From the NCBI GenBank assembly GCA_041662525.1, contig JBAZSF010000001.1, positions 105,383 through 169,382 of the forward strand: a stretch of 64,000 bases of DNA, read 5' to 3'. The position numbers and the translations under genes were made by a program. The DNA is from Minisyncoccota bacterium (lineage in GTDB: Bacteria > Patescibacteriota > Minisyncoccia > Phycocordibacterales > UBA9973). Of this stretch, positions 1-64,000 are shown piece after piece (position 1 is the first letter of the stretch; every line of letters starts with the position of its first letter). The notes beneath the pieces are model-generated. The model saw only the letters and a list, made by a program, of their open reading frames with translations. It had not been told where the DNA came from and did not search any database.

Positions 1-1
1 A

Positions 2-409
2 ATGACTACTTCAAAAAATTATGATTCGATGGTCAATCAAGTTACAGAAATCTCAAGATCCTTAAAAAGCTTAGCTAAAGAATTAGACGTGCCGGTGCTA
101 GCTCTTTCTCAGCTTAGTCGTGCAGTAGAATCCCGCGGTGGCAAACCTCGCCTCTCTGACCTTCGCGACTCTGGTTCTATCGAACAGGATGCAGATGTCG
201 TAATGTTTATTCACCGCGAAGACAAAGGAAAAGATGAATCAGAAAAAACAAACATTGCTGAAATTTTAGTAGAAAAACACCGCAACGGTCCGACTGGAAA
301 AGTCGAACTTTATTTCGATGAAAAAACTACTACCTTCTTGAACCTTGAAAAAAGTAGTCTAAGCGAATTTGCCCCATCTAAAATAGGCGGAGGACTGGAT
401 GAATTCTAA
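2..409 (+). CDS. dnaB: Replicative DNA helicase DnaB, C-terminal fragment (gene continues upstream of window)
   Basis: Translation carries the conserved DnaB C-terminal RecA-fold motifs 'LSQLSR..E.R....[24 protein letters not shown]'. ORF is open to the window edge. Confidence 0.8.
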
Positions 410-1046
410 AATGGACATTATAGAAAAATTAACTGAAATTTTTAAAGAATTCCCCGGCATTGGAGAGAGACAAGCTAAACGCTTTGTTTATTTTCTGATG
501 TCTAGAAATCCTGCTTATGGTGAAAATTTAGCAGAATTGATAAAAGATTTAAAAAAAGAAACAGCCCAATGTAAAGAGTGTTATAGATTTTTTATTTTAA
601 ATTCCAAAAAAGATAACTTATGTAATAATTGCTCCAGTCCCAATACTGATGCTTCCACGTTAATGATTCTAGAAAAAGATTCTGATCTAGAAAGTATCAA
701 AAAAAGTGGTATCTATCATGGAAAATATTTCATCTTGGGCGGGCTAGTGCCAATAGTTGAAAAAACTACCAAAAGCCGAGTACGAATTGAAGAATTAAAA
801 AAGAAAATTTCTTTGGATAATGATTTAAAAGAAATAATTCTAGCTTTCTCTATAAGCCCACAAGGCAACCATACTGACCAATATGTCCGAGAACAATTAC
901 AGGATATTACAGAGAAATTAAACCCTTCGACTACACTCAGGGCAGGCATAAAAATATCTTCTTTAGGCAAAGGCCTCTCTACTGGCACCGAACTAGAATA
1001 CTCTGACAATGACACTCTCAAAAATGCGCTAAAAAATAGACAATAA
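399..1046 (+). CDS. recR: Recombination protein RecR
   Basis: N-terminal helix-hairpin-helix '[16 protein letters not shown]', C4 zinc finger 'CKEC...C..C', Toprim-like C-terminal region, ~200 aa. Overlaps dnaB stop by 11 nt. Confidence 0.85.
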
Positions 1047-1051
1047 AAAAA

Positions 1052-1069
1052 ATCACCGCAACTGGTGAT
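1052..1069. terminator. Bidirectional rho-independent terminator between convergent recR and rplU
   Basis: Hairpin atcacc-gcaact-ggtgat flanked by an A8 run upstream and a T8 run downstream. Confidence 0.5.
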
Positions 1070-1074
1070 TTTTT

Positions 1075-1401
1075 TTATTTTATAGAAGTAATCTTTACTT
1101 TAAAAAATGGTTGGCGGTGGCCGTTGCGTTTTAGATAGCGGGATTTTTGTTTGTATTTTACAACTAGAATTTTTCGGGCACGGCCGATTTCTGCAATTTC
1201 TCCTGCAACTGATGCGCCTTTGATATAAGGTGTGCCAATAGTGGTGTCTTTGCCATCGTCCACAAGTAAAACTTTATCAAAAGACAACTTGTCCCCCTTT
1301 TTATACTCAACCCCAGTTGTCTTTATTTTCTCAATAGAAACAAGGGTCCCCTCTGAGACTTTGTATTGTTTTCCTCCTGTTTGTATAACTGCAAATTCCA
1401 T
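1075..1401 (-). CDS. rplU: 50S ribosomal protein L21
   Basis: 'MEFAVIQTGGKQYKVSEG' start typical of L21, ~105 aa, basic C-terminus. Confidence 0.88.
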   Translation of the reverse strand: MEFAVIQTGGKQYKVSEGTLVSIEKIKTTGVEYKKGDKLSFDKVLLVDDGKDTTIGTPYIKGASVAGEIAEIGRARKILVVKYKQKSRYLKRNGHRQPFFKVKITSIK

Positions 1402-1454
1402 AAATTACATATTATATGAAATTTCACAAAAAAGCAAGACTTTGTTATACTTAA

Positions 1455-2468
1455 TTGCATATGCAACCAAAAACTATAGAAAAGTATTTTTTCTTCGGAT
1501 TCCTATTTATCATTTTATTTTTCGTTTTTTTAATTTTTCGACCTTTCTGGATTGTACTTGTATTAGGAGCCTCTTTTTCTATAATACTGTTTCCTATATA
1601 TGAATGGCTCAATAGAAAACTTCAAATTTCTTGGTTTGCTTCTCTTTTAACTTTACTCTTTTTCATCGCCGTACTTTGTGCTCCCCTTTTTGGTATTGGA
1701 TCTATAGTCTTTAATCAATCTCAAAATCTTTATCATTCTGTGATAAATAATGGAAATGCTATACCTATTATAAATTCTCTTGGAGAAAAAATTAATCAAA
1801 TATTACCAAGTGGCATAACTTTTGATATAAACGAAAAAATTTCAACTTTCGTTTCTTTTTTAACGAGTAATATTACAAGCATATTCACTTCTACTTTATC
1901 TGTTTTATTCTTATTTGTATTATTACTTTTATCTATTTTTTATTTTTTAAAAGATGGGAAAGAATGGAAGAAGGCAGTGATAAGACTAAGCCCACTTTCA
2001 GATACCGATGATGAAAAAATAATTAGCAAACTTTCACAAACAATAAATAGCGTAATGAAAGGAACTCTTTTTATTGCTCTTGTCCAAGGTATTTTAATGG
2101 GTCTAGGTCTTACTATTTTTGGTGTACAACATGCGGCAATATGGGGTGTAGTGGCAGCTATAACCTCACTGATACCATCTATCGGCACCGCAATGGTTTC
2201 TATCCCAGCTATAATTTTTCTTTTTGCCACAGATCACATCATCTCCGCTATTGGTCTTATGATATGGGCGATACTCGTAGTCGGAACAGTTGATAATTTC
2301 TTAACTCCATACATAATTGGAAAAAAAATAAACATTCCACCATTTATAATTCTTTTTTCTGTTTTAGGTGGAATTGCTCTCTTGGGTCCTGTTGGTATCT
2401 TGATAGGTCCACTTGCGGTGAGTTTACTCTATGTATTAATTGAAATATATCAAAACAAATTTGAGTAA
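1455..2468 (+). CDS. AI-2E family (PerM/UPF0118-like) transporter, multi-pass membrane protein
   Basis: 337 aa, ~8 predicted hydrophobic helices, size and topology of AI-2E family; family call from memory only. Confidence 0.55.
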   Translation: MHMQPKTIEKYFFFGFLFIILFFVFLIFRPFWIVLVLGASFSIILFPIYEWLNRKLQISWFASLLTLLFFIAVLCAPLFGIGSIVFNQSQNLYHSVINNGNAIPIINSLGEKINQILPSGITFDINEKISTFVSFLTSNITSIFTSTLSVLFLFVLLLLSIFYFLKDGKEWKKAVIRLSPLSDTDDEKIISKLSQTINSVMKGTLFIALVQGILMGLGLTIFGVQHAAIWGVVAAITSLIPSIGTAMVSIPAIIFLFATDHIISAIGLMIWAILVVGTVDNFLTPYIIGKKINIPPFIILFSVLGGIALLGPVGILIGPLAVSLLYVLIEIYQNKFE

Positions 2469-2490
2469 CAAGATAAATATAAGATAAATA

Positions 2491-3870
2491 ATGCCATTAA
2501 AATTTTACAACACTCTAACACGAGAAAAAGAAATCTTTACTCCGATTGATCAAAAAGAAGTTCGTATGTATTCCTGTGGTCCAACAGTTTACAATTATAC
2601 CCATATAGGTAATTTGCGTTCTTTCTTTTTTGCTGATCTAATACGTCGTGCTCTTCGATATGAAGGATTTAAAGTAAAGCAAATAATGAATATTACAGAT
2701 ATAGGACATCTCTCTAGTGATGCGGATTCTGGTGAAGATAAAATGACCAAAGGGCTTTTGCGCGAGGGAAAAGAATTAACTCTCGAAAATATGCGTGAGC
2801 TTGCCGAATTTTATACTGAAAGTTTTCGAGCAGATTTAAAAGCATTAAATATCGAAATACCTTCGGGAATGTATTTTGCTAGTGATTATGTAAAAGAAGA
2901 TATCGAACTAATCCAAAAATTAAAAGAAAGAGAATATGCCTATAGCACTAATGATGGTGTATATTTTGATATTTCAAAAATGCCAGACTATGGAGCGCTT
3001 TGGGGTGGTAAAAGAGATTGGAACAAAGAAGGTGCGCGGGTAAATGAAAATTCAGAGAAAAGAAATCCGGAAGATTTTGCTCTTTGGAAATTTAGCAACT
3101 CCATCGGCTTCGAATCCCCTTTTGGCAAGGGTTTCCCAGGTTGGCACATTGAATGTTCAGCTATGGGATTAAAATTTTTAGGAGAACAATTTGATATTCA
3201 CACTGGAGGGATCGATTTAGTTCCGACTCATCACACCAACGAAATAGCTCAATCAGAATGCGCAACGGGTAAAAAACCTTTTGTTAAATTTTGGATGCAC
3301 AGTGAATTTGTTGATACTGGAAATGAAAAAATGTCTAAATCAGCAAATAATTTTTTAAGATTAGATAGCTTGCTTGAAAAAAGCATAAACCCAATAACAT
3401 ATAGATTCTGGCTTTTAATGGCTAGCTACCGCACAAAGGTTAACTTTAGTTGGGAAGCACTAGAAGCATCTGAAACAGCCCTAAAACGCTTATATGGGCT
3501 ATATTTAGAGTTGGGTGATGAGCATGGGCACATACACAAAGAATACCAGAATAAATTCAAAGAATACCTGGAGGATGATCTAGATACCCCACGGGCATTG
3601 TCTTTATTGTGGGATGTTATGAAAGATAAAAACATGTCCGATGGTGATAAAAAAGCTACTATTCTTGATTTTGATAAAGTCCTCGGGCTTGGTTTTGAAA
3701 ATTTAAAAGAAGAAAAAATTCCTGAAGAAATTAAAAAGCTTGTAGATCTGCGTGAAGAAGCCCGTAATAATAAAGATTTTAAAAAATCTGATGAATTACG
3801 AGATAAAATAAATTCTCTTGGTTATGAAGTGAAAGATACTTCTGAAGGTCAAAAAGTTTCCAAGACTTAA
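2491..3870 (+). CDS. cysS: Cysteinyl-tRNA synthetase
   Basis: 'YSCGPTVYNYTHIGNLRSF' (HIGH region) and 'KMSKS' motif; 459 aa. Confidence 0.95.
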   Translation: MPLKFYNTLTREKEIFTPIDQKEVRMYSCGPTVYNYTHIGNLRSFFFADLIRRALRYEGFKVKQIMNITDIGHLSSDADSGEDKMTKGLLREGKELTLENMRELAEFYTESFRADLKALNIEIPSGMYFASDYVKEDIELIQKLKEREYAYSTNDGVYFDISKMPDYGALWGGKRDWNKEGARVNENSEKRNPEDFALWKFSNSIGFESPFGKGFPGWHIECSAMGLKFLGEQFDIHTGGIDLVPTHHTNEIAQSECATGKKPFVKFWMHSEFVDTGNEKMSKSANNFLRLDSLLEKSINPITYRFWLLMASYRTKVNFSWEALEASETALKRLYGLYLELGDEHGHIHKEYQNKFKEYLEDDLDTPRALSLLWDVMKDKNMSDGDKKATILDFDKVLGLGFENLKEEKIPEEIKKLVDLREEARNNKDFKKSDELRDKINSLGYEVKDTSEGQKVSKT

Positions 3871-4448
3871 TTTATTTTGAAAATCTTTTTACGGTAAATA
3901 CAAAAAGCTATTATTATATTTATTGCTATATTGTAAATTCCAAAAGAATAAATAGTAAAAATCCAATTCTTTATAATGAATAATCCTAAAATATTATTAA
4001 AAATGCCCGAAAAATAAACAGTAGACGTTTCGGTTTCCGGAAATTTCCAAGATTTTATAATAGTCGGAACAGCTGCCAAACCATCACTTAATATTGCAAA
4101 TAAAATTGAAATTCCAAGATTGTGAGTAAAGATATAAAAGACTAAAGCTAAAAAAGAAAGTATCCCACAAACTATGTCCAATCTATTTATTTCCCAAATA
4201 GAATTTTTCCTAAAAAGAGAAACGATTATCACTACCACAGGTCCAAACCCAGCTAAAAAAACTGGAAGTACAGAAAGACCAGCTCCGGCTTTAAGCTGAA
4301 AAAATACAGCAATAAGTGGAGCTAGTGCCCAAAGAATCCAAGAAACTAAATTCGGTTTAGTATTACCGTAAAATATATTTTTAAAATAAAAAAAGTACGC
4401 GATTAAGCTAACGATCACTCCGATATAAATAATATTTTCTGGAAGCAT
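3867..4448 (-). CDS. Hypothetical polytopic membrane protein
   Basis: 193 aa, ~6 hydrophobic segments, no recognisable motif. Confidence 0.4.
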   Translation of the reverse strand: MLPENIIYIGVIVSLIAYFFYFKNIFYGNTKPNLVSWILWALAPLIAVFFQLKAGAGLSVLPVFLAGFGPVVVIIVSLFRKNSIWEINRLDIVCGILSFLALVFYIFTHNLGISILFAILSDGLAAVPTIIKSWKFPETETSTVYFSGIFNNILGLFIIKNWIFTIYSFGIYNIAINIIIAFCIYRKKIFKIN

Positions 4449-4452
4449 TTTT

Positions 4453-5571
4453 TTAAATACCTTCTTTTTTAAGTTCTTCTATAATTTCTCTTGATTTGCG
4501 AGAAAGTTTTGATGGTAATTTGATGTTTAATTTTATTAATAAATCCCCTCTTTTGTTTTTTGCAAAAGGTACTCCTTTGCCACGCACACGTAAAATTTCA
4601 TTTATGGAAACTCCTTCTGGAATCGTTACTTCTATTTCTCCATCTAAAGTTTGGATAGGATATTTAACTCCGAGCAAGGCATCAGAAAGTTTTAAATTTA
4701 AATTCATTACTAGATCATTTCCCTCTCGTTTAAACACAGGATGCGGAGCTACATTTATTTTTATATAAAGATCTCCTGTGGTTCCTTTTGAAACTGCTTC
4801 ACCATAACCCGTCATCCGAATCATCTCACCATCACGGATGCCTGCAGGGATAGCAATAGAAACTTCTTCTTCGCGACGAAGCACTCCTTTGCCTTTGCAT
4901 TTATCACAAATTTCTTTTGGTACTTCACCTGCACCTAAACAAACTTCACAGATTTTTGTACTAGCAATATTGCCAAAAATTGTTCTTTTAGATTCACGAA
5001 TTTTCCCCTGACCATTGCAATGTTTGCAGGTTTCCATTTTAGTTCCAGCTTTCGCACCAGAGCCTCCACATGTCTGACATGTGGAAGTTTTAGTAATTAA
5101 AACTTTTCTAGTTATACCAAAAATAGAATCAGCAAAAGAAATCTGAATCTCGGTGGAAATATCTCTTCCTCGACGTGTTTCTTGTCTTCCTCCTCCCATT
5201 CCACCGCCGAAAAAATCACTAAAAATATCATTGAGATTACCCATATCAAAATCTGCCCCACCGTTTTGGAAACCTGAAAAGTCAAAACCTCCGAAACCTC
5301 CTTGCTGTTGTCCTCCACCATACCCTCCTTGTTGCCCCATATTTTCAAAACCTGATCCATACTGATCATATTTTGAGCGTTTAGTATCATCAGAAAGTAC
5401 TTGATAAGCTTCATTTGCTTGTTTAAATTTTGCTTCATTACCATCTTTTTTATCAGGATGATATTTTTGCGCCAACTTATAAAAAGCCTTCTTTATTTCT
5501 TCTTTGGAGGCAGTTTTATTTACACCTAAAATGTTATAATAGTCTTTGTTCATATGATTTTGCAAAATCAT
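4453..5571 (-). CDS. dnaJ: Chaperone DnaJ (Hsp40)
   Basis: J-domain '[32 protein letters not shown]', Gly/Phe-rich linker, four CxxCxGxG zinc-finger repeats. Only 39 nt downstream of ATPase-1 on the same strand. Confidence 0.95.
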
Positions 5572-5610
5572 GCCGCGTAATTGTCCTTTAAAACGTAGCT
5601 ATTTTGGCTA

Positions 5611-7113
5611 TTATATCATAGGTTCGGCCTCTTGTGAAGTTTTAGTTTTTATTTCAGAATCATCTTCTTTACTCTCTCCTTCCTCACTTGTTTCTTTTGA
5701 TTTTCTTTTAGCTCTTCCTTCAATAATCGCTTTTTCTTCTGCACTTCGAATAATAGTAGCTTCTTCTTCAGCAATGAGTTTCGCCGCATCACCTTTTGGT
5801 ATTGAATATTTCCTACGAGACGATGCTATAACCTCCTCTCTATAAGATGGATGTGTGGGTGGTAGAATTCGTAGAGTTTCCGCAGAAAATGGATCATAGG
5901 ATTCACCATCAATAGTCATTTTAATATAAAATTCTCCAACTGCGAGATTGATCATGTCTTTCACATCAAAAAGTGGCGCAAATTCTGGTTTCATTTTAAC
6001 TGCATCTTCACCACCAATACGAAAAGTAATAACACTTCCACAATTACCAAGCACGGCTTGATGAATTTTAGGTAAAATTTGCCCGACATACTGATGCGCC
6101 ATGGTTAAATTCAGCGCATATTTTCTCGCCTCTGATAAAATATTTTCAAAAGTCTGAGTAACTACATTTTGAAACTCATCTACGTATAAATAAAAGTCTG
6201 TACGATCTTTTTCTGGGATAGCGGCACGCTCCATGCCGGCTTGTTTTATTTTTGTCAAAAACATGGAACCAAGAAATGAAGAATTCTCTTCCCCCAGACG
6301 GCCCTTGGAAAGATTAATTAAAATAATTTTTTGTTCATTCATCAATTTACTAATATCAATCTTATTTTGCTTTTGTCCAAAAATATTTCGAAGCAATGGA
6401 TCAGATAAAAATTGCCCAAGCTTATTTACAAGCGGAATGATCGCGTCAGTGTCGAATTTCTCAGACCAATCAGCGAATTCAATAGCGAAGAATCTTTTAA
6501 CCATGTCATCTGTAATATATTCCACCACCTTCTGTCTGTAATTTCTGTCGGTCAACATTGAGATCATTCCTCGCATCGTAGCGTGCGGATAGTCGAGCAG
6601 GGCCAAACAAGTAAAACGAAAAACGTGTTCTAGGCGTGGTGTCCAGTTTGCTCCGAATTGTTTTTGAAAAACTTCGATCAATCCCTGTGTTAATTGAAAT
6701 TTAAATAATGGATCAACATTTGCTAAAGGATTGAAAGAAGCTGGGAAATCTAAATCTGTAGGGTCGATAATGCAAACATCTTCGATACGTTCTTTTGGGA
6801 TATAATCAAGAATTGCGTTTATTTCATCTCCGTGCGGATCAATCAAACAGATACCATGACCATAGGTAATATCTTGACGCATAAAAAGCTCAAGTAATTT
6901 ACTTTTTCCAACACCGGACTTTCCAATAATATAAAGATGCCTTCGGCGATCTACTCTTTTAATACCAAAAACAAATTTCTTTTCTTCTAATGAAGCGACA
7001 TAATTTGTTCGCCCAATAAAAGAAGCGTCCTCAGGGTTAACTTTACCAAAAACTGGTAATTCTGGTGGTGGTGGTCCGTATTTTATTATTTGCACTCGAT
7101 TCAGCTTGGACAT
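5611..7113 (-). CDS. Soluble TrwB/TraD/VirD4-like (type IV coupling protein family) P-loop ATPase, paralog 1, no TM anchor
   Basis: Walker A 'IGKSGVGKS', then 'LIDPHGDE...IIDPTD' (compare remembered TrwB 'GATGTGKS..VIVDPNGD..IILNPYD'), Walker B 'DFYLYVDEFQNV', 'TMAHQYVGQ'. No N-terminal hydrophobic helices; acidic Ser/Glu-rich C-terminal tail. Confidence 0.65.
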   Translation of the reverse strand: MSKLNRVQIIKYGPPPPELPVFGKVNPEDASFIGRTNYVASLEEKKFVFGIKRVDRRRHLYIIGKSGVGKSKLLELFMRQDITYGHGICLIDPHGDEINAILDYIPKERIEDVCIIDPTDLDFPASFNPLANVDPLFKFQLTQGLIEVFQKQFGANWTPRLEHVFRFTCLALLDYPHATMRGMISMLTDRNYRQKVVEYITDDMVKRFFAIEFADWSEKFDTDAIIPLVNKLGQFLSDPLLRNIFGQKQNKIDISKLMNEQKIILINLSKGRLGEENSSFLGSMFLTKIKQAGMERAAIPEKDRTDFYLYVDEFQNVVTQTFENILSEARKYALNLTMAHQYVGQILPKIHQAVLGNCGSVITFRIGGEDAVKMKPEFAPLFDVKDMINLAVGEFYIKMTIDGESYDPFSAETLRILPPTHPSYREEVIASSRRKYSIPKGDAAKLIAEEEATIIRSAEEKAIIEGRAKRKSKETSEEGESKEDDSEIKTKTSQEAEPMI

Positions 7114-7137
7114 ATATTAGTTATTTTAACATAAAAT

Positions 7138-8889
7138 CTAGTAAACCTCTTGCTGATAACATTTTTCGCAATACACTATTTCAGGGCGATCGGGAGCATA
7201 GCTCGTCTCAAACTCTATCTCGCACTTACTTGCTCCATGAGAATGATTTGGTTTAGTACACATACAAGACCTATGCCAGAGTTTCATAGGATTACGCATT
7301 TTCAACCTATTTTCATGACGACACAAAAAACATAACCTAGGTAAAGGTACTCCAAGTTTTCGATATAAATTTAATTCATCTATAGTAATTTTATAAGCCC
7401 CTCTACAATAATTACTGAATTTTCCTTTATTTCCACATCCAATAATTTCTTTTGTAATAGAATTTTTAACATCATCTAAATTATCAGGAAAATTTTTTGA
7501 TTCAATTGTTGTTTTATATTCATTTCCTGATCTTTCACGCCATCGATATCCCATTTTAAGTGCCTGTTCCTTCTCTATGGGAAAATAATCTTGTGCCTGA
7601 GTTTCATTGTAGCAAAAAGTAGAAAGTTCACTGGGAAAAAATTCTCCATATTTGTATATAATTCCTCTCTTGTCCACATAGGGTACTTCATTCATTTGTT
7701 CTTTGATTTTTGGAATTAATTTTTCATATTCTTCTTTAAAGTATTGTTTGTTTAAAATACAATATTTTTTATTTCGCACACCAATACAACCAAATAAATT
7801 TGAAGACCCGTGGCAATTAAAAGAATACTCAATATCATTTGAACCATAGATCACACTGCCAAAAAGATTGCGAAAACCGCCTATTCCTGTATCAAATACC
7901 TCATAAAGCATTTCGCCTTCCCCTACTCCAGGCCCAGAATCATAAGCATCTTTAAGACTTTTTACTGACCAATGTGAATATTTTGAATCTTCAATTTGTC
8001 CATTTGCATCAAAACAAATTTTGCAATTTTTTGTACCTTCTAAGTTATCACCTGTTGAATTTACCACCTTTATTTGAACAGCAAAGCGATGCAATGAATT
8101 AAGATATAATTCTTTAAACTTATTTTTAAGTTCTAAAATAGTTTTATAATCTTTAAGATTATATTCAGCTAATTTTCTGTGATATTCTTCCCTAGAAAGC
8201 TGTTCATTCCACATGCAATATGATTTATTGCGCAAATTAGTACAACCAAAACAATCTGTGCATCCTACGCAATCATAAAGAAAATATGAATCTACGCAAC
8301 TTTTACAATTCAGAGAATAAAGTAAATGATAACTGTCCGAACAAATTACATCTTCATAACAAAGCTCAGAACGATTGACAACATATAAATCTGCAGAATC
8401 TTTTGTCCCGGTAATTCTATTAGAATACAAAGTTCTTTCTATTCTCCATGAACCAGAACACATATAGCAGTCCTTGCTAGCTTCTGCGATATTACAATAA
8501 TCGCTATTTGTTGCATTTACATTTGAAAGGGCTTGGAGGGGAATATTATTTCTTAAATTTTTCCACTGTTCAAAAAAAGGTTTAGAAAAATCATATTCTT
8601 TGCCATAAGAAAGCGGATCCCAGCCATCTCCCCACCAAGCATCAGCACAATACACAGTAAGTTTTTCTTCTGGAGGTAAAAAAGAAATAAGCATTTCGTC
8701 ATGACCTGGCGCATCACATTTTCTTTTGAACAAAGACATCTCGTTACGCCAAGTTATACGTCTGATAGTTCTGCATTCCGGACAAAAAGTCGGAGGTGGA
8801 ACTTTCATCTTTTTATAAAAGTTAAAATCCTCTAGTTCGATGACAAAGTCTTGTTTACAATTTTGGCAATTTTTAGTTTCAGAATTCAT
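7138..8889 (-). CDS. Cysteine-rich (~33 Cys) internally duplicated zinc-ribbon protein, paralog 1 of a 3-member family of unknown function
   Basis: 583 aa. N-terminal ribbon 'CQNCKQDF..FNFYKKMKVPPPTFCPECR' and homologous C-terminal module 'LNLYRKLGVPLPRLCFLCR'. Two central Cys clusters each ending 'CFGC..LRNK.YC..N.Q.S.EEY'. Start is 1 nt after the ATPase-2 stop. Confidence 0.6.
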   Translation of the reverse strand: MNSETKNCQNCKQDFVIELEDFNFYKKMKVPPPTFCPECRTIRRITWRNEMSLFKRKCDAPGHDEMLISFLPPEEKLTVYCADAWWGDGWDPLSYGKEYDFSKPFFEQWKNLRNNIPLQALSNVNATNSDYCNIAEASKDCYMCSGSWRIERTLYSNRITGTKDSADLYVVNRSELCYEDVICSDSYHLLYSLNCKSCVDSYFLYDCVGCTDCFGCTNLRNKSYCMWNEQLSREEYHRKLAEYNLKDYKTILELKNKFKELYLNSLHRFAVQIKVVNSTGDNLEGTKNCKICFDANGQIEDSKYSHWSVKSLKDAYDSGPGVGEGEMLYEVFDTGIGGFRNLFGSVIYGSNDIEYSFNCHGSSNLFGCIGVRNKKYCILNKQYFKEEYEKLIPKIKEQMNEVPYVDKRGIIYKYGEFFPSELSTFCYNETQAQDYFPIEKEQALKMGYRWRERSGNEYKTTIESKNFPDNLDDVKNSITKEIIGCGNKGKFSNYCRGAYKITIDELNLYRKLGVPLPRLCFLCRHENRLKMRNPMKLWHRSCMCTKPNHSHGASKCEIEFETSYAPDRPEIVYCEKCYQQEVY

Positions 8890-8890
8890 G

Positions 8891-10894
8891 CTATTCCAAA
8901 ATTTTTCTTAAAACATCTTCGGGAACTTCCTTTGTTGCTGGTTTTTGAGGTATAGGAGTTGCCGAAGGTGAAGCCGTAGGTCCTGAGTTTGTCGAAGGAG
9001 TGATTTTTTCCTCAATCAAATCTTTTAATTTATTCATATCTTCTGCTGTGGCTGCACGATCTACGCCTATTGGACGAGCAGGTTTTTTTACTTCTTGCAT
9101 TTTATTTTTTAAAGAATCGAGCGAAATAGGAGTTGGGGTTGAAATAGGTGCTGGGGTAGATTTAGCTTCTACCACTACTTTATTTAAAACATCCTTTAAT
9201 GCTGAGGTATCCCTATTTATTGGATAAGTTGACTTGGGCCTGACTGGATAAGTAGGTGTAGGTTTAATTGGGGCTGGTTTGGTAAATACTTTTTTAAAAG
9301 TCTTAATTATTCCAGCAGGTTTTACAGGGGCGGTAGTTTGTTGAAATTCGATACCTAAATCAGCTAGTGGTTTATAAAATTTAGATTCATCATATTTGAT
9401 TTGATCTTGTCCCCTTTTTTCCACCTTTACTTCTCCGGATTTTATTTTTGCAATACATTCTTTACAATAAGCTGCTCGGCCCGGCTCAGGTTTAAAGGGC
9501 ACTGTTTTTTCTAGTTTACAAAGCGAACAAATTACTGGAAATTTTTCTATATTTCCATTGGTAGTATATGTATCACTACCTAATGACATTCCGCTCCATT
9601 CATTAATTTCTCGCTCCACTACCTCCCTAGACCTACAATAAATGGCACGGGAAGATTGTATTACTGCTTCTTCTATTTTTTTATCCCCAGACTTTACCAT
9701 GGGTGGTAAAGTCTTAGCGGAGAATGGACGGGATGTCACACCATCAATCATTAACTTTAAATAAATTTTATAGTTCGGCAAATTAACAATATCTCCCGGA
9801 GTAAATTCTGGATCAAATTCTTTTTCCAAAAAGTCTGCATCGTCCGAACCAACTCTAAAAACTATCATTGTACCTACGTTACCAAAGACAGCATCACGCA
9901 CCGCAGAGCTTTTATCCACCACGAGCTGTGCAGTATACTGATGCGCCACAGTTAGATTTAGTCTGTACTTTCTAGCTTCAGACAAAATACCAGCAAAAGC
10001 ATCTGTCACAAAGTTTTGGAATTCGTCCACATAGAGATAAAAATCTTTTCGATGTTCTTCGGGAATACGCACGCGTTCCATGGCGGCAAGTTGAATCTTA
10101 GTAATGATCATCCCACCCAAAAGCCCAGAATTGTCTTCACCGATGCGTCCTTTGGAAACGTTCACTAGAAATATCTTCCCATCATTCATAATATCAAAAA
10201 TATTAATAGTACTTTTAGATTGACCGACTACGTTTCGAATAATAGAAGTAGAAAGAAATTGTCCGACTTTATTTTGAATCGGAGCGATAGCTTCATTGCG
10301 AAATTTGTCTTGCCAAGCTTCATATTCATGCACCCAAAAAGCTTTGATCACGGGATCTTTTAAATTAGCAATTATTTTTTGACGATAATCCTTGTCCACC
10401 AGCATTCTAGGGATTCCCAAAAGCGTCGTCCCGGGAGTATCTAGCAATGCTAAAATACAATTATTCAAAATGTATTCCATTCGAGCACTCCAAGCATTCG
10501 CCCAGATTTTAGTAAAAATACCCATGAGTCCAGACGCCACTAAATGTTTATATTGCGGATCAATTAATTCTAAAACATTAAAACCAATATGGTAGTCCAC
10601 ATCTGCGGGATTAAAATAAACTACGTCTTTCATGCGCTCCGGCGGAATAGCAGACAAAACTCCTTCGACGAGTTCCCCGTGCGGATCAACCACACAAACA
10701 CCTTCACCGTTCTGAATATTCTGAATGATCATATTAAACATCAATACAGATTTACCCGAACCAGATTTTCCAAGAATATAAACATGCTGACGTCTGTCCT
10801 TGCGCTTGATACCAAAGAGCTGATTTTTATCACGAAAAGTTGTGAGCCCAAGATAAGTAATTTCTCTATTTATAGGTATTTCTGGAAGTTCCAT
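8891..10894 (-). CDS. Soluble TrwB/VirD4-like P-loop ATPase, paralog 2, with C-terminal CxxC..CxxC zinc ribbon and Pro/Thr-rich tail
   Basis: 'ILGKSGSGKS', 'VVDPHGE', 'FYLYVDEFQNFV', 'TVAHQY'. C-terminal 'CSLCKLEKTVPFKPEPGRAAYCKECI' followed by a P/T/S-rich low-complexity region (~230 aa). Confidence 0.65.
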   Translation of the reverse strand: MELPEIPINREITYLGLTTFRDKNQLFGIKRKDRRQHVYILGKSGSGKSVLMFNMIIQNIQNGEGVCVVDPHGELVEGVLSAIPPERMKDVVYFNPADVDYHIGFNVLELIDPQYKHLVASGLMGIFTKIWANAWSARMEYILNNCILALLDTPGTTLLGIPRMLVDKDYRQKIIANLKDPVIKAFWVHEYEAWQDKFRNEAIAPIQNKVGQFLSTSIIRNVVGQSKSTINIFDIMNDGKIFLVNVSKGRIGEDNSGLLGGMIITKIQLAAMERVRIPEEHRKDFYLYVDEFQNFVTDAFAGILSEARKYRLNLTVAHQYTAQLVVDKSSAVRDAVFGNVGTMIVFRVGSDDADFLEKEFDPEFTPGDIVNLPNYKIYLKLMIDGVTSRPFSAKTLPPMVKSGDKKIEEAVIQSSRAIYCRSREVVEREINEWSGMSLGSDTYTTNGNIEKFPVICSLCKLEKTVPFKPEPGRAAYCKECIAKIKSGEVKVEKRGQDQIKYDESKFYKPLADLGIEFQQTTAPVKPAGIIKTFKKVFTKPAPIKPTPTYPVRPKSTYPINRDTSALKDVLNKVVVEAKSTPAPISTPTPISLDSLKNKMQEVKKPARPIGVDRAATAEDMNKLKDLIEEKITPSTNSGPTASPSATPIPQKPATKEVPEDVLRKILE

Positions 10895-10928
10895 ATAGTA
10901 TATATTTTACAACAAAATCACAAAAACA

Positions 10929-10950
10929 AAAAGCCCCTTATGGGGCTTTT
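10929..10950. terminator. Rho-independent terminator downstream of dnaK (minus-strand sense)
   Basis: Hairpin aaagcccc-ttat-ggggcttt; on the minus strand it is followed by a T-run. Confidence 0.6.
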
Positions 10951-11043
10951 CAAAAAATTTAGAAAATAATTTTTTTGAACGGTCTGGCTGGGGTGGGACC
11001 CAGAGAACCGAGGACCTGAGAAAAAATTGATTTTCTAAATTTT

Positions 11044-12948
11044 TTACACCTTTGGTTCTTCGCCTTCGGGACCTTTTTCTTTAAATTCTGCGTCATGAAC
11101 TTCGGCTGGTTGTTCTTCAGGGGCACTAGCGGGAGGAGTTTCTGCTCCAGCTTTCGCCATCGCTTCCCCTATTTTTGACATTTCGGCAGAAAGCTCTTCG
11201 GTGGCTTTTTTAATTCCCTCACCATCAGTGCCATCTTTAACACCTCGCAAAGCAGTTATCTTTGCATTTACTTCATCTTTTAATTCTACAGGGATTTTTG
11301 CTTCATTATCCTTAAGAGCTTTTTCAGCAGTATAAATAATCATTTCTGCTGTATTTTTTACTTCTGCGTTCTCTTTTTTCTTCTTATCTTCCTCTGCGTG
11401 AAGCTCTGCATCAGCTTGCATTTTTTTGATATCTTCTTCTTTGAGTCCAGAGCTTGCTTCAATTTTAATTGATTGAGTTTTACCTGAGGCTTTATCTTTT
11501 GCGGAAACATTTAAGATTCCATTCACATCCACATCAAAAGCAACTTCAATCTGAGGCATCCCGCGAGGTGCTGGTGGAACTCCATCTAAAATAAATCGGC
11601 CGAGAGATTTATTGTCGGACGCCATAGGACGTTCTCCTTGCACGATGTGTATTTCAACAGAAGTCTGATTGTCTGCAGCGGTAGAAAATGTTTGAGACTT
11701 GCTTGATGGGATAGTGGTATTTCTTTCAATCAATTTTGTAGCCACTCCTCCTAAGGTTTCAATACCTAAAGATAGCGGTATTACATCAAGCAGTAAAACA
11801 TCTCGCACATCACCTTGTAACACGCCTGCCTGAACAGCTGCACCGAGTGCTACTACTTCGTCAGGATTAATGGACATATTTGGAGCTTTGCCGAAAAGTT
11901 CTTGCACTGCAGAAACTATCGCTGGCATTCTAGTCTGACCACCCACCATAATAATTTCATTAATTTCATTAATTTTAAATGGAGATGCGTCTAAAGCTCT
12001 TTTGGTAATCTTGATAGAAAGATCAATATACTCTTTGGCTAAAGATTCCAACATCGCTCGAGACATTTTTAGCAATAAATGTTTCGGCCCAGAAGCATCC
12101 GAAGTAATAAACGGAATATTTATTTCAGTTTCTGTCGTAGTGGAAAGTTCATGTTTAGCTTTTTCTGCAGCTTCTTTTAATCTTTGATGCGCTAGAGGGT
12201 CTTTGATCACATCAATACCAGACTCTTTTTTATACTCTTCAGCGATCCAAGAAATTATTTTTCTATCAATATCTCCTCCACCCATATGACTATCCCCATC
12301 AGTAGATTTAACTTCTATCACATCATCGCCTATTTCCAGCACAGACACGTCAAAGGTTCCCCCACCGAAATCGTAGACAACAATCTTTTCATTTTTCTTT
12401 TTATTGAATCCATAAGCAAGCGCAGCAGCAGTCGGCTCATTAATAATACGCTTCACATCCAGACCAGCAATTGCTCCTGCATCTTTGGTAGCTTTTCTTT
12501 GCGCATCATTAAAATATGCTGGTACGGTTATTATCGCTTCAGTAATTTTTTCTCCCAATTTCGCCTCAACATCAGCTTTTATTTTTTGCAAAGTCATTGC
12601 GGAAATTTCTTCTGGTCGATAAAATTTATCTGACATTTTTATTTTTACACCACCTCCTTCTCCTGCTTCAATTTTAAAAGATGCTGTCTCTCGATCTTTT
12701 TGCACTTCCGGATCATCAAATCGATGCCCCATATAACGCTTGATTTCAGCAATGGTATTTTCTGGATTTGTGACCGCTTGTCTTTTTGCAAGAAGACCGA
12801 CAATACGATCTCCATTTTTTGCAGTTGCCACGACAGAAGGTGTCGTACGATTACCTTCCACATTTTCTACTATCTTTGGTGCGCCACCTTCAATGATAGC
12901 GACTGCTGAATTTGTTGTACCTAAATCTATACCTATTATTTTTGACAT
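11044..12948 (-). CDS. dnaK: Chaperone DnaK (Hsp70)
   Basis: '[13 protein letters not shown]', '[10 protein letters not shown]', 634 aa, acidic C-terminus. Confidence 0.97.
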
Positions 12949-13047
12949 ATATTTTATAAGGTTAATTTATAATTTTTAATAATTTTACTAATATTTCGCG
13001 ACCACTAAAAACTTGTATAAACAGAGTATATATGATAGGATGCTTGC

Positions 13048-13563
13048 ATGTCAAGTAATAAAGATTATTCTAATAAAATACTTAAAATTTTAGGTAGAAA
13101 AAATGCTGTTTCTTTGCCAGAACTAAAAGAAAAAATTACTGGAGAAAAATATGCAATCACACGCTGTCTAAAAAATCTTAAAAATTCTGGATTGATAGAA
13201 CAAATACCCTCCCCACAAAATAATTATGCTCGCCTGACAAAACTTGGAAGAAAAAAAATGCATAGTTTAGAGTTGGATAGTGACACAACTCTTGTAAACA
13301 CTTCTTGGGATGGATTTTGGAGAATTATTCTACTTGATCTGCCTGAAAACAGAAAAAATGAACGGGAGTCTCTACGTTACCTTCTTAAAAAGGCTGGCTT
13401 CGTATGTCTAAAAAATTCCGCTTGGATATCCCCATTCCCCTTTGAACATTTATTTACGAATATTAAAAAAGACCTAGGACTTACCACTGAGATAATGATT
13501 ATCGTCACCGAAAATATAGATGAGGAAAGCAAAAAAGTTTTATTTGAAACTTTTGGAAAATAA
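13048..13563 (+). CDS. Short PaaX-like winged-helix transcriptional regulator
   Basis: N-terminal wHTH; C-terminal 'WDGFWRIILLDLPENRKNERESLRYLLKKAGFVCLKNSAWISP' matches the PaaX C-domain pattern 'WDG.W.lv.fd.pe..r..R..lr..L...Gf..l...vw..P'. Confidence 0.5.
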   Translation: MSSNKDYSNKILKILGRKNAVSLPELKEKITGEKYAITRCLKNLKNSGLIEQIPSPQNNYARLTKLGRKKMHSLELDSDTTLVNTSWDGFWRIILLDLPENRKNERESLRYLLKKAGFVCLKNSAWISPFPFEHLFTNIKKDLGLTTEIMIIVTENIDEESKKVLFETFGK

Positions 13564-13626
13564 TTAATAAACTTCCTGCTGATAACCCCGAACGAAAGCA
13601 AAGCTTCGTACAGGGTAGGCATTTTT

Positions 13627-15351
13627 CTAATAAATTTCTTGTTGATAACAACGTTCACAGTAAACTATTTCTGGTCGATCTGGCGCGTAACTAGTCTCAA
13701 ATTCTACTTCACATTTTTGTGTGCCATGTATGTGATTTTTTTTATCACACATACATTGCCTACGAAAAAAAAGAGGTAAATTTCGTAAGGTTAAACGTTC
13801 ATAATGCCGACAATTAATGCAAAAACGCGGTAATGGAAGATTCATTCTTTTTAAAAAATCAAGTTCTGATTTGATTATGCGAAAAGCCCCGGTGCATTCG
13901 TGTTCACAAGACTCATCGTGTGCACATTGAATAGCCTGATTAAGTATGTCATCACTTACATCATTGATATTATCTAAGATGTCTTTATTTTTTAAAGTAA
14001 ATTTATAATTTTGTTTTGTAGTTTCGTACCACGAAAACCCTTTCCTCTTTGCATCTTCTTTACCCAATGGAAAAAATTCGTAAGCAGTAGTTGCTTTGTA
14101 TGGAAAAAAAGAAAATTCACTTGGGAAAAATTCTCCATATTCTTTTGCTTGTTTCATATGTTCAATTATTTTGGGCACTAATTTTACATATTCTTCTTTT
14201 GTGTACTGTTTATTAAAAATACAATATTGCTTATTTCGAAGCGAAACACATCCAAAAAGATCTGATGAATTACTGCAAAAAACACAATAAGTTAAATTTT
14301 TTACATTTGTATAACAATAAGCACTAAATTTTATATTTGATCCCCCATTTCCAACAATAAGACTTTCGTAAATAAGTTCTACATTTTCTCCATAATTTGA
14401 ATAATCATAGCAATCCTTTACAGGTCCCATTAAAATATTTTGGACAAATTTGCTATCTTCCACCATCCTTACACGAAAACAATATTTTGCATTCTTAGAC
14501 CCATAAACATAATCACCAGAAACATTCACATTTTGACGATCGTGAATATATTTTTGCGGGTAATCAAGCCAATGTTTATATACCTCATCTTTTAATACTC
14601 TTAAGGCTTTATTAGAACCTAAATTTAATTCTTTAATATTTTTTAAATAATCTTCTCTAGAATATTGTTTATTAAAAATGCAATATGATTTATTGCGAAG
14701 ATTAATTGAACCAAAACAACTATTGCATCCAATACAATCTTTACACAAAATCATTTCCTGACAACTCTCACAATCAACAGAAAAAAATGTTTTATAACAA
14801 GCTGTAGTATTAATATTTCCATAACTCAATTCACATTGATTTGTCATATGGCTATCAAAGCATTGTTTAGAACCCTTATCCCAAATTAAATATGCAGAAT
14901 CTTCCGCATAAGAGACTCCTCCTCGAACCAAATAACAATTTTTTACATCATGCACATTAGTGCAATAGTAACAATTCACTAAATTATACATAGAATGCGC
15001 AGGTAGTGGCACCCTTAAAAGTAAACTTTTAAACTGTTCGAAAAATGTTTTTGTAAAATCAAAATCACGAGCATACTCAAGTGGATTCCAGGCATCAGAA
15101 ATCCAATAATCTCGATCATATATTTTATAAGGACTTTCTTCGGGAAAAAGTGAAAAAATTTCTTTTCCACCAAGAGCTTCCTTTTTCTTAAATAAATGCC
15201 AATCATTACGCCAGGCCATTCTTCGCTGCATCCTGCATTCCGGACAAAAAGTAGGCGGAGGTACTTTTATCTTTTCATAAAAATTAAAATCCTCCGGCTC
15301 TATGACAAATTCTTTCTTACAATTTTGGCAATTTTTTGTTTCAGATTTCAT
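13627..15351 (-). CDS. Cysteine-rich internally duplicated zinc-ribbon protein, paralog 2
   Basis: 574 aa. First ~45 and last ~30 residues are almost identical to paralog 1 ('MKSETKNCQNCKKEFVIEPEDFNFYEKIKVPPPTFCPECR' and 'KCEVEFETSYAPDRPEIVYCERCYQQEIY'); middle region divergent. Confidence 0.6.
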   Translation of the reverse strand: MKSETKNCQNCKKEFVIEPEDFNFYEKIKVPPPTFCPECRMQRRMAWRNDWHLFKKKEALGGKEIFSLFPEESPYKIYDRDYWISDAWNPLEYARDFDFTKTFFEQFKSLLLRVPLPAHSMYNLVNCYYCTNVHDVKNCYLVRGGVSYAEDSAYLIWDKGSKQCFDSHMTNQCELSYGNINTTACYKTFFSVDCESCQEMILCKDCIGCNSCFGSINLRNKSYCIFNKQYSREDYLKNIKELNLGSNKALRVLKDEVYKHWLDYPQKYIHDRQNVNVSGDYVYGSKNAKYCFRVRMVEDSKFVQNILMGPVKDCYDYSNYGENVELIYESLIVGNGGSNIKFSAYCYTNVKNLTYCVFCSNSSDLFGCVSLRNKQYCIFNKQYTKEEYVKLVPKIIEHMKQAKEYGEFFPSEFSFFPYKATTAYEFFPLGKEDAKRKGFSWYETTKQNYKFTLKNKDILDNINDVSDDILNQAIQCAHDESCEHECTGAFRIIKSELDFLKRMNLPLPRFCINCRHYERLTLRNLPLFFRRQCMCDKKNHIHGTQKCEVEFETSYAPDRPEIVYCERCYQQEIY

Positions 15352-15361
15352 AATCTTACCT

Positions 15362-15406
15362 TTTCCCCTTCTTCCCCTTCACCAGGTGAAGGGGAAGAAG
15401 GGGAAA
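15362..15406. repeat. 45-bp perfect palindrome (22-bp arms, 1-nt centre), GC-rich, between Cys-rich paralogs 3 and 2
   Basis: tttccccttcttccccttcacc a ggtgaaggggaagaaggggaaa, read directly; the two arms are exact reverse complements. Confidence 0.9.
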
Positions 15407-15408
15407 CT

Positions 15409-17097
15409 TTAATTTATATTTTGCTTGTAACATTCTTCACAGGCGATTTTTTGATATCCCCATTCTGGTAAATAATACGCTTCAATATCTTTTTTACAAT
15501 AAAAACATTTATATGAATACGCTTGCAAAACAGTTAAATATTTTAAACTATTTTTTATTCTCACATCAAAATGATAACGCGGGAGCGGTATATTATTTTC
15601 TTTATAAAAAGAAAGTTCATTTTGGGCAATATTAAAACGCCAACCTGTTTCTGGGCATAAAAGTGCCTGAGTGATAATAGTATCCGAAACATCTTTCACA
15701 TCATCAGGAAGTTCGTTTGTAGGCATCCCATCTGTCTGACCTTCTGTTGTATCTTCCCAATAACCACCAATCTTTAGCATATCTTCTTTTTTTGTGTTTG
15801 GAAAATAAAAAAACCCAGTAGAGAAATTAAATGGTCCAAGACTCATGGAATAAGGCAAAAATTTTCCATACTCACCTCTTTTTTTCATATCAGAAATAAT
15901 CTCATCCCGTAATTTTTCATATTCCTCTTTAGAATACTGCTTATTTAAAATACAATATTTCTTTTTCCTCAAACCCACACAACCAAAACAATATTCACAC
16001 TCAATACATAAATCTAAATATTCGGAATATCTAGAAGAAGACCAGCTAGAATATTTGAGAGCATAACCGCTGGGTTGGCAAGAACTACAATTCCCTGATA
16101 TTTCTAAATCCTGACAGCCGGTAATATCAATACAAGATTCCAATCCTCTACCCCTAATACAATTAGAACAATCTTCGGATTCTGAAATCGTAAAACAATT
16201 ATGACAATTTTTACAATCCAATAAATAATCTCCAAAAGAATTATGAACTTTTAAATTAAAATTAGGTCTATGCACTACTTCTTCTTGAACTATTTCTTCA
16301 AAATGTTTTTTATGCTTTTGGATAGAATCATAGGAACCAAGTTGAAATGATTTGATTTTTTTATCATATTCTTCTTTGGAGTATTGAACATTTTCTATGC
16401 AAAAAGATTTATTGCGAAGATTCCAGCACATAAAACAATCCTGACAATTCCGACAGTCATATAAAAAGTAAGAATTTATGCAATCTCGAGAATGTTTAGA
16501 GTAAAAAAGTTTATAAGAATGATGGCACTCAGAAGAGTCAAAACATTTTTCACTATTGTAACAAACTATCACATCAATAGAATTTTTTACATTGATGTTT
16601 CTATATGAATAAAATAAGTTTTCACAATCCACCATAGAACGTGAAAGATAACTATCTTTACAACTCCAAACATCATCGCACCAATCACATCCTGTGCTTT
16701 TACTACCATCTTGATGCGGACGAGGCACTTTTTCTTGGAGATTTTTTAATTGCTCAAAAAATGTTTTTTTCTCATCGTAATCTTCTCCATAATTCATTGC
16801 ATCCCATTTATCGCTGTACCATTCAGAAAGAGTGTAGATTGGATATCTGCTATTCTCCGGCAAAACTGTAATCAAACTTTCTCCAGAAAGATCAGATTTA
16901 CCTTTGCGAAATTTTCCAAATACCCAAAAAGACAAGTGCAATTTTACCCGACAGAAAAAACAAAGTGTCGGCAACTCTATATCAACTTTTTTATATAAAG
17001 ATAATTCTCCTTCTGTAATTAAAAAATTATTTCCACAATGCTCACAAATATTAGTTTGTTGGTTCTTTGTATTCATATACATTGACCCTCGCGGCAC
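15409..17097 (-). CDS. Cysteine-rich internally duplicated zinc-ribbon protein, paralog 3 (most divergent; start codon ambiguous, overlaps grpE 3' end)
   Basis: 562 aa. N-terminal 'CEHCGNNFLITEGELSLYKKVDIELPTLCFFCR', central 'CRNCQDCFMCWNLRNKSFC', 'CFGCVGLRKKKYCILNKQYSKEEY', C-terminal 'CFYCKK...CEECYKQ'. Alternative starts: MYMNT at 17082 or MNT at 17076. Confidence 0.55.
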   Translation of the reverse strand: MPRGSMYMNTKNQQTNICEHCGNNFLITEGELSLYKKVDIELPTLCFFCRVKLHLSFWVFGKFRKGKSDLSGESLITVLPENSRYPIYTLSEWYSDKWDAMNYGEDYDEKKTFFEQLKNLQEKVPRPHQDGSKSTGCDWCDDVWSCKDSYLSRSMVDCENLFYSYRNINVKNSIDVIVCYNSEKCFDSSECHHSYKLFYSKHSRDCINSYFLYDCRNCQDCFMCWNLRNKSFCIENVQYSKEEYDKKIKSFQLGSYDSIQKHKKHFEEIVQEEVVHRPNFNLKVHNSFGDYLLDCKNCHNCFTISESEDCSNCIRGRGLESCIDITGCQDLEISGNCSSCQPSGYALKYSSWSSSRYSEYLDLCIECEYCFGCVGLRKKKYCILNKQYSKEEYEKLRDEIISDMKKRGEYGKFLPYSMSLGPFNFSTGFFYFPNTKKEDMLKIGGYWEDTTEGQTDGMPTNELPDDVKDVSDTIITQALLCPETGWRFNIAQNELSFYKENNIPLPRYHFDVRIKNSLKYLTVLQAYSYKCFYCKKDIEAYYLPEWGYQKIACEECYKQNIN

Positions 17098-17671
17098 GGA
17101 TTACGCGTTCGCCTAGTTTATAGCCTTTTTGAATCACATTTGCGATAGTATGATCTTGTTCTTTTTTATTTGTTTCTACCATATCAATAGACTGATGAAT
17201 ATTGGGATCAAAACTCTCCCCCGTCTCCCCTATTGTTTTTACTCCGTATTCTTCAAAAATGGTATTCATCTGAGCGTAAATATATTCCACGCCTTTTCGC
17301 CAGTTTTCATCCACCTTTTCCCAAGCTTCCTTGTTCGCAAAAGCCATATTAAAACTATCAATCACAGAAAGAAAACGAGTTAAAATTCTCTCTCGCATCG
17401 CTTCTGAAAAAAGTGCTTTTCTATCTTCTTCCTGCTTACGATAATTAACAAAATCTGCTCGCTCTTTCTGCCAGCCAGTTAAATATTCTTCTTTTTCGGC
17501 TTTGCACACTTTTAGATCAGCTCTAAATTTCTTTAAAGTTTTCTTTAAATCTTCTTCTCCGTCTTCGTTAAATTCAAACTCTAAAACCTCAGACGAGTCA
17601 ACAGACTCGTCCCGAGCAGCCTCGAGGGAATCTTTTATTTCGGTATCAATTTTCTTTTCTTCATCTGACAT
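17051..17671 (-). CDS. grpE: Nucleotide exchange factor GrpE
   Basis: 206 aa, acidic N-terminus, coiled-coil 'FRADLKVCKAEKEEYLTGWQKERADFVNYRKQ', C-terminal beta domain 'ANVIQKGYKLGERVIRAARV'. Confidence 0.85.
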   Translation of the reverse strand: MSDEEKKIDTEIKDSLEAARDESVDSSEVLEFEFNEDGEEDLKKTLKKFRADLKVCKAEKEEYLTGWQKERADFVNYRKQEEDRKALFSEAMRERILTRFLSVIDSFNMAFANKEAWEKVDENWRKGVEYIYAQMNTIFEEYGVKTIGETGESFDPNIHQSIDMVETNKKEQDHTIANVIQKGYKLGERVIRAARVNVYEYKEPTN

Positions 17672-17687
17672 ATATTTATCTTAGCAT

Positions 17688-17717
17688 AAAAATACCCCTA
17701 TTTTCAAGGGGTATTTT
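17688..17717. terminator. Rho-independent terminator downstream of rpsI (minus sense)
   Basis: Hairpin aaatacccc-N9-ggggtattt followed by a T-rich run on the minus strand. Confidence 0.55.
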
Positions 17718-17721
17718 AGAA

Positions 17722-18168
17722 CTAACGCTTTGACCACTGAGGTGCCTTACGAGCTTTCTTGAGACCGAATTTTCTTCGTTCTTTAGCTCTCGGATCACGC
17801 TTTAGAAAACCTAATTTTTTCAAACTATCACGCAAAGTAATGTCTGATTCTATAAGAGCGCGGGCAAGCCCGTGGCGAACTGCTTCTGATTGAGAATGGA
17901 TTCCACCACCCGAAACATGCGCTTCTACTCCCCATTTTACATCTGACTTAGTTCCGCTAGTTGAAACTCCTTTTATCATTGGATCCAAAATTAAACGACG
18001 CTGATCTTCTGTTTTAAAATATTCTTTGGCATCTTTACCATTCACTATAAAATGAGCTTTGGTTACTTCTGTGATTCGCACTCTAGCAGTGGAAGTCTTT
18101 CTTCTTCCTACGGCTTCAATATATTTTCCTTTTTTTTCTGTGTCTTTATCCATATTTTTAGTCTTCAA
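17722..18168 (-). CDS. rpsI: 30S ribosomal protein S9
   Basis: C-terminal '...RKFGLKKARKAPQWSKR' signature of S9. Confidence 0.9.
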   Translation of the reverse strand: MKTKNMDKDTEKKGKYIEAVGRRKTSTARVRITEVTKAHFIVNGKDAKEYFKTEDQRRLILDPMIKGVSTSGTKSDVKWGVEAHVSGGGIHSQSEAVRHGLARALIESDITLRDSLKKLGFLKRDPRAKERRKFGLKKARKAPQWSKR

Positions 18169-18586
18169 TTGTTAAATTTTTCATCATAATTCTACGTAAT
18201 TTATTTCCTGGAAGCATTTGATATGTGGCAAGCTTGATTAATTCTTTTAATCCTTTTTTCTCAGCTGTTTCTGTACCTTTTAAAATACGAAGTCCACCAG
18301 GAATACCTGAATATCTAGTATGATAAATTTCAGCCAATTTTTTTGTGGTGATACGAAGCTTACTTGCATTGATTACTTTTACAGGAAAACCAGAGTAAAC
18401 ATTGCGTTCAAAGGTCGCTTTTGTTTTACCCATCAAAGACATCGCCACTTCTGACGCCACCCTGCCCAGGGTTCTACCGCTAGCATCAATTATTTTTACC
18501 TCTCTAACTTTTTTGGTTTCTTTGGTTTTGTTTTTTTCTGTTTTCATTATTTTTTTCAAAATTAATTCAAGATTGACTCTAGACAA
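18158..18586 (-). CDS. rplM: 50S ribosomal protein L13
   Basis: 'IIDASGRTLGRVASEVAMSLMGK' L13 N-terminal signature. Confidence 0.9.
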   Translation of the reverse strand: MSRVNLELILKKIMKTEKNKTKETKKVREVKIIDASGRTLGRVASEVAMSLMGKTKATFERNVYSGFPVKVINASKLRITTKKLAEIYHTRYSGIPGGLRILKGTETAEKKGLKELIKLATYQMLPGNKLRRIMMKNLTIED

Positions 18587-18932
18587 ATTCTATAATTGCC
18601 ATCTTAGCGCCATCCGACTTTCTAGCTCCTAATTTTAAAATTCTTGTATAGCCACCTTTTTTATCAGTATATCTTGGAGCTATCACATCAAAAAGTTTCT
18701 TAACTTCGGAACTGCGGTTTGAAAGCTTTGCAATTATAAGTCTGCGGGTGGCTAAACTACCTCCCTTTGCTCGAGTGACAAGCTTCTCCATGAAAGGTCG
18801 CAACTCACGCGCTTTAGGTTCAGTCGTTTTTATTTTTTCACGCACTATTAAATTGAGCGCTAAAGAATTTAAAAGTGCTTTCTTTTGTGTTTTATTTCTA
18901 CCAAATTTTCTAACGTTATTGTGGTGTCGCAT
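18579..18932 (-). CDS. rplQ: 50S ribosomal protein L17
   Basis: 'MRHHNNVRKFGRNKTQKKALLNSLA...TTEPKARELRPFMEKLVTRAK'. Confidence 0.9.
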   Translation of the reverse strand: MRHHNNVRKFGRNKTQKKALLNSLALNLIVREKIKTTEPKARELRPFMEKLVTRAKGGSLATRRLIIAKLSNRSSEVKKLFDVIAPRYTDKKGGYTRILKLGARKSDGAKMAIIEFV

Positions 18933-18937
18933 ATAAA

Positions 18938-19954
18938 TTATTCTTTTAAGTTCAGGCCAAATTTATTTAAAACTTTCTTTATCTCTGTGATACCTTTTTC
19001 TCCGATCCCCTCGATCTCAAGCAAATCTTCTCTTTTTTTGCGAGCCAATCCTCCTAAAGTTCGAATATTTGCAGAAGTAAGCGCATTCAATGTTCTGGTA
19101 GAAAGATCCAGACTATCTGTACGAGTCTTTAAAACATCAACAAAATCACCTCCTTTTTTATCTTCTGTTTCATCTTTTTCTTCTTCTTTGGAAATCTTTT
19201 TACTAATCTTCACTTCTTCTTCTGTTTCCTTGAAATCAATAATCGACTTCAATTGATTTATCATAATTTCAATAGAACGGGAGAGAGCTTCTCGAGCTGA
19301 AAGTGTACCATCTGTCTCAATGGAAATTCTTAAACGATTGTGGTTTGTTTTATCACCAACACGCATATTTTCAACTTCATAGGCAACTCTGCGAATCGGA
19401 GAAAAAATTGCGTCAACAGCAATAGTACCAACATCCACTTTTTCTTTTTGAAAAGCTTCTTTTGAAATAAAACCTAAACCTTTTTCAATCTTCATTTCTA
19501 TGTTTAAGTTTACTTTCCCAGTAACTTCAACTATATGAAGTTCAGGGTTTAAGATTTCTACTTGTCCACCAGTTTTTGTATCTCCCGCTAAAACATCCTT
19601 AGGACCTTTTACGGAGAGCGTAACTGTTTGAGGTTCATCAGAAATCATTTTGAAACGAATTTTTTTCAAGTTCAAAATCATTACAATAACATCTTCTTTG
19701 ATTCCATCCATAGTCTGAAACTCATGACTTACCCCATCAATCTTTATAGAAGTAATACTAGCACCTGGAAGAGAAGAAAGAATAATTCTTCTTAAGCTGT
19801 TCCCTAATGTATGACCATATCCAGGATAGAGACCATCTATTTCAAATATTCCTTTATTGCCTTCCTCTAAAACAACACGAGGTTTTGAAGGCATAATTAT
19901 TTTATATTCAGGCATAAAAATTTTTATAATTAATTTGTAATAATAATTGTCCAC
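18938..19954 (-). CDS. rpoA: DNA-directed RNA polymerase alpha subunit (true start probably an internal Met near 19894-19915)
   Basis: 'GHTLGNSLRRIILSSLPGASITSIKIDGVSHEF', C-terminal alpha-CTD-like region. Confidence 0.9.
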   Translation of the reverse strand: MDNYYYKLIIKIFMPEYKIIMPSKPRVVLEEGNKGIFEIDGLYPGYGHTLGNSLRRIILSSLPGASITSIKIDGVSHEFQTMDGIKEDVIVMILNLKKIRFKMISDEPQTVTLSVKGPKDVLAGDTKTGGQVEILNPELHIVEVTGKVNLNIEMKIEKGLGFISKEAFQKEKVDVGTIAVDAIFSPIRRVAYEVENMRVGDKTNHNRLRISIETDGTLSAREALSRSIEIMINQLKSIIDFKETEEEVKISKKISKEEEKDETEDKKGGDFVDVLKTRTDSLDLSTRTLNALTSANIRTLGGLARKKREDLLEIEGIGEKGITEIKKVLNKFGLNLKE

Positions 19955-19987
19955 CCTGCCCCATCTAACGAAGCAGAACGGAATAAT

Positions 19988-20590
19988 TTAACGACTATAA
20001 AATTCAAGAACGGCATTAATATTAAGAAAAGTTTCAATATTTTTTGGCTTAGCTAAAATGCGTCCTTCCATATTATTTAAATCAAAACTAACCCAAGTTG
20101 GCGCCGTATAGTCTTTTAATTTATCTGTAAGATTTTCAAAAATTTTCTTTACTTTACTTCCTTCACGAATCTTTATAATATCTCCGATTTTTACTTCAAA
20201 AGAAGGAACAGTTACTTTATGGTTATTTACAATAAAATGCCCATGGGAAACCATTTGTCTAGCTGCACGACGACTAGCACCAAGACCCATTCTGTAAATT
20301 ACATTATCAAGACGAGATTCAAGTCCTTCGTAAAGCTTATCGGCTGTTCCAGCACCTTTAATATTGGAAACTTTTTTAACATAATTAGAAAGTTGACGTT
20401 CTGATATTCCATATGAGAAACGTATTTTTTGCTTTTCAATAAGCTGTACCCCGTACTCAGTAGGAGCTTTTGGACGTTTGCCTCCAGGTAAGGTTTTTGT
20501 AGAAGAAGCTGAAAATTTGGTAGTTTGACATTTATCATAAACACCTGGGCCAAGTCTTCTACAAATTTTAAATTTTGGTTTTGATATCAT
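19988..20590 (-). CDS. rpsD: 30S ribosomal protein S4
   Basis: 'KICRRLGPGVYDKC', S4 domain, 200 aa. Confidence 0.9.
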   Translation of the reverse strand: MISKPKFKICRRLGPGVYDKCQTTKFSASSTKTLPGGKRPKAPTEYGVQLIEKQKIRFSYGISERQLSNYVKKVSNIKGAGTADKLYEGLESRLDNVIYRMGLGASRRAARQMVSHGHFIVNNHKVTVPSFEVKIGDIIKIREGSKVKKIFENLTDKLKDYTAPTWVSFDLNNMEGRILAKPKNIETFLNINAVLEFYSR

Positions 20591-20609
20591 AAATTTTTAT
20601 TCTTATTTT

Positions 20610-21047
20610 TTATACTCGTCTTGGCTTCTTAGCTTTTGGTCCATTGTGAGGCACTGGTGTCGCATCTAGTATAGAAGTAATCTCTATACCATGAGCCATA
20701 AAAGCTCTGACAGCAGGTTCCCGGCCGGACCCAACTCCCAAGATAACCACATCAGCATCTTTTACCCCAAGAGCTTCTGCTTTACCGCCAATAATATCCC
20801 CCACTTTTGATGCTGCGAAAGGAGTTCCCTTTTTTGCTCCTCTAAAACCCAAACTTCCAGCACTTGACCAAAATAATGTATTACCTAATTTATCTGAAAA
20901 AAGAACTTTTGTATTATTAAATGTAGCTTCAACGTGTAAAACACCAGAATTGATTTTCTTTTTTGCTGTTTTAGATGAAACTTTTTTTATTTCTTCTGTT
21001 CCAGCTTCCTCTTTATTTACTTCTTTTGTTATTTTATCTTTTGCCAT
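20610..21047 (-). CDS. rpsK: 30S ribosomal protein S11
   Basis: 'HVEATFNNTKVLFSDKLGNTLFWSSAGSLGFRGAKKGTPFAA'. Confidence 0.9.
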   Translation of the reverse strand: MAKDKITKEVNKEEAGTEEIKKVSSKTAKKKINSGVLHVEATFNNTKVLFSDKLGNTLFWSSAGSLGFRGAKKGTPFAASKVGDIIGGKAEALGVKDADVVILGVGSGREPAVRAFMAHGIEITSILDATPVPHNGPKAKKPRRV

Positions 21048-21080
21048 TTTTTATTTTAATTATTCTAGAAACTTTTTACT

Positions 21081-21461
21081 TTATGTCTTACTCTCTTTTC
21101 TCTTTCCTGAAGCCATTGTTTTTCTGACGTTACCTCTGATAGTTCTAGAATTCGTTTTGGTGCGCTGTCCGCGAACAGGCAATCTTTTCATATGACGCAC
21201 TCCTCGATAACTTTTTATGTCTTTTAATCTTTTTATATTGGAAGCTACTTCTCTTTTTAAATTTCCTTCAATTGATATTTTCTCCACAATCAAACGAATA
21301 TTGTTCTCTTCATCTAAAGTCAAATCTTTTGATTTTTTACCATAGTCAATACCGACTTGATCTAGAATTTTACGAGCAGAAGAAATACCAACACCGTATA
21401 GGCAGGTTAAACCAATTTCAAGTCTTTTTTCATTTGGTACTGTAATTCCTAATATTCTCAT
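21081..21461 (-). CDS. rpsM: 30S ribosomal protein S13
   Basis: 'MRILGITVPNEKRLEIGLTCLYGVG', basic C-terminus. Confidence 0.9.
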   Translation of the reverse strand: MRILGITVPNEKRLEIGLTCLYGVGISSARKILDQVGIDYGKKSKDLTLDEENNIRLIVEKISIEGNLKREVASNIKRLKDIKSYRGVRHMKRLPVRGQRTKTNSRTIRGNVRKTMASGKRKESKT

Positions 21462-21464
21462 AAA

Positions 21465-21575
21465 TTATTGTTTTTGTTTATGTTTAGGATTAGAGCAAAT
21501 TATCCTTAAATGTCTGGCTCTTTTAACCATTTTACAATTGGCACAAATTTTTTTTACTGCTGATTTTATTTTCAT
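21465..21575 (-). CDS. rpmJ: 50S ribosomal protein L36 (absent from the supplied ORF track; found by manual translation)
   Basis: Reverse-strand translation gives [36 protein letters not shown], a canonical L36 with C..C..C..H zinc ribbon, immediately upstream of rpsM. Confidence 0.85.
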
Positions 21576-21699
21576 AAAAAATTCTTATTCAAAACAAGAT
21601 AAAAGAAAAACAGGGAAAATACCCTTATTTTTCAATACTATAACTTTCTAAAAACTATAATTGATATAATACACTATTATTAAAAAAATTACAACCTAA

Positions 21700-21933
21700 T
21701 TACAATCTTTTGATTATTCTACCCTTTCCACCATACGGATCGAGTACCATTTCGACTGAATCCCCAATCAAAACTTTAATTCTATGCATGCGCATTTTTC
21801 CCCCGAGGTATGCTAAAATTTCTTTCTCGCCTTCTGTTTTGTCTTCTATTTTAACTCTGAATAAAGTAGACGGCAAAGCCTCAGTGACCACTCCTCGAGC
21901 TGTTGCTATTTTTTCTTTTCTTAAATCACTCAT
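21700..21933 (-). CDS. infA: Translation initiation factor IF-1
   Basis: 'GVVTEALPSTLFRVKIED...GGKMRMHRIKVLIGDSVEMVLDPYGGKGRI' S1-like OB fold of IF-1. Confidence 0.9.
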   Translation of the reverse strand: MSDLRKEKIATARGVVTEALPSTLFRVKIEDKTEGEKEILAYLGGKMRMHRIKVLIGDSVEMVLDPYGGKGRIIKRL

Positions 21934-22011
21934 GTATATATTATAACTATAGTAAAATTAGATAAAAGAGTCAATAGAAAATTGTTTAATTTATATCCTG
22001 CGTTAATAAAT

Positions 22012-23265
22012 TTATTTTAAATAATCTACAGTCACTTTTATATTTTTAATTTTACTAGGAAGAGATTGAATCCAGGGAGGATTTAATTTTACAAGAGTAG
22101 AATCAATGTTAGAATACTGTGACAAAATTTGGTTAAAATCTTTTTTTGGTTTATTTAATAAATCAACAGTAAATTTATCTATATCTAGTTTCCAAACTAT
22201 TTTAAGAGCACCTGATAAATTAAAATTTATATTCTTCACACTATCAAATAAAATATTTTCTTTATCAGAGAGAGAGAAAGTTAAATCTTTGATATTTGGT
22301 ATATAAACTTCACTTCCATCATATTTATCAATATTATCTTTTGCAATTTTTTGAGTTAGTTTTTGTTCATTAAAAATGATACCGTAAAGCGTTCCTTTTA
22401 GGGTTAAAACTACAGAACCAAGAGGAGATACTGGACCAATTATAAAATCATCAGTTTTTAAGGATGTAGCATTTTTGTATAATAAAAATCCTGGAATTTG
22501 ATTAGAAATTTCATTAAAAAGTTTATTTTCTAAAATTGTCTTTAATTCACGCTCTATTTCTATTTTTTGTAAGTCACTGACTTGATGAGACTTGCCAATA
22601 ATTCCACCAGCTATGTCCCCCACTGATCTGCCGTAAAACTTTTCATATTTAGTCGTTCCCTTAAAACCAGATATTTTAAAATCAAGCGGGGTACTATTAT
22701 AATCCGCTCCCTCTATCGCCGCATAAATACCGACACTGACTTGTCCTGGAGTACCATTTTTCTTCATACCTGGAATCACCACCCTTGTACTCGTTTTGTA
22801 CATTTTGCCATTAGACCCGTCTAGGCGTGTATCGATCGACAATATTTGAGAAGATGAACTAAATTTATTATAAAGAATAATTGAACCTTTAGCTTTTTCA
22901 TTAAAATCTTTTTCTTCTAAAGAAATAGTCTTTGATGCATCTCCAGAGATATGAGTGAGCTCAAAAGGCAAAACATCAACACCAGCATCAATACTGGCGG
23001 ATAAATTTTTATTTAAAACAATGTTTTTTGTTTTTAAAAATACTGAAACTTCAGCTTTTGAAAACAAAAATGAAAAGGCAAAAAAACAAAATATTATAGA
23101 CACCAATGCTACAAACCAAAGCATGTATCGATATTTATTTTTAGAATGTTTAATTTCTTCATCAACCAAATTAACAGAGCGCTCCATTTTTATTGGTTCT
23201 TTTTTAGGGATATACTTTTTATAGTTTTTTACCCTGACCATGTCTTCTAGGAGGTGTTTAGACAT
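22012..23265 (-). CDS. Hypothetical membrane-anchored protein (single N-terminal TM, large extracytoplasmic domain); possible PilN/PilO-like partner of the upstream actin-fold ATPase
   Basis: One TM 'YMLWFVALVSIIFCFFAFSFLF' after a ~45-aa cytoplasmic N-terminus; start is 3 nt after the stop of the PilM/FtsA-like gene. Confidence 0.35.
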   Translation of the reverse strand: MSKHLLEDMVRVKNYKKYIPKKEPIKMERSVNLVDEEIKHSKNKYRYMLWFVALVSIIFCFFAFSFLFSKAEVSVFLKTKNIVLNKNLSASIDAGVDVLPFELTHISGDASKTISLEEKDFNEKAKGSIILYNKFSSSSQILSIDTRLDGSNGKMYKTSTRVVIPGMKKNGTPGQVSVGIYAAIEGADYNSTPLDFKISGFKGTTKYEKFYGRSVGDIAGGIIGKSHQVSDLQKIEIERELKTILENKLFNEISNQIPGFLLYKNATSLKTDDFIIGPVSPLGSVVLTLKGTLYGIIFNEQKLTQKIAKDNIDKYDGSEVYIPNIKDLTFSLSDKENILFDSVKNINFNLSGALKIVWKLDIDKFTVDLLNKPKKDFNQILSQYSNIDSTLVKLNPPWIQSLPSKIKNIKVTVDYLK

Positions 23266-23267
23266 AA

Positions 23268-24467
23268 TTATGCTTGCCCCGATATAGTGGGGTAAATTAA
23301 AAAACGATTAATGTAAACAGAATCAATAATTAAAAAAGGTTCACGAAATACATTTTCCTTAAATGCTACAATTCCTTCAAGAAATTTTTCATTTAAAAAA
23401 ATAGTTTCAAACTTTGATTCTGTTAAAGTATATTGACTAAATTGTTCAGTTTTAATTGTTTCAGAGAAAAAATCTACTAAATCTTTATCAATAATTATAA
23501 AAATAGTTGATGGAATAGAAATGTCATTCGATAAATTAGCCAAGGAGTCTTGAAATTTCTTCAACCATTCGGTTCTTAATTTATTTAAAATTACTGTGAG
23601 TTTTTTAGCCATGGATTCTTCTGCATGTCCATCTCTAAAAAGAGAAATAAGAGATTCAGCCTCACCCAAGGTACAATTTAAATCTAAGGCAACTCCACGT
23701 GTTAAAAAATTACACCCAAGAGGAAAAGACACCGACTCACGCAAGGTATCCTTTTTTATCATAGATATATCCGTCACTTCTCCACCTATTTCTAATAAAA
23801 GAAAATTTTCTTGTTTTTTATATATATCCCGTACTGTTGTAAAAAAAGACAATAGAAAAGAAGAAAATCTTATTTGTTTAAAATGAAAATATTTACCTAT
23901 TGTATTCTCTATTTTTTTTAATATTTGTTCTCCACTCATAGAAACAAAAATATTCATTTCTAATTCTTTAATTTTTTTATTAAAGAACTCAGACGTTTCG
24001 TAACCATTTAGCATTATTTTAATATTTTTAAGTTCAATCATTCGAATTCTGTTATCAATATTACCATATTTCAATGTATGTTCTTCTTCGAAAAGTTTTA
24101 TTTCTTTTTGTATTAATTCATCAGCCAATTTTTCAGTAAATAAAAAGGGTGTATTTTTCTTTAAATTAATTATTCTTGTTTGAGAAATACACCAAGGAGA
24201 AGATAAAACGCAAAAAGTCTGGGAGGGTGTACCCAAGCCTGCTTTGTAAATTTTTTCAACAACAATATCTAGAGATTTTATTGTAGATAATAAAAAATTA
24301 TCAATATTAATCTTTTCTTCTATTTTTATAAACTCTTTAGTAGAAAAAATTATTTTAGGAATTCCAGAGCTTTGTGCCTCCAAAAGTGCTCCATCTACAG
24401 AAGAGGACCTAATATTAAAAACTAGCACTAACTCACTTTTTTCTTTAAATTTAGAAAAAATACTCAT
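23268..24467 (-). CDS. PilM/FtsA-like actin-fold ATPase (start probably ATG at 24467; track start 24503 is a TTG inside a conserved noncoding element)
   Basis: 'LVLVFNIRSSSVDGALLE' (phosphate-1-like) and 'LLLEIGGEVTDISMIKKDTLRESVSFPLGCNFLTRGVALDLNCTLGEAESL' resembling the FtsA/PilM 'DiGggtTDi...ipiGG..it.dIa' motif. Confidence 0.5.
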   Translation of the reverse strand: MSIFSKFKEKSELVLVFNIRSSSVDGALLEAQSSGIPKIIFSTKEFIKIEEKINIDNFLLSTIKSLDIVVEKIYKAGLGTPSQTFCVLSSPWCISQTRIINLKKNTPFLFTEKLADELIQKEIKLFEEEHTLKYGNIDNRIRMIELKNIKIMLNGYETSEFFNKKIKELEMNIFVSMSGEQILKKIENTIGKYFHFKQIRFSSFLLSFFTTVRDIYKKQENFLLLEIGGEVTDISMIKKDTLRESVSFPLGCNFLTRGVALDLNCTLGEAESLISLFRDGHAEESMAKKLTVILNKLRTEWLKKFQDSLANLSNDISIPSTIFIIIDKDLVDFFSETIKTEQFSQYTLTESKFETIFLNEKFLEGIVAFKENVFREPFLIIDSVYINRFLIYPTISGQA

Positions 24468-24486
24468 GTAATAATTATAACAACAA

Positions 24487-24554
24487 ACGAGGAGCATAAA
24501 CAAGTTTATTTGTTTAATGTCCGAGTGCCGTTGTTATATGGTAATCCATATAGC
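24487..24554. promoter_or_regulatory. Conserved ~70-bp promoter/operator module, copy 1: 18-bp palindrome TATATGG-N4-CCATATA plus AAACAA..TTGTTT palindrome, then TATAAT just upstream of the pilM/ftsA-like gene
   Basis: Near-identical to 39620-39688 upstream of clpB (sequences compared directly). Confidence 0.55.
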
Positions 24555-24573
24555 ATAAACAAAAACCAAAAAA

Positions 24574-26214
24574 CTACAGAAGCACAGCTTTTATGCGTCG
24601 TATTCCATGCGCTACTGCCTCTTCTTTTTGAATTTTAAATATACCCAATTCTGAAGTATTGGAAACATGCGGACCACCGCAAAATTCTCTACTAAAATAT
24701 CCAGTTTTTTCATCCCCTATGGAATAAACCTTAACCATATCGCCATATTTTTCATTAAAAGAATGTGTGGCTATTTTTTCTGCATCCACTTTAGACATTT
24801 CCATAAAACCAACTGGTAATTTTTCAGCGATTTTATCATTTACGATTTCTTCTACTTTTTTCTTTTCCTCTTCAGTCATCTTTTGTGAATGGGTAAAATC
24901 AAAACGTAATCGCTCTCCAGTAATATTGCTTCCCTTTTGCATGACATGATTACCGAGCACTTGCCTGAGAGCAGCATTTAATAAATGCGTAGCGGTGTGC
25001 AATTTTTTGGCTTCTTCTCCCCCATCTGCCAATCCTCCCTTAAACATTCCGACCGAAGCTGTTTGAGATAATTTTTGATGATCTGCCATTTTTTTATTAA
25101 AATCATCTAAATCAATTTCTTTTCCTTTTTCTTTCGCTAATTCTTGAGTAAGCTCTATCGGAAAACCATAAGTAGTAAATAAAATAAATGGATCTATCCC
25201 TCTTTCAAATTCTTTTAAACCTTTTGCAAGTGTTTCTCTAAACTTAGTTTCTTCTTTTTCTATTTCTTCTTTGTCATCAAGAATATATACTTCTTTGTAA
25301 ATTTTTTTTATTTTTTCAATTTCTTGTCTTAAAGAATATTTAGAAAATCTAACCGCTCGTCTAATTAATCTTCGAAGAACATATCCTGCACCAGTGTTAG
25401 AGGGAGTAATACCATCTGAAATAATAAAAAGAGCAGCTTTTACATGATCAGCAACAATACGTTCCTCTCTATTTTCTTCATTACTAAAAACGTCAGTACC
25501 ATAAACACTTTTCTTTTTTTGAACAGTGGCAACTAATCGCTCGAAGCCCATCCCTGTATCTATTCCCAAAATATCTAATTTTTTCAAAGTTGCTTCACCT
25601 TTATCTAATTTCTCGCGCGAGCCATCACAAAAATATTCATTAAAAACTATGTTCCAAATTTCAACATCTTGACCGGTATCATTTTTACAATAAATTTCTG
25701 TTGTTGGACCACAGGGACCACAATCTCCCGTAGGCCCCCAAAAAACATCACTGCCCTCTTCACGGATGTCTTTCATCCCTAATTCTTTCCAAATTTTTTC
25801 AGATTCATTATCTCTCGGAACATTTTCACTTCCTTCATAAATTGTGACATACGAAATTTCCAAATTCATTTCTTTAGTAATAAATTCATAAGCGTATTTA
25901 ATTGCCTCTTTTCTTCCATAGCCGCCAAAAGAGAAATTTCCAAGCATTTCAAAAAATGTTAAGTGTGTAGAATCACCAACTTCGTCTATATCTCCAGTAC
26001 GGATACATTTTTGAGCCGTAGTAATATTTCTATTCCCAAAATCTTTATCAGCACTAGCTGGATTAGTATAGTACGGCTTAAACTGTTGCATTCCTGCAGT
26101 CGTAAAAAGCACCGATGGATCATTCTCTGGTACCAGTGAAGCTGAAGGAATTATTTTATGTCCTCTGTTCTCAAAAAATTTTAAAAATTTTAATCTAATT
26201 TCATCTGATTGCAT
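24574..26214 (-). CDS. alaS: Alanyl-tRNA synthetase, short form (546 aa; catalytic and editing motifs present, C-terminal domains absent)
   Basis: 'FLKFFENRGHKIIPSASLVPENDPSVLFTTAGMQQFKPYY' class II catalytic N-terminus; editing-site 'HTATHLLNAAL...CGGPHV'. Confidence 0.85.
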   Translation of the reverse strand: MQSDEIRLKFLKFFENRGHKIIPSASLVPENDPSVLFTTAGMQQFKPYYTNPASADKDFGNRNITTAQKCIRTGDIDEVGDSTHLTFFEMLGNFSFGGYGRKEAIKYAYEFITKEMNLEISYVTIYEGSENVPRDNESEKIWKELGMKDIREEGSDVFWGPTGDCGPCGPTTEIYCKNDTGQDVEIWNIVFNEYFCDGSREKLDKGEATLKKLDILGIDTGMGFERLVATVQKKKSVYGTDVFSNEENREERIVADHVKAALFIISDGITPSNTGAGYVLRRLIRRAVRFSKYSLRQEIEKIKKIYKEVYILDDKEEIEKEETKFRETLAKGLKEFERGIDPFILFTTYGFPIELTQELAKEKGKEIDLDDFNKKMADHQKLSQTASVGMFKGGLADGGEEAKKLHTATHLLNAALRQVLGNHVMQKGSNITGERLRFDFTHSQKMTEEEKKKVEEIVNDKIAEKLPVGFMEMSKVDAEKIATHSFNEKYGDMVKVYSIGDEKTGYFSREFCGGPHVSNTSELGIFKIQKEEAVAHGIRRIKAVLL

Positions 26215-26220
26215 ATATCT

Positions 26221-26691
26221 TTAATTCTTTATTTGATCTATCCCTTCAGAAATTTTCCTAATAGGTTTTTCAATAATATTTATTAAAATCAATATAAGGA
26301 GTACTAATATAGTGACAAAAATAGATAAACTAAAAAATCCAAAACCAGCAGCCATACCAATACCGGCAGTCACCCAAAGCCCACCAGCAGTAGTAAGACC
26401 TCTAAGCTGTGAACCATAAAGCATTATGGAACCAGCTCCTAAGAAACCAATACCTACTACGATTTGGGAAGGGATCATTGTAGGACTTAAACCTGGAAAA
26501 TTTATGTATTTTTGCACCATCGCTTCTGAAATTAATACAAAAACCGCCGAGCCTAAAGAAACAAGGGCATGTGTTTTCATCCCTGCATCCTTATGAACAA
26601 AAAATCTTTCTGCCCCTACCAAGAGTCCCAGCCCTACTGCTACCACTAATTTTAAAATTATTTCACTATTTTGTATAAAAAATTGTTCCAT
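26221..26691 (-). CDS. MgtC/SapB family membrane protein
   Basis: 'GLLVGAERFF...AGMKTHALVSLGSAVFVLIS' MgtC signature, 156 aa, 4-5 TM. Confidence 0.65.
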   Translation of the reverse strand: MEQFFIQNSEIILKLVVAVGLGLLVGAERFFVHKDAGMKTHALVSLGSAVFVLISEAMVQKYINFPGLSPTMIPSQIVVGIGFLGAGSIMLYGSQLRGLTTAGGLWVTAGIGMAAGFGFFSLSIFVTILVLLILILINIIEKPIRKISEGIDQIKN

Positions 26692-26698
26692 AGATTAA

Positions 26699-27889
26699 TC
26701 ATACAACGACTCCACCACCTAAGCAAATATCACCATCATAAATAACACAAGATTGGCCAGAAGCAACCAAAATCGGTTTTTTAAAAAACACTGTTGCCCT
26801 TCGACTACGTTCAGGGCCTTCGGCGACTTTGATTGTACAAGGTAGAAATTCTCCATGATAACGAATTTGCGCTGTGTAAGTTTTATTTGATTCTGGAATC
26901 TTGTTAATCCAATTTATATTTTCTAGATTTATTTTAGAATCAAATTCAACCCCCCTTAATCCCCCCTTATCAGGGGGAAGCTGGGACACATATAAAATAT
27001 TTTTCTTTATATTTTTACCAAATACATAATAAGCCCCATCCGTTGGCATTTTTTTTGTAATGGTAAAACCATGCCTTTCTCCTAGAGTATAAAAAACTAC
27101 TCCATCATGATAGCCGATTTCTTCCCCTTTTTCGTTTAACACTTTACCTTTTTTTTCTTTTATGTAATGTTTCAAAAATTCTTTTAAATCAACTGCTCCT
27201 AAAAAACAAATACCTTGGCTATCTTTTTTTTCTGAAACTGGAAGATTGAATTTTTTAGCAAATTTTCTAACTTCAGTTTTTTTAAAACCTCCAATAGGAA
27301 ATAAAATTTTCTTTAACTGTTCTTGTTTTAGTGTCCATAAAAAATAACTTTGGTCTTTTGTAGGATCATTACCTTTCATTAAAAAACTCAAAGCAGTGCT
27401 TTCTGCGACATTCGCAACCAAAGCTCGGTCAGTCATGTTCAAGATAGAGTGCGAGTCGCAAGAAAGTACCTGATTTGAGTTTTTTGCATAATGTCCTGTA
27501 GCCACAAAAATCTCCGCCGAAGGACGGACAAGCGCACCCAGCAAAAGAGCTTTTTTAAGAAAGGCTCCAAATTTCACCTCTTTATTGCACATCACATCTG
27601 GATTTGGTGTCCTTCCGAGCTTGTATTCTCGAATCATATAATCAGCCACTTCTTTTTTGTACACGTCCTCAAGATCAAAAGTAAGAAATGGGATGTCTAA
27701 AGATGCCGCTACACGCATCGCATCCATCCGTTCTTCTTCTTCATTACAAACTAGAAAATCCGGATGCCAAGTTTTAATAAAAACCCCCACGACTTCATAT
27801 CCTTGTTTTTTAAGCAAAGTAGCCGAAACAGCGCTATCTACACCACCAGACAAACCTACAAAAACTATTTTTTTCTTAATGTTAGTCAT
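26699..27889 (-). CDS. mnmA: tRNA-specific 2-thiouridylase MnmA (with in-frame GC-rich palindromic mini-insertion)
   Basis: PP-loop 'IVFVGLSGGVDSAVSA', 396 aa; insertion encodes 'PPDKGGLRG'. Confidence 0.88.
   Translation of the reverse strand: MTNIKKKIVFVGLSGGVDSAVSATLLKKQGYEVVGVFIKTWHPDFLVCNEEEERMDAMRVAASLDIPFLTFDLEDVYKKEVADYMIREYKLGRTPNPDVMCNKEVKFGAFLKKALLLGALVRPSAEIFVATGHYAKNSNQVLSCDSHSILNMTDRALVANVAESTALSFLMKGNDPTKDQSYFLWTLKQEQLKKILFPIGGFKKTEVRKFAKKFNLPVSEKKDSQGICFLGAVDLKEFLKHYIKEKKGKVLNEKGEEIGYHDGVVFYTLGERHGFTITKKMPTDGAYYVFGKNIKKNILYVSQLPPDKGGLRGVEFDSKINLENINWINKIPESNKTYTAQIRYHGEFLPCTIKVAEGPERSRRATVFFKKPILVASGQSCVIYDGDICLGGGVVV
26944..26980. repeat. C-run/G-run hairpin mini-element (attcaaccccccttaatccccccttatcagggggaag), copy 1, in-frame inside mnmA
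   Basis: Second copy at 45342-45379 (attcaacccccttcttttcccccttatcaggggggaat); ~60% GC in a ~33% GC genome. Confidence 0.8.
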
Positions 27890-27900
27890 AAGATTTTAAA

Positions 27901-28014
27901 CTATAGAATCAAAAAATTCTCTAAAAAGCCCGCATAATTTTCTGCTGAAAATTTGCTTAGACTTCGGCTCGTCAGCCTCCGTATGACTTTTTATAGAACA
28001 TTTTGATTCTATAG
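27901..28014. repeat. MITE-like intergenic element: perfect 14-bp terminal inverted repeats (ctatagaatcaaaa / ttttgattctatag) flanking a core (27933-27981) that recurs inverted at 44454-44506
   Basis: TIRs read directly. Core has 24-nt and 18-nt blocks matching the reverse complement of 44454-44506 (18/18 on cggctcgtcagcctccg). Confidence 0.7.
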
Positions 28015-28536
28015 TTGCATCAGCTTTTTGTAAAGCTCAAAAGTTGCACGCGCATCCGAGAGAGCACTATGAGGGTGCTTATTTTTTATACCAAAATGCA
28101 AACACAATTCACGTAAAGAAAAATGTTCAAAATCTTTATCTTGATGAAATCCTGCCCAAGCGATAGAGATAGTATCTAGTTTGTGATAATGCATAGTATT
28201 CGCAATTCCTGTTTTATTAAAAACATATTCTAAAAACCCAGCATCAAAAGCAACATTGTGGCCAACCATAATACAACTTTTTACTTTTTTAGAAAAAATT
28301 TCTATTGCTTCTTTTAAACTAATTGCATTTTCCCAATCTTGAATATTGAAATGATTCACTTTAATGGCAGCCGGATCAGCATTTTCAATATGTTCTGGCT
28401 TAATTTTTAATTCAAATTCTTCAATCACTTCTAAAGAAGGTGACGTGAGTACACAGCCGATCTCAATAATCTCATGCTTAAGCAAATTAAGACCAGTAGT
28501 TTCTATATCAATAAAAGCAAAATTGTGTTTTCTCAT
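28009..28536 (-). CDS. DnaQ-like DEDDh 3'-5' exonuclease (DNA polymerase III epsilon-like)
   Basis: Exo I 'FAFIDIETTGL', Exo II 'VGHNVAFDAGFL', Exo III 'HSALSDARATFELY'. Confidence 0.8.
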   Translation of the reverse strand: MRKHNFAFIDIETTGLNLLKHEIIEIGCVLTSPSLEVIEEFELKIKPEHIENADPAAIKVNHFNIQDWENAISLKEAIEIFSKKVKSCIMVGHNVAFDAGFLEYVFNKTGIANTMHYHKLDTISIAWAGFHQDKDFEHFSLRELCLHFGIKNKHPHSALSDARATFELYKKLMQL

Positions 28537-28541
28537 GATTT

Positions 28542-29420
28542 TTATTTCAGGTATTTTTTTATATTTTGCTTATGTTCAGAAAAAGTTTTTGCATAATATA
28601 TATTACCATCTTTATCATGAAGATAATAAAGATAAGGAGAATTTTGTGGATGAATAGCAGAAAGTATAGCTACAAGACCAGGGTTCCCGATTGGACTCTT
28701 TGGCAATCCTTTTATTTTATAGGTACTAGGAGCAGCATCTACTTGAAGTGGCATCCCTATTGATATTCTTTTCCATAAAATTCCAGAAATGACTTCTCTG
28801 TCTGTATCTCCTTTTGATTCTTTTTCAATAACTGAAGCCATTATAATGATATCTTTTTCAGATTTACCAGATGAAGCAATCTCAGGAAGGACAGGAAGAA
28901 TTTTTTTCTCAAAATTATTACTCATGGATTTTATTACATCTGTTTCATTTGCATTAGTAAAGAAAAAATAAGTATCTGGAAAAAGATATCCCTCTAAGTC
29001 TTTGGCTTTAATCATAAATTCAGTCTTATTAAAATTTTCCAATTTTGAAACAGCAACATCTGCAATTTGATTAATATCAAAACCTTCTGGAATCGTTATC
29101 ACTACAGGCGCAATATTATGCTCGCCTCCAGTAATACGTCTAGCAATTTCAAAAACAGGTAATTTTTTTTCAAATAAATAATTATTAGATATAATATGCT
29201 TTTCTCCCCCATAGATCATCACAAAAGTTTCAAATATCTGTCTTGAATAAATTACATGCTTCTGTTTTAGTTGCAAGGATACTGTTCGTAAATTCATCCC
29301 AGTTTCTATTTTTATAGTGCTATTAACTGGAAAATCGAATGGCGCGCTTAAAAATAATAAGTAAAAAAATATTAAAAATATAATAACACTTAATATATAA
29401 AAAATATTTTTGTTCTGCAT
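28542..29420 (-). CDS. mltG: Endolytic murein transglycosylase MltG/YceG-like
   Basis: N-terminal TM, C-terminal 'YLYYLHDKDGNIYYAKTFSEHKQNIKKY' YceG signature. Confidence 0.75.
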   Translation of the reverse strand: MQNKNIFYILSVIIFLIFFYLLFLSAPFDFPVNSTIKIETGMNLRTVSLQLKQKHVIYSRQIFETFVMIYGGEKHIISNNYLFEKKLPVFEIARRITGGEHNIAPVVITIPEGFDINQIADVAVSKLENFNKTEFMIKAKDLEGYLFPDTYFFFTNANETDVIKSMSNNFEKKILPVLPEIASSGKSEKDIIIMASVIEKESKGDTDREVISGILWKRISIGMPLQVDAAPSTYKIKGLPKSPIGNPGLVAILSAIHPQNSPYLYYLHDKDGNIYYAKTFSEHKQNIKKYLK

Positions 29421-29429
29421 CGTTTATGT

Positions 29430-30773
29430 TTATATTGGCAAGTTTGTAGGAGGAGAAGCTTCTTTGGATTCAATACGTTCAAGCGTAGGAACTTTCAAGA
29501 TCTGACCTGGGAAGTGCCAAATAGTCGCAAGCTCTTCAACATTTAAAACATAAGTAAAATGATGAGCATATGCGTTTATAATGCCATCAAAAGGAAATTT
29601 CCAAAGATGCTTGGAAAAAAGATGATGGCGAAGAGGTAAATGAAAGAAAGCTCTTTCTTGATACTCATGCAACATTCTATTCGCCAGCATCATTACTGTT
29701 TCTGTAGATGCGGAAAAAATACCACTATAAAAATCTGCCTGAGCTGAATTCGTACGGTAAAATTCATTACAGTCCGGCTTTGCATACTGACGAAACAAAA
29801 GACGCATGTTTCTTCTATTGCTTAGGTTATAAACTTCTTTTTTTGCTATATACATTATTCGAACACCAGTTTCAAAACCTACCTTTGAAGTCTTGGCAGA
29901 TATTGCTGTAATTATATTTTTATAAACATCAGGGGTACGAATTTCTATACGTGCTCCATCATCTTTTACGGCAGTAAAAGGCTTTAATATTTTGAATATT
30001 TCTTTTTTAGACTCTTCTACCCAACTATGTGGAACATCGTCAGTACTTGGTTTTGGCGTAATAACAATCTGAATCCAGGCCTGCTCCCCTTTCTTGAGCG
30101 AGCCAAAAAATTCCACCACCGGAGAGATGGGATCAACTTTAAATTCTTCTTTCGGGTCTTTGTCCAAGCCGAAATCAACGTATGTTTTAATAGGATAAGC
30201 CTGATGTTTTGTCAGTTTAAATTCACACCCCCAGCCATTCCAAGCACTTTTAGGACTAATCTCATCCACTCCTAAAGTATAGTCTTCAACCACTTTTACT
30301 TGAGCCTGAGGATATTGTGCGTACATTTGAGTCTCAATGAGATCTCTGATACGAGTAGGCGTCCTAATATAAAAATGCACTTGTCCTTCGAGAGAGACAA
30401 TCTCCAATGAAAACCAAAGCCAAACGGCTCCTTGCCACCACTCTTCCTTGCCACCTTTTATACTCCAGTGATAAAGAGCATTGGTAAAAAATAGCTCCAT
30501 CGCTTTTGGACTTCGCAACACTTCGCGCGGAGGCACTATTTCAAGCAAGACGTAATCTATGCCGGAGATAAAATCCTGCTGTACATAGTGAAGCCAAAGT
30601 TTCCAAGCAAGCCACCCTAAAAATATTGTTCCAGCTAAAGCCAAAACTCCTATTACAAGATTATATTTCCACACAAAATAACCTAGAATTATAACTACAA
30701 TCCCAATCCAAGATTCTTTTATAAAATTAAAAAATTTTTCCTCAATGCTAGGTTCTGCTTTTACTTCCGCCAT
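29430..30773 (-). CDS. Hypothetical membrane protein (2 N-terminal TM helices plus large soluble domain)
   Basis: 447 aa, no recognisable motif. Confidence 0.4.
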   Translation of the reverse strand: MAEVKAEPSIEEKFFNFIKESWIGIVVIILGYFVWKYNLVIGVLALAGTIFLGWLAWKLWLHYVQQDFISGIDYVLLEIVPPREVLRSPKAMELFFTNALYHWSIKGGKEEWWQGAVWLWFSLEIVSLEGQVHFYIRTPTRIRDLIETQMYAQYPQAQVKVVEDYTLGVDEISPKSAWNGWGCEFKLTKHQAYPIKTYVDFGLDKDPKEEFKVDPISPVVEFFGSLKKGEQAWIQIVITPKPSTDDVPHSWVEESKKEIFKILKPFTAVKDDGARIEIRTPDVYKNIITAISAKTSKVGFETGVRIMYIAKKEVYNLSNRRNMRLLFRQYAKPDCNEFYRTNSAQADFYSGIFSASTETVMMLANRMLHEYQERAFFHLPLRHHLFSKHLWKFPFDGIINAYAHHFTYVLNVEELATIWHFPGQILKVPTLERIESKEASPPTNLPI

Positions 30774-30791
30774 CCATATATTTTAATATGT

Positions 30792-31823
30792 TTACGCTAT
30801 AGAGTAAAGCCCTTTTTTGTCCTTCTTAAAATATTTTGAATTAGCAAGATTTACCAAAATAGTATTTTTTTTGAAGTATCTTTCTTTCATAACTCTTTTG
30901 ATTATTTCATCCTTTGACAATGGCTCTCCTTCTTTTTTAAGAATGTCCTGTATTACTTCACGAGCAATACCTGCCTTATATCCCCATTCAGCAAGAGCAT
31001 ATATTCCCCTGCCAACTAAAATGAATCGGGAATCTTTGATGAGTTCGTTGTGACAAGTGGCGTAATGTATTTTCTTACCAAAAGTTTTAGAAATAGAATC
31101 TGCCACTTCTTTAAAATGCATTGGGGAACCATGGCGTCTCATCACTAGAAAAGCATAATCTTTCACTCCACGAGTGCGAATGTTTGGCGAAGAAGCCTTA
31201 CCCCATTCTCCTAATTCATTTTTTGAAATAGTTTTAGAAATAGAAAGCCATCTTTTTGCCATCTCTGTATCTCTATATTTCTCGGAAACATCTTTCATTT
31301 GGTCAAAAAATCTCTTAATCATTTCTGTTTCTGGGATAAGATCTTCATCCTTTAAACTTATATAAAGTTTTCGAAGAGCTTCGTGAACTTTTTCAGCCAT
31401 ATCATCATCTACACTATAACGAGTATGAAAATGTTCATCTTCACGATGTTTTTTAAAAACATCAGCTAGTACTAAGAAAAAATTAACATGATTTTGAGTA
31501 TTTTTATCTTTAGAAATATAAGGCAAAAATTCATGTTCAGCAACAATAGATCCTAGATTGTGCACTATTTGTTTTAATTCATCAAAAACAGCCTGCTCAT
31601 TTTTGTAGGCATCAGACTTTTTAATAAGATTAATAGCTGCCTCTTCAACTTGACGAACACGTTCTCTTGTAATTTTATATTTTTTCCCAATCTCTTCGAG
31701 AGTCTTTTTCTTTCCATCAGCAGTTAGACCAAAACGGTTCATTACGACGTCTAGAGTACGACTAGGTAAATGCGATGTTATTCTTTTAGTTATTTTTTGA
31801 GGTTTAAAAGTTATTGTTGCCAT
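30792..31823 (-). CDS. DNA-binding protein with N-terminal sigma-70 region-4-like HTH and C-terminal HARE-HTH-like domain
   Basis: 'TLEEIGKKYKITRERVRQVEEAAINLI' (sigma r4 pattern) and 'MRRHGSPMHFKEVADSI...HNELIKDSRFILVGRGIYALAEWGY' (HARE-HTH pattern). Confidence 0.45.
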   Translation of the reverse strand: MATITFKPQKITKRITSHLPSRTLDVVMNRFGLTADGKKKTLEEIGKKYKITRERVRQVEEAAINLIKKSDAYKNEQAVFDELKQIVHNLGSIVAEHEFLPYISKDKNTQNHVNFFLVLADVFKKHREDEHFHTRYSVDDDMAEKVHEALRKLYISLKDEDLIPETEMIKRFFDQMKDVSEKYRDTEMAKRWLSISKTISKNELGEWGKASSPNIRTRGVKDYAFLVMRRHGSPMHFKEVADSISKTFGKKIHYATCHNELIKDSRFILVGRGIYALAEWGYKAGIAREVIQDILKKEGEPLSKDEIIKRVMKERYFKKNTILVNLANSKYFKKDKKGLYSIA

Positions 31824-31866
31824 ATTATTTTCTTACCCCGTAGTGAGCCTTGCTCTACTACTGGGA

Positions 31867-33711
31867 TTATCTCTTTGATTTAGCTCTCTCTATTTCAGTT
31901 AAATATCTTTTGCGAAGTCTAACAGATTTTGGTGTAATTTCTAAATATTCATCTCCATTCATAACCTCCAATCCTCGTTCAATACTTAAAATAAAAGTAG
32001 GATTCAAAGTTATGGCTTCATCAGTACCAGAAGCTCGCATGTTAGTAAGTTGTTTGCCTTTTGTAGGATTAACAGACATGTCTTCTCCTTTCAAAACATT
32101 ACCAACAACCATACCTTCATACACATCTGTACCGTGACCTATATACAGTATACCACGTTCTTGTAAGTTTGCAAGAGAAAAAGCGACTGCTTTACCAGAA
32201 ACCATTGAAGACATAGAACCATATTCCCTCTTTTTTATTTCTCCAGCGTATTCTCTAAAACCAGTAACCCTTGAACTCATTATGCCTTCTCCTTTAGTGT
32301 CTATAATAAATTCACTGCGATACCCTAAAAGTCCGCGTGTTGGTATATCAAAAATAATCCTAGCAATACCTTCCTTTTCCACCATATCTTTCATAATGCC
32401 ACGTCTTTTACCAATTTTTTCAATGACACTTCCAGAAAATTCCATTGGAACATCGATGACTAACTCTTCATATGGTTCTGTCTTCACTCCATCGTGCTCT
32501 TTTATAATAACTTCTGGCTGAGAAACTTGCATTTCAAAACCTTCTCTTCTCATATTTTCAAGCAGTATCGCAATATGAAGTTCTCCTCGGCCATATACTT
32601 TAAAAAATGAAGGACCTGATTTATCTTCTTGAACTGGGGAAAAATCAACTTTTAATCCAACGTTTATCTCTAATTCTTTTTCCAATCTTTCTTTGATTTG
32701 TCTGGAGGTAACAAACTTGCCTTCAAGGCCAGCAAAAGGAGAATCATTTACTAAAAAATTAAGCGAAAGAGTCGGCTCATCAATAGCAATGTGTGGCAAT
32801 ATCTCTACGCTCTCGTCTTCGCAAATTGTTTCTCCGATATAAATATCTGGAATTCCAGCCAAAAGAACGATATCCCCCGAAGAGGCAGAATCTGTTTCTT
32901 TTCTGTTTATGCCTTCAAATATAAAAAGCTTTGTAATTTTTCCTTTTCTTGTACCACTCTCGCCTTTTATAAAAACCTGACTACCAGATGTTATTTTTCC
33001 AGAATAAATCCTAGCCACTGCCATTCTGCCTAGAAAATTATCATAACCCAAATTAAAAACTTGCGAGGACATTTTTCCTTCCTCATTAATAGAAGCAGGT
33101 GGAACTTTTTCTAATATTAAATCCAATAAAGGTGAAAGGCCTGCACTGAGCGAAGTCGAAGTGTCTGTAGACTCATCACCTAAATTTTTAAATGCTTTTC
33201 CTTGTCGCCCAATTGCATAGATTGTTTCAAAATTTGCTTGCTCTTCATTTGCGCCTAATTCAAAAAATAATTCCAAAATTTCTTCATGTACTCTATGCGG
33301 ATCAGCTGCCGGCTTATCAATTTTATTAATGACCACTATTGGTTTAAGACCTAATTCTAAAGATTTTTTCAAAACAAATCTAGTTTGTGGCATTGGCCCT
33401 TCTACCGCATCCACCAATAAAAGCACAGAATCTATGGCACGCAAAACACGCTCTACTTCAGAACCGAAATCCGCATGGCCAGGAGTATCCACGATATTTA
33501 TCTTCGTTGCGGGACGTCCTGAGTCTTTCGAAGGATAGTAAATAGAAGTATTTTTAGAATAAATAGTAATACCACGTTCTTTTTCTAGATCGTTTGAATC
33601 CATGGAAAGTCCTTCATCTTGAAGACCACCATTTTGCTTCATTAATGCATCAGTCAAGGTTGTCTTGCCATGATCCACGTGAGCTATTATTGCTATATTT
33701 CTAATTTCCAT
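31867..33711 (-). CDS. typA: Translational GTPase TypA/BipA
   Basis: 'IRNIAIIAHVDHGKTTLTDALM', 'DTPGHADF', 614 aa with BipA-specific C-terminal domain. Confidence 0.9.
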   Translation of the reverse strand: MEIRNIAIIAHVDHGKTTLTDALMKQNGGLQDEGLSMDSNDLEKERGITIYSKNTSIYYPSKDSGRPATKINIVDTPGHADFGSEVERVLRAIDSVLLLVDAVEGPMPQTRFVLKKSLELGLKPIVVINKIDKPAADPHRVHEEILELFFELGANEEQANFETIYAIGRQGKAFKNLGDESTDTSTSLSAGLSPLLDLILEKVPPASINEEGKMSSQVFNLGYDNFLGRMAVARIYSGKITSGSQVFIKGESGTRKGKITKLFIFEGINRKETDSASSGDIVLLAGIPDIYIGETICEDESVEILPHIAIDEPTLSLNFLVNDSPFAGLEGKFVTSRQIKERLEKELEINVGLKVDFSPVQEDKSGPSFFKVYGRGELHIAILLENMRREGFEMQVSQPEVIIKEHDGVKTEPYEELVIDVPMEFSGSVIEKIGKRRGIMKDMVEKEGIARIIFDIPTRGLLGYRSEFIIDTKGEGIMSSRVTGFREYAGEIKKREYGSMSSMVSGKAVAFSLANLQERGILYIGHGTDVYEGMVVGNVLKGEDMSVNPTKGKQLTNMRASGTDEAITLNPTFILSIERGLEVMNGDEYLEITPKSVRLRKRYLTEIERAKSKR

Positions 33712-33744
33712 ATTTTTTTATTTTTATTTTTGTATTAACGAAAC

Positions 33745-33766
33745 AAAAAAGCCCTAGGGCTTTTTT
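33745..33766. terminator. Rho-independent terminator (hairpin gccc-ta-gggc between A6 and T6 runs)
   Basis: aaaaaagccctagggctttttt. Confidence 0.55.
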
Positions 33767-33841
33767 GTAATCCATTTTATAATAACATAGTTTTTAAAAA
33801 ACAACAAGTTTAAAGAATTAGATTGGTTATTTTTTAATTTT

Positions 33842-34267
33842 TTAAATATTAATATTTTTTGTAACTATTTTTACTGTTTTAGCAGTTAGAATATTTGTTG
33901 TTTTATCTAAATTCCCAACGACAATTACTTTTTCCCCAACCAAAAGATCGGTGGCTAAAGATGAAATTCCATCTTTTTTATATGCAGTTAATGTATTTGT
34001 TACAATATCTACTGAGGAGGTTACTTTAGTTCTTGAATTTTTTATATTTACTGTAAAACCCGTATTAGTTAAAGCATAAACAATTCCCACTACTGTATTA
34101 TTTTGTTTTTTAGGTTCCTTTTTTCTTTTATCTTTATTTTGTTTTTGGTAAGTTGAATGTACATTTTTAATCCCTAAATCTTGTGGTGTTGAAGCAAAAA
34201 TACTAGAACCAGACACTAATAATGATATAGTTAACGCCCCAGTTGCTATATGTTTTTTGTATTTCAT
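33842..34267 (-). CDS. Hypothetical secreted beta-rich protein
   Basis: Signal peptide 'ALTISLLVSGSSIFAS', Lys-rich linker, Thr/Val-rich strands. Confidence 0.4.
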   Translation of the reverse strand: MKYKKHIATGALTISLLVSGSSIFASTPQDLGIKNVHSTYQKQNKDKRKKEPKKQNNTVVGIVYALTNTGFTVNIKNSRTKVTSSVDIVTNTLTAYKKDGISSLATDLLVGEKVIVVGNLDKTTNILTAKTVKIVTKNINI

Positions 34268-34296
34268 ACTAATAATAATATAAATACTAGATGAAT

Positions 34297-35376
34297 TTAT
34301 TGTGAAGAAATAGGTAAACCTGTCTGCGCAGGCAGAGAAATTATCACATTTGTGCCTTTATTTTCTTGACTTTTTATAGAAATCGAACCTCCATGATTTT
34401 CAATAATCTTTTTTGACAAAGTAAGTCCCAACCCTGCACCACTTGTGCTTCGAGACACATCCCCTCGGAAAAAAGGATCGAATATTTTGTTTAAAACATC
34501 TTTTTGAATACCAATACCATTATCACTAATAGTCAATACATAATTATTCAAAATAATTTTATCTGATATTATTATCGTTCCATCTGGTGGAGTATACTTT
34601 ATAGCATTATCTAAAATATTAAAAAATACACGACTTAATTCTATTTGATTACCTTGTATGATTACTGAAATTTCCCTCGGCTGTAGCTCATCTGTGGGTG
34701 AAGCTAATTTTGTTTCAATGTTTATATTTTTTACATTAGCTAAATTTCTATTTTTTTCTACAATAGATTTTACTAACTCATTGATATGTACGGGCTGATA
34801 TCCTATTTGTATCGATGTTGTATCGTATTTTGATAGATCAAGTAAACTATTGCTAAGTTTTGAAAATTCTATCATCTCATCCAATGTATTTTCTAATGTT
34901 TTTTTAGCTCCAAGAAGATCCAATTTTTTATTATTAAGACTAACCTCGAGACCAGAAATAATTACTGCGATAGGAGTACGAAGCTCATGAGACGCATCAG
35001 CGATAAATCTTTTTTGTTTTTGCATGTTAGATTTGATCGGTTCCAATGTTTTATAAGTAAGTAAAAATCCTAAAATAATCACAAAAAATATTATGATGGC
35101 ATCTATCATCAAAAAACGACTGAGTAATATATCCTGGGTTCTGCTGATAATTAATTGAGAAATTTGTGGATCAAGTATCCTTTCTTCTAAGATTGACTGT
35201 GAAAAATTTGAAAGAATTACATTATAAAGTACGATACTAGAACTACCTAAAATCACTATTGCTGTGATTGAATAATAAAAAGTAAGTCTAAGTCGGGCTG
35301 CAAAAAATCCATCATTTTTGCGATTAGCCTTCCATTTTATAACCAACTCCTCTAATTGTTCGTATGATTTTTCCAT
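34297..35376 (-). CDS. Sensor histidine kinase (HisKA + HATPase_c)
   Basis: H-box 'FIADASHELRTPIAV', N/G boxes 'DNAIKYTPPDG', 'DNGIGI', 'GLGL'; 2 TM. Confidence 0.85.
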   Translation of the reverse strand: MEKSYEQLEELVIKWKANRKNDGFFAARLRLTFYYSITAIVILGSSSIVLYNVILSNFSQSILEERILDPQISQLIISRTQDILLSRFLMIDAIIIFFVIILGFLLTYKTLEPIKSNMQKQKRFIADASHELRTPIAVIISGLEVSLNNKKLDLLGAKKTLENTLDEMIEFSKLSNSLLDLSKYDTTSIQIGYQPVHINELVKSIVEKNRNLANVKNINIETKLASPTDELQPREISVIIQGNQIELSRVFFNILDNAIKYTPPDGTIIISDKIILNNYVLTISDNGIGIQKDVLNKIFDPFFRGDVSRSTSGAGLGLTLSKKIIENHGGSISIKSQENKGTNVIISLPAQTGLPISSQ

Positions 35377-35992
35377 TATCTTTAATTTTTTTTCTTAAAT
35401 TTTTTATATGCACATCGACAGTATTACTAAAAGAAGAATCTGCAAAATCCCAGGCATGAGAGTAAAGTTCATCTCGAGTAATTACTTTATTTTTATTACG
35501 TATTAGATACTCGAGCACCATGAATTCTTTGAGCGTAAGAGAAATAATTTTATTTTTATAAGTGACTATTCTACTTGTTGTGTTAATGCTGAGATCTCCT
35601 AAAATAAGTATATCAGGAAAAGATTGTTTTGGACGCCGAAGCAGAGCATGGATACGGGCAAGGAGTTCTTTAAAAGCAAAAGGTTTTGATAGATAGTCAT
35701 CTGCCCCAGCATCAAGACCAGTAACTTTATCATCAATAGTATCAAGAGCGGTAAGCATTAACACAGGGATTACAATACCATTTTCTCGCCAATTATTACA
35801 AATTAAAACTCCGTCTTTCCCAGGAAGCATTCTATCTAGAACCACAAGATCATATTCATCACGATTAAACAATATACGATTTTCTGCAACCAAGCCATCT
35901 CCTATCACATCAACAACATAACCCTCTTGAGTAAGGCCCTGTTTCAAATTTTCAGCTAATTTTTTATTATCTTCAACGACTAATATCTTCAT
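35324..35992 (-). CDS. OmpR-family response regulator
   Basis: Receiver 'MKILVVEDNKKLAE...DLVVLDRMLPGKDG', winged-helix C-terminus 'IRTIRGVGYK'. Confidence 0.88.
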   Translation of the reverse strand: MKILVVEDNKKLAENLKQGLTQEGYVVDVIGDGLVAENRILFNRDEYDLVVLDRMLPGKDGVLICNNWRENGIVIPVLMLTALDTIDDKVTGLDAGADDYLSKPFAFKELLARIHALLRRPKQSFPDILILGDLSINTTSRIVTYKNKIISLTLKEFMVLEYLIRNKNKVITRDELYSHAWDFADSSFSNTVDVHIKNLRKKIKDNGKIIRTIRGVGYKMEG

Positions 35993-36079
35993 ATATCTCT
36001 ATGATAACACTTTAAAAGTGAAATCTTCATGAAGCATTCCCCTATCCCAGAAATAAAATTTTACTCTTTACTTTAGACA

Positions 36080-36454
36080 TTATGAAAGATATAGCTTACT
36101 GTCTTTACTCAAAAGACGATGTGTTTCATTTATTAAATCTTTAAATTCACTTTCCTCGTTTTCCTTCAGAGAATTAATCTCTTTCACAATTTGATTGAGC
36201 CGAGACATTTTTTGAGGATAAGTTTTAAATTCAGTTTGTTTTTGTTTATAATCATCTTTAACTTTAGTGTTTGGATTATTTAAATATTCTTCAGTTGTTA
36301 TTATTGGATTATGTTTTAAATCCCTTAATACTTCATTGAAATTAATACCATTTTTAAAAGTTAAAGCAAAACCAATAAATTCATTAAAATAATCCTCAAA
36401 CTTAAAATCATCTGGCACTGAATATATATCTTCTTTTGGAGCTTTTTCGTTCAT
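36080..36454 (-). CDS. Hypothetical protein
   Basis: 124 aa ORF with coherent coding signal, no motif. Confidence 0.35.
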   Translation of the reverse strand: MNEKAPKEDIYSVPDDFKFEDYFNEFIGFALTFKNGINFNEVLRDLKHNPIITTEEYLNNPNTKVKDDYKQKQTEFKTYPQKMSRLNQIVKEINSLKENEESEFKDLINETHRLLSKDSKLYLS

Positions 36455-36525
36455 GTTTTGTATTATAACAGTTCCAACGTCTACTACACCAGCAAGAATA
36501 AATCTTTTAAATTAAGGCTCTAAAA

Positions 36526-36546
36526 TTTGTGCGCCGGGAAGGAATT
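36526..36546 (-). repeat. Duplicated tRNA-Tyr 3'-end fragment (ttgtgcgccgggaagga), same orientation as the tRNA
   Basis: 17/17 match to the tRNA-Tyr acceptor/T-arm 3' end at 36701-36730. Confidence 0.7.
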
Positions 36547-36631
36547 TCTCCCTCGACTAAATTTTTGCCGTCGCAAAAATTTGTCTGGGCACCGACTCAT
36601 AAAATTTTCTACTAAAAATTTATATTCCGTC

Positions 36632-36649
36632 GTTCGAATCCTTCCCGCG
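36632..36649 (+). repeat. Second tRNA-Tyr T-loop/acceptor fragment (gttcgaatccttcccgcg), inverted relative to the tRNA
   Basis: Matches the sense sequence GGTTCGAATCCTTCCCGGCG but lies on the opposite strand; followed by a 9-bp hairpin gcgagcaaa/tttgctcgc. Confidence 0.6.
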
Positions 36650-36709
36650 AGCAAAGCAGTTTGCTCGCTCCTTTACACAAAACAAAAATCCCTTTCGGGA
36701 TTTGTTTTG

Positions 36710-36792
36710 TGCGCCGGGAAGGATTCGAACCTTCGTAGCCCGAAGGCGAGGGATTTACAGTCCCTTGTATTTGACCGCTCTACCACCGACGC
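36710..36792 (-). tRNA. tRNA-Tyr (anticodon GTA), class II with long variable arm, CCA not encoded
   Basis: Manual fold: acceptor GCGUCGG/CCGGCGC, D-arm GGTAGAGCGG, anticodon loop CUGUAAA, long variable arm, T-loop GGTTCGAATCC. Confidence 0.85.
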
Positions 36793-36846
36793 GTAAATAC
36801 AAAATATCACAAAATTATATTTTTTGCATCTTTTACCTCCTTACTT

Positions 36847-39579
36847 TTAAACCGAAGATCGAGATCGCACACGAATTGAGCTTTTTATTTTTCTTGCCCG
36901 TCCTCCGGCGGGGCCTTTTTTTGTTTCAACAACAATTTCGTTATTTTTCTCAGAAACAAATACAGTGTCCCCTTTGGATACTTTGTTTGAAATAATATAA
37001 GACGCAACTGAATTCAAAATCTTATTCTGAATCAAACGGTTCAGTGGTCTCGCTCCATAATGTGGGTTATATCCTTCTTTTGCTAAATAAGAAAGTGCTC
37101 CATCAGAAATCTCAAAATTTATTCCTTTGGCTTTCAGACGATCAACTACAACCTTGATACGCAAATTGACTATTTCTTTTAGAGCAATTTCCGACAAAAC
37201 ATCAAAGACAATAATCTCATCTAAGCGATTCAAAAATTCTGGACGAAAATTATCTTTTAACGCTTCTGTCACTTTTTCTTTCATACTACCATAATCTTGT
37301 TTTTGAGAATTATTAGAAAATCCAATTGATTCCATCTTTTCTACAAATTGTGAACCGATATTAGAAGTCAAAATTATAATAGTATTTTTGAAATTTACTA
37401 CTCTTCCTTTACCATCAGTCAGTCGCCCTTCATCAATAACCTGCAGAAGCATGTTAAAAACTTCTGGATGAGCTTTTTCAATTTCATCAAAGAGAATCAC
37501 CGCATATGGACGATGCCGAACAGCTTCAGTCAATTGACCAGCCTCATCGTATCCCACATATCCTGGCGGAGACCCAATGAGCTTGGACATAGAATGTCTC
37601 TCTGTATATTCAGACATATCCACCCGAATAATCGCACTCTCATCATTAAACATAAATTGCCCAAGTGCCTTTGTGAGTTCAGTCTTACCGACACCTGATG
37701 GACCTAGAAAAATAAAAGAACCGATTGGTCGATTTGGATCTCCGATACCAGCACGAGAACGACGAATAACATCAGCCACGCGCCCGATAGCAGCGTCCTG
37801 ACCCACCACTCTCTTTTTTAGTTCAACCTCCATCTTTTCAAGCTTTTCACGTTCTTCTTCAAGCATCTTTGTGAGTGGTATTCCCGTCCAACGAGCCACC
37901 ACCTCGGCGATATCTTCAGCAGTGATTTCTTCTTTTAAAATTCTACGAGATTTTTGCAATTTCTTTAATCGTGCGAGTTTTATATCGAGCTCTTTCTGAA
38001 GGGTAGGTATTTTCCCATAACGTAATTCAGCAGCTAAAGTAAGATCCGCTTTCATTTCTGCATCTTCGGCTTCCAAACGAATACTTTCGAGTTCTTTCTT
38101 AATACCTCTGATTTCTAATACGATTGTTTTTTCGTTCTGCCATTTTAATTCCAATTCTTTTGTCTTCTCAGACAAATTACCTATTTCTTTGTCTATTTCT
38201 TTAATTCTATTTTTTATTTCATTATTTTTTCCTTGTACTTTTTCTTTTTGTTTTTCTTCTCCACTCGAAGAACTGATCTCTTTTTTGAGAGCTTCTTTTT
38301 CGATTTCTAAACGCATTGTTTTTTTGTTCGCATCTTCTAAAATCGGTGGCTTATTTTCAAGCATTATCTTTAATGAAGAAGAAGCTTCATCAATCAAGTC
38401 CACAGCTTTGTCTGGTAAAAATCTGTTTGTAATATAACGAGAAGACAGATTGACCGCAGACACGATAGCATCATCAGTAATTCTGATACCATGGAAAAGT
38501 TCATACTTTTCTTTAAGCCCACGAAGAATTGTAATGGTATCTTCTATGCTAGGTTCATCGATATAAACAGGCTGGAAACGGCGTGCTAATGCAGGGTCTT
38601 TCTCAATATGTTTTTGATATTCTCGCAAGGTAGTGGCGCCAATAGCTCGAAGTTCTCCACGAGAAAGCGCTGGCTTCAACATATTTGAAGCATCCATTGT
38701 GCCTTCGGCTCCGCCTGCACCGACAATAGTGTGGATCTCATCAATAAAAAGAATTATTTTTCCAGCAGATCGTTCGATCTCTTTCATAATGCCTTTCAAT
38801 CTTTCTTCAAATTCTCCACGGTATTTTGTACCGGCCACAAGCATTCCTAAATCAAGAGAAACAATTTCTTTATCTTTTAAAGATTCAGGAACATTATTTT
38901 TTGCAATCAATTGGGCTAGCCCTTCCACTACAGCAGTTTTTCCAGTCCCCGCCTCCCCTATCAAAATAGGATTATTTTTTGTTCGACGTGAGAGAATCTG
39001 CATTATGCGAGTGATTTCACTATCCCGACCAATGACTGGATCTAATTTATCTTCTTTAGCCAACTTTGTTAAATTGCGAGTATATTTTACCAATAATTTA
39101 AATTTCTTTGGCTCGGAAACATCTGTGATATTTTGACTACGGAGTTCTCCTAAAACTTTCATTACTTGATCTTTGTGAATCCTAAATCTAGCCAAAGTCT
39201 CACGTGCTTCACTTGTGACTTCGAGAATTGAGATAAAGAGATGTTCTGTTGAAACAAAATCATCTTTCATAAACTCTGCCAGTTTAGCTGACTGTTCTAT
39301 AACTTGTGCTAAATCAGGATTGAGATAAATCTGATACGAAGGTGAGATGGTGCTACGTGCTTCTGGTAATTCAATTAATTCTAAAACAGAATCAGTCAAA
39401 AGCATTGTATCGATTTCCAATTTATCTAAAATAGAGTTCACCATAGATTCCTCTTGTAGTAAAAGTGCACCGAGCAAATGCAATGAAGAAACATGGTTCA
39501 TACCACGTTCGATAGCCAGCTCATGGGCTTTTTTAATGGCATCTTTGGCTTTAGTTGTAAATTTATTTAATGGTGGCAT
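36847..39579 (-). CDS. clpB: ClpB disaggregase (two AAA+ modules with coiled-coil middle domain)
   Basis: Clp-N repeats, Walker A 'GEAGTGKT' and 'GPSGVGKT', long coiled-coil M domain between NBD1 and NBD2, 910 aa. Confidence 0.9.
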
Positions 39580-39619
39580 ATTTTTTTAATTTAAATTATA
39601 TATTTATATTATAGCAATA

Positions 39620-39688
39620 AATGAGGAGCAGAAACAAATTTATTTGTTTAATGTCCGAATGTAGTTGCTATATGGTAATCCATATACA
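39620..39688. promoter_or_regulatory. Conserved ~70-bp promoter/operator module, copy 2, upstream of clpB (TATATGG-N4-CCATATA palindrome at 39669-39686)
   Basis: aatgaggagcagaaacaaatttatttgtttaatgtccgaatgtagttgctatatggtaatccatata is ~85% identical to 24487-24554; followed on the minus strand by a TATAAT-like box and the clpB ATG. Confidence 0.55.
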
Positions 39689-39711
39689 CTACGTGTCAAG
39701 TATATGAAGTT

Positions 39712-40500
39712 TTACTGAAGTTTAGATGAAGAAATATCTGTCTTTGTAGAATTTCCTGCTCCTAAAACATCATTAATAGTTTTGATTGAAACAAAATTTG
39801 TCACATCACTAAAGAGAGCAATACCGAGGGCTTCCCCATTTAAGTTAAGAACTAGTCCTCCAGCATTTGATTTTGTAACATTAATATCAATATTCTTATT
39901 TCCTTCATAAATAGAAGAGGAAATGTTACTACCTAAAACTAAAACTTTTTGTCCCTCTTTCATTTTACTTAAATCTCCAAAAACTGGTACCGTAAAAGAT
40001 AATTTATTCTTCTCATCGAGCGGAGATCCTATTTTAAGAAAAGAAAATCCAGACTTGTCAGTTGATATAAAATCCGCTTTAAATTTTCCACTATCATTTT
40101 TTACATAATAAACTTCTTTATCAAGAATAAATGTTGAATCGGTTACAATAATTCCATCAGTAGAAATAGCAAATCCTCGCCCAGCCCCTATTTCAATAGT
40201 TTTAAGATCCGCATCTTGTGCTTCCTTCGTTATAGAAAATACAGATGATTTATTTTTAGCAATTGCGTCTACTACTAAATCTTCTTCTTTAATAATTACT
40301 GTTTGAACTGTAGTTTTTCCTTCGACTTGCTCTATTTTTTCAATTGTTTGTTGAACAACACGATTAATCGGTGTAGTAAAAGACGCTGGTGCTTGTTGCA
40401 TCAAAGTCACAGTCGTTATACCTGTAGCTATAGAAGTGACAAAGCTAAGCAAAATAGCGAGTAATATAAGTTGGGTTTTATTTAATTCCTTAATATCCAT
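39712..40500 (-). CDS. Membrane-anchored HtrA/S1C trypsin-fold homolog lacking the catalytic triad (pseudo-protease)
   Basis: N-terminal TM. 'GAGRGFAISTDGIIVTDSTFI' where HtrA has 'GSGfii..dGyIvTNnHVv' (His lost); 'SGFSFLKI' for 'sDlAvlKi' (Asp lost); 'SNAGGLVLNLNGEALGI' for 'GNSGGPLvNl.GevIGI' (Ser to Ala). Confidence 0.5.
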   Translation of the reverse strand: MDIKELNKTQLILLAILLSFVTSIATGITTVTLMQQAPASFTTPINRVVQQTIEKIEQVEGKTTVQTVIIKEEDLVVDAIAKNKSSVFSITKEAQDADLKTIEIGAGRGFAISTDGIIVTDSTFILDKEVYYVKNDSGKFKADFISTDKSGFSFLKIGSPLDEKNKLSFTVPVFGDLSKMKEGQKVLVLGSNISSSIYEGNKNIDINVTKSNAGGLVLNLNGEALGIALFSDVTNFVSIKTINDVLGAGNSTKTDISSSKLQ

Positions 40501-40503
40501 ATT

Positions 40504-41745
40504 CTAATCATACCATTTTTTTAATTTAGTCAAAATTTTTGATAAAACTTTTACAGTATAGTCTATATCCTTTTTAGTTGTATCTCTACCTAAAGAAAAA
40601 CGTACTCCGCCCAACTCGTCATTTACCAAGGGTTCCCCTTGGTATTGCACTTGACGAATTGCTTTAATGACATCTGAGCCTCCGCTTTCTCCGCTTTTGC
40701 AAGCGCTTTTAGCTGAAGCCATAATTCCCTTATCAGAAAGCTCAATAACCAAAAGATCACTCGGGATATTGGCAAATGTTACGTTTACATTATTCGGCAA
40801 TCTATTTACTAAATCGCCATTTACTATACAGTTATTCGGACGTTGGACGTCCGAAATTCGGACGTCCAACGTCCGAAAAAAATAATCTCGCAACTTAATC
40901 AAACGTTTTACTTCTTTTTCTTTTATTTTTTGTACTGATTTCAATGCTCGAGAAAACTTTAAAATCTCCGGCAAATTTTCTGTCCCTGGACGAATTCCCC
41001 CTTCTTGATCTCCCCCACCAAACACCTTCGCAAGATTAACTGTTTTCTTTTTATAAAGAATTCCGACCCTGCCGGCTCCTTCTATTTTTGAACCAGAAAG
41101 TGAAAGCAAATCTACCCCTAATTTTTCAACATTCAGACCTAAATAATTTACCGCTTGCACTGCATCAGTATGGAAAATAGGAAAAAGAGTTAAGTTTATT
41201 TTTTTATAATATCTAATTATCTTTGCAATTTCCTTTATGGGTTGAATTGTGCCGATTTCATTATTCACATACATTACTGAAACAAGCACAGTATTTTTTT
41301 TAATTTCCTTTTTTATTTTTTGGGGATCTACTATTCCATTTGCTTCCACTGGTACGATAGTTATTTCTGCTAGTTTTCTTTTTGCTAATAATTTATAAGT
41401 CTCAAGAACGGATGGATGTTCTATGTTCGTCGTTATGATATGTGGTAAAACTTTTCCTTGCCAATTTAAAACCACCCCTTGAATTGCGAGATTATTACTC
41501 TCCGTTCCGCCACTGGTAAAAATAATTTCTTCTGGCCTAGCACCTAAAATATCAGAAACTTCTCTCCGCGCAATTTGAAGTTTAATTTTTGCCTCTACTC
41601 CAGCAGAATGCACAGAACTAGGGTTTGCTCTCGCGCTAGCGGCATAATCAAAATAGATATATTTATTTGGTTTTTTATTTGAGCTGTTATTTGATTTGGG
41701 CATAAAAATAGTATATATTGAAAATACATGAACACAAAGCTTCAA
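40504..41745 (-). CDS. Cysteine desulfurase (NifS/IscS-like, class V aminotransferase) carrying an in-frame 43-bp palindromic insertion
   Basis: 'IYFDYAASARANPSSVHSAG', PLP-Lys region 'SLSGSKIEGAG', active-site Cys 'SAKSACKSGESG'; 413 aa. Confidence 0.85.
   Translation of the reverse strand: MKLCVHVFSIYTIFMPKSNNSSNKKPNKYIYFDYAASARANPSSVHSAGVEAKIKLQIARREVSDILGARPEEIIFTSGGTESNNLAIQGVVLNWQGKVLPHIITTNIEHPSVLETYKLLAKRKLAEITIVPVEANGIVDPQKIKKEIKKNTVLVSVMYVNNEIGTIQPIKEIAKIIRYYKKINLTLFPIFHTDAVQAVNYLGLNVEKLGVDLLSLSGSKIEGAGRVGILYKKKTVNLAKVFGGGDQEGGIRPGTENLPEILKFSRALKSVQKIKEKEVKRLIKLRDYFFRTLDVRISDVQRPNNCIVNGDLVNRLPNNVNVTFANIPSDLLVIELSDKGIMASAKSACKSGESGGSDVIKAIRQVQYQGEPLVNDELGGVRFSLGRDTTKKDIDYTVKVLSKILTKLKKWYD
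40835..40877. repeat. 43-bp near-perfect GC-rich palindrome ttcggacgttggacgtccgaa-a-ttcggacgtccaacgtccgaa (four alternating CGGACGT/ACGTCCG units) inside the cysteine desulfurase ORF
   Basis: Read directly; encodes 'FFRTLDVRISDVQRP', about 7 aa longer than the remembered IscS 'LWNGIKDIEEVYLNGD' segment. Confidence 0.85.
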
Positions 41746-42183
41746 ATTGCTTTTTTTATTCTCTATGGAATTGCTATCCTAATTGGCGCTATCTGGATTA
41801 TTATTACCGAAAAGCGTCTAAAAAAATTTTTTCTTGGTAAAAAAGCCAAAGATCTAGAAGATACTATTATTTCATTAGAAAATAGTATTGTTGAATTAAG
41901 TAGAACAAAGAACTCTATGCAAAAAGATATTACCATAATAAATGGTAAACTTAAAAAAAGTATTCGTGGACTTGAGACAATCCGCTTCAATCCTTTTCCT
42001 GATCAGGGTAGCAACCAAAGTTTTGCAATTGGAATGCTAAATGAAGAAAATGACGGTTTAGTAATTTCAAGTTTATATTCTCGTGAACGAATGAGCGTCT
42101 TTGCTAAACCTATCAAAGGTGGAAAATCTGAATACGAGCTCACTGCTGAAGAAAAAGAGGTTTTGAAAAAAATTCAAATATAA
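41728..42183 (+). CDS. Small membrane protein, DUF4446-like
   Basis: N-terminal TM, coiled-coil, 'RFNPFPDQGSNQSFAIGMLNEENDGLVISSLYSRERMSVFAK'; family call from memory. Confidence 0.4.
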   Translation: MNTKLQIAFFILYGIAILIGAIWIIITEKRLKKFFLGKKAKDLEDTIISLENSIVELSRTKNSMQKDITIINGKLKKSIRGLETIRFNPFPDQGSNQSFAIGMLNEENDGLVISSLYSRERMSVFAKPIKGGKSEYELTAEEKEVLKKIQI

Positions 42184-43703
42184 TGGAAAAAAATAAACAA
42201 AAAGAAAATATAATAAATCGGCCGCCAGTTGTGGTGGTCATGGGTCATATCGATCATGGTAAATCAACCTTACTTGATTACATAAGAAAGACGACTATCA
42301 CAGAAAAAGAAACTGGAGGAATAACACAAAAAATTTCTGCTTATGAGGTTGTCCATCAAAATAAAAAGATAACCTTCTTGGACACCCCCGGACACGAAGC
42401 TTTTTCAAAAATGCGCGAACGTGGTGCCAAGATAGCCGACATTGCTATCTTAGTCGTCTCGGCAGAAGATGGTGTAAAACCACAAACAATTGAAGCTTGG
42501 AAAACTATTGTAGAATCAAACACTCCATGCATTGTCGCTATAAATAAAATAGATAAACCAAGCGCTAATATAGAAAAAACAAAAACAGAATTAGCAGAAA
42601 ATGAAATCTATTTAGAAAATTATGGGGGCAAAATTCCTTTTGTAGAAATTTCTGCAAAAACTGGTATAGGAATAGAGGACCTTCTCTCCCTTATTTTAAT
42701 CCTAGCAGAGATGGAAAATTTAATTGGAGATAGCTCACTTCTTGCTTCTGGTTTTGTGATTGAAGTAAATCTGGATTCTAAGCGTGGAATACTAGCAACC
42801 TTAATTATAAAAAATGGGTCTATAAAAAATGGGATGACCGTCACAGTCGCAAATGCTATGTGCTCCACCCGGATAATAGAAAATTTCTTAGGAAAAACAA
42901 TAAACGAAGCTACTTTCTCTTCCCCTATCCGCATAGTCGGTTTTGATAAAATGCCTAAAGTGGGTGCGCCATTTAAAACTTTTCAAAACAAAATAGATGC
43001 TGTAAAATTTATAGAAAAATTACCCCTTAGTCCTACAGGCACTCTCCCCCACCAAGAAGAAGATTTTGGAATTGGTAAAAAAATTATACCTATAATATTA
43101 AAAGCTGATGTCTCCGGCTCAATTGAAGCAATTGAAAAAGAAATTTCTAAAATAAATTCCAAACTCGGCGTCACTTCAAATAAAAATGCAGAATTCAGAA
43201 TTGTCGGAAAAGGCATCGGACCTATTTCTGAATCTGATATAAAAGGAGTATCCTCTGGCGCAGATGCTATCGTTATAGGATTTAATGTAAAAGCTGACAA
43301 AAGTGCTATCAACACCGCCCAAAACAGAGGTATCACAATTTCTTTCTTTGATATTATTTATAAAATGACAGAATGGCTAGAAGTACAGATGGAAGAAAGA
43401 AGACCTAGAGTTGAGACCTTGGAAACAACAGGCCGCGCAAAGATCATTCGAGCATTTAGTCGCACCAAAGAACGTCAAATATTGGGAGGCAAAGTTGTAG
43501 AAGGACAAATCAATATAAATAGCACCATTAGAATAATGCGCCGAGAATTTGAAATTGGCCGTGCCAAAATAGTTAATCTAGAAAAAAATAAAGTAAAAAC
43601 TAGTGAGATTTCAGAAGGTTCTGAATTCGGAATGATGATTGAATCAAAAATAGAAGTTGTCGCTGGAGATATATTAGAATCTTTTTCCATAACCCAAAAA
43701 TGA
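42183..43703 (+). CDS. infB: Translation initiation factor IF-2 (short form, 506 aa)
   Basis: G-domain 'VVVVMGHIDHGKSTLLD', 'DTPGHEAF', 'NKIDK', followed by beta-barrel domains; start overlaps stop of upstream gene. Confidence 0.88.
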   Translation: MEKNKQKENIINRPPVVVVMGHIDHGKSTLLDYIRKTTITEKETGGITQKISAYEVVHQNKKITFLDTPGHEAFSKMRERGAKIADIAILVVSAEDGVKPQTIEAWKTIVESNTPCIVAINKIDKPSANIEKTKTELAENEIYLENYGGKIPFVEISAKTGIGIEDLLSLILILAEMENLIGDSSLLASGFVIEVNLDSKRGILATLIIKNGSIKNGMTVTVANAMCSTRIIENFLGKTINEATFSSPIRIVGFDKMPKVGAPFKTFQNKIDAVKFIEKLPLSPTGTLPHQEEDFGIGKKIIPIILKADVSGSIEAIEKEISKINSKLGVTSNKNAEFRIVGKGIGPISESDIKGVSSGADAIVIGFNVKADKSAINTAQNRGITISFFDIIYKMTEWLEVQMEERRPRVETLETTGRAKIIRAFSRTKERQILGGKVVEGQININSTIRIMRREFEIGRAKIVNLEKNKVKTSEISEGSEFGMMIESKIEVVAGDILESFSITQK

Positions 43704-44032
43704 CCGAAAAAAATCAGCGAAATGAAAAAGTCGCGAAGGAAATAAAAGAACTCTCCGCCCAATTTTTAGGACGTGAAAATAATAGAACTTCGCTTATCAC
43801 CGTCACGGGAGCTAACACCTCCCCTGATCTTAAAAGGGCCACCATCCTCATCACAGTGCTTCCAAACTCTAAAGAAAAGTCTGCCTTGGATTTTGTAAAA
43901 CGAAGACTTAAAGATTTACGAGAATATTTGAAAAAAAATATGCCCATAAAAATAATCCCTTTCCTTGATGTTGCCATAGATCTAGGAGAAAAAAATAGAC
44001 AAAAAATTGACGAATTGCTTCGAAATAGTTAG
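43700..44032 (+). CDS. rbfA: Ribosome-binding factor A
   Basis: 110 aa directly after infB; 'RNEKVAKEIKELSAQFL...SLITVTGANTSPDLKRATILITVL' KH-like RbfA pattern. Confidence 0.75.
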   Translation: MTEKNQRNEKVAKEIKELSAQFLGRENNRTSLITVTGANTSPDLKRATILITVLPNSKEKSALDFVKRRLKDLREYLKKNMPIKIIPFLDVAIDLGEKNRQKIDELLRNS

Positions 44033-44043
44033 ATTGTTTGTAT

Positions 44044-44115
44044 GGCCTGGTAGCCAAGTGGTAAGGCATTCCTCTGCAAAAGGAATATACGGCGGTTCGA
44101 TTCCGCCCCAGGCCT
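44044..44115 (+). tRNA. tRNA-Cys (GCA)
   Basis: Manual fold: acceptor GGCCUGG/CCAGGCC, D-loop AGCCAAGUGGUAAGGC, anticodon loop CUGCAAA, T-loop GGTTCGATTCC. Confidence 0.85.
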
Positions 44116-44237
44116 CAAAAAATTAAATAGTTTTAATTTTTTGCTGATTTGCTGAAAGCAAAATTGCCGATGTGAGACAAAGTCGAACAGGCAATAAGAA
44201 AAGAAGTATGTTAAAATATTTTAGGATAAATAAAATT

Positions 44238-44319
44238 GCCCGAGTGGCGGAACTGGTATACGCGCACGACTTAAAATCGTGTCTCGTAAGGGATGTGGGT
44301 TCGATTCCCACCTCGGGCA
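44238..44319 (+). tRNA. tRNA-Leu (TAA), class II
   Basis: Acceptor GCCCGAG/CUCGGGC, anticodon loop CUUAAAA, long variable arm, T-loop GGTTCGATTCC. Confidence 0.85.
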
Positions 44320-44353
44320 CAATGCGTTAGGCAAGGCCTAACGCAAAAGTTTT

Positions 44354-44426
44354 GCGCCCTTAGCTCAGCTGGTAGAGCAGATCCCTCTTAAGGATAAGGT
44401 CGAAGGTTCGATCCCTTCAGGGCGCA
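44354..44426 (+). tRNA. tRNA-Lys (CTT)
   Basis: Acceptor GCGCCCU/AGGGCGC, D-arm TAGCTCAGCTGGTAGAGC, anticodon loop CUCUUAA, T-loop GGTTCGATCCC. Confidence 0.8.
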
Positions 44427-44453
44427 CAAAGTGCAAGGGCACTTTGTGCGAGC

Positions 44454-44506
44454 CGGAGGCTGACGAGCCGAGGCGGGGTCGCGCAAAAATTCAGCAGAAT
44501 TTTATG
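44454..44506. repeat. Inverted copy of the ~50-bp repeat core also found at 27933-27981
   Basis: cggaggctgacgagccg...gcaaaaattcagcagaattttatg is the reverse complement of cataattttctgctgaaaatttgc...cggctcgtcagcctccg. Confidence 0.7.
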
Positions 44507-44529
44507 TGTGACCACAAGTTTATAAATTT

Positions 44530-44611
44530 GCCGGGATGGCGGAATTGGTATACGCGCTAGTCTTAGGAACTAGTGGGGCAACCCTTGGGAGTTCGAGTCT
44601 CCCTCCCGGCA
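44530..44611 (+). tRNA. tRNA-Leu (TAG), class II
   Basis: Acceptor GCCGGGA/UCCCGGC, anticodon loop CUUAGGA, long variable arm, T-loop GGTTCGAGTCC. Confidence 0.85.
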
Positions 44612-44655
44612 CAAAATATATGGGTATTAGGCACACTTGACATTTATATTGATAA

Positions 44656-45342
44656 GTGCTATACTACACATGTATGAATAAAACAAACTACAAATCAATA
44701 TTTTTTGGCTTATCAATGTTAGCTTTTAGTTTATGGGTCACACCCGTAAAAGTTCTTGCTACAGCTGGTTATGTTGATAATCCAACCCCTTATATTACAT
44801 ACATCACCCCAAATTCTAGTAATGGTAATATTGGATCAAACTTAGTCATTGCGATTACAGGAAATGGATTTATTCCAAGCTCAATCGTTAGAGTCAATGG
44901 TTCTGATCGCAAAACAACTTTTATAGATTACTCCCATATTCTAGTTAGAATAAATCCAAATGATACCTACAACACTGATGGATTCTACATTAATATTTTC
45001 AATGGATTTCCTGGAGGAGGATATTCTAATTCAGCATTATTTACCATAAATAATAACAACAATGACTCCTCTACTATAACCAGAACTAATACGAACACAG
45101 GAAACAATACCTATAACTCAAACAGCACTTATTCAAATACAAATCAAACAGATACTACTAATACAAATTCAGACTCTAGCAACCTCGCTTCCGCAGCTAT
45201 TTTCGGATCAAATAACTTCCTCCCTTCCGGCTTGATCCAGTGGATATTGTTTGCCATAGTAATTCTACTTATCGTCATCCTTGCAAGAAAAGTTTTCGGG
45301 GCTACAGCAAAATACAACGAAGCACCGATGAAGACTCCGTAA
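44656..45342 (+). CDS. Cell-surface protein: signal peptide, Ig-like (IPT/TIG-like) domain, Asn/Thr/Ser-rich low-complexity stalk, C-terminal TM anchor
   Basis: 'ITYITPNSSNGNIGSNLVIAITGNGFIPSSIVRVNGS', then 'NNNNNDSSTITRTNTNTGNNTYNSNSTYSNTNQTDTTNTNSDSS', then C-terminal 'IQWILFAIVILLIVILARKVF'. Confidence 0.45.
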   Translation: MLYYTCMNKTNYKSIFFGLSMLAFSLWVTPVKVLATAGYVDNPTPYITYITPNSSNGNIGSNLVIAITGNGFIPSSIVRVNGSDRKTTFIDYSHILVRINPNDTYNTDGFYINIFNGFPGGGYSNSALFTINNNNNDSSTITRTNTNTGNNTYNSNSTYSNTNQTDTTNTNSDSSNLASAAIFGSNNFLPSGLIQWILFAIVILLIVILARKVFGATAKYNEAPMKTP

Positions 45343-45379
45343 TTCAACCCCCTTCTTTTCCCCCTTATCAGGGGGGAAT
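45342..45379. repeat. C-run/G-run hairpin mini-element, copy 2 (intergenic, starts at stop codon of the surface-protein gene)
   Basis: attcaacccccttcttttcccccttatcaggggggaat; see copy 1 at 26944-26980. Confidence 0.8.
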
Positions 45380-45570
45380 TAACAAAAAACGGAAGCCTTG
45401 CTTTCGTTTTTTGTGCTTGACTTTTTCATATTAGGTGTGGTATAATAAGTGTTGAAAAATTCGTTGAAAAAAGAATAGGAAATAAAGACGAAGGGTTTCT
45501 CTTCGTTAAAGAATATAGAGGATTTTTCCTCTAAAAATTTTGAAAGCGCTTCAGCGCAAGGAGAAGAAAA

Positions 45571-46566
45571 ATGATAGAAATAGGATTATTTTTTTTGGTG
45601 ATATTAATGCTATTCCCATTCACAGCGTATTCACTCTCAACTCTTGATGTTTTTTTTACCCGCCTAGAAAGCGGTAGCATTAAGTTTATTAAAACTGGGG
45701 ATGGACTCCGGGAGATAATCTATAATACCCCTGGATACAAACTAGTGGATGGAAAATCTGGAATAAAAGAATTCCAGCCCACAGACGAAAAACAAAAACG
45801 TCCATGGTTGGGACTATACTGGATTGGGTTGCCACCTTTTGCAAAAGTGCATAAATTCAAAATAACAAAGGAGACCGAAAATCCAACGGGGAAAACACCA
45901 GAAGATTGGATTCTGGGAGGCAAAGAAGAGTTCATTGTAGATAGCCTTAGATTTATTTTTCCACGGCCTTATGTATTGAAGGCAGTGGAACTGAAAGACA
46001 GAACATCGGTTGATGTTCTGGTATTAGCGAAGTTTGAAGTTGTAAGACCTTTCGTTCCTGTTTTTTATTTCAAAGGCAAATTTTTTGAAAACGCGGGGGC
46101 TGACATTAGGGCCACTATAATAGACATTCTCAAGGAATATACTCTTGAGAAGTTTGTTACAGAAGCAAAAAAAGGAGAAGAGGGAGGGGTTCTTGCTGTA
46201 ATGAAAGAACCTAATGGAATTTTCAATAAAACCCTAATAGAGCAAGTTGGACTTCGTATTACTGGGATTTCGATCCCACAATACGACCCATCTGACAAAG
46301 CATTAAGGGAAGCTATGAACGCCCGGACTATTGCTAAAGAGCAGGGTCAGGCAATAATAGCAACAGCGAACGCAAACGCGGAAGCACAAGAGCGTCTTGC
46401 GATTGCTCAAAGAATTCAAATTAAAGAAATGGTTGAGGGCTTTGGTGGAGACACCAAAGCTACAGCAGAAGTTATGAGAGCACAAGCGCTCGCAGGAGGG
46501 AGTATAACAACACTGGTAGACGGTAAAGCGTCAGCTGTTGTGCCTGTAGGGGGTGAAAAATCATGA
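45571..46566 (+). CDS. SPFH/band-7 (stomatin/flotillin-like) membrane protein
   Basis: N-terminal TM, SPFH body, C-terminal Ala/Glu-rich coiled coil 'AKEQGQAIIATANANAEAQERLAIAQ'. Confidence 0.65.
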   Translation: MIEIGLFFLVILMLFPFTAYSLSTLDVFFTRLESGSIKFIKTGDGLREIIYNTPGYKLVDGKSGIKEFQPTDEKQKRPWLGLYWIGLPPFAKVHKFKITKETENPTGKTPEDWILGGKEEFIVDSLRFIFPRPYVLKAVELKDRTSVDVLVLAKFEVVRPFVPVFYFKGKFFENAGADIRATIIDILKEYTLEKFVTEAKKGEEGGVLAVMKEPNGIFNKTLIEQVGLRITGISIPQYDPSDKALREAMNARTIAKEQGQAIIATANANAEAQERLAIAQRIQIKEMVEGFGGDTKATAEVMRAQALAGGSITTLVDGKASAVVPVGGEKS

Positions 46567-47132
46567 TTCATCTGATTTGGATCATCCCGATAGGGATGAT
46601 AATATTTATCATCGCGTCCACTAAGTGGCGCCCACGAATTCCCAATATCCCGCACTTTCATTGGGGATGGCTTGTACCAATTGTGATAGTAGTAGTGGTT
46701 GTAGTTGGTTACTACCTCTACTCATCACATAAGGCAACAGCAAAAGTGGATAAAAAGCAAATGAAAAACGTCCTCGTGTGCAAAGACGAGGAGACCGAAA
46801 AGTGGGTGAAAATCCCACCAGGTTTTTACAAGGAAGGGGGTTCGGGAGAGTGTGTCGAGGGCACACCTCCGCCGCCTCCGGCACGGGCAACCAGAACTGC
46901 AGGAAAACATAAAACACTTTATGTTTTCCTGCCTGATGGGTGTATCACAAAACACCTTTCGGGAAATTGGGAAAGGTATCCCAAGGGAGGAGCAATAAAA
47001 TTCCTAAACTCCCAAGGGAAAGTAGTCTTGATTGACGAACCAGGTACTTATGTACCCTCGTCATTACCTGCAGGAGAGTACAAGATCTGCAAGGTAAGCC
47101 TCGATGCATGGGGCGTCGAGATCTGGGAATAA
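46563..47132 (+). CDS. Membrane protein translationally coupled (ATGA overlap) to the SPFH gene; candidate short NfeD-like partner
   Basis: 2 N-terminal TM helices, Pro-rich linker 'GTPPPPPARA', C-terminal beta-rich domain; GC content (~50%) clearly above genome average. Confidence 0.4.
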   Translation: MIHLIWIIPIGMIIFIIASTKWRPRIPNIPHFHWGWLVPIVIVVVVVVGYYLYSSHKATAKVDKKQMKNVLVCKDEETEKWVKIPPGFYKEGGSGECVEGTPPPPPARATRTAGKHKTLYVFLPDGCITKHLSGNWERYPKGGAIKFLNSQGKVVLIDEPGTYVPSSLPAGEYKICKVSLDAWGVEIWE

Positions 47133-47197
47133 AAACCGCCTGACCAGCGGAAAAGAGGCAAAAGGAGGTAAGGCCACAATCGCGCTGGCCACGCACA

Positions 47198-47231
47198 AAG
47201 GGCAGTCTCGTTTACGAGACTGCCCTTTCTT
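47198..47231. terminator. Strong bidirectional terminator (14-bp stem aaagggcagtctcg-ttta-cgagactgcccttt)
   Basis: Read directly, followed by a T-run. Confidence 0.65.
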
Positions 47232-47251
47232 AGTTCTTTTTAATTATTTGA

Positions 47252-47548
47252 TTACCTCAATTGCACTTTACTATTCTTTGGATCTATTTGATCTGATATT
47301 CCTAAAGTATTCAATACAATACTGAGAATAGTCCAAACTCCCATCATAATAGTAATACCGATAATTCCCCAGATCATATGACTTTTACCAGTTGTCTTTT
47401 TCTCTTCATTTTCTTGATTGGAAAGAAATTCAAACATTCCATAAAGAAAATACACAATAGCTAAAGCAAAAAGAAGTCCGATAAGTGGGTTTATGATCAT
47501 GTTATCAACATTCCGAATAAATTCATTTAAGCTAGTGGCTTGAAACAT
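47252..47548 (-). CDS. VirB2/TrbC-like (T4SS pilin-type) small membrane protein, no cleavable signal peptide
   Basis: Two hydrophobic helices separated by a charged loop 'SNQENEEKKTTGKSHMIWGIIGITIMMGVW'; same module as four neighbouring genes. Confidence 0.45.
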   Translation of the reverse strand: MFQATSLNEFIRNVDNMIINPLIGLLFALAIVYFLYGMFEFLSNQENEEKKTTGKSHMIWGIIGITIMMGVWTILSIVLNTLGISDQIDPKNSKVQLR

Positions 47549-47592
47549 AAACTATTTTTGTAGACAAAAAATCCATATTATAATTTAATTTA

Positions 47593-47976
47593 TTACTGTT
47601 GTATTGTCGGCAAAATAATACTTGAATCATTAGTCCCTGTAAGATTAAAAGTATTAGTTAAAATATTTACAAGCCCCCACAAAGCTACAATAACAGCTAA
47701 ACCAATAACGCCGTAAATTATTCTGTCTCTACCTTTTGACTTTGCTTCTTCATCATCAGAGATTACATAACTGACAACTCCCCACACAAAGAAAACTACT
47801 GCTAAAGCAATTAAAACTGGAACAACAGCATTAAGAAGCTGACCAATTTTACATAATACTCCTCCTAAATTTTCAATTGGTCCTGCATTACAAGTAGCAC
47901 CAGTAGTAGCTGCTAATGCAGCAATAGGCATAAAGCTTAAAACAAAACCTGACAATACAATTAATTTCTTTTTCAT
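47593..47976 (-). CDS. VirB2/TrbC-like pilin-type protein (signal peptide + 2 TM with charged loop)
   Basis: 'MKKKLIVLSGFVLSFMPIAALAA', two Cys in the mature N-terminus, 'VVFFVWGVVSYVISDDEEAKSKGRDRIIYGVIGLAVIVALWGLVNIL'. Confidence 0.5.
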   Translation of the reverse strand: MKKKLIVLSGFVLSFMPIAALAATTGATCNAGPIENLGGVLCKIGQLLNAVVPVLIALAVVFFVWGVVSYVISDDEEAKSKGRDRIIYGVIGLAVIVALWGLVNILTNTFNLTGTNDSSIILPTIQQ

Positions 47977-47978
47977 AA

Positions 47979-48040
47979 TTGATTTTACGAAATCATGTCG
48001 CGCAATCGTCCATTAAAGCGCGACTTAAACTAATAATAAA
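47979..48040. promoter_or_regulatory. Conserved 5' leader/promoter element of pilin-like genes, copy 1 (contains GTCGCGC...GCGCGAC inverted repeat ~25 nt upstream of ATG)
   Basis: ttgattttacgaaatcatgtcgcgcaatcgtccattaaagcgcgac... is ~90% identical to 49691-49755. Confidence 0.6.
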
Positions 48041-48107
48041 AGCGACCTTATAATAATAAACTAATAATGTTCTTTAATTATACCCCCTCCAAAAAATCAA
48101 AGCAAAT

Positions 48108-48917
48108 TTATTGAGGAGGAATAACTTTTGGAAGAACGTTCATGCCACTAATACCAAAAGTACTTCCCAATATTCCTACTAATCCCCAGACAGACAACAT
48201 CACTGCCAAGGCAATAATCCCCCAGATCATAAATTGCTTGCCTTGTTCCCTCTTTGCCTCTTCATCAGCATTAATAATAAAAAATTGCACTACACCCCAA
48301 ACAAACATCACGGTAGCTAAAGCAAAAATCAAAGGAATAATTGAATCATTGATAATTTTAGTGATATAACACAATACATCTTGAAATTTTGGTTCACCAG
48401 CGAGACTGCAAGTGGTGCCATTCCCCCCAGTCACAGCTAAAGTAGAAATAGATGGAGGAGTAGCGCCACTAAGACCGAAAGTATTTACGACAATATTCAC
48501 TAAACCCCACAAACCAACGACAACCGCAAAGCCGATAATACCGTAAATTATCCTGTCTTTCCCTTTTTCCTTTGCCGCTTCTTCGTCAGAGATGACGTAT
48601 TGCACTACCCCCCAGACAAAATAAACCACTCCCAAAGCAATCAAAACTGGAAGAATAGAATTTAGAAGTTGCTTTAATTGACATATTATTTTTCCAAGAC
48701 CAGTTAAAGCATTACAAGATGAAGACAATTGTCCTGATGGTATACATGGTTGATTTGTAGCTATATTAGTTATAGGATCCACGATACAAGATTCATTAGG
48801 ATTAGGTACAGAAGCGTGAATTCCAAAAATTGGAATAAATAACCCAAAAAGTATAACTAATATAGTAATACCAAAACTAAATTTAAATATTTTTTTCTTC
48901 ATAAATTTACAATGCAA
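48108..48917 (-). CDS. Tandem-fused double pilin-like protein (two VirB2-like modules in one polypeptide); start probably MKKKIF at 48902
   Basis: Module 1 '...VLIALGVVYFVWGVVQYVISDEEAAKEKGKDRIIYGIIGFAVVVGLWGLVNIV'; module 2 '...LIFALATVMFVWGVVQFFIINADEEAKREQGKQFMIWGIIALAVMLSVWGLVGIL'. Confidence 0.5.
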   Translation of the reverse strand: MHCKFMKKKIFKFSFGITILVILFGLFIPIFGIHASVPNPNESCIVDPITNIATNQPCIPSGQLSSSCNALTGLGKIICQLKQLLNSILPVLIALGVVYFVWGVVQYVISDEEAAKEKGKDRIIYGIIGFAVVVGLWGLVNIVVNTFGLSGATPPSISTLAVTGGNGTTCSLAGEPKFQDVLCYITKIINDSIIPLIFALATVMFVWGVVQFFIINADEEAKREQGKQFMIWGIIALAVMLSVWGLVGILGSTFGISGMNVLPKVIPPQ

Positions 48918-49272
48918 GCACTGTCGCTGATATCATTTTAGCGATAGCCCATGATCCTAATAATATTCCTGCACCGACTATAGTCCAAGTAAGAGCGTCT
49001 TTGGCTTTGGTAATTGCTTCTGGATTACCTCTCGCCGACACAAAAAGAAAACCACAGTAAATAATAGCTAGAGCTATGATAGGTATGCTGATTTTTAGCG
49101 CACCTTCTAAGATAGTTTGAATAAGGCCTGGAATTGAAGTAAAACGACCTTCTCCTAATGGATTAACAATTTTGCCTTGAGTAGGATCAGAATTGGGACC
49201 ATCAGCAAAAGAAATAATAGGAACGATAAACACATAAACAATTAAAACTAATTTCTGCCAATTTTTTTTCAT
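48907..49272 (-). CDS. VirB2/TrbC-like pilin-type protein (start trimmed to MKKNWQKL signal peptide)
   Basis: 'MKKNWQKLVLIVYVFIVPIISFA' then 'IPIIALAIIYCGFLFVSARGNPEAITKAKDALTWTIVGAGILLGSWAIAKMI'. Confidence 0.5.
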   Translation of the reverse strand: MKKNWQKLVLIVYVFIVPIISFADGPNSDPTQGKIVNPLGEGRFTSIPGLIQTILEGALKISIPIIALAIIYCGFLFVSARGNPEAITKAKDALTWTIVGAGILLGSWAIAKMISATVLAL

Positions 49273-49288
49273 AAAATTTATAATTATA

Positions 49289-49690
49289 TTATATACCATC
49301 TGATAAAGGATTAAAACCAAGCCAACTACCTTCATAACCCAAGATTGATAATACTGTCCGAATAATTAAAAAAGCAGCTACCGCGATGATCAACCCAAAG
49401 ACTGCATTAAAAAAGATACCTTTTGCTTTTGTTCTAGCGCCTGCTACCTCCCCACCTGCTGTTATTAAAAGAAAACCAGCATAAGCAAACATTATAGCTG
49501 CTATAGGTATAACCAGATTAAAAAGAATAAAATGAATGACTTTATTTATTAGTGCCATAAAGGCATTAAAGTCACAAAGTTTTTCAGCTGAATTATCACA
49601 GGGAACTAAACCATCTGCTAAAGAAAGAGCTGGCACGATAAGAATTAAAAATATTAAGATTGAGATTATAATTTTTTTTGTTTTTTGCAT
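49289..49690 (-). CDS. VirB2/TrbC-like pilin-type protein
   Basis: Signal peptide 'ILIFLILIVPALSLA', 2 Cys, 'IPIAAIMFAYAGFLLITAGGEVAGARTKAKGIFFNAVFGLIIAVAAFLII'. Confidence 0.5.
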   Translation of the reverse strand: MQKTKKIIISILIFLILIVPALSLADGLVPCDNSAEKLCDFNAFMALINKVIHFILFNLVIPIAAIMFAYAGFLLITAGGEVAGARTKAKGIFFNAVFGLIIAVAAFLIIRTVLSILGYEGSWLGFNPLSDGI

Positions 49691-49755
49691 TTGATTTTAC
49701 GAAATCATGTCGCGCAATCGTCCACTAAAGCGTGACGCTATTTAAATAATAAAAG
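49691..49755. promoter_or_regulatory. Conserved 5' leader/promoter element of pilin-like genes, copy 2 (overlaps 3' end of the solute-binding-protein gene)
   Basis: ttgattttacgaaatcatgtcgcgcaatcgtccactaaagcgtgacg... matches 47979-48040. Confidence 0.6.
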
Positions 49756-51024
49756 ACTCAATTTGGTGTTTGCATCTTTGATCGCATCTGCTACCGACAT
49801 ATTGTTAGAAATCACTGCATTGATCATTTCACTAAAAATAGTATCAGTATTTTTAGATGCTGGGTCAAGCCAACTCTTTGCATATAGTGCTGAATCGTAA
49901 AAAATAGGAGAGTATGCATCTTGTGGTTTAATAGCAAGCAAATCTCTGCGTGCGGGAGGCATACCTGTTACCGTCGAAAATTTTGAAGCAAAATCCCCCG
50001 TAGCCATCAAGCTCGCAGCGAGAAAAGCTGTGCTGATATTTTTAGAAAAAGAAGAAATAGCAACTCCGGTCACTCTGGCTCCAGTTACTTTAGCAGTAGA
50101 ATTCTTAATTTGAGGCATAGGGGCAACAAAGAAATTTTGATTAGGATTTCTTTTTACCATAGATTGAAGTTCAGATGCATATCCAAAGTAGAAAGCTAAA
50201 TCCTCCCTTGAAAAAGCGTCATTGGAATTTGGGAAAGATCTATTCCAGGAATACACTGCATTGTTTGGATTGGCAAAATCTGTATAGAATTTTAACATTG
50301 AAGGAAGGTTAAAGCTTCCAATAGACGAACCTAAAGTCGAACTCAAAACTCCATCTTTTTCTTTTACTATAGGGTTACCTGCCTGCATAAAAAGAGTAGC
50401 GAGTATGTCTTTGAAATGAACTATGTTTGAAGAATATCCAAATGCTAATGCGCTTTTTGTTATTTTGTTTGAATCATCTTTTTTGGTAAGAGTAGGCACG
50501 ATATTTACCATCTCTTCCCAAGAAGATGGAGGATAAATAATTCCATTTGCATCAAGGATGCTCCTATTGTAATACATCATAAGCGGATCAATAGAGATTG
50601 GGAAAGCTAAAATACCGCTACCAGTTAGAAACACTTCTCCCGCGCCTGCAAAATTATTCTTAAATGAGGTCAAAGAATAACTCTGATACGGAATAGTAAA
50701 AATTTTATTAGTGTAATGAAAAACTAAATCATCAGACAAGAAAAACATATCTGGTCCTGTCCCAGAAGCAGAAGCTTCTAGTAGGTCTTGGTCAAAAGTG
50801 TCGGCAGATTTTTGTACATAAGTGACAACAAAAGTAGGATTAGCATTATTAAAATCCCTCATTACGTTAGATATTGTTGCATTTGGTACTGTTCCCCATA
50901 AAACTACTTTACCGAGACTCCCTGTACTAGTCTTCCCGACTGGGATTGCGCCAGAAAAAACCAAAACACCCAAAATAGCTGCAGCAATAAATATAACCAA
51001 AAAGATTATTTGAAAATTCTTCAT
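49738..51024 (-). CDS. Extracellular solute-binding protein (ABC-transporter SBP family 1-like), N-terminally membrane-anchored
   Basis: N-terminal TM 'IIFLVIFIAAAILGVLVF', 428 aa; weak family-level call. Confidence 0.45.
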   Translation of the reverse strand: MKNFQIIFLVIFIAAAILGVLVFSGAIPVGKTSTGSLGKVVLWGTVPNATISNVMRDFNNANPTFVVTYVQKSADTFDQDLLEASASGTGPDMFFLSDDLVFHYTNKIFTIPYQSYSLTSFKNNFAGAGEVFLTGSGILAFPISIDPLMMYYNRSILDANGIIYPPSSWEEMVNIVPTLTKKDDSNKITKSALAFGYSSNIVHFKDILATLFMQAGNPIVKEKDGVLSSTLGSSIGSFNLPSMLKFYTDFANPNNAVYSWNRSFPNSNDAFSREDLAFYFGYASELQSMVKRNPNQNFFVAPMPQIKNSTAKVTGARVTGVAISSFSKNISTAFLAASLMATGDFASKFSTVTGMPPARRDLLAIKPQDAYSPIFYDSALYAKSWLDPASKNTDTIFSEMINAVISNNMSVADAIKDANTKLSLLLFK

Positions 51025-51536
51025 TCCTTAATTAATATCATACCATAATGATGCTCTCCTGCATCAATTTCTCTATCCACAACAAAACCTTTTTTCTGAA
51101 ACATCTCTAAGGATTTATCTTTAGAGATAATAGTAGTGCCACTCATGATCGAAGACTCGGACCAGTCAATCAACAATATTTTCCCTTTTGGTTTCAATAT
51201 TCTTTTTATCTCTTCAATAAACTTTTCTTTATTTTCCACTTGAAAAAGTATATTTGAAGCGATAACTGCATCTGCTATGCCATCACCGATTTTTGTCCCA
51301 CCCAGCTTCTCCACATCTCCTAAAATAATTTCAACATTATCTAGATGGAGCTCCGATATTTTTCTTTTAATAGTATCTAAAAAATCTTTTTGTAATTCAA
51401 CTGCATACACTTTTCCTTTTGGTACAAGCTCTCCCAGTGCAACAGAGTAATACCCAGTCCCCGCTCCTAAATCCGCCACGATACTATCCTCTCTTAATCC
51501 AAAAGCTTTTAAATTTTTTACAGGATTAGTGAACAT
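51021..51536 (-). CDS. Class I SAM-dependent methyltransferase
   Basis: Motif I 'VADLGAGTGYYSVAL', acidic motif II 'YAVELQ', 171 aa. Confidence 0.7.
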   Translation of the reverse strand: MFTNPVKNLKAFGLREDSIVADLGAGTGYYSVALGELVPKGKVYAVELQKDFLDTIKRKISELHLDNVEIILGDVEKLGGTKIGDGIADAVIASNILFQVENKEKFIEEIKRILKPKGKILLIDWSESSIMSGTTIISKDKSLEMFQKKGFVVDREIDAGEHHYGMILIKE

Positions 51537-51545
51537 GATTGTATT

Positions 51546-54020
51546 TTAAACACAAGCCAAAGAAGCAATGCCGTCGCCAGCGCGCAAACGCATTATCGTC
51601 ACCCCTTGAGTCTGGCGACCAAGAGAGGAAATATCTTTTAAGGCTGTCCTGATAACTTGCCCTTTTTTAGACATGGCGATTAATTCCACTTCTTCTCCCG
51701 TTAAAACTTTTGCCACAATGAGTTTACCGGTTTTAGAAGTTACTTTGGCCGTTTTCACACCCGAACCACCACGTTTTTGTACTTTATATTCTTTTAAGCT
51801 TGTCTTTTTACCAAAACCATTTGCACTCATTGTAAGAAATGCACCTGTCTCGCCACCTTTTTTCTGACTATTCTTTATGACATCAACCCCTATTACTTCG
51901 TCAGCTTTACTAAGTCTAATACCACTGACCCCTCCAGCCGTCCTGCCCATTTCACGTACATCAGACTCTTTAAATCTAATTGATTGGCCATTCGTCGTGG
52001 CAATCATGACTTCATCACCTTTCTCTACGGAAAGTGCTGAAATGAGTTGATCGTCTTTATCTAGACGAATAGCTATGATACCGCTCCTACGTACATCTTT
52101 GAAACTTTCAGAAGACATTTTTTTTGCTGTACCATTTTTAGTAACCAGCATAAGTGAAGAAGAAGTTTTAGTTAAATCTTTCGGCATGGCAAGAATTGAG
52201 GTCACTTTTTCCTCTCCAGAAAGCGCCAAAAAATTCATTATTGATTTCCCCTTAGTTGCTCTACGGCCTTCAGGGATATCATACATTTTCATTTGATAAA
52301 CTTTACCAAGGTTTGTAAAGAAAAGCAGATTGCTATGAGTAGAACCAGAAACAAGCATCGTGACAAAATCTTCTTCCTTGGTTTCAAGATCAACCACTCC
52401 GACTCCTCCTCTTTTTTGAGCGCGATATTCAGATGGGTCTGTGCATTTTACATACCCTCCAGCTGTGAGCACGAGCATTGTCTCTTTTTCTGGAATCAAA
52501 TCCTCATCAGAAATTTCTTTCACTCCGCCTTTGACTATCCTCGTTCGACGTTCATCTGCATATTTCTCTCGGATTTCTTTTAATTCATCAGCGATCACTT
52601 TTAATATTTTTTTTGAACTAGAAAGCAAATCTTTCATTGATGCAATAAATTTTTGTTTTTCGGCAAGCTCGTCTTCCACTGCTTTTCTCTCCAGTCCGGC
52701 CAATTTGGCCAATTTCATTTCCAAAATAGCAGTCGCCTGTAAATCTGAAAATTTAAATTCTTTTATTAAATTTAATTTAGCAATTTGAGAATTCTTGGAT
52801 CCACGGATAATAGTAATAACACGATCTATCTTGTCTAATGCTTTTTTCAAGCCAAGTAAAATATGTTCACGCTCCTCGGCTTTTCTCAGATCATAAGCAG
52901 TCCTTCTTTTTACAACCTCTTTTCTATGCTCGATAAATAAAGCTAAGATGGATTTCAAGGACAAAGTTTGCGGTACTCCATCCACCAAAGCAACCATATT
53001 AAAATTGAAATTGGATTCGAGTTGAGTATTTTTATAAATATAATTTAAAACTTTTTCAGGATGAGCGCTTGGTTTTAAATCAATCACTACCCTAATATCT
53101 TTTGTAGACTCATCCCGAAGCCCCTTGATACCTTCAAGCTTTTTTTCTTGAACTAATTCTGCAATACTGATTATTAAATTAGCTTTATTTACCCTAAAAG
53201 GAATAGAAGTAATGATGATAGAAAAATTACCATCTTTTTGTTCTACTATTTCCGCTTCACCTCGACAGACTACTCCACCCCTACCTGATCCGTATGCGTG
53301 AAGCATGTCTTTGTATCCATAAGCAATTCCACCAGTCGGAAAATCTGGACCTTTGACAAATTGCATTAGATCTTCAGTCGTCGCATCACTGTTTTCGATT
53401 AAATAATTTGTCGCATCTAAAATTTCTGCCAAGTTGTGCGAAGGAATATTTGTCGCCATACCGACAGCGATACCGAGCGTACCGTTCAAAAGTAAAGCCG
53501 GAACAGCTGACGGTAAGACTATTGGCTCTTTGCGAGTTTGATCATAGTTTGGACGAAAATCGACAGTTTCTTTTTCTAAATCTCTTAACAATTCGTTTGA
53601 AATCTTCATCATCTTTGCCTCCGTATAACGCATAGCAGCTGCATTATCTCCATCGATGGAACCAAAGTTCCCTTGTCCCCAAATCAAAGGGTAACGATAA
53701 GAAAATTCTTGCGCCATGCCAACCATCGTATCGTAAACAGCCGTATCTCCGTGTGGATGATATTTTCCGAGCACATCTCCGACAATCGCGGCTGACTTTC
53801 TAAAACGTGCCGAGGAAGTAAGCCCCATTTCGTTCATACCAAATAAAATCCTGCGATGCACAGGCTTTAAACCATCTCGGACATCTGGTAAAGCACGGGA
53901 AGTAATAACCGTCATAGCATAGGCGATATAAGATTCTTTCATTTCCGCTACGATATCAATGGGCAGAATTGTATCTGTTTTTATTTCTTCATTTGATTCT
54001 GATGTAGATTTTTTTGCCAT
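51546..54020 (-). CDS. gyrA: DNA gyrase subunit A
   Basis: '[27 protein letters not shown]' catalytic-Tyr region, C-terminal beta-pinwheel repeats, 824 aa. Confidence 0.95.
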
Positions 54021-54021
54021 C

Positions 54022-54231
54022 TTATTGCCCAGTTAGATTATCTTTTAATATAGAAAGTGGTTTTAAATCCTGACTTATTTTTGCTCGAGTGTCTATATTC
54101 GTCAAAGTTGTTCCTAGAGAATAAATCCAAAACAAAAATAAAATAACTGCGCAGATGATTATGGCAATATGTAAAATATGTCTCTTGATGTGTTCAGGCT
54201 GTTTTCTAATATGATGAATCGCTTTTCTCAT
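54022..54231 (-). CDS. Small hypothetical membrane protein
   Basis: 69 aa, one TM, tightly packed between gyrA and the MBL hydrolase gene. Confidence 0.35.
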
Positions 54232-54878
54232 GTTGTTTTTAATATTATTACTTCTCCTTCTTTGTTGTCTAAATCTTTTCTCTTTAGGGTTAATTTATCT
54301 ACTACCTCCGCTTTTTCTTCTCCTATTTCTTTCAAAAATACTTTCAATGTATTCTCATCATAATCCATTGGAATTATTAATTTCGGCTCAAGTGATGATG
54401 CTAGCTTGGCTGCAGTTTTAGCGTCTAGTAAACCTGTCTCCTTTCCACCTATTGGAATAAAAAGAATGTCTGGACTACTTAATGCTTCACGTGATTCTTT
54501 AGATAATTCTCCTTCAGACAACGCTCCTAAAAATAAAATATCAATATTATCAACCGACAAAGAATAAATAGTATTAATGTGTTTTTTACCGGCAATCAAT
54601 GAATGCGACAAAAGTCCTTTAATAAAAATTTCTTTTATTTCGTAATCCCCTGGTCCATTAATAACAAAAGGAGCTCGCTCGCCATGGCTCAGTTGTTCAA
54701 TTCCATTATAATCAGGATGGTTTGTAGTTACTAAAGCAATATCTGCACCAAAGTGTGCTCCCATGCCATTTTTAGAACTCTTGCTCTCTTTGCTTATGGG
54801 ATTAAAAGCGAGAACCATCTCGCCTTGTTGTATTTTAAAAAATTGTTTACCGAAATATGTGATTATCATTATTTGCAT
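54228..54878 (-). CDS. Metallo-beta-lactamase-fold hydrolase (UPF0173-like)
   Basis: MBL-type motifs 'HFGADIALVTTNHPDYNG', 'ILFIPIGG'; 216 aa. Confidence 0.6.
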   Translation of the reverse strand: MQIMIITYFGKQFFKIQQGEMVLAFNPISKESKSSKNGMGAHFGADIALVTTNHPDYNGIEQLSHGERAPFVINGPGDYEIKEIFIKGLLSHSLIAGKKHINTIYSLSVDNIDILFLGALSEGELSKESREALSSPDILFIPIGGKETGLLDAKTAAKLASSLEPKLIIPMDYDENTLKVFLKEIGEEKAEVVDKLTLKRKDLDNKEGEVIILKTT

Positions 54879-55001
54879 TCTAGCATATTTTTTGTTAGAG
54901 TAAAAGTATTAAAAGCAGTATTTAGGGTAACCCTATTGAGTGTAAGTCCCTCCTTAGAACCTAAACCTTATATCCGCTTTAAGGCGGATGTTTTAATTAT
55001 T

Positions 55002-56078
55002 ATGGAAAATGAAGAAATAAAAGAAAATTTAGTTTTAAGCTCGATAGTAGATAGAAGCACAAATAAACCAGAAATTGATTCTCTGGTAGAAGGTCCAGTA
55101 ATTTTGATAGAAAAATCTTCCGTATATTTAGACCTAGCACCCTTTGGTATAGGTATTATTTATGGCCGAGAATTTATCAATGCAAAAGATGTCATAAACA
55201 ATATTAGTCTAGGTGATATCATCAAAGCAAAAATTGTTGAAACAGAAAACGAAGATGGTTATACCGAACTTTCCTTAAAAGAAGCTAGACAAGCTCTCGC
55301 TTGGAGTGAAGCTGAGAAAGCAATCAAAGCAAAAACAATTTTAAATTTAGAAGTAAAAGATGCGAACAAAGGAGGCCTCATCTTGGAATGGCAAGGTATC
55401 CAAGGATTTCTCCCTGCTTCACAACTCAAATCTGATCATTATCCTCGAGTATTAGATTCAGACAAAGATAAGATATTAAAGGAACTAAAAAAACTTATTG
55501 GGGAACACATTTCTGTGATGATTATTTCCACCCTTCCAAAAGAAGGAAAATTAATCTTTTCTGAAAAAGACAATAATCCTGAAGAGAAAAAGGAAATTTT
55601 AAGCAAATATAATGTTGGTGACAATCTAGATTGTACTGTTGCAGGCATAGTTGATTTTGGAATATTCTTGAAACTAGAAGACGGATTGGAAGGGCTTGTT
55701 CATATTTCTGAGCTTGATTGGGGATTAGTAGAAGACCCAAGAAATATTTTTAAAGTTGGAGATAAAATAAAAGCTAAAGTAATTGAAATAAAAGATGGAA
55801 AAATATCTCTTTCCGTTAAAGCCCTCAAAGAAAATCCATGGAAAGAATTTGAAGGAAAATTAAAGAAAGGAGATATCATCAAAGGTGTAGTCATCAAATA
55901 CAATAAACACGGAGCTCTCGTATCTATCAAAGAAGGTGTGGCTGGACTTGTACACAATTCCACCTTCGCTTCTGAAGCAAAGCTTCGCGAGAAATTAGAG
56001 CTTGGAAAGAATTATAATTTCCAGATCACTTTGTTTGAACCAAAAGATCAAAAGATGACATTGATACATTTGGAATAA
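55002..56078 (+). CDS. rpsA: 30S ribosomal protein S1, short 4xS1-domain form (track ORF 54753-56078 starts too early, overlapping the divergent MBL gene)
   Basis: From 'MENEEIKEN': four S1 OB repeats ('GDIIKAKIVE', 'LNLEVKDANKGGLILEW', 'NLDCTVAGIVDFGIFLKLEDGLEGLVHISEL', 'GDIIKGVVIKYNKHGALVSIKEGVAGLVH'). Confidence 0.75.
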   Translation: MENEEIKENLVLSSIVDRSTNKPEIDSLVEGPVILIEKSSVYLDLAPFGIGIIYGREFINAKDVINNISLGDIIKAKIVETENEDGYTELSLKEARQALAWSEAEKAIKAKTILNLEVKDANKGGLILEWQGIQGFLPASQLKSDHYPRVLDSDKDKILKELKKLIGEHISVMIISTLPKEGKLIFSEKDNNPEEKKEILSKYNVGDNLDCTVAGIVDFGIFLKLEDGLEGLVHISELDWGLVEDPRNIFKVGDKIKAKVIEIKDGKISLSVKALKENPWKEFEGKLKKGDIIKGVVIKYNKHGALVSIKEGVAGLVHNSTFASEAKLREKLELGKNYNFQITLFEPKDQKMTLIHLE

Positions 56079-56100
56079 ATAAACTAAACAAAAAAAATCC

Positions 56101-56132
56101 CGCATAATGCGGGATTTTTTTTGTTTATGTAG
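56101..56132. terminator. Bidirectional rho-independent terminator (aaaaaaatcccgcat-aa-tgcgggatttttttt)
   Basis: Perfect 10-bp GC-containing stem flanked by A-run and T-run. Confidence 0.7.
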
Positions 56133-56727
56133 TTGAATTTTTAGGAGTCACCGCCAAGTCTGTGTCTACCTCTCCAATGTTATCCATAATAGATATTACC
56201 TGTTCTGCATATTTAGGAATAATAGAAGGTGGATTGTAGGCATGGAGAATTCCTTTAGTGGTTTTATCATCATAATGTTTTGCTGTCTTTGGATTATTCC
56301 CGCCCAAATTTCTAGCTACAGTTTCGATAGCGCCATCAATTGACTTAAAGCCTATCTTGCATGAACCCCAGCCGAAAGGATTATTTTTTACTCTTTTACA
56401 AGCAAATTTCCCTCCAGTGGATTCTCGCACAGCAATAGCTGGCAACAAACGCCAGTCAAGGTCGTTCTTTTCCGCCTCTTCTACCATTTTCATACCAGTT
56501 CCTTTAAGTGGCATACCGCGTTCAGAAAAATATGCATCAATAGCATCAGCCTTTGATTTTAGAGTTTGGTCAATTTGCTGATCATCTACTGGGGCAATAA
56601 ATGAAACTTGTGGTTGATTTACCACATTAAGACCAGTATTCGGAAAAGTTCCGAAAGGGGTCATCATTGTCATTATTGGTAAAATAATAAACGACTCCAC
56701 GAACCTTATTGTTTTTGTTTTTTTCAT
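56125..56727 (-). CDS. Secreted peptidoglycan hydrolase, glucosaminidase (FlgJ/muramidase-like) domain
   Basis: Signal peptide, 'LLPAIAVRESTGGKFACKRVKNNPFGWGSCKIGF' resembling the glucosaminidase 'ESgwG.S.la...NN.FGik' motif. Confidence 0.5.
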   Translation of the reverse strand: MKKTKTIRFVESFIILPIMTMMTPFGTFPNTGLNVVNQPQVSFIAPVDDQQIDQTLKSKADAIDAYFSERGMPLKGTGMKMVEEAEKNDLDWRLLPAIAVRESTGGKFACKRVKNNPFGWGSCKIGFKSIDGAIETVARNLGGNNPKTAKHYDDKTTKGILHAYNPPSIIPKYAEQVISIMDNIGEVDTDLAVTPKNSTT

Positions 56728-56974
56728 AATAAGCGGTTATGCTCCGCCAAACCAAAAACTGTGTAAAAACTAAAAAACCCTTACATAATAAGCTTTCGCC
56801 TATACTGTAAGGATGTACTAAAATAGTATCATATTTAATTACAAAAGTCAATAGTTATACAACATTTTTACTATATGTCAAACTAAAAAAAGCTTGTAAA
56901 ATAAGGTTATTTTAACACATACCTATTGACAACTGAGACTAAAAATAGAATAATAATGAGCTTGGGGATAAATC

Positions 56975-58318
56975 CTAAACAAGTTTAAATACTTCTTCAG
57001 CTACCTTATATGCTTCCCCTGCTCCCATCGTTATAAATACGTCTTTTTCACCTAATTTTAGATTCCTAACATAGTCTTCAGCTGTCTCGAAATCTTTAAA
57101 AGCAGTGGCTTCCCCTTTATGATTCCTTATGGCAGTAGCTAATTTATCACTGGAGATATCTGGATCAGGATTTTCACGAGCAAAAAAGATTGGTAATAGA
57201 AAAACATTATCCGCATCATCAAAACAAGTCACAAATTCATCAAAAAGAGCTTTGGTTCGGCTATACAGATGTGGCTGAAAAAGAACAGTAATATTTTTAT
57301 CTCCTTTTGGGTAAAGTTCTCGCAAAGCTTCTAGGCTTGCTTTTACTTCAGTCGGATGATGAGCATAGTCATCATAAACAATAGCCCCCTCTTTGGTAAC
57401 TCCTTTTTTCTCCAATCTACGCCAAGTGCCAGAAAATTCACTCAGTGCTTTTTGAGCAACTTCTTCTTCGATATTTAAAATATCAGCCACAGCCATAGCA
57501 CAAGCAGCATCCATTCGGTTATGAACTCCAGGCACAGAAAGCTGTGGAACTTTTTCTAAATATTCTAAATAATTCACAACTTTTGCTCTGTATTTCTCCT
57601 TTGATTCTTTTTTTAATATATTAGAAGTCGCAACATCGCTCAAATTGCAAACTATAAAATCATCAGTCTGCATTGCCATATCTCTAAAAGCGGATTCTAT
57701 GTCAGCTAGGTCTTTGTAATAATCCAAATGATCTGCCTCTATGTTCGTAATAACTAAAATTTTTGGCTTTATGTTTAAAAAAGATCTTTCATATTCGCAA
57801 GCTTCAACCACAAAATACTCACTTTTACCAACTATTAAATTTGATTTAGATTCTTTTAATAAAGAACCGACAATTACAGAGGGATCTTTATTTGCTTCAA
57901 TTAAAACCTTGCCAATCATCGCCGTAGTCGTGGTCTTGCCGTGGGTGCCAGAGACTGCAATAGTATATTTATTTGCTGTTACAATCCCCAAAGTTTCTGG
58001 ATAACTTAACATCTGAATATTTGAGTTTTGTAATTTTTTAAAAAATTCTGGGTCATATTTAGTAATTGAAATAGAATAAATAACTAGCTCAATATCTTTT
58101 GGAATCAATTCCATCGCTTGTCCTAACACTATTTTTGCCCCAAGCTTTTCTAGCTCGTCAGTTATTCCACTCATAGAAATATCGGACCCAAAAACCTCTT
58201 TCCCCTCGAGGAGCATCATTCGAGCAATAGCGGAGATACCGATCCCCCCAATTCCGACAAAGAAAACTTTTTTAATTTTTGATAAATCTAGATTCACCAT
58301 TAAGCTAATATACCACAA
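56975..58318 (-). CDS. murC: UDP-N-acetylmuramate--L-alanine ligase
   Basis: 'VFFVGIGGIGISAIARMM', 'VSGTHGKTTTTAMI', 447 aa. Confidence 0.9.
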   Translation of the reverse strand: MWYISLMVNLDLSKIKKVFFVGIGGIGISAIARMMLLEGKEVFGSDISMSGITDELEKLGAKIVLGQAMELIPKDIELVIYSISITKYDPEFFKKLQNSNIQMLSYPETLGIVTANKYTIAVSGTHGKTTTTAMIGKVLIEANKDPSVIVGSLLKESKSNLIVGKSEYFVVEACEYERSFLNIKPKILVITNIEADHLDYYKDLADIESAFRDMAMQTDDFIVCNLSDVATSNILKKESKEKYRAKVVNYLEYLEKVPQLSVPGVHNRMDAACAMAVADILNIEEEVAQKALSEFSGTWRRLEKKGVTKEGAIVYDDYAHHPTEVKASLEALRELYPKGDKNITVLFQPHLYSRTKALFDEFVTCFDDADNVFLLPIFFARENPDPDISSDKLATAIRNHKGEATAFKDFETAEDYVRNLKLGEKDVFITMGAGEAYKVAEEVFKLV

Positions 58319-58343
58319 AGACTTAATATGCTAAACTACAGAA

Positions 58344-59180
58344 ATGAAAATTGGAATTTTTGATTCAGGATTGGGAGGACTTATTATCACTCAAGCTATC
58401 CGTAAAACAATGCCCGAATATGACTATGTATATTTCGGGGATACGAAAAGATTACCTTATGGAAATAAATCACACGAAGCAATATATGAATTCACAGAAA
58501 ACGCTGTGAATTATCTTTTTCGTAAAGAAAATTGCGCTATTGTAATAATCGCTTGTAATACAGCTTCTGCTAGAGCCTTACGAGAATTACAACAGAAATA
58601 TTTACCCGCCTTGAATCGCATTGGGCGAGGCAGGCCGAAAAATTTTAAAGACAGGAAAATACTTGGGGTTTTAATTCCAACCGCTGAAATAGCTTCAAAT
58701 TATAAAAAAGTTGGTATATTAGCAACGTTGGGCACAGTAGCTTCAAACACTTGGGTAGAAGAAATAAAAAAAATAAATAATCAAACAAAAGTTTTCCAAA
58801 ACCCTGCACCAATGCTCGTACCACTTATAGAAGCAGGAGAAAATACAATGACAAAACCATTTCTTTTAAAATATCTAAGACCTTTGAAAAATAAAAAATT
58901 AAATGCGCTAGTTTTAGGATGTACTCACTACCCTATCTTAAAAAATGAAATAAGAAAAATTATTTCTAAAGATATAAAAATAATTTCTCAAGATGAAATA
59001 GTTCCTAAAAAGTTAAAAGAATACATGGAAAGGCATCCAGAAATTACTGATAAGTTATCAAAAAATAAAACTATGAAAATATTAGTTACTGATCAGACAC
59101 AAAATATAAATATAATGGTCAAGAAATGGTTCGGCAAAACCAAAATAAATGTTATTTCAGACTCTTCACTATCTTTGTGA
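58344..59180 (+). CDS. murI: Glutamate racemase
   Basis: 'IGIFDSGLGGLII', 'DYVYFGDTKRLPYGNKS', 'IACNTASA', 'LGCTHYP'. Confidence 0.9.
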   Translation: MKIGIFDSGLGGLIITQAIRKTMPEYDYVYFGDTKRLPYGNKSHEAIYEFTENAVNYLFRKENCAIVIIACNTASARALRELQQKYLPALNRIGRGRPKNFKDRKILGVLIPTAEIASNYKKVGILATLGTVASNTWVEEIKKINNQTKVFQNPAPMLVPLIEAGENTMTKPFLLKYLRPLKNKKLNALVLGCTHYPILKNEIRKIISKDIKIISQDEIVPKKLKEYMERHPEITDKLSKNKTMKILVTDQTQNINIMVKKWFGKTKINVISDSSLSL

Positions 59181-60543
59181 ACTTATCTCCTCTGTCATAT
59201 TCATTAGAAAAATATTTTCCAAAAGAAGAAAATGCTGGACTGTATAAAATAGTTTCCCCTTTTTTTGCCACAGAAAATGCTCTTTTGACAGTATTAGAAA
59301 GACCTTCCTCTTCATAAACATCAAGCCCTTTTTTCTTAAATTCAAATACTTTTGCGCGGATAAGATCAGTACCTCTTTCTTTAAACAAAACAACTTTAGA
59401 GCAAAATTTAGGAATTTCAAGAAGCAATTTAGACATATCTAAGAATTTTTTATCACCTCCAATTATTAAAACCACATTGCGTTTCTTTGTATTACCTACT
59501 GCTTGCAACGCTGCAATAGTAGCCTCGGGAGTTGTCGAACTGTTATCATTATAAATTTTTATTCCATTTATGTTACGTAAAAATTCAAGTCTACCTGATA
59601 AAGGAGCAAAGGTTGTTAAAGATTTTTTTATTTTTATATCTGATATAGATAATGCTCTAGCAACTTCGACTGCAAGTTCTGCATTATATTCATTGTGAGC
59701 CCCGGGCAAATTGAATTTCCAACGCTTATTTTTTAATTTGGACAGTCTTTCTTCTGGAACAATTATTTTACTTTTTATCTTTTCTTTATTTTCTTTTTGC
59801 CATTTTTTAATAAAAAATAATGCTTGCTTACCAATAATCAATATGTCTTCTTTTTTTTGATATTTAAAAATATTAGCTTTATCTGAAAAATATTTCTTCA
59901 TCGCTTTGCCTGTGGTGAGCGTAGCCGAACCATAGTAATTCATATGATCTCCAAAAAAAGTGGTAAAAACAGAAATATTGGGAGAAATTTTACCATCACC
60001 AAATCCTTGAAGTTGCCACGAATCTAATTCTAGGACTGCCACTTCTTTATTCTTTACTTGTTTTAATAGTTGAAGATTGGAAACACCTCGCACGTTTCCT
60101 CCTAAAATAACTTTTTTACCAACAAATTCAAGAATATGCGCAATCATATGTGTCACCGAAGATTTTCCACGTGTTCCAGTTACAGCTATTATCGGAACAC
60201 CAGCAAGTTTAGAAAAAAGTGATGCACTCATTTCAATTGGAATTTTATTTTTTACAGCTTCTTTTACATAGATTGAATCAAGTGATACTCCCGCAGCTTT
60301 CAAAATAAAATCACAATTTCTAAAATCTTCTAATCTGTGTTCACCCAAAACATATTCTATATCTTTAAATTTTTTTAATTTATTTAAAGATTCTTTTAAT
60401 TGTTCTTCGGTTTTTAAATCTGTAATAGTTAGTTTCGCTCCACATTCTGCCAAAAACATAGCATCCCCAACCCCTCTTCCAAGCAAACCAAGCCCCATCA
60501 CAGTTACCCTCTTATCTTTAAAAATTTCTTTATAATTAACCAT
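59152..60543 (-). CDS. murD: UDP-N-acetylmuramoylalanine--D-glutamate ligase
   Basis: 'VTVMGLGLLGRGV', 'AVTGTRGKSSVTHMI', 463 aa. Confidence 0.88.
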   Translation of the reverse strand: MVNYKEIFKDKRVTVMGLGLLGRGVGDAMFLAECGAKLTITDLKTEEQLKESLNKLKKFKDIEYVLGEHRLEDFRNCDFILKAAGVSLDSIYVKEAVKNKIPIEMSASLFSKLAGVPIIAVTGTRGKSSVTHMIAHILEFVGKKVILGGNVRGVSNLQLLKQVKNKEVAVLELDSWQLQGFGDGKISPNISVFTTFFGDHMNYYGSATLTTGKAMKKYFSDKANIFKYQKKEDILIIGKQALFFIKKWQKENKEKIKSKIIVPEERLSKLKNKRWKFNLPGAHNEYNAELAVEVARALSISDIKIKKSLTTFAPLSGRLEFLRNINGIKIYNDNSSTTPEATIAALQAVGNTKKRNVVLIIGGDKKFLDMSKLLLEIPKFCSKVVLFKERGTDLIRAKVFEFKKKGLDVYEEEGLSNTVKRAFSVAKKGETILYSPAFSSFGKYFSNEYDRGDKFTKIVKSLK

Positions 60544-60563
60544 AAAACCATACTATCACAAAA

Positions 60564-61811
60564 TCACAAAAAAGCTTTTTGAAATTCTTCCATATCATTA
60601 AAATGATGTTTTATGCCTTTTATTTCTTGATAATCTTCGTGTCCTTTGCCGGCGCAAAGAATTATGTCTCCTTTTTGCGCTATTTTAACTGCTTCTAATA
60701 TCGCTTCATGACGGCTGGTAATAGCTTTTACTTTTTTCAAAACTTCAATAGACAAACCTTCTTTCATTTGATCAATAATTTTATCTGGGTCTTCACTTCG
60801 AGGATTATCTGAAGTAAAGATTGCAAAATCAGAAAAAGTCGCGCCAATATGACCCATGATTTTTCTTTTCATAGGATCTCTATCTCCTCCACAACCAAAA
60901 ACAGAAATTATTTTACTATTTTCTTTTTTTATCTCTTTGATAGCCATCAAGATTTTTTCTAAAGCATCTGGGGTATGAGCATAATCCACAATAACTAAAA
61001 CTCCATTAGAAGACATAAAATGTTCAAAACGTCCACGAGGAGGCTCAATATTTTCTAAAATATTTTTTACTTTGTCCATATCAAAGCCAAGTAATTCACA
61101 AGCGCTCCAGACTGCGAGTAAATTATAAGCATTGAACTTGCCGAGAAGTTTTGAATTAACTTCTATGCCATTAAAATTCAAAACTAATCCTGAAAAATCA
61201 AGCCTAATAATTTCGGCATGAAAATCCTCTCCACCATTAAACCCATAAGACACTCTTCCTGTTTTAATTTCTTCAAGCATTTTTCCACCGTATTCATCAT
61301 CCGTATTAGAAAGCGCGAAAGCATGCAAAGGAAGCATTTTAAAGAATTTCTTTTTCGCTCCAAAATAATTCTCAAAATTTTTATGATAATCCAAGTGATC
61401 ATGTGTAAGATTCGTAAAAATTCCTCCAGTAAAATTTATTCCCGCCACTCGATTTTGATCCAGGGCATGCGAACTCACTTCCATAAAAACATATTCGCAA
61501 CCCTTCTCCATCATTTCATTTAATAATTTATACAGATTTATAGGGTCAGGTGTTGTACCTGGAACTGGTCTACCCTCTTTTGTAAGAACCACTTCTCCAT
61601 TTATTATATTTTCTACAGTGCTTATAAGACCAGCTTTATACCCAAGACCTATCGCAATTTTATAAAGAAGTGTAGCTGTCGTTGTTTTTCCGTTTGTCCC
61701 TGTCACCCCGACAATTTTGATTTTTTTTGATGGATTGCCAAAAAAATGCATCCCAGCCAACAACACGATCCCTCGTCTTTTGAGTTTAAGATTTTTAATT
61801 ATTTTTTGCAT
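60564..61811 (-). CDS. murE: UDP-MurNAc-tripeptide ligase MurE (DNPR motif suggests meso-DAP adding), N-terminally short (415 aa)
   Basis: 'VGVTGTNGKTTTATLL', C-terminal 'FTSDNPRSEDP' (DNPR signature). Confidence 0.8.
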   Translation of the reverse strand: MQKIIKNLKLKRRGIVLLAGMHFFGNPSKKIKIVGVTGTNGKTTTATLLYKIAIGLGYKAGLISTVENIINGEVVLTKEGRPVPGTTPDPINLYKLLNEMMEKGCEYVFMEVSSHALDQNRVAGINFTGGIFTNLTHDHLDYHKNFENYFGAKKKFFKMLPLHAFALSNTDDEYGGKMLEEIKTGRVSYGFNGGEDFHAEIIRLDFSGLVLNFNGIEVNSKLLGKFNAYNLLAVWSACELLGFDMDKVKNILENIEPPRGRFEHFMSSNGVLVIVDYAHTPDALEKILMAIKEIKKENSKIISVFGCGGDRDPMKRKIMGHIGATFSDFAIFTSDNPRSEDPDKIIDQMKEGLSIEVLKKVKAITSRHEAILEAVKIAQKGDIILCAGKGHEDYQEIKGIKHHFNDMEEFQKAFL

Positions 61812-62043
61812 TGGGCTTTATTAAAATTTCTTGTTCTACTTTTTTAAATCTTTCTATTTCTTTTCCGTCTAAAATAATACTTTCCAAAAACATATGTTTG
61901 GGTCTAACCCAAATACCGCCATCTTCTAAATGCATATAAATAACTAAATGATCTTGAGTCTCGCTATCTTTAGCTTCAAAAAGAACCTTTACCTTAGTCC
62001 CTTTATAATGTTTATAAATTTCTCCGATTTCTAAACTTTTCAT
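61795..62043 (-). CDS. DUF1653-like small protein
   Basis: 'GEIYKHYKGTKVKVLFEAKDSETQDHLVIYMHLEDGGIWVRPKHMF' matches the remembered DUF1653 pattern 'YRHYKG..Y.V...A.hsEt.E..VvY...W.RP..mF'. Confidence 0.5.
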   Translation of the reverse strand: MKSLEIGEIYKHYKGTKVKVLFEAKDSETQDHLVIYMHLEDGGIWVRPKHMFLESIILDGKEIERFKKVEQEILIKPNAKNN

Positions 62044-62056
62044 TTTTTTAAATTTT

Positions 62057-62419
62057 CTAAATTAGATTTTCACTTTTTTTATTTTCTCTTGGAAGAATAT
62101 TATAATGTTTATTTATATATAAAAGATCACTCATAACTTTACGGATAGATGTAAGTTGTAATTCTCGCATTTCAGAAGTTACATTTTCATTTTTTATAGT
62201 TTCTTCAAAAAAACGTAAAATACTTGTAAGGGTTGTTGTGTAATCTCCGGCCTCTAAATGAAAAATTAGACTCTTGTGATCAGAGGCTTGCTCTAATTCA
62301 AGAGAGTATACGTTGGCTGACCCATCTTTTATAAGCAAATATTTAGAGAGATTTACACCATGTGATTGATTTTCCATATTTTTTAATTGTATATTAGACC
62401 CTTCGTTTTCTATGTGCAT
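62057..62419 (-). CDS. Hypothetical protein
   Basis: 120 aa, no motif. Confidence 0.3.
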   Translation of the reverse strand: MHIENEGSNIQLKNMENQSHGVNLSKYLLIKDGSANVYSLELEQASDHKSLIFHLEAGDYTTTLTSILRFFEETIKNENVTSEMRELQLTSIRKVMSDLLYINKHYNILPRENKKSENLI

Positions 62420-62442
62420 AACTTTTGTTTAATAAATATATT

Positions 62443-63999
62443 TTAATTCACCAAAGATTTTCTATGCTGAGGTGCGTTGATCATTCCACATTTCTTCCAT
62501 TTATAGCATTCACCTGTAGCTGGATTGATCGCTCCACAAGGACAAGGATCATTTCTTCCAATCCCTGTTCCATTTACAGATAAATCCTTTTCCCCTGCCT
62601 GCGCAGACAGACCTCCAAATTCACCTAGTTCTTCCTGACTAGTAATTAAAGTTTGTTTTGATGTATTTTCTTCTGCTTTTATATTTACAACGTTATCGGT
62701 GTTTATGTTATTTATAAGTGAAAAAACCTGCTCTTTAAAAGCTTCTTCCATTTCTTTAAACATCGCTAAGCCATCTTTTTTGTATTCTACGATAGGTTCA
62801 CGTTGCCCATAAGCTCGCAAATTCACCGATGAACGCAAATAATCCATCGCCTCCAAATGTTCCATCCAAAGCATATCATTTGCGTAAAAAGCAATCCTTC
62901 TAGCAGTTTCAAAAAATGCCTCGTCGCCAAGTTTCGTTCTTTTTTCTTCTAAAATTTTATCGAAACCTTCTCTGGTCACTGATATATTTTTGAGCAAAAC
63001 TTCAATTTCTGTTTTATCTGCTCGTAACATTTTTTGTCTTCTTTCGTAAATTATCTTGCGTTGATGGTTCATCACATCGTCATATTCAAGAGTATTTTTT
63101 CTTGCATCAAAATGGAAACCTTCAATTTTAGCTTGGGCTCCTTCTAAGGTCTTACTAATAAAACGATTTTCTATCGGCTGGTCCTCTGCTATACCGAAAC
63201 GCCCCATCATTGTTTTAATTTTTTCTGAACCGAACACTCGCATTAAATCATCGTCTAGTGAAACATAAAATTGTGTAGCACCCGGATCACCCTGTCTACC
63301 AGCACGTCCCCTTAGCTGGTTATCAATTCTTCTTGCTTCATGTCTCTCTGTCCCTAAAACGAAAAGCCCTCCAACACTTTTTACAAATTCATATTCTTCT
63401 GCAACTTGTGGATTACCTCCGAGTTTAATATCTATTCCGCGTCCAGCCATATTTGTAGCGATAGTCACTGCTCCCCTGCGACCCGCTTGAGCAATTATTT
63501 CACCTTCTTTCTCATGATTCTTTGCATTCAAAATCGTGTGTTGCACACCTTCTTGTTTTAAATACATAGAAAGCAATTCATTTTTCTCGATAGAAATAGT
63601 ACCGATCAGCACAGGCTCTCCTTTTGAATTTAATTCTTTTACTTTTCTGGCAATTGCTTGAAATTTACCTTTTTCTGTTTGAAAAATTAAATCACTATGA
63701 TCCATACGAACAACAGGACTATTTGTAGGAATCACAATAACATCTAGTCCGTAAACTTTTAAAAATTCTTCAGCTGAAGTTGCTGCTGTACCAGTCATAC
63801 CGGAAAGCTTTTTATAAAATCTAAAATAATTTTGAAAAGTAATAGAACCAGATGAGCGAGTTTCTTTTTCAATCTTTACGCCTTCTTTTGCTTCGATTGC
63901 TTGATGAATACCTTCACTCCAACGCCTACCTGGCTGTAGACGTCCAGTAAAAGGGTCCACGATGATGACTTCTCCTTCTTTCACGACATAATCCTTGTC
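62443..63999 (-). CDS. secA: Protein translocase ATPase SecA, C-terminal ~520 aa (N-terminus lies beyond the window end)
   Basis: 'GMTGTAATSAEEF', 'TNMAGRGIDIKLGG', helical scaffold/wing, C-terminal zinc-binding 'CPCGAINPATGECYKWKKCG'. ORF remains open to position 64000. Confidence 0.9.
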   Translation of the reverse strand, partial: DKDYVVKEGEVIIVDPFTGRLQPGRRWSEGIHQAIEAKEGVKIEKETRSSGSITFQNYFRFYKKLSGMTGTAATSAEEFLKVYGLDVIVIPTNSPVVRMDHSDLIFQTEKGKFQAIARKVKELNSKGEPVLIGTISIEKNELLSMYLKQEGVQHTILNAKNHEKEGEIIAQAGRRGAVTIATNMAGRGIDIKLGGNPQVAEEYEFVKSVGGLFVLGTERHEARRIDNQLRGRAGRQGDPGATQFYVSLDDDLMRVFGSEKIKTMMGRFGIAEDQPIENRFISKTLEGAQAKIEGFHFDARKNTLEYDDVMNHQRKIIYERRQKMLRADKTEIEVLLKNISVTREGFDKILEEKRTKLGDEAFFETARRIAFYANDMLWMEHLEAMDYLRSSVNLRAYGQREPIVEYKKDGLAMFKEMEEAFKEQVFSLINNINTDNVVNIKAEENTSKQTLITSQEELGEFGGLSAQAGEKDLSVNGTGIGRNDPCPCGAINPATGECYKWKKCGMINAPQHRKSLVN

Positions 64000-64000
64000 A

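Follow-up and report, generated by a model that had tools for sequence, protein, structure and literature searches.

ATPase genes and a cysteine-rich protein family among the grpE, dnaK and dnaJ genes of a Minisyncoccota bacterium

Gene order and transcription signals

The window, a stretch of 64,000 nucleotides, carries grpE, dnaK and dnaJ on its minus strand together with genes for two ATPases, ATP1 and ATP2, and for three cysteine-rich proteins, Cys1, Cys2 and Cys3 (Table 1). Open reading frame calls, Pfam searches and a hairpin scan located the genes, the gaps between them, the terminator behind dnaK and the 45-bp palindrome where the original prediction had put them. ATP2 and Cys1 are separated by 1 nt, Cys1 and ATP1 by 24 nt, and ATP1 and dnaJ by 39 nt. 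A gap of 4 nt separates dnaJ from a sixth conserved gene, h193, which follows dnaJ in 21 loci; its product has no family match in Pfam or NCBIfam, and its membership of the module is uncertain.

Table 1. Features of the locus (positions in the window)
Feature	Position	Strand	Match or context
grpE (nucleotide-exchange factor of DnaK)	17051-17671	minus	Pfam GrpE 1.7e-38
Cys3, Cys-rich paralogue	15409-17082 from probable ATG; ORF to 17097	minus	no Pfam family
Perfect palindrome, 45 bp, 22-nt arms	15362-15406		between Cys3 and Cys2
Cys2, Cys-rich paralogue, 574 aa, 34 Cys	13627-15351	minus	weak zf_Tbcl match, aa 5-44
PaaX_M/MarR-type winged-helix regulator	13048-13563	plus, divergent from dnaK	Pfam PaaX_M 1.1e-19
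dnaK (Hsp70)	11044-12948	minus	Pfam HSP70 4e-239
Intrinsic terminator, GC stem and U-tract	10952-10927	minus	between dnaK and ATP2
ATP2, 667 aa	8891-10894	minus	Pfam TrwB_AAD_bind 3.5e-10 and zf_Tbcl_2
Cys1, Cys-rich paralogue, 583 aa, 33 Cys	7138-8889	minus	no Pfam family
ATP1, 500 aa	5611-7113	minus	Pfam DUF87, T4SS-DNA_transf, TrwB_AAD_bind
dnaJ (J domain, CXXCXGXG zinc domain, C-terminal domain)	4453-5571	minus	Pfam
h193, multi-pass membrane protein, 193 aa	3867-4448	minus	hydropathy maximum 2.54

The grpE gene comes after rpsI, and Cys3 begins within its 3′ end. Counted from GTG 17097, the Cys3 reading frame has 562 aa and 36 Cys; the probable start is ATG 17082, which is preceded by GAGG and results in a 32-nt overlap. 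The overlap, which the original prediction had noted, is also present in loci L004 and L048, and translational coupling of Cys3 to grpE is plausible.

The claim that the only terminator follows dnaK goes too far. A terminator is found there, but the palindrome behind Cys3 is a very stable hairpin too (−41 kcal/mol, z = −7.4, when folded as RNA), although the coding strand has no U-tract at this point. The palindrome, the only one of its kind in the window, is probably a 3′-end, stabiliser or attenuator hairpin. A strong sigma-70-like promoter (11/12 match) lies upstream of dnaK at 13054-13025, and of 28 related loci about 20 have a terminator-like hairpin behind the gene. Apparently monocistronic, dnaK has a promoter and a terminator of its own that insulate it in about 20/28 genomes. 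No CIRCE element was found in the window, and the PaaX_M/MarR-type protein, which 24 of 28 loci encode upstream of dnaK, is therefore a candidate regulator of dnaK. A promoter-like match before dnaJ (11/12, 5638-5610) was rejected: it consists of the ATP1 codons for SQEAEPMI and the stop, and these codons differ from genome to genome at the third position. ATP1 and dnaJ are 8-135 nt apart in 29 of 31 genomes, although other parts of the block carry indels; the predicted co-transcription of the two is therefore plausible, and dnaJ is probably co-transcribed with ATP2-Cys1-ATP1.

The ATPases and the cysteine-rich family

ATP1 and ATP2 are paralogues with 45% identity. ATP1, with the Walker A motif GKSGVGKS and the Walker B motif YVDEF, is a soluble ATPase of the VirB4/VirD4/HerA class. 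Its N-terminal 55 aa and its C-terminal linker are disordered, and it ends in the invariant peptide SQEAEPMI (nt 5614-5637). ATP2 is a soluble VirD4/TrwB-like P-loop ATPase over aa 1-430, with a CxxC-x17-CxxC zinc finger (aa 451-483, nt 9446-9544), a variable linker rich in Pro, Thr and Lys, and the conserved C-terminal peptide KEVPEDVLRKILE (nt 8894-8932). Both tail peptides are conserved although the linkers that precede them vary. Hydropathy analysis gave no transmembrane segment in either protein. Walker motifs are intact in ATP1, ATP2 and a third paralogue, ATP3, and about 100 invariant columns are common to all three. Judged by sequence, ATP1 and ATP2 appear to be catalytically intact ring-type ATPases of the VirB4/VirD4/HerA branch of the FtsK-HerA superfamily. 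Their closest structural relatives include VirB4, the best match, and TrwB, HerA, FtsK and DptH, a DNA phosphorothioation-dependent restriction protein; ATP2 also matches phrog_5156 at 1e-61.

Cys1, Cys2 and Cys3 are paralogues with 32-44% mutual identity. They belong to a Paceibacteria family of uniform length (~575 aa) with more than 7,270 matches, every one labelled "hypothetical", and with 4,635 clusters at 50% identity; orthologues are 60-88% identical. As the original prediction held, neither this family nor the ATPases are standard chaperone-operon components: the cysteine-rich family has no relative in Pfam, NCBIfam, PADLOC or PDB, and the ATPase and cysteine-rich genes are undescribed as a unit. 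The AF2 model of a cysteine-rich protein is confident and has no PDB relative, with a pLDDT of only ~60 in the beta-solenoid part; it predicts zinc-finger ends of zf_Tbcl type around a Cys-laddered beta-solenoid. In Cys1, two Cys-laddered beta-solenoid blocks stand between a zf_Tbcl zinc module at the N terminus and further zinc modules at the C terminus. Of 21 family members, 20 match zf_Tbcl in the N-terminal domain, and 13/21 weakly match Zn_ribbon_8-type domains there. The zinc modules are very basic.

Conservation and gene neighbourhoods

The order PaaX< dnaK-ATP2-[Cys-rich x0-6]-ATP1-dnaJ-h193-cysS< was found again in about 35 species-level Nomurabacteria-type genomes (GTDB species), among loci sampled by similarity to Cys1 or ATP1 rather than from random genomes. 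Embedding in grpE/dnaK/dnaJ is thus kept across many related genomes, and its recurrence is more than chance. Behind dnaK comes ATP2, either at once or after a cysteine-rich gene, in 27/27 loci, and ATP1 lies directly upstream of dnaJ in 31 of 33. Median identity across the clade is 87% for DnaK, 85.5% for ATP1, 79% for DnaJ and 64% for CysS. These are real and native genes under strong conservation, and one clade has the nesting among chaperone genes as a fixed feature, with ATP1 abutting dnaJ. Some genomes of the same clade (L126, L019, L032) have dnaK-ATP2-ATP1-dnaJ with no cysteine-rich gene in the cluster, and a Cys3-type gene overlaps or abuts grpE in a subset of the chaperone-nested genomes.

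In other Paceibacteria clades the ATPase and cysteine-rich genes are clustered without chaperones, near murG, Nramp or CorA. In an ATP1-centred, chaperone-blind sample, a cysteine-rich gene lay within 5 kb in 16 of 21 cases, ATP2 in 14, dnaJ in 5 and dnaK in 4. ATP1, ATP2 and cysteine-rich genes remain neighbours although their order differs in at least four ways, among them ATP2-murG-ATP1-Cys-Cys, Nramp<ATP1-Cys3-...-ATP2 and dnaK-x-dnaJ-secDF-...-ATP1-Cys. Cys3-like genes (65-72% identity) directly follow ATP1 in L096, L100, L103, L113 and L120; the Cys3 orthogroup is thus found behind grpE in this clade and behind ATP1 in others. A few ATP1 loci (L134, L104, L157) have no cysteine-rich gene within 10 kb, and arrays of cysteine-rich genes occur far from chaperones and ATPases (L001, L063). 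The genes are so numerous, reaching 9 in 22 kb, that some adjacency is expected by chance. ATP3, in secY-adk-map-ATP3-ndk, has no cysteine-rich neighbours, in a small control of three loci of which two are near-identical, that is, two distinct gene contexts.

The linkage of ATPases with cysteine-rich genes is therefore general, and the nesting in the Hsp70 cluster clade-specific. The original prediction had taken the embedding to argue for coupling to Hsp70. That argument is weak, because only one clade shows the embedding, and there the whole rpsI-to-cysS block is syntenic, the flanks (rpsI; h193, cysS) included; dnaK is insulated, and ATPase-cysteine-rich clusters occur elsewhere without chaperones. 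Since the genes keep together there too, they look like a new module whose chaperone tie is lineage-specific, and the sturdier "system" is ATP1, ATP2 and the cysteine-rich paralogues rather than one centred on chaperones.

Possible functions and comparison with known systems

The best explanation, given an even chance of being right, is a lineage-specific cytoplasmic module nested in grpE/dnaK/dnaJ, within a vertically inherited, housekeeping-type neighbourhood of Nomurabacteria-like Paceibacteria (CPR/Patescibacteria). The module would comprise ATP1, ATP2 and a variable number of ~575-aa zinc- and Cys-rich paralogues. ATP1 and ATP2 would form hexameric motors; the tails EAEPMI-COOH and KEVPEDVLRKILE-COOH and the zinc finger of ATP2 may dock partners, and the cysteine-rich proteins may be adaptors or substrates of the motors, to be remodelled, metal-loaded or translocated. 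In this clade DnaJ and GrpE would be expressed together with the module, and Hsp70 may therefore assist metal-dependent, hard-to-fold cysteine-rich proteins. Alternatively, these may be redox- or zinc-switch holdases feeding DnaK, like Ruc and Hsp33.

It is conceivable, if somewhat unlikely, that the neighbourhood was inherited without functional coupling, as independent housekeeping genes in a slowly rearranging core of ribosomal, chaperone and tRNA-synthetase genes where cysteine-rich copies spread locally by tandem duplication. The synteny of the whole block, the terminator that insulates dnaK, the clades without a chaperone link, the distant arrays of L001 and L063, and the presence of all three ATPase paralogues in housekeeping operons agree with this, but adjacency of ATP1, ATP2 and cysteine-rich genes across several orders and flanks is the usual signature of functional linkage, the ATP1-dnaJ distance has stayed short despite indels, and Cys3 overlaps grpE. 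An unlikely reading is that of a nucleic-acid handling module, perhaps for the DNA uptake or processing that CPR need, in which ATP1 and ATP2 translocate DNA or RNA in the manner of FtsK, HerA and TrwB, and the cysteine-rich proteins either bind nucleic acids through their zinc fingers or mimic DNA as beta-solenoids. DNA mimicry is possible for beta-solenoids such as pentapeptide-repeat proteins, the finger of ATP2 and the basic zinc modules would suit such a role, and the structural relatives include the DNA-acting TrwB, HerA, FtsK and DptH; the top match, VirB4, however, is not a DNA motor, and the examined neighbourhoods have no nuclease, recombinase or competence gene.

Quite unlikely is a reading of ATP1 and ATP2 as true type IV coupling proteins (T4CPs) for a type IV secretion system (T4SS) encoded elsewhere, with the cysteine-rich proteins as secreted substrates or effectors kept export-competent by DnaK/DnaJ/GrpE. 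Cys-laddered beta-helices are mostly extracellular, as in TmAFP. The T4CP-like fold, the Pfam and NCBIfam matches, tails like the docking tails of TraD-type proteins, an expanded paralogue family of effector-typical variable copy number and the conserved membrane protein behind dnaJ also speak for it. Against it, both ATPases lack an N-terminal membrane anchor; among ORFs of at least 150 aa at 17-64 kb only ClpB and GyrA are of VirB4 size, and tblastn with ATP1 and ATP2 gave no further paralogue in the window; cysteine-rich orthologues are conserved at the identities given above rather than diversifying, and their zinc fingers are of cytoplasmic type. Furthermore, PMC12102498 places only 148 of 5,713 CPR T4CP homologues near virB4 and reports that the T4SS genes are essential, unlike the homologue in Southlakia. 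It is most improbable that the five genes are an insertion of mobile or selfish kind, or a defence island, using heat-shock promoters, and the earlier suggestion of a selfish insertion is effectively refuted. The ATPase has homologues in phrog_5156 and in Bacillus phages, and PADLOC weakly matches mad8 and HerA, but with scores far below those of family members. The region is native in GC, GC3 and codon usage, no integrase or att site was found within it or at its borders and no tRNA at the borders, the cysteine-rich family has no match among IMG/VR viral contigs, and the position is fixed and vertical in about 35 species, with ATP1 conserved like DnaK.

The locus resembles the canonical hrcA-grpE-dnaK-dnaJ operon with CIRCE in the relative order and strand of its three chaperone genes, but here they are not contiguous, the window lacks CIRCE, dnaK is apparently monocistronic, and a PaaX/MarR-type regulator stands divergent to dnaK where hrcA might be expected. 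Ruc (Rv0991c), a zinc-ribbon, redox-switched holdase, is encoded in dnaK/dnaJ/grpE/clpB/hrcA loci in many phyla (PMC7448276). Like the cysteine-rich proteins, whose N-terminal module weakly matches Zn_ribbon_8-type domains in 13/21 members, Ruc and Hsp33 are Cys4-zinc proteins, and they work with DnaK/DnaJ/GrpE. Ruc, however, has ~100 aa, one zinc ribbon and a disordered tail, in contrast to ~575 aa, up to 36 Cys, beta-solenoid blocks and many paralogues, and the likeness does not amount to demonstrated homology. Known beta-solenoids, Cys-laddered or of other kinds (Tenebrio antifreeze protein 1ezg, ryegrass IBP 3ult, curli CsgA and left-handed beta-helix acyltransferases), score at the level of a generic fold; the cysteine-rich proteins differ in being cytoplasmic, without signal peptide, with zinc-finger flanks and without ice-binding or acyltransferase motifs.

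Compared with VirB4, DptH (DndH) and HerA, ATP1 lacks a HAS-barrel or VirB4 N-terminal domain, since its first 55 residues are disordered. HerA-NurA and HerA-Sir2 modules have a nuclease or Sir2 partner that is absent here, and, in contrast to patchy defence genes, ATP1 and ATP2 are universal and vertical. From type IV coupling proteins (TrwB, VirD4, TraD, DotL, Cagbeta) they differ in having no N-terminal transmembrane anchor and no relaxase or T4SS genes nearby, in forming a conserved pair, or a triple with ATP3, in housekeeping operons, in an identity to TrwB of only ~15%, and, for ATP2, in the extra zinc finger. They are almost certainly the same proteins as the orphan VirD4-type homologues of Patescibacteria described in a recent study, which counted them in 2,918 genomes (~2 per genome) and left open whether they were "exapted for other functions" (Microb Genom 2025, PMC12102498). 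The passages of that study considered here do not mention gene context, cysteine-rich partners, a dnaK/dnaJ link or tail motifs, and the words "dnaK" and "chaperone" are absent from its main text. The gene context of these homologues, their cysteine-rich partner family, the link to dnaK and dnaJ and the tail motifs are what is new here.

Gene order, transcription and native origin of the cluster

The original prediction held that grpE, dnaK and dnaJ are interleaved with genes for two VirD4/TrwB-like ATPases (ATP1 and ATP2) and for three members of a cysteine-rich protein family (Cys1, Cys2 and Cys3). A six-frame ORF list and a Pfam scan recovered every gene it had named, and the terminator after dnaK and the 45-bp palindrome are both real; a gene for a membrane protein (h193) had been overlooked. 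The latter has no family assignment, and its position after dnaJ is kept in 21 related loci. The most likely translation start of Cys3 is ATG 17082, which is preceded by GAGG and sits 32 nt ahead of the stop codon of grpE.

Features of the cluster, median identity of mapped homologs to the window protein, and metal-ion transporter genes beside ATP1 or a Cys-rich gene in related loci
Feature	Position	Strand	Median identity (%)	Basis or remark
grpE	17051-17671	minus	70	ORF list, Pfam
Cys3	15409-17097	minus		ORF list
Perfect 45-bp palindrome	15362-15406			fold -41 kcal/mol, z = -7.4
Cys2	13627-15351	minus		ORF list
PaaX_M/MarR-type regulator (PaaX-like)	13048-13563	plus	67	ORF list, Pfam
dnaK	11044-12948	minus	87	ORF list, Pfam
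Intrinsic terminator after dnaK	10952-10927
ATP2	8891-10894	minus	71	ORF list, Pfam
Cys1	7138-8889	minus		ORF list
ATP1	5611-7113	minus	85.5	ORF list, Pfam
dnaJ	4453-5571	minus	79	ORF list, Pfam
h193	3867-4448	minus	67	193 aa, multi-pass membrane protein
cysS			64
Metal transporter, locus L096	8570-9898			and 20 other loci
Metal transporter, locus L025	72-983
Metal transporter, locus L044	9023-9934
Metal transporter, locus L001	8952-9878

Among the promoter matches in this region, that of dnaK (TTGACA-18-TATACT) is the best, and a terminator-like hairpin follows the gene in about 20 of 28 loci. Having its own promoter and its own terminator, dnaK is probably monocistronic. ATP2, Cys1, ATP1, dnaJ and h193 follow one another at 1, 24, 39 and 4 nt, the first three gaps being exactly as predicted, with no terminator between them, and h193 may be on the same transcript as dnaJ. 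A promoter-like site (11/12 match, extended -10) just before dnaJ, at 5638-5610, was rejected as a separate dnaJ promoter since it consists of the codons of the ATP1 tail SQEAEPMI and the stop; its third codon positions differ from genome to genome, and the conservation is at the protein level. Because this site is conserved ATP1 coding sequence, co-transcription of ATP1 with dnaJ was retained as the most parsimonious reading. CIRCE/HrcA control was rejected, as a search across the window allowing up to three mismatches found no CIRCE element. In 24 of 28 loci the PaaX_M/MarR-type gene points away from dnaK as its divergent neighbor; its product is a candidate regulator of dnaK and may be the heat-shock regulator of these genomes. 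Small regulators of this type recur in these genomes, another being encoded at 4551-5084 of the related locus L164.

The best homologs of these genes were found in MAGs of Candidatus Nomurabacteria, Paceibacterota and Minisyncoccia. The window belongs to the core chromosome, with rpsD-rpoA-rplQ-rplM-rpsI upstream of grpE, cysS downstream, and alaS, typA, a ClpB-type Hsp100 gene, infB, gyrA, murD and secA farther along. A selfish insertion, which the original prediction had allowed, or another mobile insertion is effectively excluded as an explanation, and a viral origin of the module is not supported: the five additional genes match the housekeeping genes of the window in codon usage, GC and GC3, the locus borders show no integrase, att-like repeat or tRNA, and the Cys-rich family gave no match in IMG/VR. 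The position of the cluster is, moreover, fixed in about 35 species.

The Hsp100, a ClpB/ClpC-type protein of 910 residues, has its gene some 20 kb away from dnaK and its neighbors (36847-39579, minus), where it directly precedes tRNA-Tyr (36709-36792). Upstream of the Hsp100 gene, at about 39700-39670, a CATATAC/GTATATG inverted repeat flanks a strong promoter-like site with TTGACA. The presence of this gene led to rejection of the ATPases as substitutes for the ClpB disaggregase. A cluster of four tRNAs (Cys-GCA, Leu-TAA, Lys-CTT and Leu-TAG; 44044-44612, plus) sits where the cumulative GC skew flattens, at about 42-48 kb.

The ATPases and the cysteine-rich family

ATP1 and ATP2 are paralogs with 45% identity across 429 residues. 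Their Pfam and NCBIfam matches, sub-threshold to moderate, are to TrwB_AAD_bind, T4SS-DNA_transf, TraG-D_C, DUF87/HerA, SXT_TraD and the CD1115-type VirD4. Both have the FtsK/HerA-type nucleotide-binding domain of the coupling proteins, with Walker A and B motifs and an inserted all-alpha domain, and thus the RecA-like P-loop fold common to VirB4, TrwB, HerA and FtsK. The Walker motifs and about 100 more columns are invariant. An N-terminal transmembrane anchor was sought and is absent, the maximum 19-residue hydropathy being 0.98 in ATP1 and 1.13 in ATP2; residues 1-55 of ATP1 are hydrophilic and predicted to be disordered. In ATP2, residues 451-483 form a CxxC-x17-CxxC zinc finger (PF23477, 34.3 bits with a cut-off of 27; TIGR04272, 37.3 with a cut-off of 36), which is predicted to bind zinc, and the protein also has a long, variable linker rich in Pro, Thr and Lys.

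The C-termini of the orthologs are strongly conserved, ending in (S/G)(Q/G)EAEPMI-COOH in ATP1 (window 5614-5637, minus) and in KEVPEDVLRKILE-COOH in ATP2 (window 8894-8932, minus), and both motifs come after disordered linkers that vary freely in length and sequence. A conserved tail behind a variable linker is characteristic of tail-docking motifs (TraD-TraM, for example), which the C-terminal peptides of ATP1 and ATP2 look like.

A homology search aimed at other phyla with a divergent 917-residue ATPase from the related locus L064 revealed that this protein is a third paralog, ATP3, of the same genomes. It has about 920 residues, with an N-terminal DUF8128 (PF26449) ahead of the ATPase domain, is found in related Nomurabacteria and Paceibacteria genomes outside the window, and is 78-80% conserved in Nomurabacteria (L064, 8553-11306; L164-L166, 8001-10769). 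Its context is secY-adk-map-ATP3-ndk, at the end of a ribosomal spc-type cluster. Just upstream of the ribosomal protein cluster on one Paceibacteria contig (L166, 1224-2637), an RVT_1 reverse transcriptase and a bAvd-like accessory gene apparently form a diversity-generating retroelement. Distant homologs of the ATPases occur in Bacillus phages, namely phage G gp156 (JN638751, 91999-93111), CP-51, JL and Shanette. A tblastn search with ATP2 against large Bacillus phages gave 25-28% identity, and ATP1 and ATP2 match phrog_5156, a family of phage proteins without assigned function, with E-values of 1e-52 and 1e-61, far stronger than the matches of the ATPase domain to VirD4 or TraD profiles. 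These phage homologs are uninformative on function.

Cys1, Cys2 and Cys3 are 32-44% identical to one another and have 33-36 cysteines each, about 6% of residues. A word-indexed search returned more than 7,270 matches, all annotated as hypothetical and none with a Pfam domain. An exhaustive profile search gave 4,635 clusters at 50% identity with E <= 1e-3, and 2,067 with E <= 1e-30; the best 150 matches are mostly of 545-600 residues and align over nearly their full length. The three proteins had no match in NCBIfam, PADLOC or PDB sequences. Among PHROGs Cys1 had none, and Cys2 and Cys3 had weak matches to phrogs of unknown function (E 0.0097 and 1.5e-6). The suspicion that the family is unrecognized was thus borne out in these databases, and it is without a relative among solved structures. 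The ‘Knotted Solenoid’ paper, on Brevundimonas, is unrelated.

The AF2 model of Cys1 (pLDDT 81, pTM 0.83) begins and ends with compact modules of zinc-ribbon or treble-clef-like form and has, in the middle, two beta-solenoid blocks that repeat every 12 residues and carry CxxC ladders (pLDDT about 60), each followed by the repeated motif LRNKxYCIxNxQYSxEEY and a helix. Of 21 diverse members examined, 20 have an N-terminal domain that matches PF13451 (zf_Tbcl; best E 3.3e-6); that of Cys1 scores 22.1 bits, just under the 24-bit cut-off. In 144 diverse members with a median pairwise identity of 38%, the Cys ligands at the termini show conservation of 90% or more, as do some aromatic, Asp, Asn and Arg residues. 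Many of the ladder cysteines differ among paralogs. The terminal modules are predicted to bind zinc. Neither a signal peptide nor a TM segment was found in the Cys-rich proteins.

Conservation of the neighborhood

All window proteins were mapped onto 79 loci from GTDB species-representative genomes, chosen by similarity to Cys1. The embedding in the Hsp70 cluster recurs in about 35 genomes, in the order PaaX< dnaK-ATP2-[Cys-rich]n-ATP1-dnaJ-[Cys-rich]0-2-h193-cysS<, where < marks a gene of opposite direction. After dnaK comes ATP2 in 22 loci and one Cys-rich gene followed by ATP2 in 5 (together 27/27), and ATP1 lies directly before dnaJ in 31 of 33, with a gap of 8-135 nt in 29 of these 31. 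Between the two ATPase genes lie 0 to 6 Cys-rich genes, most often 2. One ATPase is conserved to the same degree as DnaK. At the dnaJ position of five loci (L014, L015, L017, L022 and L046) the traced frame is much shorter (226-316 residues) and has a different C-terminal half (…GDLYIKI…); this may be a J-protein of truncated or alternative form, or else the result of a frameshift or an assembly problem. Cys-rich arrays free of chaperones and ATPases also occur, with two copies beside ribonucleotide reductase in L001 and seven in tandem in L063, and up to nine copies lie within one 22-kb locus, L068.

A second set of 80 metagenome loci, fetched with the ATP1 ortholog of a sister clade (L025), was blind to chaperones and Cys-rich genes. 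In addition to the window type, three gene orders were seen: CorA< ... ATP2-murG-ATP1-Cys-Cys; Nramp< ATP1-(Cys3-type)-...-ATP2; and dnaK-x-dnaJ-secD-secF-sigma-x-x-ATP1-Cys-Cys-pepA-Cys-Cys, in which dnaK and dnaJ are about 6 kb from ATP1. In the 21 loci having at least 5 kb on each side of ATP1, a Cys-rich gene lies within 5 kb in 16, ATP2 in 14, dnaJ in 5 and dnaK in 4. In a small control with ATP3 (three fetched loci, two of them near-identical, hence two distinct contexts), no member of the Cys-rich family lay within 8 kb. ATP1, ATP2 and the Cys-rich genes stay linked across gene orders, the Hsp70 nesting is specific to one clade, and the neighborhood is native, conserved and under strong selection. 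Genes of the Cys3 orthogroup come after grpE in the window clade and after ATP1 in the Nramp order, a further hint that the chaperone and ATPase gene sets have exchanged neighbors. Metal-ion transporters (Nramp, CorA and TerC) divergently adjoin ATP1 or a Cys-rich gene in three clades; Nramp occurs in 21 loci, mostly immediately upstream of ATP1. This is suggestive of a link to metal handling, although no more than three independent events are involved.

Possible functions and comparison with known systems

ATP1 and ATP2 may be ring motors whose tail peptides, together with the ATP2 zinc finger, dock their partners, with the Cys-rich proteins as adaptors or substrates, and in the window clade the module would be expressed with DnaJ and GrpE. 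In its fullest form, this reading makes the ATPases conjugation-type coupling ATPases exapted into a cytoplasmic, Hsp70-linked remodeling machine unique to Paceibacteria: a hexamer or heterohexamer would recruit Cys-rich beta-solenoid proteins by the tails and zinc finger and then unfold them, load them with metal or hand them over with DnaJ, DnaK and GrpE. We consider this unlikely; if true, it would represent a new class of chaperone partner and provide the first function for thousands of orphan CPR homologs of type IV coupling proteins.

A rival explanation is pure synteny without function. What was called an Hsp70-coupled system divides here: the chaperone coupling is lineage-specific and weakly supported, whereas the linkage of ATPases to Cys-rich genes is reproducible. 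Another rival, in which the ATPases are true T4SS coupling proteins and the Cys-rich proteins their secreted substrates, has the nucleotide-binding fold in its favor; neither the 64-kb window nor the related loci annotated in detail yielded T4SS genes (VirB4, VirB6) or a relaxase. A nucleic-acid handling module, a third rival, would suit the HerA-like fold, and the neighborhoods have no nuclease or Sir2-type partner of the kind found in HerA modules. The foremost candidate tasks are proteostasis and the handling of metals or of nucleic acids.

The CPR/Patescibacteria make up a large part of bacterial diversity; their genomes are tiny, and most of the lineage-specific genes in them are without a known role. 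The investment here is considerable, with up to nine Cys-rich genes of about 1.7 kb and two ATPases in 22 kb, and ATP3 elsewhere. The ATPase superfamily is already known, and its orphan CPR homologs have been counted: a 2025 survey of 2,918 Patescibacteria genomes lists 5,713 VirD4-type homologs, of which only 148 lie close to virB4, and leaves open that they were ‘exapted for other functions’; its main text contains neither ‘dnaK’ nor ‘chaperone’, and it appears to give no context or partner for these homologs (PMC12102498). A literature search found no description of this neighborhood or of the Cys-rich family, and the conserved ATPase pairing, the tail motifs, the association with Cys/zinc beta-solenoids and the nesting in the Hsp70 cluster are apparently undescribed in the literature searched. 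The present analysis defines a large uncharacterized zinc/cysteine protein family and gives the orphan ATPases a first reproducible genomic context, comprising a partner family, tail motifs and chaperone or translation operons. The possible exaptation of a conjugation-type motor for an intracellular task is now experimentally addressable. Since the Hsp70 coupling is lineage-specific, the outcome is less dramatic than the system originally proposed, but it offers a firm and reproducible starting point for work on CPR-specific biology.

Hsp33 is a Cys4-zinc holdase that cooperates with DnaK, DnaJ and GrpE; in redox-regulated chaperones of this kind, oxidation of the thiols frees the zinc and turns the holdase activity on. 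Ruc (Rv0991c), another Cys4-zinc holdase that works with these chaperones, is encoded in the dnaK loci of many phyla (PMC7448276). The likeness to Ruc and Hsp33 is a genomic analogy, genes for Cys/zinc proteins lying within a dnaK locus, together with weak Zn_ribbon_8 matches; given these precedents, a proteostasis link for the module is plausible. The canonical HrcA/CIRCE operon is a contiguous hrcA-grpE-dnaK-dnaJ, whereas here the chaperone genes are kept apart by five additional genes and a divergently oriented regulator. The type IV coupling proteins VirD4, TrwB and TraD share the nucleotide-binding fold of ATP1 and ATP2 but have an N-terminal anchor that these lack. HerA modules differ in their N-terminal HAS-barrel, the ATP1 model having no folded N-terminal domain; the NCBIfam HerA_antiphage profile scores 17 bits against a cut-off of 800, with PADLOC HerA E-values of 1e-5 to 1e-9. 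Because none of the known systems has this composition, the module is new as a gene module.

Follow-up and report, generated by a model that had tools for sequence, protein, structure and literature searches.

Paired TM-less VirB4/VirD4-type ATPases of Patescibacteria and a candidate DUF8128 membrane anchor

Two paralogous ATPase genes and their neighbours

The stretch of 64,000 nucleotides analysed here, called the window throughout, encodes two paralogous P-loop ATPases, and all the features described below lie on its reverse (minus) strand. ATP2 (8891-10894) is a VirB4/VirD4-type protein of 667 residues lacking TM helices, with a zinc ribbon and a basic, presumably disordered tail. A motif search located its Walker A (GKSGSGKS, residues 42-49; 10748-10771) and Walker B (YLYVDEFQ, residues 286-293; 10016-10039) boxes, as well as DPHGE at residue 70, AHQY at 317, CSLC at 456 and CKEC at 477. 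The second ATPase, ATP1 (5611-7113), has 500 residues, an acidic tail and no ribbon, and carries GKSGVGKS at 64, DPHGD at 92, DPTD at 117, YLYVDEFQ at 308 and AHQY at 339. Both proteins share 45% identity over 429 residues (E 3e-131), and ATP1 orthologues are 83-92% identical. The list of open reading frames and the motif search bear out the original prediction of two ATPases with coupling-protein hallmarks, save for two details. The interval 8891-10894, given for both genes, corresponds to ATP2 but leaves ATP1 outside, and a second DP.D motif, announced for both paralogues, occurs in ATP1 (DPTD) but is replaced by NPAD in ATP2. Comparison of 83 ATP1/ATP2 sequences showed that residues G42, K43, S44, G45, G47 and K48 of the ATP2 Walker A are invariant, and D290, E291 and F292 of the Walker B are likewise invariant when ATP1 and ATP2 sequences are compared.

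A 19-residue Kyte-Doolittle scan detected no TM helix in either ATPase, with top mean values of 1.13 for ATP2 and 0.98 for ATP1, and a maximum of 1.53 or less among the ATP2-like ORFs of 81 loci. The previously claimed absence of such helices is therefore confirmed for both chains, with no helix missed. An AF2 model of ATP2, which ends at residue 500, was analysed with DSSP and revealed an all-alpha insertion inside the nucleotide-binding domain (residues ~113-237; 10184-10558), formed by helices 113-134, 137-151, 160-177, 181-215, 217-223 and 232-237 between core strands. The C-terminal domains of VirB4 and DptH align to this model equally well, and the helical insertion is consequently no discriminator of coupling-protein (T4CP) membership.

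A first Cys-rich protein, Cys1 (7138-8889; 583 residues, 33 of them Cys), is encoded by an ORF whose start codon lies 1 bp past the ATP2 stop. Two more, at 13627-15351 (574 residues) and 15409-17097 (562 residues), show 44% and 32% identity to Cys1, respectively. At least 7,270 homologues of Cys1 were found; among the matches listed all are unnamed or 'hypothetical' and none has a Pfam domain, and a search of the PDB gave no sequence relative. In this clade ATP2 is preceded by dnaK (11044-12948), and dnaJ (4453-5571) starts 39 bp downstream of ATP1. The order dnaK-ATP2-...-ATP1-dnaJ is kept in the closest clade, and an ATPase gene adjoins dnaJ in 22 loci. Between dnaK and ATP2 there is a hairpin resembling an intrinsic terminator (10927-10952), with an 11-bp stem followed by a T-run, which suggests an ATP2-Cys1-ATP1-dnaJ transcription unit apart from dnaK. 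No CIRCE element was found allowing 3 mismatches. Given both observations, co-transcription with dnaK is not assumed, and heat-shock co-regulation with this gene was discarded.

The DUF8128 partner and the split architecture

As a description of the two ATPase chains, the term soluble used in the original prediction is adequate, but it is misleading for the system as a whole, since a membrane partner of DUF8128 type is encoded in the same window (29430-30773). This protein of 447 residues has a TM hairpin (residues ~22-57) and a cytoplasmic domain resembling the N-terminal domain of VirB4. The gene upstream (30792-31823), here called c5, encodes a DNA-binding protein that Pfam resolves into Sigma70_r4 and HARE-HTH domains. 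The anchor itself gave no match in the Pfam scan, and its assignment to DUF8128 (PF26449) comes from relatives in which anchor and motor are fused. BLASTP aligned it with three fused proteins over their N-terminal domains: P0393 (E 1e-41), P0412 (E 9e-30) and P0406 (L082_1078; E 2e-31), the last of which has a precomputed PF26449 match. Moreover, the anchor aligns to residues 24-420 of P0393, and residues 9-437 of ATP2 to residues 424-846, in an exact tiling that reproduces the VirB4-type layout of an N-terminal domain followed by a C-terminal RecA-like ATPase. The structure of the anchor was predicted using fused representatives, and the hit list of a structure comparison suggests that its cytoplasmic domain adopts a fold like that of the VirB4 N-terminal domain.

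In many relatives the DUF8128 protein is the N-terminal half of the motor's own polypeptide. An N-terminal extension longer than 250 residues is present in 51 of the 150 best representatives of 50%-identity clusters, 27 of them with a clear TM segment. In 20 of 28 cases the gene immediately following the anchor gene encodes the ATPase. In 25 loci c5 and the DUF8128 gene lie side by side, and in 16 an ATPase gene comes next; the pairing also occurs in L082. In Doudna-, Moran-, Andersen- and Staskawiczbacteria, among others, the recurrent order is SecD-SecF, the sigma-r4/HARE-HTH protein, DUF8128 and ATPase, and the four elements occur together in L082 and L086. SecDF, c5, DUF8128 and then the ATPase appears to be the ancestral operon. 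Anchor and motors are 18 kb apart in our window, and their docking is consequently deduced from other genomes. A contig from outside the Patescibacteria carries P0451, a DUF8128 protein with a tandem ATPase, flanked on one side by an integrase/HTH_17 pair and on the other by a Replic_Relax gene. DUF8128 is mentioned in none of the papers searched, and neither the anchor nor the splitting of the machine into two genes seems to have been described, whereas T4CP homologues in Patescibacteria have already been published.

Two ATPase genes are found in 44 of the 81 loci. Two fused paralogues each, near one another, are present in L082 and L086 (with an end-to-start overlap in the latter), and in P0451 two motors are fused into one chain. 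ATP1 and ATP2 might have been the counterparts of the two fused paralogues, but both are nearer to the longer one in L082 and L086; this correspondence was rejected, and the duplications are taken as independent. Because paralogue pairs and tandem-motor fusions recur, ATP1 and ATP2 probably cooperate and act jointly.

Zinc ribbon, C-terminal tail and Cys-rich proteins

Residues 451-483 of ATP2 (9446-9544) form a CxxC-x17-CxxC ribbon that passes the thresholds of Pfam zf_Tbcl_2 (PF23477; 34.3 vs 27) and NCBIfam TIGR04272 (37.3 vs 36). Zinc binding by this domain has been shown for two small proteins of M. mazei (PMC12704099), so that the zinc ribbon originally proposed for ATP2 is indeed a recognised zinc-binding domain. 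The Methanosarcina proteins are small, stand-alone and without an assigned function, whereas in ATP2 the ribbon is appended C-terminally to an ATPase. The motif occurs in 61 of the 81 listed ATP2-like ORFs, and its four cysteines are retained down to 59% identity.

The original prediction had also seen in a ribbon type shared with the Cys-rich proteins a hint of direct pairing with the ATPases. In a Pfam scan of 34 Cys-rich proteins, 17 gave weak matches to zf_Tbcl, all under the cut-off, and only three touched zf_Tbcl_2, again weakly. An HMM built from 186 ATP2 ribbons and run on 123 Cys-rich proteins reached 16.9 bits at best, with matches scattered between the N-terminus, about 35% along the chain and the C-terminus. 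Besides, the ATP2 ribbon is retained in clades without a nearby Cys-rich gene. The shared ribbon was rejected as evidence of pairing, as the ribbons are only loosely alike, but a link between both families does find support in gene neighbourhood: Cys-rich genes adjoin the ATPases in 38 of the 81 loci, in three different arrangements.

Downstream of the ribbon, residues 491-667 of ATP2 (8894-9424) make up a tail rich in K, P and T with conserved islands (pI 9.6, 23 Pro, 30 Lys plus Arg), whose composition suggests disorder. Among 66 orthologues the median tail length is 218 residues and the median pI 9.4. Comparison of orthologues revealed a conserved peptide at the tip of the tail, (K/R)EVPEDVLRKILE-COOH, whose EVPEDVLRKILE-COOH portion (8894-8929) is a putative docking peptide; the chains of 45 of the listed ATP2 orthologues (L001-L046 and L069) terminate with it, and related amphipathic variants are found in other clades. 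The P/T/S-rich disordered tail described at first is therefore right in that P, T and S make up 29% of the residues, but the segment is chiefly K/P/T/A-rich, basic and closed by a conserved peptide. A long tail with a conserved end recalls the coupling protein TraD, whose C-terminal tail binds TraM.

The position of the genes between dnaK and dnaJ in the closest clade, with gaps of 39 bp (ATP1-dnaJ) and 1 bp (ATP2-Cys1), invites a reading in which ATP2 and ATP1 would be protein-handling ring ATPases tied to Hsp70. The neighbouring Cys-rich zinc proteins would be their clients, either for unfolding, threading or assembly or for export together with SecDF, and the hydrophobic-basic C-terminal peptide of ATP2 would be a handle for DnaK or an adaptor. 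Relatives of VirB4 and VirD4, as well as EccC, carry proteins besides DNA; SecDF is a recurrent neighbour, and the three gene orders joining Cys-rich genes and ATPases would also fit. The linkage to dnaK, however, is restricted to one clade, with c5-DUF8128 as the ancestral context elsewhere, and the terminator-like hairpin separates dnaK from ATP2. Moreover, ATP1 directly follows ATP2 without a Cys-rich gene in the close loci L002, L003 and L005, distant clades have no Cys-rich gene within 10 kb of the ATPases, zinc-folded proteins are poor substrates for threading, and the ribbons of both families are not significantly alike. Altogether, we regard a chaperone-linked function as decidedly unlikely.

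Family affinities and a candidate translocase

ATP2 scored above the Pfam gathering thresholds of TrwB_AAD_bind (PF10412; 39.8 vs 20.5), T4SS-DNA_transf (PF02534; 30.6 vs 20.1), TraG-D_C (PF12696; 24.6 vs 22) and DUF87 (36.6 vs 23.2), but not of AAA_10 (PF12846; 16 vs 27.5), whereas ATP1 passed DUF87 and T4SS-DNA_transf (22.7 vs 20.1). Three of the four families named in the original prediction are thus recovered for ATP2, PF12846 being the exception, and its claim of T4CP similarity holds, as the best HMM matches are T4CP families and not an unrelated P-loop family. The curated NCBIfam cut-offs for T4CPs, on the other hand, were missed widely (SXT_TraD, 48.6 vs 366; CD1115 VirD4-like, 43.9 vs 250; TraD_Ftype, 24 vs 521), and VirB4 profiles were not reached either (TIGR00929, 11.7 vs 643; CD1110, 26.1 vs 325; no match to PF03135). 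The NCBIfam profile for CedD matched weakly (29.3 bits). Searching the PDB by sequence and by profile brought up TrwB alone, over the P-loop region (E 9e-5 and 5e-4), matches too weak to tell the families apart.

These affinities would fit true coupling proteins, in which case ATP2 and ATP1 would be the VirD4 equivalents of a Patescibacteria T4SS, encoded away from virB4 and recruiting effectors or DNA, with the DUF8128 protein slotting into the VirB4/VirB3 platform. T4CP genes are frequently apart from virB4, TrwB is the sole solved structure found by sequence, and a VirB4-like N-terminal domain could plausibly touch VirB3 or VirB8. In published surveys and reviews these proteins figure as a VirD4-like component (PMC12102498, PMC12857230), and a precedent exists in TraJ/TraI of pIP501, a TM-less T4CP that is proposed to be held at the membrane by a separate two-TM protein (PMC12857230), as would be the case here. 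TraI, though, is small and has no VirB4-like domain, and the pair is plasmid-borne, conjugative and encoded in a T4SS operon. In our case, the genes annotated in the window include none for a T4SS component or a relaxase (the rest of the genome may hold some), and neither do the conserved neighbourhoods, with the exception of the non-Patescibacteria relative P0451 beside Replic_Relax; VirB3, VirB6 and VirB8 Pfam families were absent among the scanned neighbours in the window, L082 and L086. Across the phylum, 2,918 of 3,035 genomes (~96%, vs 80% for VirB4) carry T4CP homologues, virB4 is close to only 148 of the 5,713 homologues, and Patescibacteria own a separate clade of bona fide VirB4 (PMC12102498). 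In S. epibionticum a homologue, which may belong to another sub-family, is reported to be dispensable for epibiotic growth, whereas the T4SS is essential (PMC12102498). This dispensability also counts against a housekeeping role, though paralogues could mask a phenotype. Added to the widely missed T4CP cut-offs, to a conserved operon of their own without T4SS genes and to a conservation above that of DnaK, unlike conjugative T4CPs, these data make a T4SS-coupling function unlikely.

Identity of the ATP2 nucleotide-binding domain exceeds that of DnaK in 26 of 27 loci (medians of 91.1% and 84.4%), which suggests that ATP2 is a core gene. Such conservation, together with a near-universal presence (PMC12102498), is the opposite of what defence islands show, and makes very improbable an anti-phage or anti-plasmid system of the HerA/DptH/MADS type. 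PADLOC gave weak mad8 and HerA matches on the ATPases alone and none on the anchor and the Cys-rich proteins; the neighbours are housekeeping genes, among them no nuclease, Sir2 or methylase partner. The defence reading was rejected on conservation and context.

Compared with known systems, ATP2 and ATP1 share with T4CPs such as TrwB of R388, VirD4, TraD, DotL and Cag-beta a P-loop domain, modelled with a helical insertion that does not discriminate, and the best HMM matches. They differ from them in the lack of N-terminal TM helices on their own chain, in a separate or fused N-terminal domain like that of VirB4, which T4CPs lack, in being chromosomal, extremely conserved, unlinked here to a T4SS or relaxase and far under the curated cut-offs, and in the zinc ribbon of ATP2. 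With respect to VirB4 (TrwK of R388, the C-terminal domain of T. pseudethanolicus VirB4, VirB3-VirB4 fusions), the ATP2 profiles favour T4CPs, the two halves are here separate genes 18 kb apart, and no VirB3, VirB6 or VirB8 gene was seen nearby. The layout of anchor plus motor is shared by CedB/CedD of Sulfolobales, paralogous proteins with TM segments, a VirB4-N-terminal-like domain and a HerA/VirB4-type ATPase that import chromosomal DNA outside any classical conjugative element (PMC11868833). Both are archaeal and induced by DNA damage, unlike the Patescibacteria motors; they work with a CedA/CedA1 channel and pilus proteins, none seen here, and their sequence similarity to ATP2/ATP1 is confined to the P-loop region.

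The explanation that we favour, with evenly balanced confidence, is that ATP2 and ATP1 are free-standing motor subunits of a Patescibacteria-wide chromosomal translocase, a machine of the VirB4/VirD4 branch of FtsK-HerA ATPases encoded outside any type IV secretion locus. It would probably be docked at the membrane, independent of the T4SS and engaged in moving DNA. Both motors may form rings, as in their relatives, and dock on the VirB4-like cytoplasmic part of the two-TM DUF8128 protein. The zinc ribbon, the basic flexible tail and the C-terminal peptide of ATP2 would serve as a tether recruiting cargo or an adaptor. Candidates for this are the sigma-r4/HARE-HTH protein, whose gene always neighbours that of the anchor, and the Cys-rich zinc proteins of Paceibacteria. 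Powered by ATP hydrolysis, the motors would then move a polymer at the membrane or through it, the likeliest being DNA or a nucleoprotein. DNA is the most likely cargo to judge from the conserved DNA-binding neighbour, the basic tail, the ribbon, the context of P0451 and the likeness to CedB/CedD. SecDF synteny and the dnaK-dnaJ position also fit protein handling, and count against this explanation.

Patescibacteria comprise a large share of bacterial diversity, with tiny genomes and host-dependent lives, and most conserved Patescibacteria genes lack a known role. The gene pair that surveys list as "VirD4-like T4SS components" is conserved above DnaK, present in ~96% of genomes, unlinked to the T4SS and either split from or fused with DUF8128, which shifts experimental interest from the T4SS to a joint study of both paralogues with the HARE-HTH protein and the anchor. 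The system is a candidate for the unexplained ComEC-independent nucleic-acid traffic of these organisms, and its intermediate architecture informs the question of how the two signature ATPases of the T4SS arose. A bolder and rather improbable extension of these ideas is that c5, the DUF8128 anchor and the paired motors make up an unrecognised, phylum-wide membrane pump for DNA or nucleoprotein, independent of the T4SS and part of the core housekeeping systems of Patescibacteria. It could be, for instance, a ComEC-independent route for DNA uptake or partition in these nucleotide-auxotrophic epibionts. As a lineage that kept a VirB4-type N-terminal domain with a T4CP-type motor, it would also bear on the divergence of VirB4 and VirD4.

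Motor ATPases lacking transmembrane helices

The span 8891-10894 (−), which the original prediction gave for two TM-less ATPases of the TrwB/VirD4 family, covers the second paralogue alone (ATP2, 667 aa); the first (ATP1, 500 aa) lies at 5611-7113 (−). They share 45% identity across 429 residues, and a motif search located GKSGSGKS (residue 42), DPHGE (70), YLYVDEFQ (286), AHQY (317), CSLC (456) and CKEC (477) in ATP2, and GKSGVGKS (64), DPHGD (92), DPTD (117), YLYVDEFQ (308) and AHQY (339) in ATP1. All of the hallmark motifs quoted for the pair are present, although the second 'DP.D' occurs only in ATP1, ATP2 having NPAD instead. The proposed family similarity was confirmed by Pfam profiles above their curated cut-offs, namely TrwB_AAD_bind, T4SS-DNA_transf, TraG-D_C, DUF87 and zf_Tbcl_2 for ATP2, and DUF87 and T4SS-DNA_transf for ATP1, and the CxxC-x17-CxxC domain of ATP2, known to bind zinc in small proteins of Methanosarcina (PMC12704099), is also recognised by NCBIfam. 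Neither protein has a TM helix, as predicted, with highest 19-residue hydrophobicities of 1.13 (ATP2) and 0.98 (ATP1), and the maximum in the ATP2-like ORFs of 81 loci (≤1.53) also falls short of TM level. The presumably disordered tail of ATP2 is indeed long, but rather than simply Pro/Thr-rich it is a basic (pI 9.6), K/P/T/A-rich segment that contains conserved islands and closes with an invariant peptide, (K/R)EVPEDVLRKILE. In other clades (ATP2 orthologues of loci L053-L075), a different conserved ending, '...(I/L)xPG(E/Q)xxKF-COOH', takes the place of the EVPEDVLRKILE-type one, whether or not the zinc ribbon is present.

A model of ATP2 residues 1-500, built with 83 sequences (pLDDT 75.8, pTM 0.74), predicts a RecA-like core with an all-helical insertion (113-237) and a small beta ribbon (452-465), a fold that places the modelled motor in the VirB4/VirD4/DptH branch and does not by itself pick out type IV coupling proteins (T4CPs). 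At least 8,000 database relatives were obtained for each ATPase, the named ones all from Patescibacteria and annotated as 'type IV secretion system DNA-binding domain-containing protein' or 'CxxC-x17-CxxC domain-containing protein'; an exhaustive search among 50%-identity representatives gave 22,975 clusters at E ≤ 1e-3 and 6,446 at E ≤ 1e-30. In 26 of the 27 loci that also carry dnaK, the ATP2 motor domain is conserved above DnaK, the median identities to the window proteins being 91.1% for ATP2, 85.2% for ATP1, 84.4% for DnaK, 77.9% for GrpE and 76.0% for DnaJ. Judged from these sequences, such conservation is unlike that of mobile-element coupling proteins.

The possibility of a true T4CP serving a Patescibacteria type IV secretion system (T4SS) agrees with the sequence profiles of ATP2, which lean to T4CP over VirB4 with scores far under the curated family cut-offs of NCBIfam. 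Compared with T4CPs, these ATPases fall under such cut-offs and lack both a TM domain in the same chain and linkage to T4SS or relaxase genes; the gene annotation of the 64 kb window shows no VirB4, other T4SS component or relaxase. Moreover, VirD4-type homologues have been reported in 2,918 of 3,035 Patescibacteria genomes, only 148 of the 5,713 proteins being near virB4, with VirB4 itself in only 2,417 genomes; the same study describes the VirD4-type gene as dispensable in S. epibionticum and remarks that it 'may have been exapted' (PMC12102498). Altogether, we consider a true T4CP unlikely. Membership of VirB4 is likewise contradicted by sequence profiles and by the absence of channel-gene linkage.

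A putative, separately encoded membrane anchor and its DNA-binding neighbour

The description 'soluble' holds for the polypeptides but, given a fission/fusion link with a membrane anchor, not for the system. Among the best 150 50%-identity representatives, 51 have an N-terminal extension of >250 aa, opened in 27 of them by a clear TM segment, and DUF8128 (PF26449) was found in the extension of all three fused relatives for which precomputed annotation was obtained (P0406, P0401 and P0451). In loci outside the dnaK-linked clade, a membrane protein of 390-470 aa (c3) is encoded upstream of the ATPase, which is the gene directly 3' of c3 in 20/28 cases. Its counterpart in the window is the putative DUF8128-type anchor (29430-30773), a protein of 447 aa whose two peaks of hydrophobicity fall at residues about 22-57. 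This anchor can be aligned with residues 24-420 of the fused relative P0393 (E 1e-41), and ATP2 residues 9-437 with residues 424-846 of P0393, so that anchor and ATP2 tile one fused polypeptide without overlap or loss. At the sequence level this is a textbook fission/fusion link.

The anchor gave a good model (pLDDT 86.4, pTM 0.83), for which Foldseek independently placed twelve TrwK chains at the top. Since neither a RecA-type ATPase nor the CTD-only VirB4 entry 4ag5 appeared among the structural matches, the modelled anchor must match the VirB4 N-terminal domain. The fused relatives thus have a VirB3/VirB4-like layout of TM helices, VirB4-type N-domain and ATPase, with a motor sequence that leans to T4CP. 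The same layout is found in archaeal CedB/CedD, which import DNA (PMC11868833), and TraJ/TraI of pIP501, in which a T4CP without TM helices has its anchor in another protein (PMC12857230), offers a precedent for the split form.

Three arrangements recur: SecD-SecF, c5, c3 and ATPase, the loci concerned bearing the labels Doudna-, Moran-, Andersen- and Staskawiczbacteria among others; ATP1, 0-3 Cys-rich genes and ATP2; and, in the clade of the window, grpE, Cys-rich genes, a divergent PaaX-like gene, dnaK, ATP2, 0-3 Cys-rich genes, ATP1 and dnaJ. The c5-c3 pair of the first is kept in the window (29430-31823), where c5, a Sigma70_r4 and HARE-HTH protein (30792-31823, −), lies directly upstream of the anchor gene. 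On the strength of this adjacency, seen in 25 related loci as well as L082, c5 is a candidate for the module's DNA-binding adaptor. SecD/SecF recurrently neighbour the c5-DUF8128-ATPase block (loci L048-L081, L082 and L086): 17 loci have them in one orientation, L082 and L086 on the opposite strand, and the synteny may be functional or inherited. These last two loci carry two fused DUF8128-ATPase paralogues close together with SecDF adjacent, the genes overlapping end to start in L086 and having c5 and one other small gene between them in L082. Both ATP1 and ATP2 are nearer the longer fused paralogue, so the duplications were independent. Two motors can even share one chain, as in P0451, with DUF8128 and two tandem ATPase domains, found on high-GC, non-Patescibacteria metagenome contigs (L083, 10001-13684; L084, 9616-13299). 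Its gene is flanked by a tyrosine integrase/HTH_17 pair and a Replic_Relax gene, with a second small TrwB_AAD_bind protein nearby. This is a DNA-transfer context, and it resembles an integrative mobile element whose transfer apparatus is minimal.

Hsp70 genes and Cys-rich proteins

The window (GC about 34%) comes from a Patescibacteria (Paceibacterota-like) chromosome and is of housekeeping character, with annotated genes for DnaB, RecR, CysS, ribosomal proteins, RpoA, AlaRS, MnmA, BipA, ClpB, IF-2, GyrA, SecA and Mur ligases. Four clustered tRNA genes (44044-44612, +; Cys-GCA, Leu-TAA, Lys-CTT, Leu-TAG) coincide with a GC-skew sign change (about 42-48 kb). The minus-strand order is L13, S9, grpE (17051-17671), Cys3 (15409-17097), Cys2 (13627-15351), dnaK (11044-12948), ATP2, Cys1 (7138-8889), ATP1, dnaJ (4453-5571) and a 193-aa ORF, U193 (3867-4448), interrupted before dnaK by a small divergent PaaX_M/MarR-like regulator gene (13048-13563, +) whose position is conserved in 22 related loci. 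The window contains no CIRCE element, so this regulator may replace HrcA in the Hsp70 operon. In the dnaK-ATP2 gap, an intrinsic-terminator-like hairpin (10927-10952, −) followed by a T-run precedes a TATACT box just ahead of the ATP2 start codon, which suggests that ATP2 has its own promoter. ATP2, Cys1, ATP1, dnaJ and U193 are tightly packed (gaps of 1, 24, 39 and 4 bp) and may be co-transcribed. U193, starting 4 bp past dnaJ, keeps its position in most closest-clade loci and has no match in Pfam or PADLOC.

Cys1-3 are paralogues of about 570 aa with 33-36 Cys each, comprising N- and C-terminal treble-clef-like modules and repeated C..C..CFGC..LRNK.YC units. At least 7,270 proteins make up their family; those listed are without exception unnamed or 'hypothetical', and neither a Pfam domain nor a PDB relative was found. 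The strongest hairpin of the region lies in the Cys2-Cys3 gap (15362-15406), where an inverted repeat forms a perfect 20-bp stem (TTCCCCTTCTTCCCCTTCACC...GGTGAAGGGGAAGAAGGGGAA). The proposal that a shared ribbon hints at ATPase/Cys-rich pairing did not hold: an HMM of ATP2 ribbons reached at best 16.9 bits against Cys-rich proteins, zf_Tbcl_2 touched 3/34 members, and the related but distinct zf_Tbcl matched 17/34 weakly, all under cut-off. The resemblance is class-level only. Moreover, ATP2 orthologues of as little as 59% identity keep the ribbon, among them clades without a Cys-rich gene within 10 kb. A functional link in Paceibacteria is nevertheless plausible, since Cys-rich genes stand alongside the ATPases in 38/81 loci (in differing orders, with 0-6 copies) and Cys1 starts 1 bp past the ATP2 stop codon; this link, however, was added later to a module that is older. 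Protein handling tied to Hsp70 and the Cys-rich proteins would draw on this proximity; the dnaK/dnaJ embedding is confined to the closest clade, and we find this role quite improbable.

A proposed translocase of DNA or nucleoprotein

The system would work like a VirB4/VirD4-type translocase. The ATPases would assemble into rings, with the N-terminal strands of ATP2 docking on the anchor, and the zinc ribbon, basic tail and C-terminal peptide could form a tether for cargo or adaptor. DNA or a nucleoprotein is the putative cargo, as suggested by precedents in the family, by the HARE-HTH partner, by the mobile-element setting of the non-Patescibacteria relative and by the analogy with CedB/CedD. 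Taken as a whole, cargo included, we judge the case for this translocase evenly balanced. A defence system, as an alternative role for the module, appears highly improbable.

Patescibacteria 'T4CP homologues' away from virB4 are already published. The literature searched held no mention of the split architecture, the c5-DUF8128-ATPase operon, the conservation above DnaK, the C-terminal peptide, the paralogue and Cys-rich associations or the VirB4-like fold of DUF8128, and no paper mentioning DUF8128 was found. A near-universal gene pair of Patescibacteria is in this way redefined, and its function made testable.

Follow-up and report, generated by a model that had tools for sequence, protein, structure and literature searches.

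The near-identical ends of two Cys-rich paralogs, C1 and C2, are predicted zinc-finger domains that have very probably been kept alike by purifying selection across a huge Patescibacteria family, and gene conversion is neither needed nor detectable at these ends. The explanation that we consider likely overall treats C1 and C2 as ancient paralogs with constrained ends, whose fingers would act as docking modules. The window, a stretch of 64,000 nucleotides from a Minisyncoccota bacterium (contig JBAZSF010000001.1), contains three such paralogs, C1, C2 and C3. In this clade, the Cys-rich genes and two ATPase genes lie inside the grpE-dnaK-dnaJ cluster, which comprises the following genes (window coordinates):

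4453-5571, minus strand: dnaJ, directly downstream of ATPa (open reading frame and relatives), found in 24 of 33 ATPase-seeded loci
5611-7113, minus strand: ATPa, a soluble VirD4/TraG/HerA-like P-loop ATPase (Pfam), directly downstream of C1
7138-8889, minus strand: C1, a Cys-rich paralog of 583 aa, with its conserved N-end at 8755-8889 and C-end at 7141-7230
8891-10894, minus strand: ATPb, a second soluble VirD4-like ATPase, upstream of C1 (TrwB_AAD_bind, zf_Tbcl_2, TIGR04272)
11044-12948, minus strand: dnaK (phmmer orthologs and precomputed Pfam annotation of relatives)
13627-15351, minus strand: C2, a Cys-rich paralog of 574 aa (open reading frame), the gene named in the original prediction
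15409-17076 (17097 with a GTG start), minus strand: C3, a third paralog with divergent end modules (open reading frame)
17051-17671, minus strand: grpE, overlapping the start of C3 (open reading frame and relatives)

C2 is 100% identical to the NCBI hypothetical protein WC671_00640 of Candidatus Paceibacterota, and two orthologs (P0002 and P0004, 83% and 81% identical) were used for gene context. Of the two candidate starts of C3, GTG at 17097 and ATG at 17076, the second is likely the true one; C3 orthologs begin with MNTKNQQ. A promoter-like sequence for dnaK, TTGACA-18-TATACT, was found at 13054-13025.

The original prediction held that the termini of C1 and C2 are near-identical while their middles diverge. 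This proved to be the case, and its coordinates and both end motifs that it quoted were correct. The two proteins share 36 of the 45 N-terminal and 26 of the 30 C-terminal residues, compared with 196 of 496 across residues 46-544 (Fisher p = 1.6e-7 for the N-end and 3.4e-7 for the C-end against the middle), at a whole-length identity of 45% for amino acids and 58% for nucleotides. Identity along the alignment was not uniform, the ends being more conserved than the middle: with a 30-column sliding window, the top scores (0.80-0.83) came from the terminal windows. The 5' nucleotide identity, estimated by eye at ~85%, came out at 0.86 for the first 90 nt and at 0.81 for 135 nt. The description of the middle as a Cys framework with little else retained was right in its first part, since 25 Cys positions are common to both proteins (33 in total in C1, 34 in C2), but it missed two further conserved islands, at C2 residues ~206-235 (55-60% identity) and ~361-430 (60-70%).

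An AF2 model of C2, based on an alignment of 134 diverse sequences, reached a pLDDT of 92.2 and a pTM of 0.91. It replaced a first model built on a shallow alignment of mostly C2 orthologs, in which the solenoids reached a pLDDT of only 60-70; that first model had no PDB match, and its Foldseek matches were limited to finger-sized viral 'zinc-ribbon domain' proteins. C1 and C2 are ancient paralogs sharing a rigid architecture of seven parts, which in C2 are, in order:

15196-15351 (aa 1-52), minus strand: zf1, a zf_Tbcl-like, putative N-terminal zinc finger of the treble-clef type, with a basic helix (RRxxWRN) after it
15010-15195 (aa 53-114), minus strand: linker, a small alpha/beta domain (AF2 secondary structure)
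14566-15009 (aa 115-262), minus strand: R1, a Cys-rich beta-solenoid of 12-residue period that leads into a helical hairpin (hhalign, AF2)
14146-14565 (aa 263-402), minus strand: R2, a second copy of the beta-solenoid plus helix (hhalign, AF2, family conservation)
13945-14145 (aa 403-469), minus strand: conserved acidic helical region, YGEFFPxExSPFxYNET... (family conservation 0.6-0.75)
13771-13944 (aa 470-527), minus strand: zf2, a zf_Tbcl-like internal duplicate of the N-terminal finger, with the repeat at residues 476-525 (hhalign)
13630-13770 (aa 528-574), minus strand: zf3, a zf_Tbcl_2-like, putative C-terminal CxxC-x17-CxxC-like finger (Cys conservation, hhalign)

The two conserved ends are different types of domain, and the N-terminal type has a second copy inside the protein. 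The conserved N-terminus of the original prediction is zf1, whose four Cys (8, 11, 36 and 39), each kept by 97-98% of 212 family members, form two CxxC knuckles, able in principle to bind one zinc. Its internal copy, zf2, aligned to it with an hhalign probability of 99.2% (E 8e-20), with Cys 476, 486, 511 and 514 conserved in 88-99% of members. The conserved C-terminus, aa 545-574 (13630-13719), falls within zf3, where 98-99% of members have kept Cys 533, 547, 565 and 568.

The family to which these proteins belong comprises ~4,900 clusters at 50% identity. All the matches seen came from records labelled Patescibacteria; a member has 34 Cys on average, and a locus may carry up to 9 full-length tandem copies. 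Across the 212 members, which come from 81 loci, conservation has its peaks at C2 residues 1-45, 206-235, 361-430, 496-525 and 550-574, which is the same profile as that of the C1-C2 pair. The ends of C1 and C2 are 0.80-0.87 identical to the family consensus, and in pairs from unrelated genomes with ~40% middle identity the ends still average 62-65%. One of the proposals made for the ends, that they are constrained modules, agrees well with these data, the same end sequences being conserved in the 212 members of many genomes with their Cys tetrads at 97-99%. Both terminal modules are small, predicted zinc-finger domains, which is very probably why the ends of C1 and C2 look near-identical. Most finger positions (the four Cys ligands, core and helix residues) are fixed family-wide by purifying selection and the few free ones toggle within a small residue set, so that end identity plateaus at ~70-93% for orthologs and for paralogs of the same or different genomes alike. 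The flagged pattern is in itself ordinary, reflecting domain-level purifying selection on small zinc fingers and no unusual recombination.

The solenoid middles, on the other hand, drifted apart to ~40% identity following old duplications, and each orthogroup now conserves its own. The suggestion that they are diversifying does not describe their present state, as the middle is under strong purifying selection within each orthogroup (dN/dS ~0.1); that of the C1 ortholog in a close relative (L082) is 88% identical. Furthermore, the ends of the three paralogs are not one universal tag, because the end sequences of C3 are quite different: they are only ~27-36% identical to those of C1 and C2, and they are conserved among C3 orthologs (dN 0.12 for the N-end and 0.06 for the C-end).

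The other proposal, repeated gene conversion or concerted evolution that copies the 5' and 3' ends between paralogs of one genome while the middles drift, has in its favor that C1 and C2 are co-oriented and only 4.7 kb apart, and that tandem arrays occur in the family. Saturation of synonymous sites is nevertheless much the same for the ends as for the middle (dS 1.10 at the N-end, pS > 0.75 at the C-end and dS 1.40 in the middle), with dN values of 0.12, 0.10 and 0.58, respectively. Where C1 and C2 have the same residue, they use the same codon no more often at the ends than in the middle: 23 of 35 (0.66) at the N-end, 9 of 26 (0.35) at the C-end and 123 of 190 (0.65) in the middle (Fisher p 1.0 for the N-end against the middle; 0.005 for the C-end, in the direction opposite to conversion). 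Pooled codon identities for the N-end, middle and C-end were 0.65, 0.58 and 0.50 in paralog pairs from the same genome and 0.63, 0.57 and 0.50 in pairs from different genomes, and no excess likeness of the ends was detected in 273 same-locus pairs compared with 21,046 other pairs. Quartet site patterns at the N-end (8 by orthology, 5 by genome, 3 crossed) did not favor grouping by genome. With ends of only 135 and 90 nt to work on, the quartet and synonymous tests have little power, and any conversion predating synonymous saturation is invisible to them.

Comparison with two close relatives, L082 and L083, pointed in the same direction. Middle identity was 0.83-0.88 between orthologs and ~0.40 between paralogs, whereas the ends were 0.69-0.97 identical for every pair, whatever the relationship, so that orthologs are no closer than paralogs there. 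C1-type and C2-type proteins compared across genomes had identities of 0.69-0.80 at the N-end and 0.87-0.93 at the C-end, against 0.80 and 0.87 for C1 and C2 of the same genome, and the C1-C2 pairs of the sister genomes reached only 0.69-0.71 at the N-end. The C2 N-end is 96% identical to that of a member in another genome (L066), compared with 80% to C1. In nucleotides, the same-genome N-end identity of 0.81 is the highest among the paralog pairs compared (orthologs, 0.78-0.79; cross-genome paralogs, 0.72-0.77), but it is equalled between genomes (for example, 0.81 for the pair X_C2-Y_C2), and the C-end identity of C1 and C2 is lower (0.72). With middle identity matched, the C1-C2 end identities (0.80 and 0.87) rank within the top 1.8% and 1.2% of different-genome pairs; we attribute this small excess to how near both proteins are to the consensus and to the particular two orthogroups of this clade. 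The conversion reading is thus largely refuted and, in our estimate, extremely improbable.

Constraint by finger domains raises the question of what these modules resemble. The best Pfam match of the N-module is PF13451 zf_Tbcl ('probable treble clef domain', formerly putative zinc-ribbon domain), a family which is itself without established function. The N-module and its internal copy carry a CxxC-x24-CxxC, F-x-I...E-x-x-F-Y...P-x-P-x-x-C-x-x-C-R pattern, and one homolog (P0055) bears a precomputed zf_Tbcl annotation; here, however, the finger is present twice and caps a solenoid protein of 575 aa. The isolated C2 N-module scored 23.5 bits (E 5e-5), just under the gathering cutoff of 24, and full proteins 16-17 bits. 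For the C-module, PF23477 zf_Tbcl_2 scored 17.2 bits in C2 (E 0.004) and 15.2 in C1, all below the cutoff of 27, so that both finger matches fall below the Pfam curated cutoffs. Among 62 members, zf_Tbcl matched 24 (at E < 0.1) and zf_Tbcl_2 matched 8. Like the CxxC-x17-CxxC fingers of zf_Tbcl_2 and TIGR04272, the C2 C-module has C547-x17-C565-x2-C568, but only this second half is canonical, the first knuckle being split, with C533(-x-C535) followed by an 11-13-residue His-containing insert in place of the first CxxC. A remote relationship of zf3 to zf_Tbcl_2 is supported at the sequence level through the bona fide zf_Tbcl_2 finger of the neighboring ATPb, to which it aligned with an hhalign probability of 93% (E 3e-7). 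Small CxxC-x17-CxxC proteins of Methanosarcina mazei bind zinc, as measured by ICP-MS (PMC12704099); for the fingers described here, we infer metal binding only from their sequences.

The body of the protein is more distinctive. R1 and R2 aligned to each other with an hhalign probability of 99.9% (E 2e-36), and the high-confidence prediction for both is a regular solenoid of short strands. R1, whose strand periodicity is seen in the AF2 model, has conserved cysteines at C197, C206, C209, C212 and C215 and no Pfam match; R2 ends in the most conserved motif of the family, FGCxxLRxKxYCIxNKQYxKEEY; the linker carries a family-conserved W/D/F/Q motif at C2 residues ~83-106. No Pfam or NCBIfam model matched the solenoid body, which had no convincing structural match either, and a profile search of PDB sequences returned nothing at E <= 1. 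A Med15_N/KIX match, which 19 of 62 members make through the conserved KEEY helix that follows R2, was dismissed as spurious. The only PDB matches of the C2 model were left-handed beta-helix proteins such as the acyltransferases GlmU, LpxA and LpxD and gamma-carbonic anhydrases (best Foldseek E 9.7e-4, TM 0.08-0.09, rmsd > 15 Å), from which C2 differs by a strand period of 12, not 18, the lack of a Hexapep Pfam match and the absence of a global superposition. In its 12-residue period and in the Cys that occupy every third position of the final turns, the solenoid is reminiscent of Cys-lined 12-mer helices; the Tenebrio antifreeze protein is a 12-residue Cys-rich beta-helix. Disulfide ladders are unlikely in C2 because the protein is cytoplasmic.

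The closest genomic companions of the family are the two ATPases. Of the 49 internal VirD4-like ATPase genes in family-seeded loci, 42 lie no more than 600 bp from a member, 40 of them on the same strand. In ATPase-seeded metagenome loci, a member is present in 28 of 33 and adjacent in 22; five had none within 6 kb, and some members occur in long tandem arrays without an ATPase nearby. ATPa, which ends in an invariant acidic tip and is 61-90% identical across diverse Patescibacteria, matched T4SS-DNA_transf (22.7 bits, cutoff 20.1) and DUF87 (24.6, cutoff 23.2), and ATPb matched TrwB_AAD_bind (39.8, cutoff 20.5) and T4SS-DNA_transf (30.6, cutoff 20.1). ATPb also has a long, low-complexity tail and a finger of its own at aa ~444-493 (nt 9416-9565; zf_Tbcl_2 34.3 bits, cutoff 27; TIGR04272 37.3, cutoff 36), which is found in more than 50 orthologs. 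In 2.3 Mb of Patescibacteria loci, the finger modules occurred only in family members, their fragments and ATPb orthologs. The P-loop domains thus resemble those of type IV coupling proteins (VirD4/TrwB/TraD), with TrwB_AAD_bind, T4SS-DNA_transf and TraG-D_C matched above cutoffs. Unlike coupling proteins, however, the two ATPases have no N-terminal membrane anchor, are encoded inside an Hsp70 operon and miss the NCBIfam equivalog cutoffs by hundreds of bits. No transmembrane segment was found in either (maximal 19-residue Kyte-Doolittle hydropathy 0.98 in ATPa and 1.13 in ATPb), and in the translations Walker A starts at residue ~64 in ATPa and ~42 in ATPb. The ATPase pair was also considered as a replacement for a missing ClpB disaggregase and rejected, as a ClpB-type gene lies in the window at 36847-39579. 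PADLOC did not recognize the Cys-rich proteins and matched the ATPases only weakly (mad8/HerA P-loop); a reading as a defense system was set aside, given the strong conservation of the orthologs and their housekeeping context.

Conserved C-terminal domains are known from the T4SS effectors of Xanthomonas, and a constant end on a variable body next to VirD4 homologues could, by analogy, mark the Cys-rich proteins as secreted effectors whose terminal modules would be translocation signals read by the coupling ATPases. Patescibacteria do encode T4SSs, but only 148 of 5,713 of their VirD4 homologues lie near virB4 (PMC12102498). The missing membrane anchors argue against such a role, and no virB4, relaxase or T4SS domain was found among the neighbors and 10 large window ORFs scanned. 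A dN/dS of ~0.1 between orthologs indicates strong purifying selection, unlike typical effectors, and three tightly folded zinc fingers with two solenoids would make poor substrates for an unfolding-dependent channel. We therefore regard secretion as very unlikely.

A rather unlikely but less remote reading is that the fingers bind nucleic acid, the family consisting of DNA- or RNA-binding proteins that would work with FtsK/HerA/VirD4-superfamily ATPases, for instance in DNA uptake or processing, with the ends conserved through contact with nucleic acid and not with the ATPases. A strongly basic helix follows each zf_Tbcl-like knuckle (mean net charge +5.8 at C2 residues 29-57 in zf1, +5.2 in zf2) in a protein that is acidic overall (-4.6; -6.2 at residues 384-469), the neighboring ATPases fall within the DNA translocase superfamily, and the related finger of ATPb could mean a shared ligand. 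Yet zf3 is acidic, no nucleic-acid-binding or nuclease domain was recognizable, and the operon context is one of chaperone and ribosomal protein genes, as opposed to genes of competence or recombination.

The chaperone context itself suggests a different analogy, with zinc- or thiol-based stress holdases that pass clients to DnaK, DnaJ and GrpE, such as Hsp33 and Ruc (Rv0991c) of M. tuberculosis, the Cys-rich fingers then acting as redox switches. Ruc, a zinc-ribbon protein with four Cys and a genetic link to chaperone genes, binds DnaK and promotes refolding when oxidized (PMC7448276). Cys4 zinc modules and linkage to dnaK-dnaJ-grpE are common ground, and the high Cys content of the family would fit; size and fold, however, are very different, since C1 and C2 have no long disordered region and are modeled as large, well-folded solenoids, whereas Ruc is disordered, and the likeness is one of functional analogy only. 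The Hsp33 family of Pfam gave no match, and Zn_ribbon_8 matched weakly in only 2 of 62 members. In addition, the dnaK linkage covers only part of the range of the family, with many members in arrays without dnaK, the tighter link is to the ATPases, and the many distinct conserved paralogs would be left without an explanation. A holdase role is, in our view, quite unlikely.

Returning to docking, the constant fingers would be modules common to all paralogs, while the paralog-specific solenoids would offer different binding surfaces. Their likeliest partner would be the pair of soluble VirD4-like ATPases from the neighboring genes, or else a ligand shared with them, because ATPb carries a related finger. 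That the fingers dock onto the adjacent ATPases is quite possible and fits the strong gene-neighborhood link, although we infer the contact only. Somewhat more speculatively, the Cys-rich paralogs may be interchangeable subunits, either adaptors or cargo receptors, of an unrecognized cytoplasmic machine. Its core would be the two highly conserved, soluble VirD4-like ATPases, and its genes would be tied into the Hsp70 operon (grpE-dnaK-dnaJ) in Patescibacteria of the Paceibacteria type. In such a machine, the zinc-finger caps would dock each paralog on the motor and each conserved solenoid body would recognize a different client.

We found no description of the Cys-rich family in the literature searched. 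It is a large, uncharacterized family, of which several genes can occupy a single locus in otherwise minimal genomes. Patescibacteria have been reported to carry about two orphan VirD4 homologues per genome, the role of which was raised as an open question (PMC12102498); ATPa and ATPb probably correspond to these, and the Cys-rich proteins are concrete candidate partners for them. If the adaptor machine exists as proposed, it would account for the function of the orphan 'coupling protein' homologues that Patescibacteria have by the thousands.

Three Cys-rich paralogs (C1, C2 and C3), and not two, are encoded in this AT-rich window (GC ~0.34). The minus-strand order is grpE, C3, C2, dnaK, ATPb, C1, ATPa, dnaJ, where ATPa and ATPb are soluble VirD4-like P-loop ATPases. 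C2 is 100% identical to the NCBI hypothetical protein WC671_00640 from a Candidatus Paceibacterota MAG, which places the locus in a Patescibacteria genome.

17051-17671, minus: grpE
15409-17076/17097, minus: C3, Cys-rich paralog, 36 Cys
13627-15351, minus: C2, Cys-rich paralog, 34 Cys
13048-13563, plus: PaaX-like gene, between C2 and dnaK
11044-12948, minus: dnaK
8891-10894, minus: ATPb, ATPase
7138-8889, minus: C1, Cys-rich paralog, 33 Cys
5611-7113, minus: ATPa, ATPase
4453-5571, minus: dnaJ
36847-39579, minus: ClpB/ClpC-type double-AAA+ protein (Clp_N, AAA, AAA_2, ClpB_D2-small)

Over their whole length, C1 and C2 are 45% identical as proteins and 58% as DNA. Following C2 numbering, 36/45 residues are identical in the N-terminal segment (1-45) and 26/30 in the C-terminal segment (545-574), against 196/496 in the middle (46-544; Fisher p for N-end and C-end, 1.6e-7 and 3.4e-7), and the top-scoring sliding windows were the terminal ones. 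The original prediction of near-identical termini around a divergent middle is thus borne out; both motifs it quoted were found exactly, and its ~85% 5' nucleotide identity agrees with the measured 0.86 over 90 nt and 0.81 over 135 nt. Its description of the middle as a Cys framework and little else holds for the 25 Cys positions common to both proteins, but overlooks two conserved islands, at 206-235 (~55-60%) and 361-430 (60-70%). The ends of C3 are only ~27-36% identical to those of C1 and C2; they are divergent versions of its own, yet conserved among C3 orthologs.

Such a profile had been attributed either to gene conversion (concerted evolution) at the ends or to constrained interaction modules flanking diversifying middles. 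We compared 80 loci, taken from GTDB species genomes with C2 as the seed, and added two close relatives with orthologs of both C1 and C2, L082 (83% C2 ortholog) and L083 (81%). Between C1 and C2, dS was 1.10 at the N-end, saturated at the C-end and 1.40 in the middle, a comparison in which conversion predating synonymous saturation could go unseen, while dN was 0.12, 0.10 and 0.58, respectively. Codon identity at identical residues was 0.66 (N-end), 0.35 (C-end) and 0.65 (middle), and the pooled values for N-end, middle and C-end were equal in same-genome (0.65/0.58/0.50) and different-genome pairs (0.63/0.57/0.50). N-end quartet site patterns favored orthology at 8 sites, genome at 5 and the crossed arrangement at 3. 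The high 5' nucleotide identity arises because the conserved K, N, F, Y, E, D and C residues have two-fold, A/T-biased codons; being accounted for by residues and codon bias, it does not support conversion. Since synonymous sites carry no conversion signal and the 273 same-locus pairs among 21,319 show no excess of end identity, we rejected gene conversion.

Conservation across 212 full-length members, on the other hand, mirrors the C1-C2 profile, with peaks at 1-45, 206-235, 361-430, 496-525 and 550-574, and the family consensus is 0.80-0.87 identical to the C1 and C2 ends. Different-genome pairs with ~40% middle identity average 62-65% at the ends; C1-C2 end identity lies in the top 1-2% of the pair distribution, and C1-type versus C2-type pairs across genomes of the clade are equally similar (N 0.69-0.80, C 0.87-0.93). 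With L082 and L083 included, middle identity separates orthologs (0.83-0.88) from paralogs (~0.40), whereas end identity is 0.69-0.97 for every pair, independent of relationship. It is a plateau fixed by few free positions, and the end conservation is in itself an ordinary pattern. The N-terminal 45 residues of window C1 match its L082 ortholog at 0.76, below the middle (0.88); between close C1 orthologs, turnover is faster than in the body at the few unconstrained finger positions and in the stretch preceding the first Cys. The middles, expected to be diversifying, are instead conserved within orthogroups (dN/dS ~0.09-0.12).

Each terminus carries four Cys that are 97-99% conserved, and a further four lie at 476-514 (88-99%). 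The isolated N-terminal module (zf1) scored 23.5 bits against PF13451 zf_Tbcl (cutoff 24) and the C-terminal one (zf3) 17 bits against PF23477 zf_Tbcl_2 (cutoff 27), the sole families recurring meaningfully among 62 members scanned; a Med15_N match in 19 of the 62 was dismissed as spurious. Profile-profile comparisons identify an internal homolog of zf1 at 470-527 (zf2; 99.2%, E 8e-20) and relate zf3 to ATPb's bona fide zf_Tbcl_2/TIGR04272 finger (93%, E 3e-7). Zinc binding has been shown for small CxxC-x17-CxxC proteins from Methanosarcina mazei (PMC12704099). Purifying selection acts family-wide on the C1 and C2 ends, which are zinc-finger-type modules, and the constrained-module reading is supported. 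Each of the two zf_Tbcl-like knuckles leads into a strongly basic helix (+5.8 and +5.2), within a protein that is acidic overall; nucleic-acid binding would be a rival source of the end constraint. In C3, the internal finger has apparently lost its second CxxC (RYHFDVR).

The Cys-rich body consists of a duplicated unit, R1 (115-262) and R2 (263-402; 99.9%, E 2e-36, profile-profile comparison). An AF2 model of C2 from a diverse alignment of 134 sequences (pLDDT 92.2, pTM 0.91) predicts each as a regular beta-solenoid whose strands recur every 12 residues, with helices behind it. Foldseek against the PDB returned left-handed beta-helix proteins only (E ~1e-3, TM ~0.08), a generic solenoid likeness and not membership; for the Cys-rich proteins, no sequence relative in the PDB, NCBIfam family or PADLOC model was found. 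No signal peptide or TM segment was found in any of the five proteins. The bodies are duplicated solenoids that differ among ancient, individually conserved paralogs.

In the C2-seeded loci, a family member lies <=600 bp from 42/49 internal VirD4-like ATPase genes. To avoid ascertainment bias, a second sample of 80 metagenome loci was seeded on ATPa; among the 33 with >=4 kb on both sides, a member was present in 28 and adjacent in 22, with dnaJ in 24 and ATPb in 21. The recurrent core is dnaK-ATPb-(0 to 4 members)-ATPa-dnaJ, and the genetic linkage of the family to the two ATPases is strong. ATPa is unusually conserved, at 61-90% identity across sampled lineages and classes, and the pair are probably the orphan VirD4 homologues, roughly two per genome, reported in Patescibacteria (PMC12102498). 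The fingers would be docking modules that stay constant, with the ATPases, or a ligand in common with ATPb's own finger, as candidate partners, and the solenoids would offer paralog-specific binding surfaces. Behind a variable acidic tail, ATPa closes with the motif ExEPxI (E and P invariant), which resembles a docking tip for which the basic finger helices could serve as receptor. Alternatively, the end constraint might stem from a redox holdase role with DnaKJE, by analogy with Ruc/Hsp33 (PMC7448276), or from secretion signals.

Past its finger, ATPb has an apparently low-complexity, Pro/Thr/Ser/Lys-rich tail of ~170 residues (aa ~494-667, 8891-9415), and its orthologs range from 583 to 833 aa. 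Several ATPase-seeded loci carry an opposite-strand gene of ~231-240 aa between the last Cys-rich gene and ATPa (L115:5213-5935, L121:4017-4727, L122:5175-5885, L139:5137-5832, L097:3384-4100). The ClpB/ClpC-type gene lies ~20 kb from the chaperone cluster, and its presence led us to reject the ATPases as simple substitutes for a missing disaggregase; remaining window content is housekeeping (CysRS, AlaRS, MnmA, BipA, GyrA, IF-2, ribosomal proteins). The small PaaX-like protein (winged-helix plus PaaX_M, Cas2-like), which is transcribed away from dnaK and identically placed in many loci (e.g. L002, L010, L013, L023, L034, L048, L073, L081-L083), could be the cluster's regulator, replacing HrcA. 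The region's best promoter-like site, TTGACA-18-TATACT (13054-13025, minus), lies upstream of dnaK (dnaK-side intergenic 12949-13047). Between dnaK and ATPb, a terminator-like hairpin (10927-10952, minus; TGAAAAGCCCC ATAA GGGGCTTTTTG, then a T-run) suggests attenuation, or else that ATPb-C1-ATPa-dnaJ have a transcript of their own.

The GTG start of C3 at 17097 is probably wrong, because orthologs begin at the equivalent of ATG 17076, from which C3 overlaps the grpE end by 26 nt. Most of the 57-nt C3-C2 spacer is a perfect GC-rich palindrome in AT-rich surroundings (15363-15405; 20-bp stem, 3-nt loop; TTCCCCTTCTTCCCCTTCACC AGG GGTGAAGGGGAAGAAGGGGAA), with no further copies in the window or in 164 loci. 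At this position, flanked by the orthologs of C3 and C2, the close relatives encode an entire fourth paralog, Cx (580-581 aa; L082:2175-3920, L083:8212-9954); its absence from the window genome indicates that a family member was recently lost or gained.

Searched with a profile, 1.84 billion representatives yielded 4,891 matches at E <= 1e-3, of which 2,121 reached E <= 1e-30; almost all were full-length (550-600 aa). Every source name was a Patescibacteria lineage, and the literature searched contained no published description of the family. Loci carry up to 9 full-length copies (~12 ORFs with fragments), and 239/242 members share the orientation of the seed gene. The most extreme tandem arrays (L041, L059, L025) pack 9-12 family ORFs, fragments included, into ~20 kb, all co-oriented, and one MAG (CAZKRG01) has at least 8 copies on several contigs (L009, L018, L020). 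Such copy numbers represent a large investment given the genome size. The family is large and offers a useful way to approach the orphan VirD4-like ATPases in Patescibacteria.
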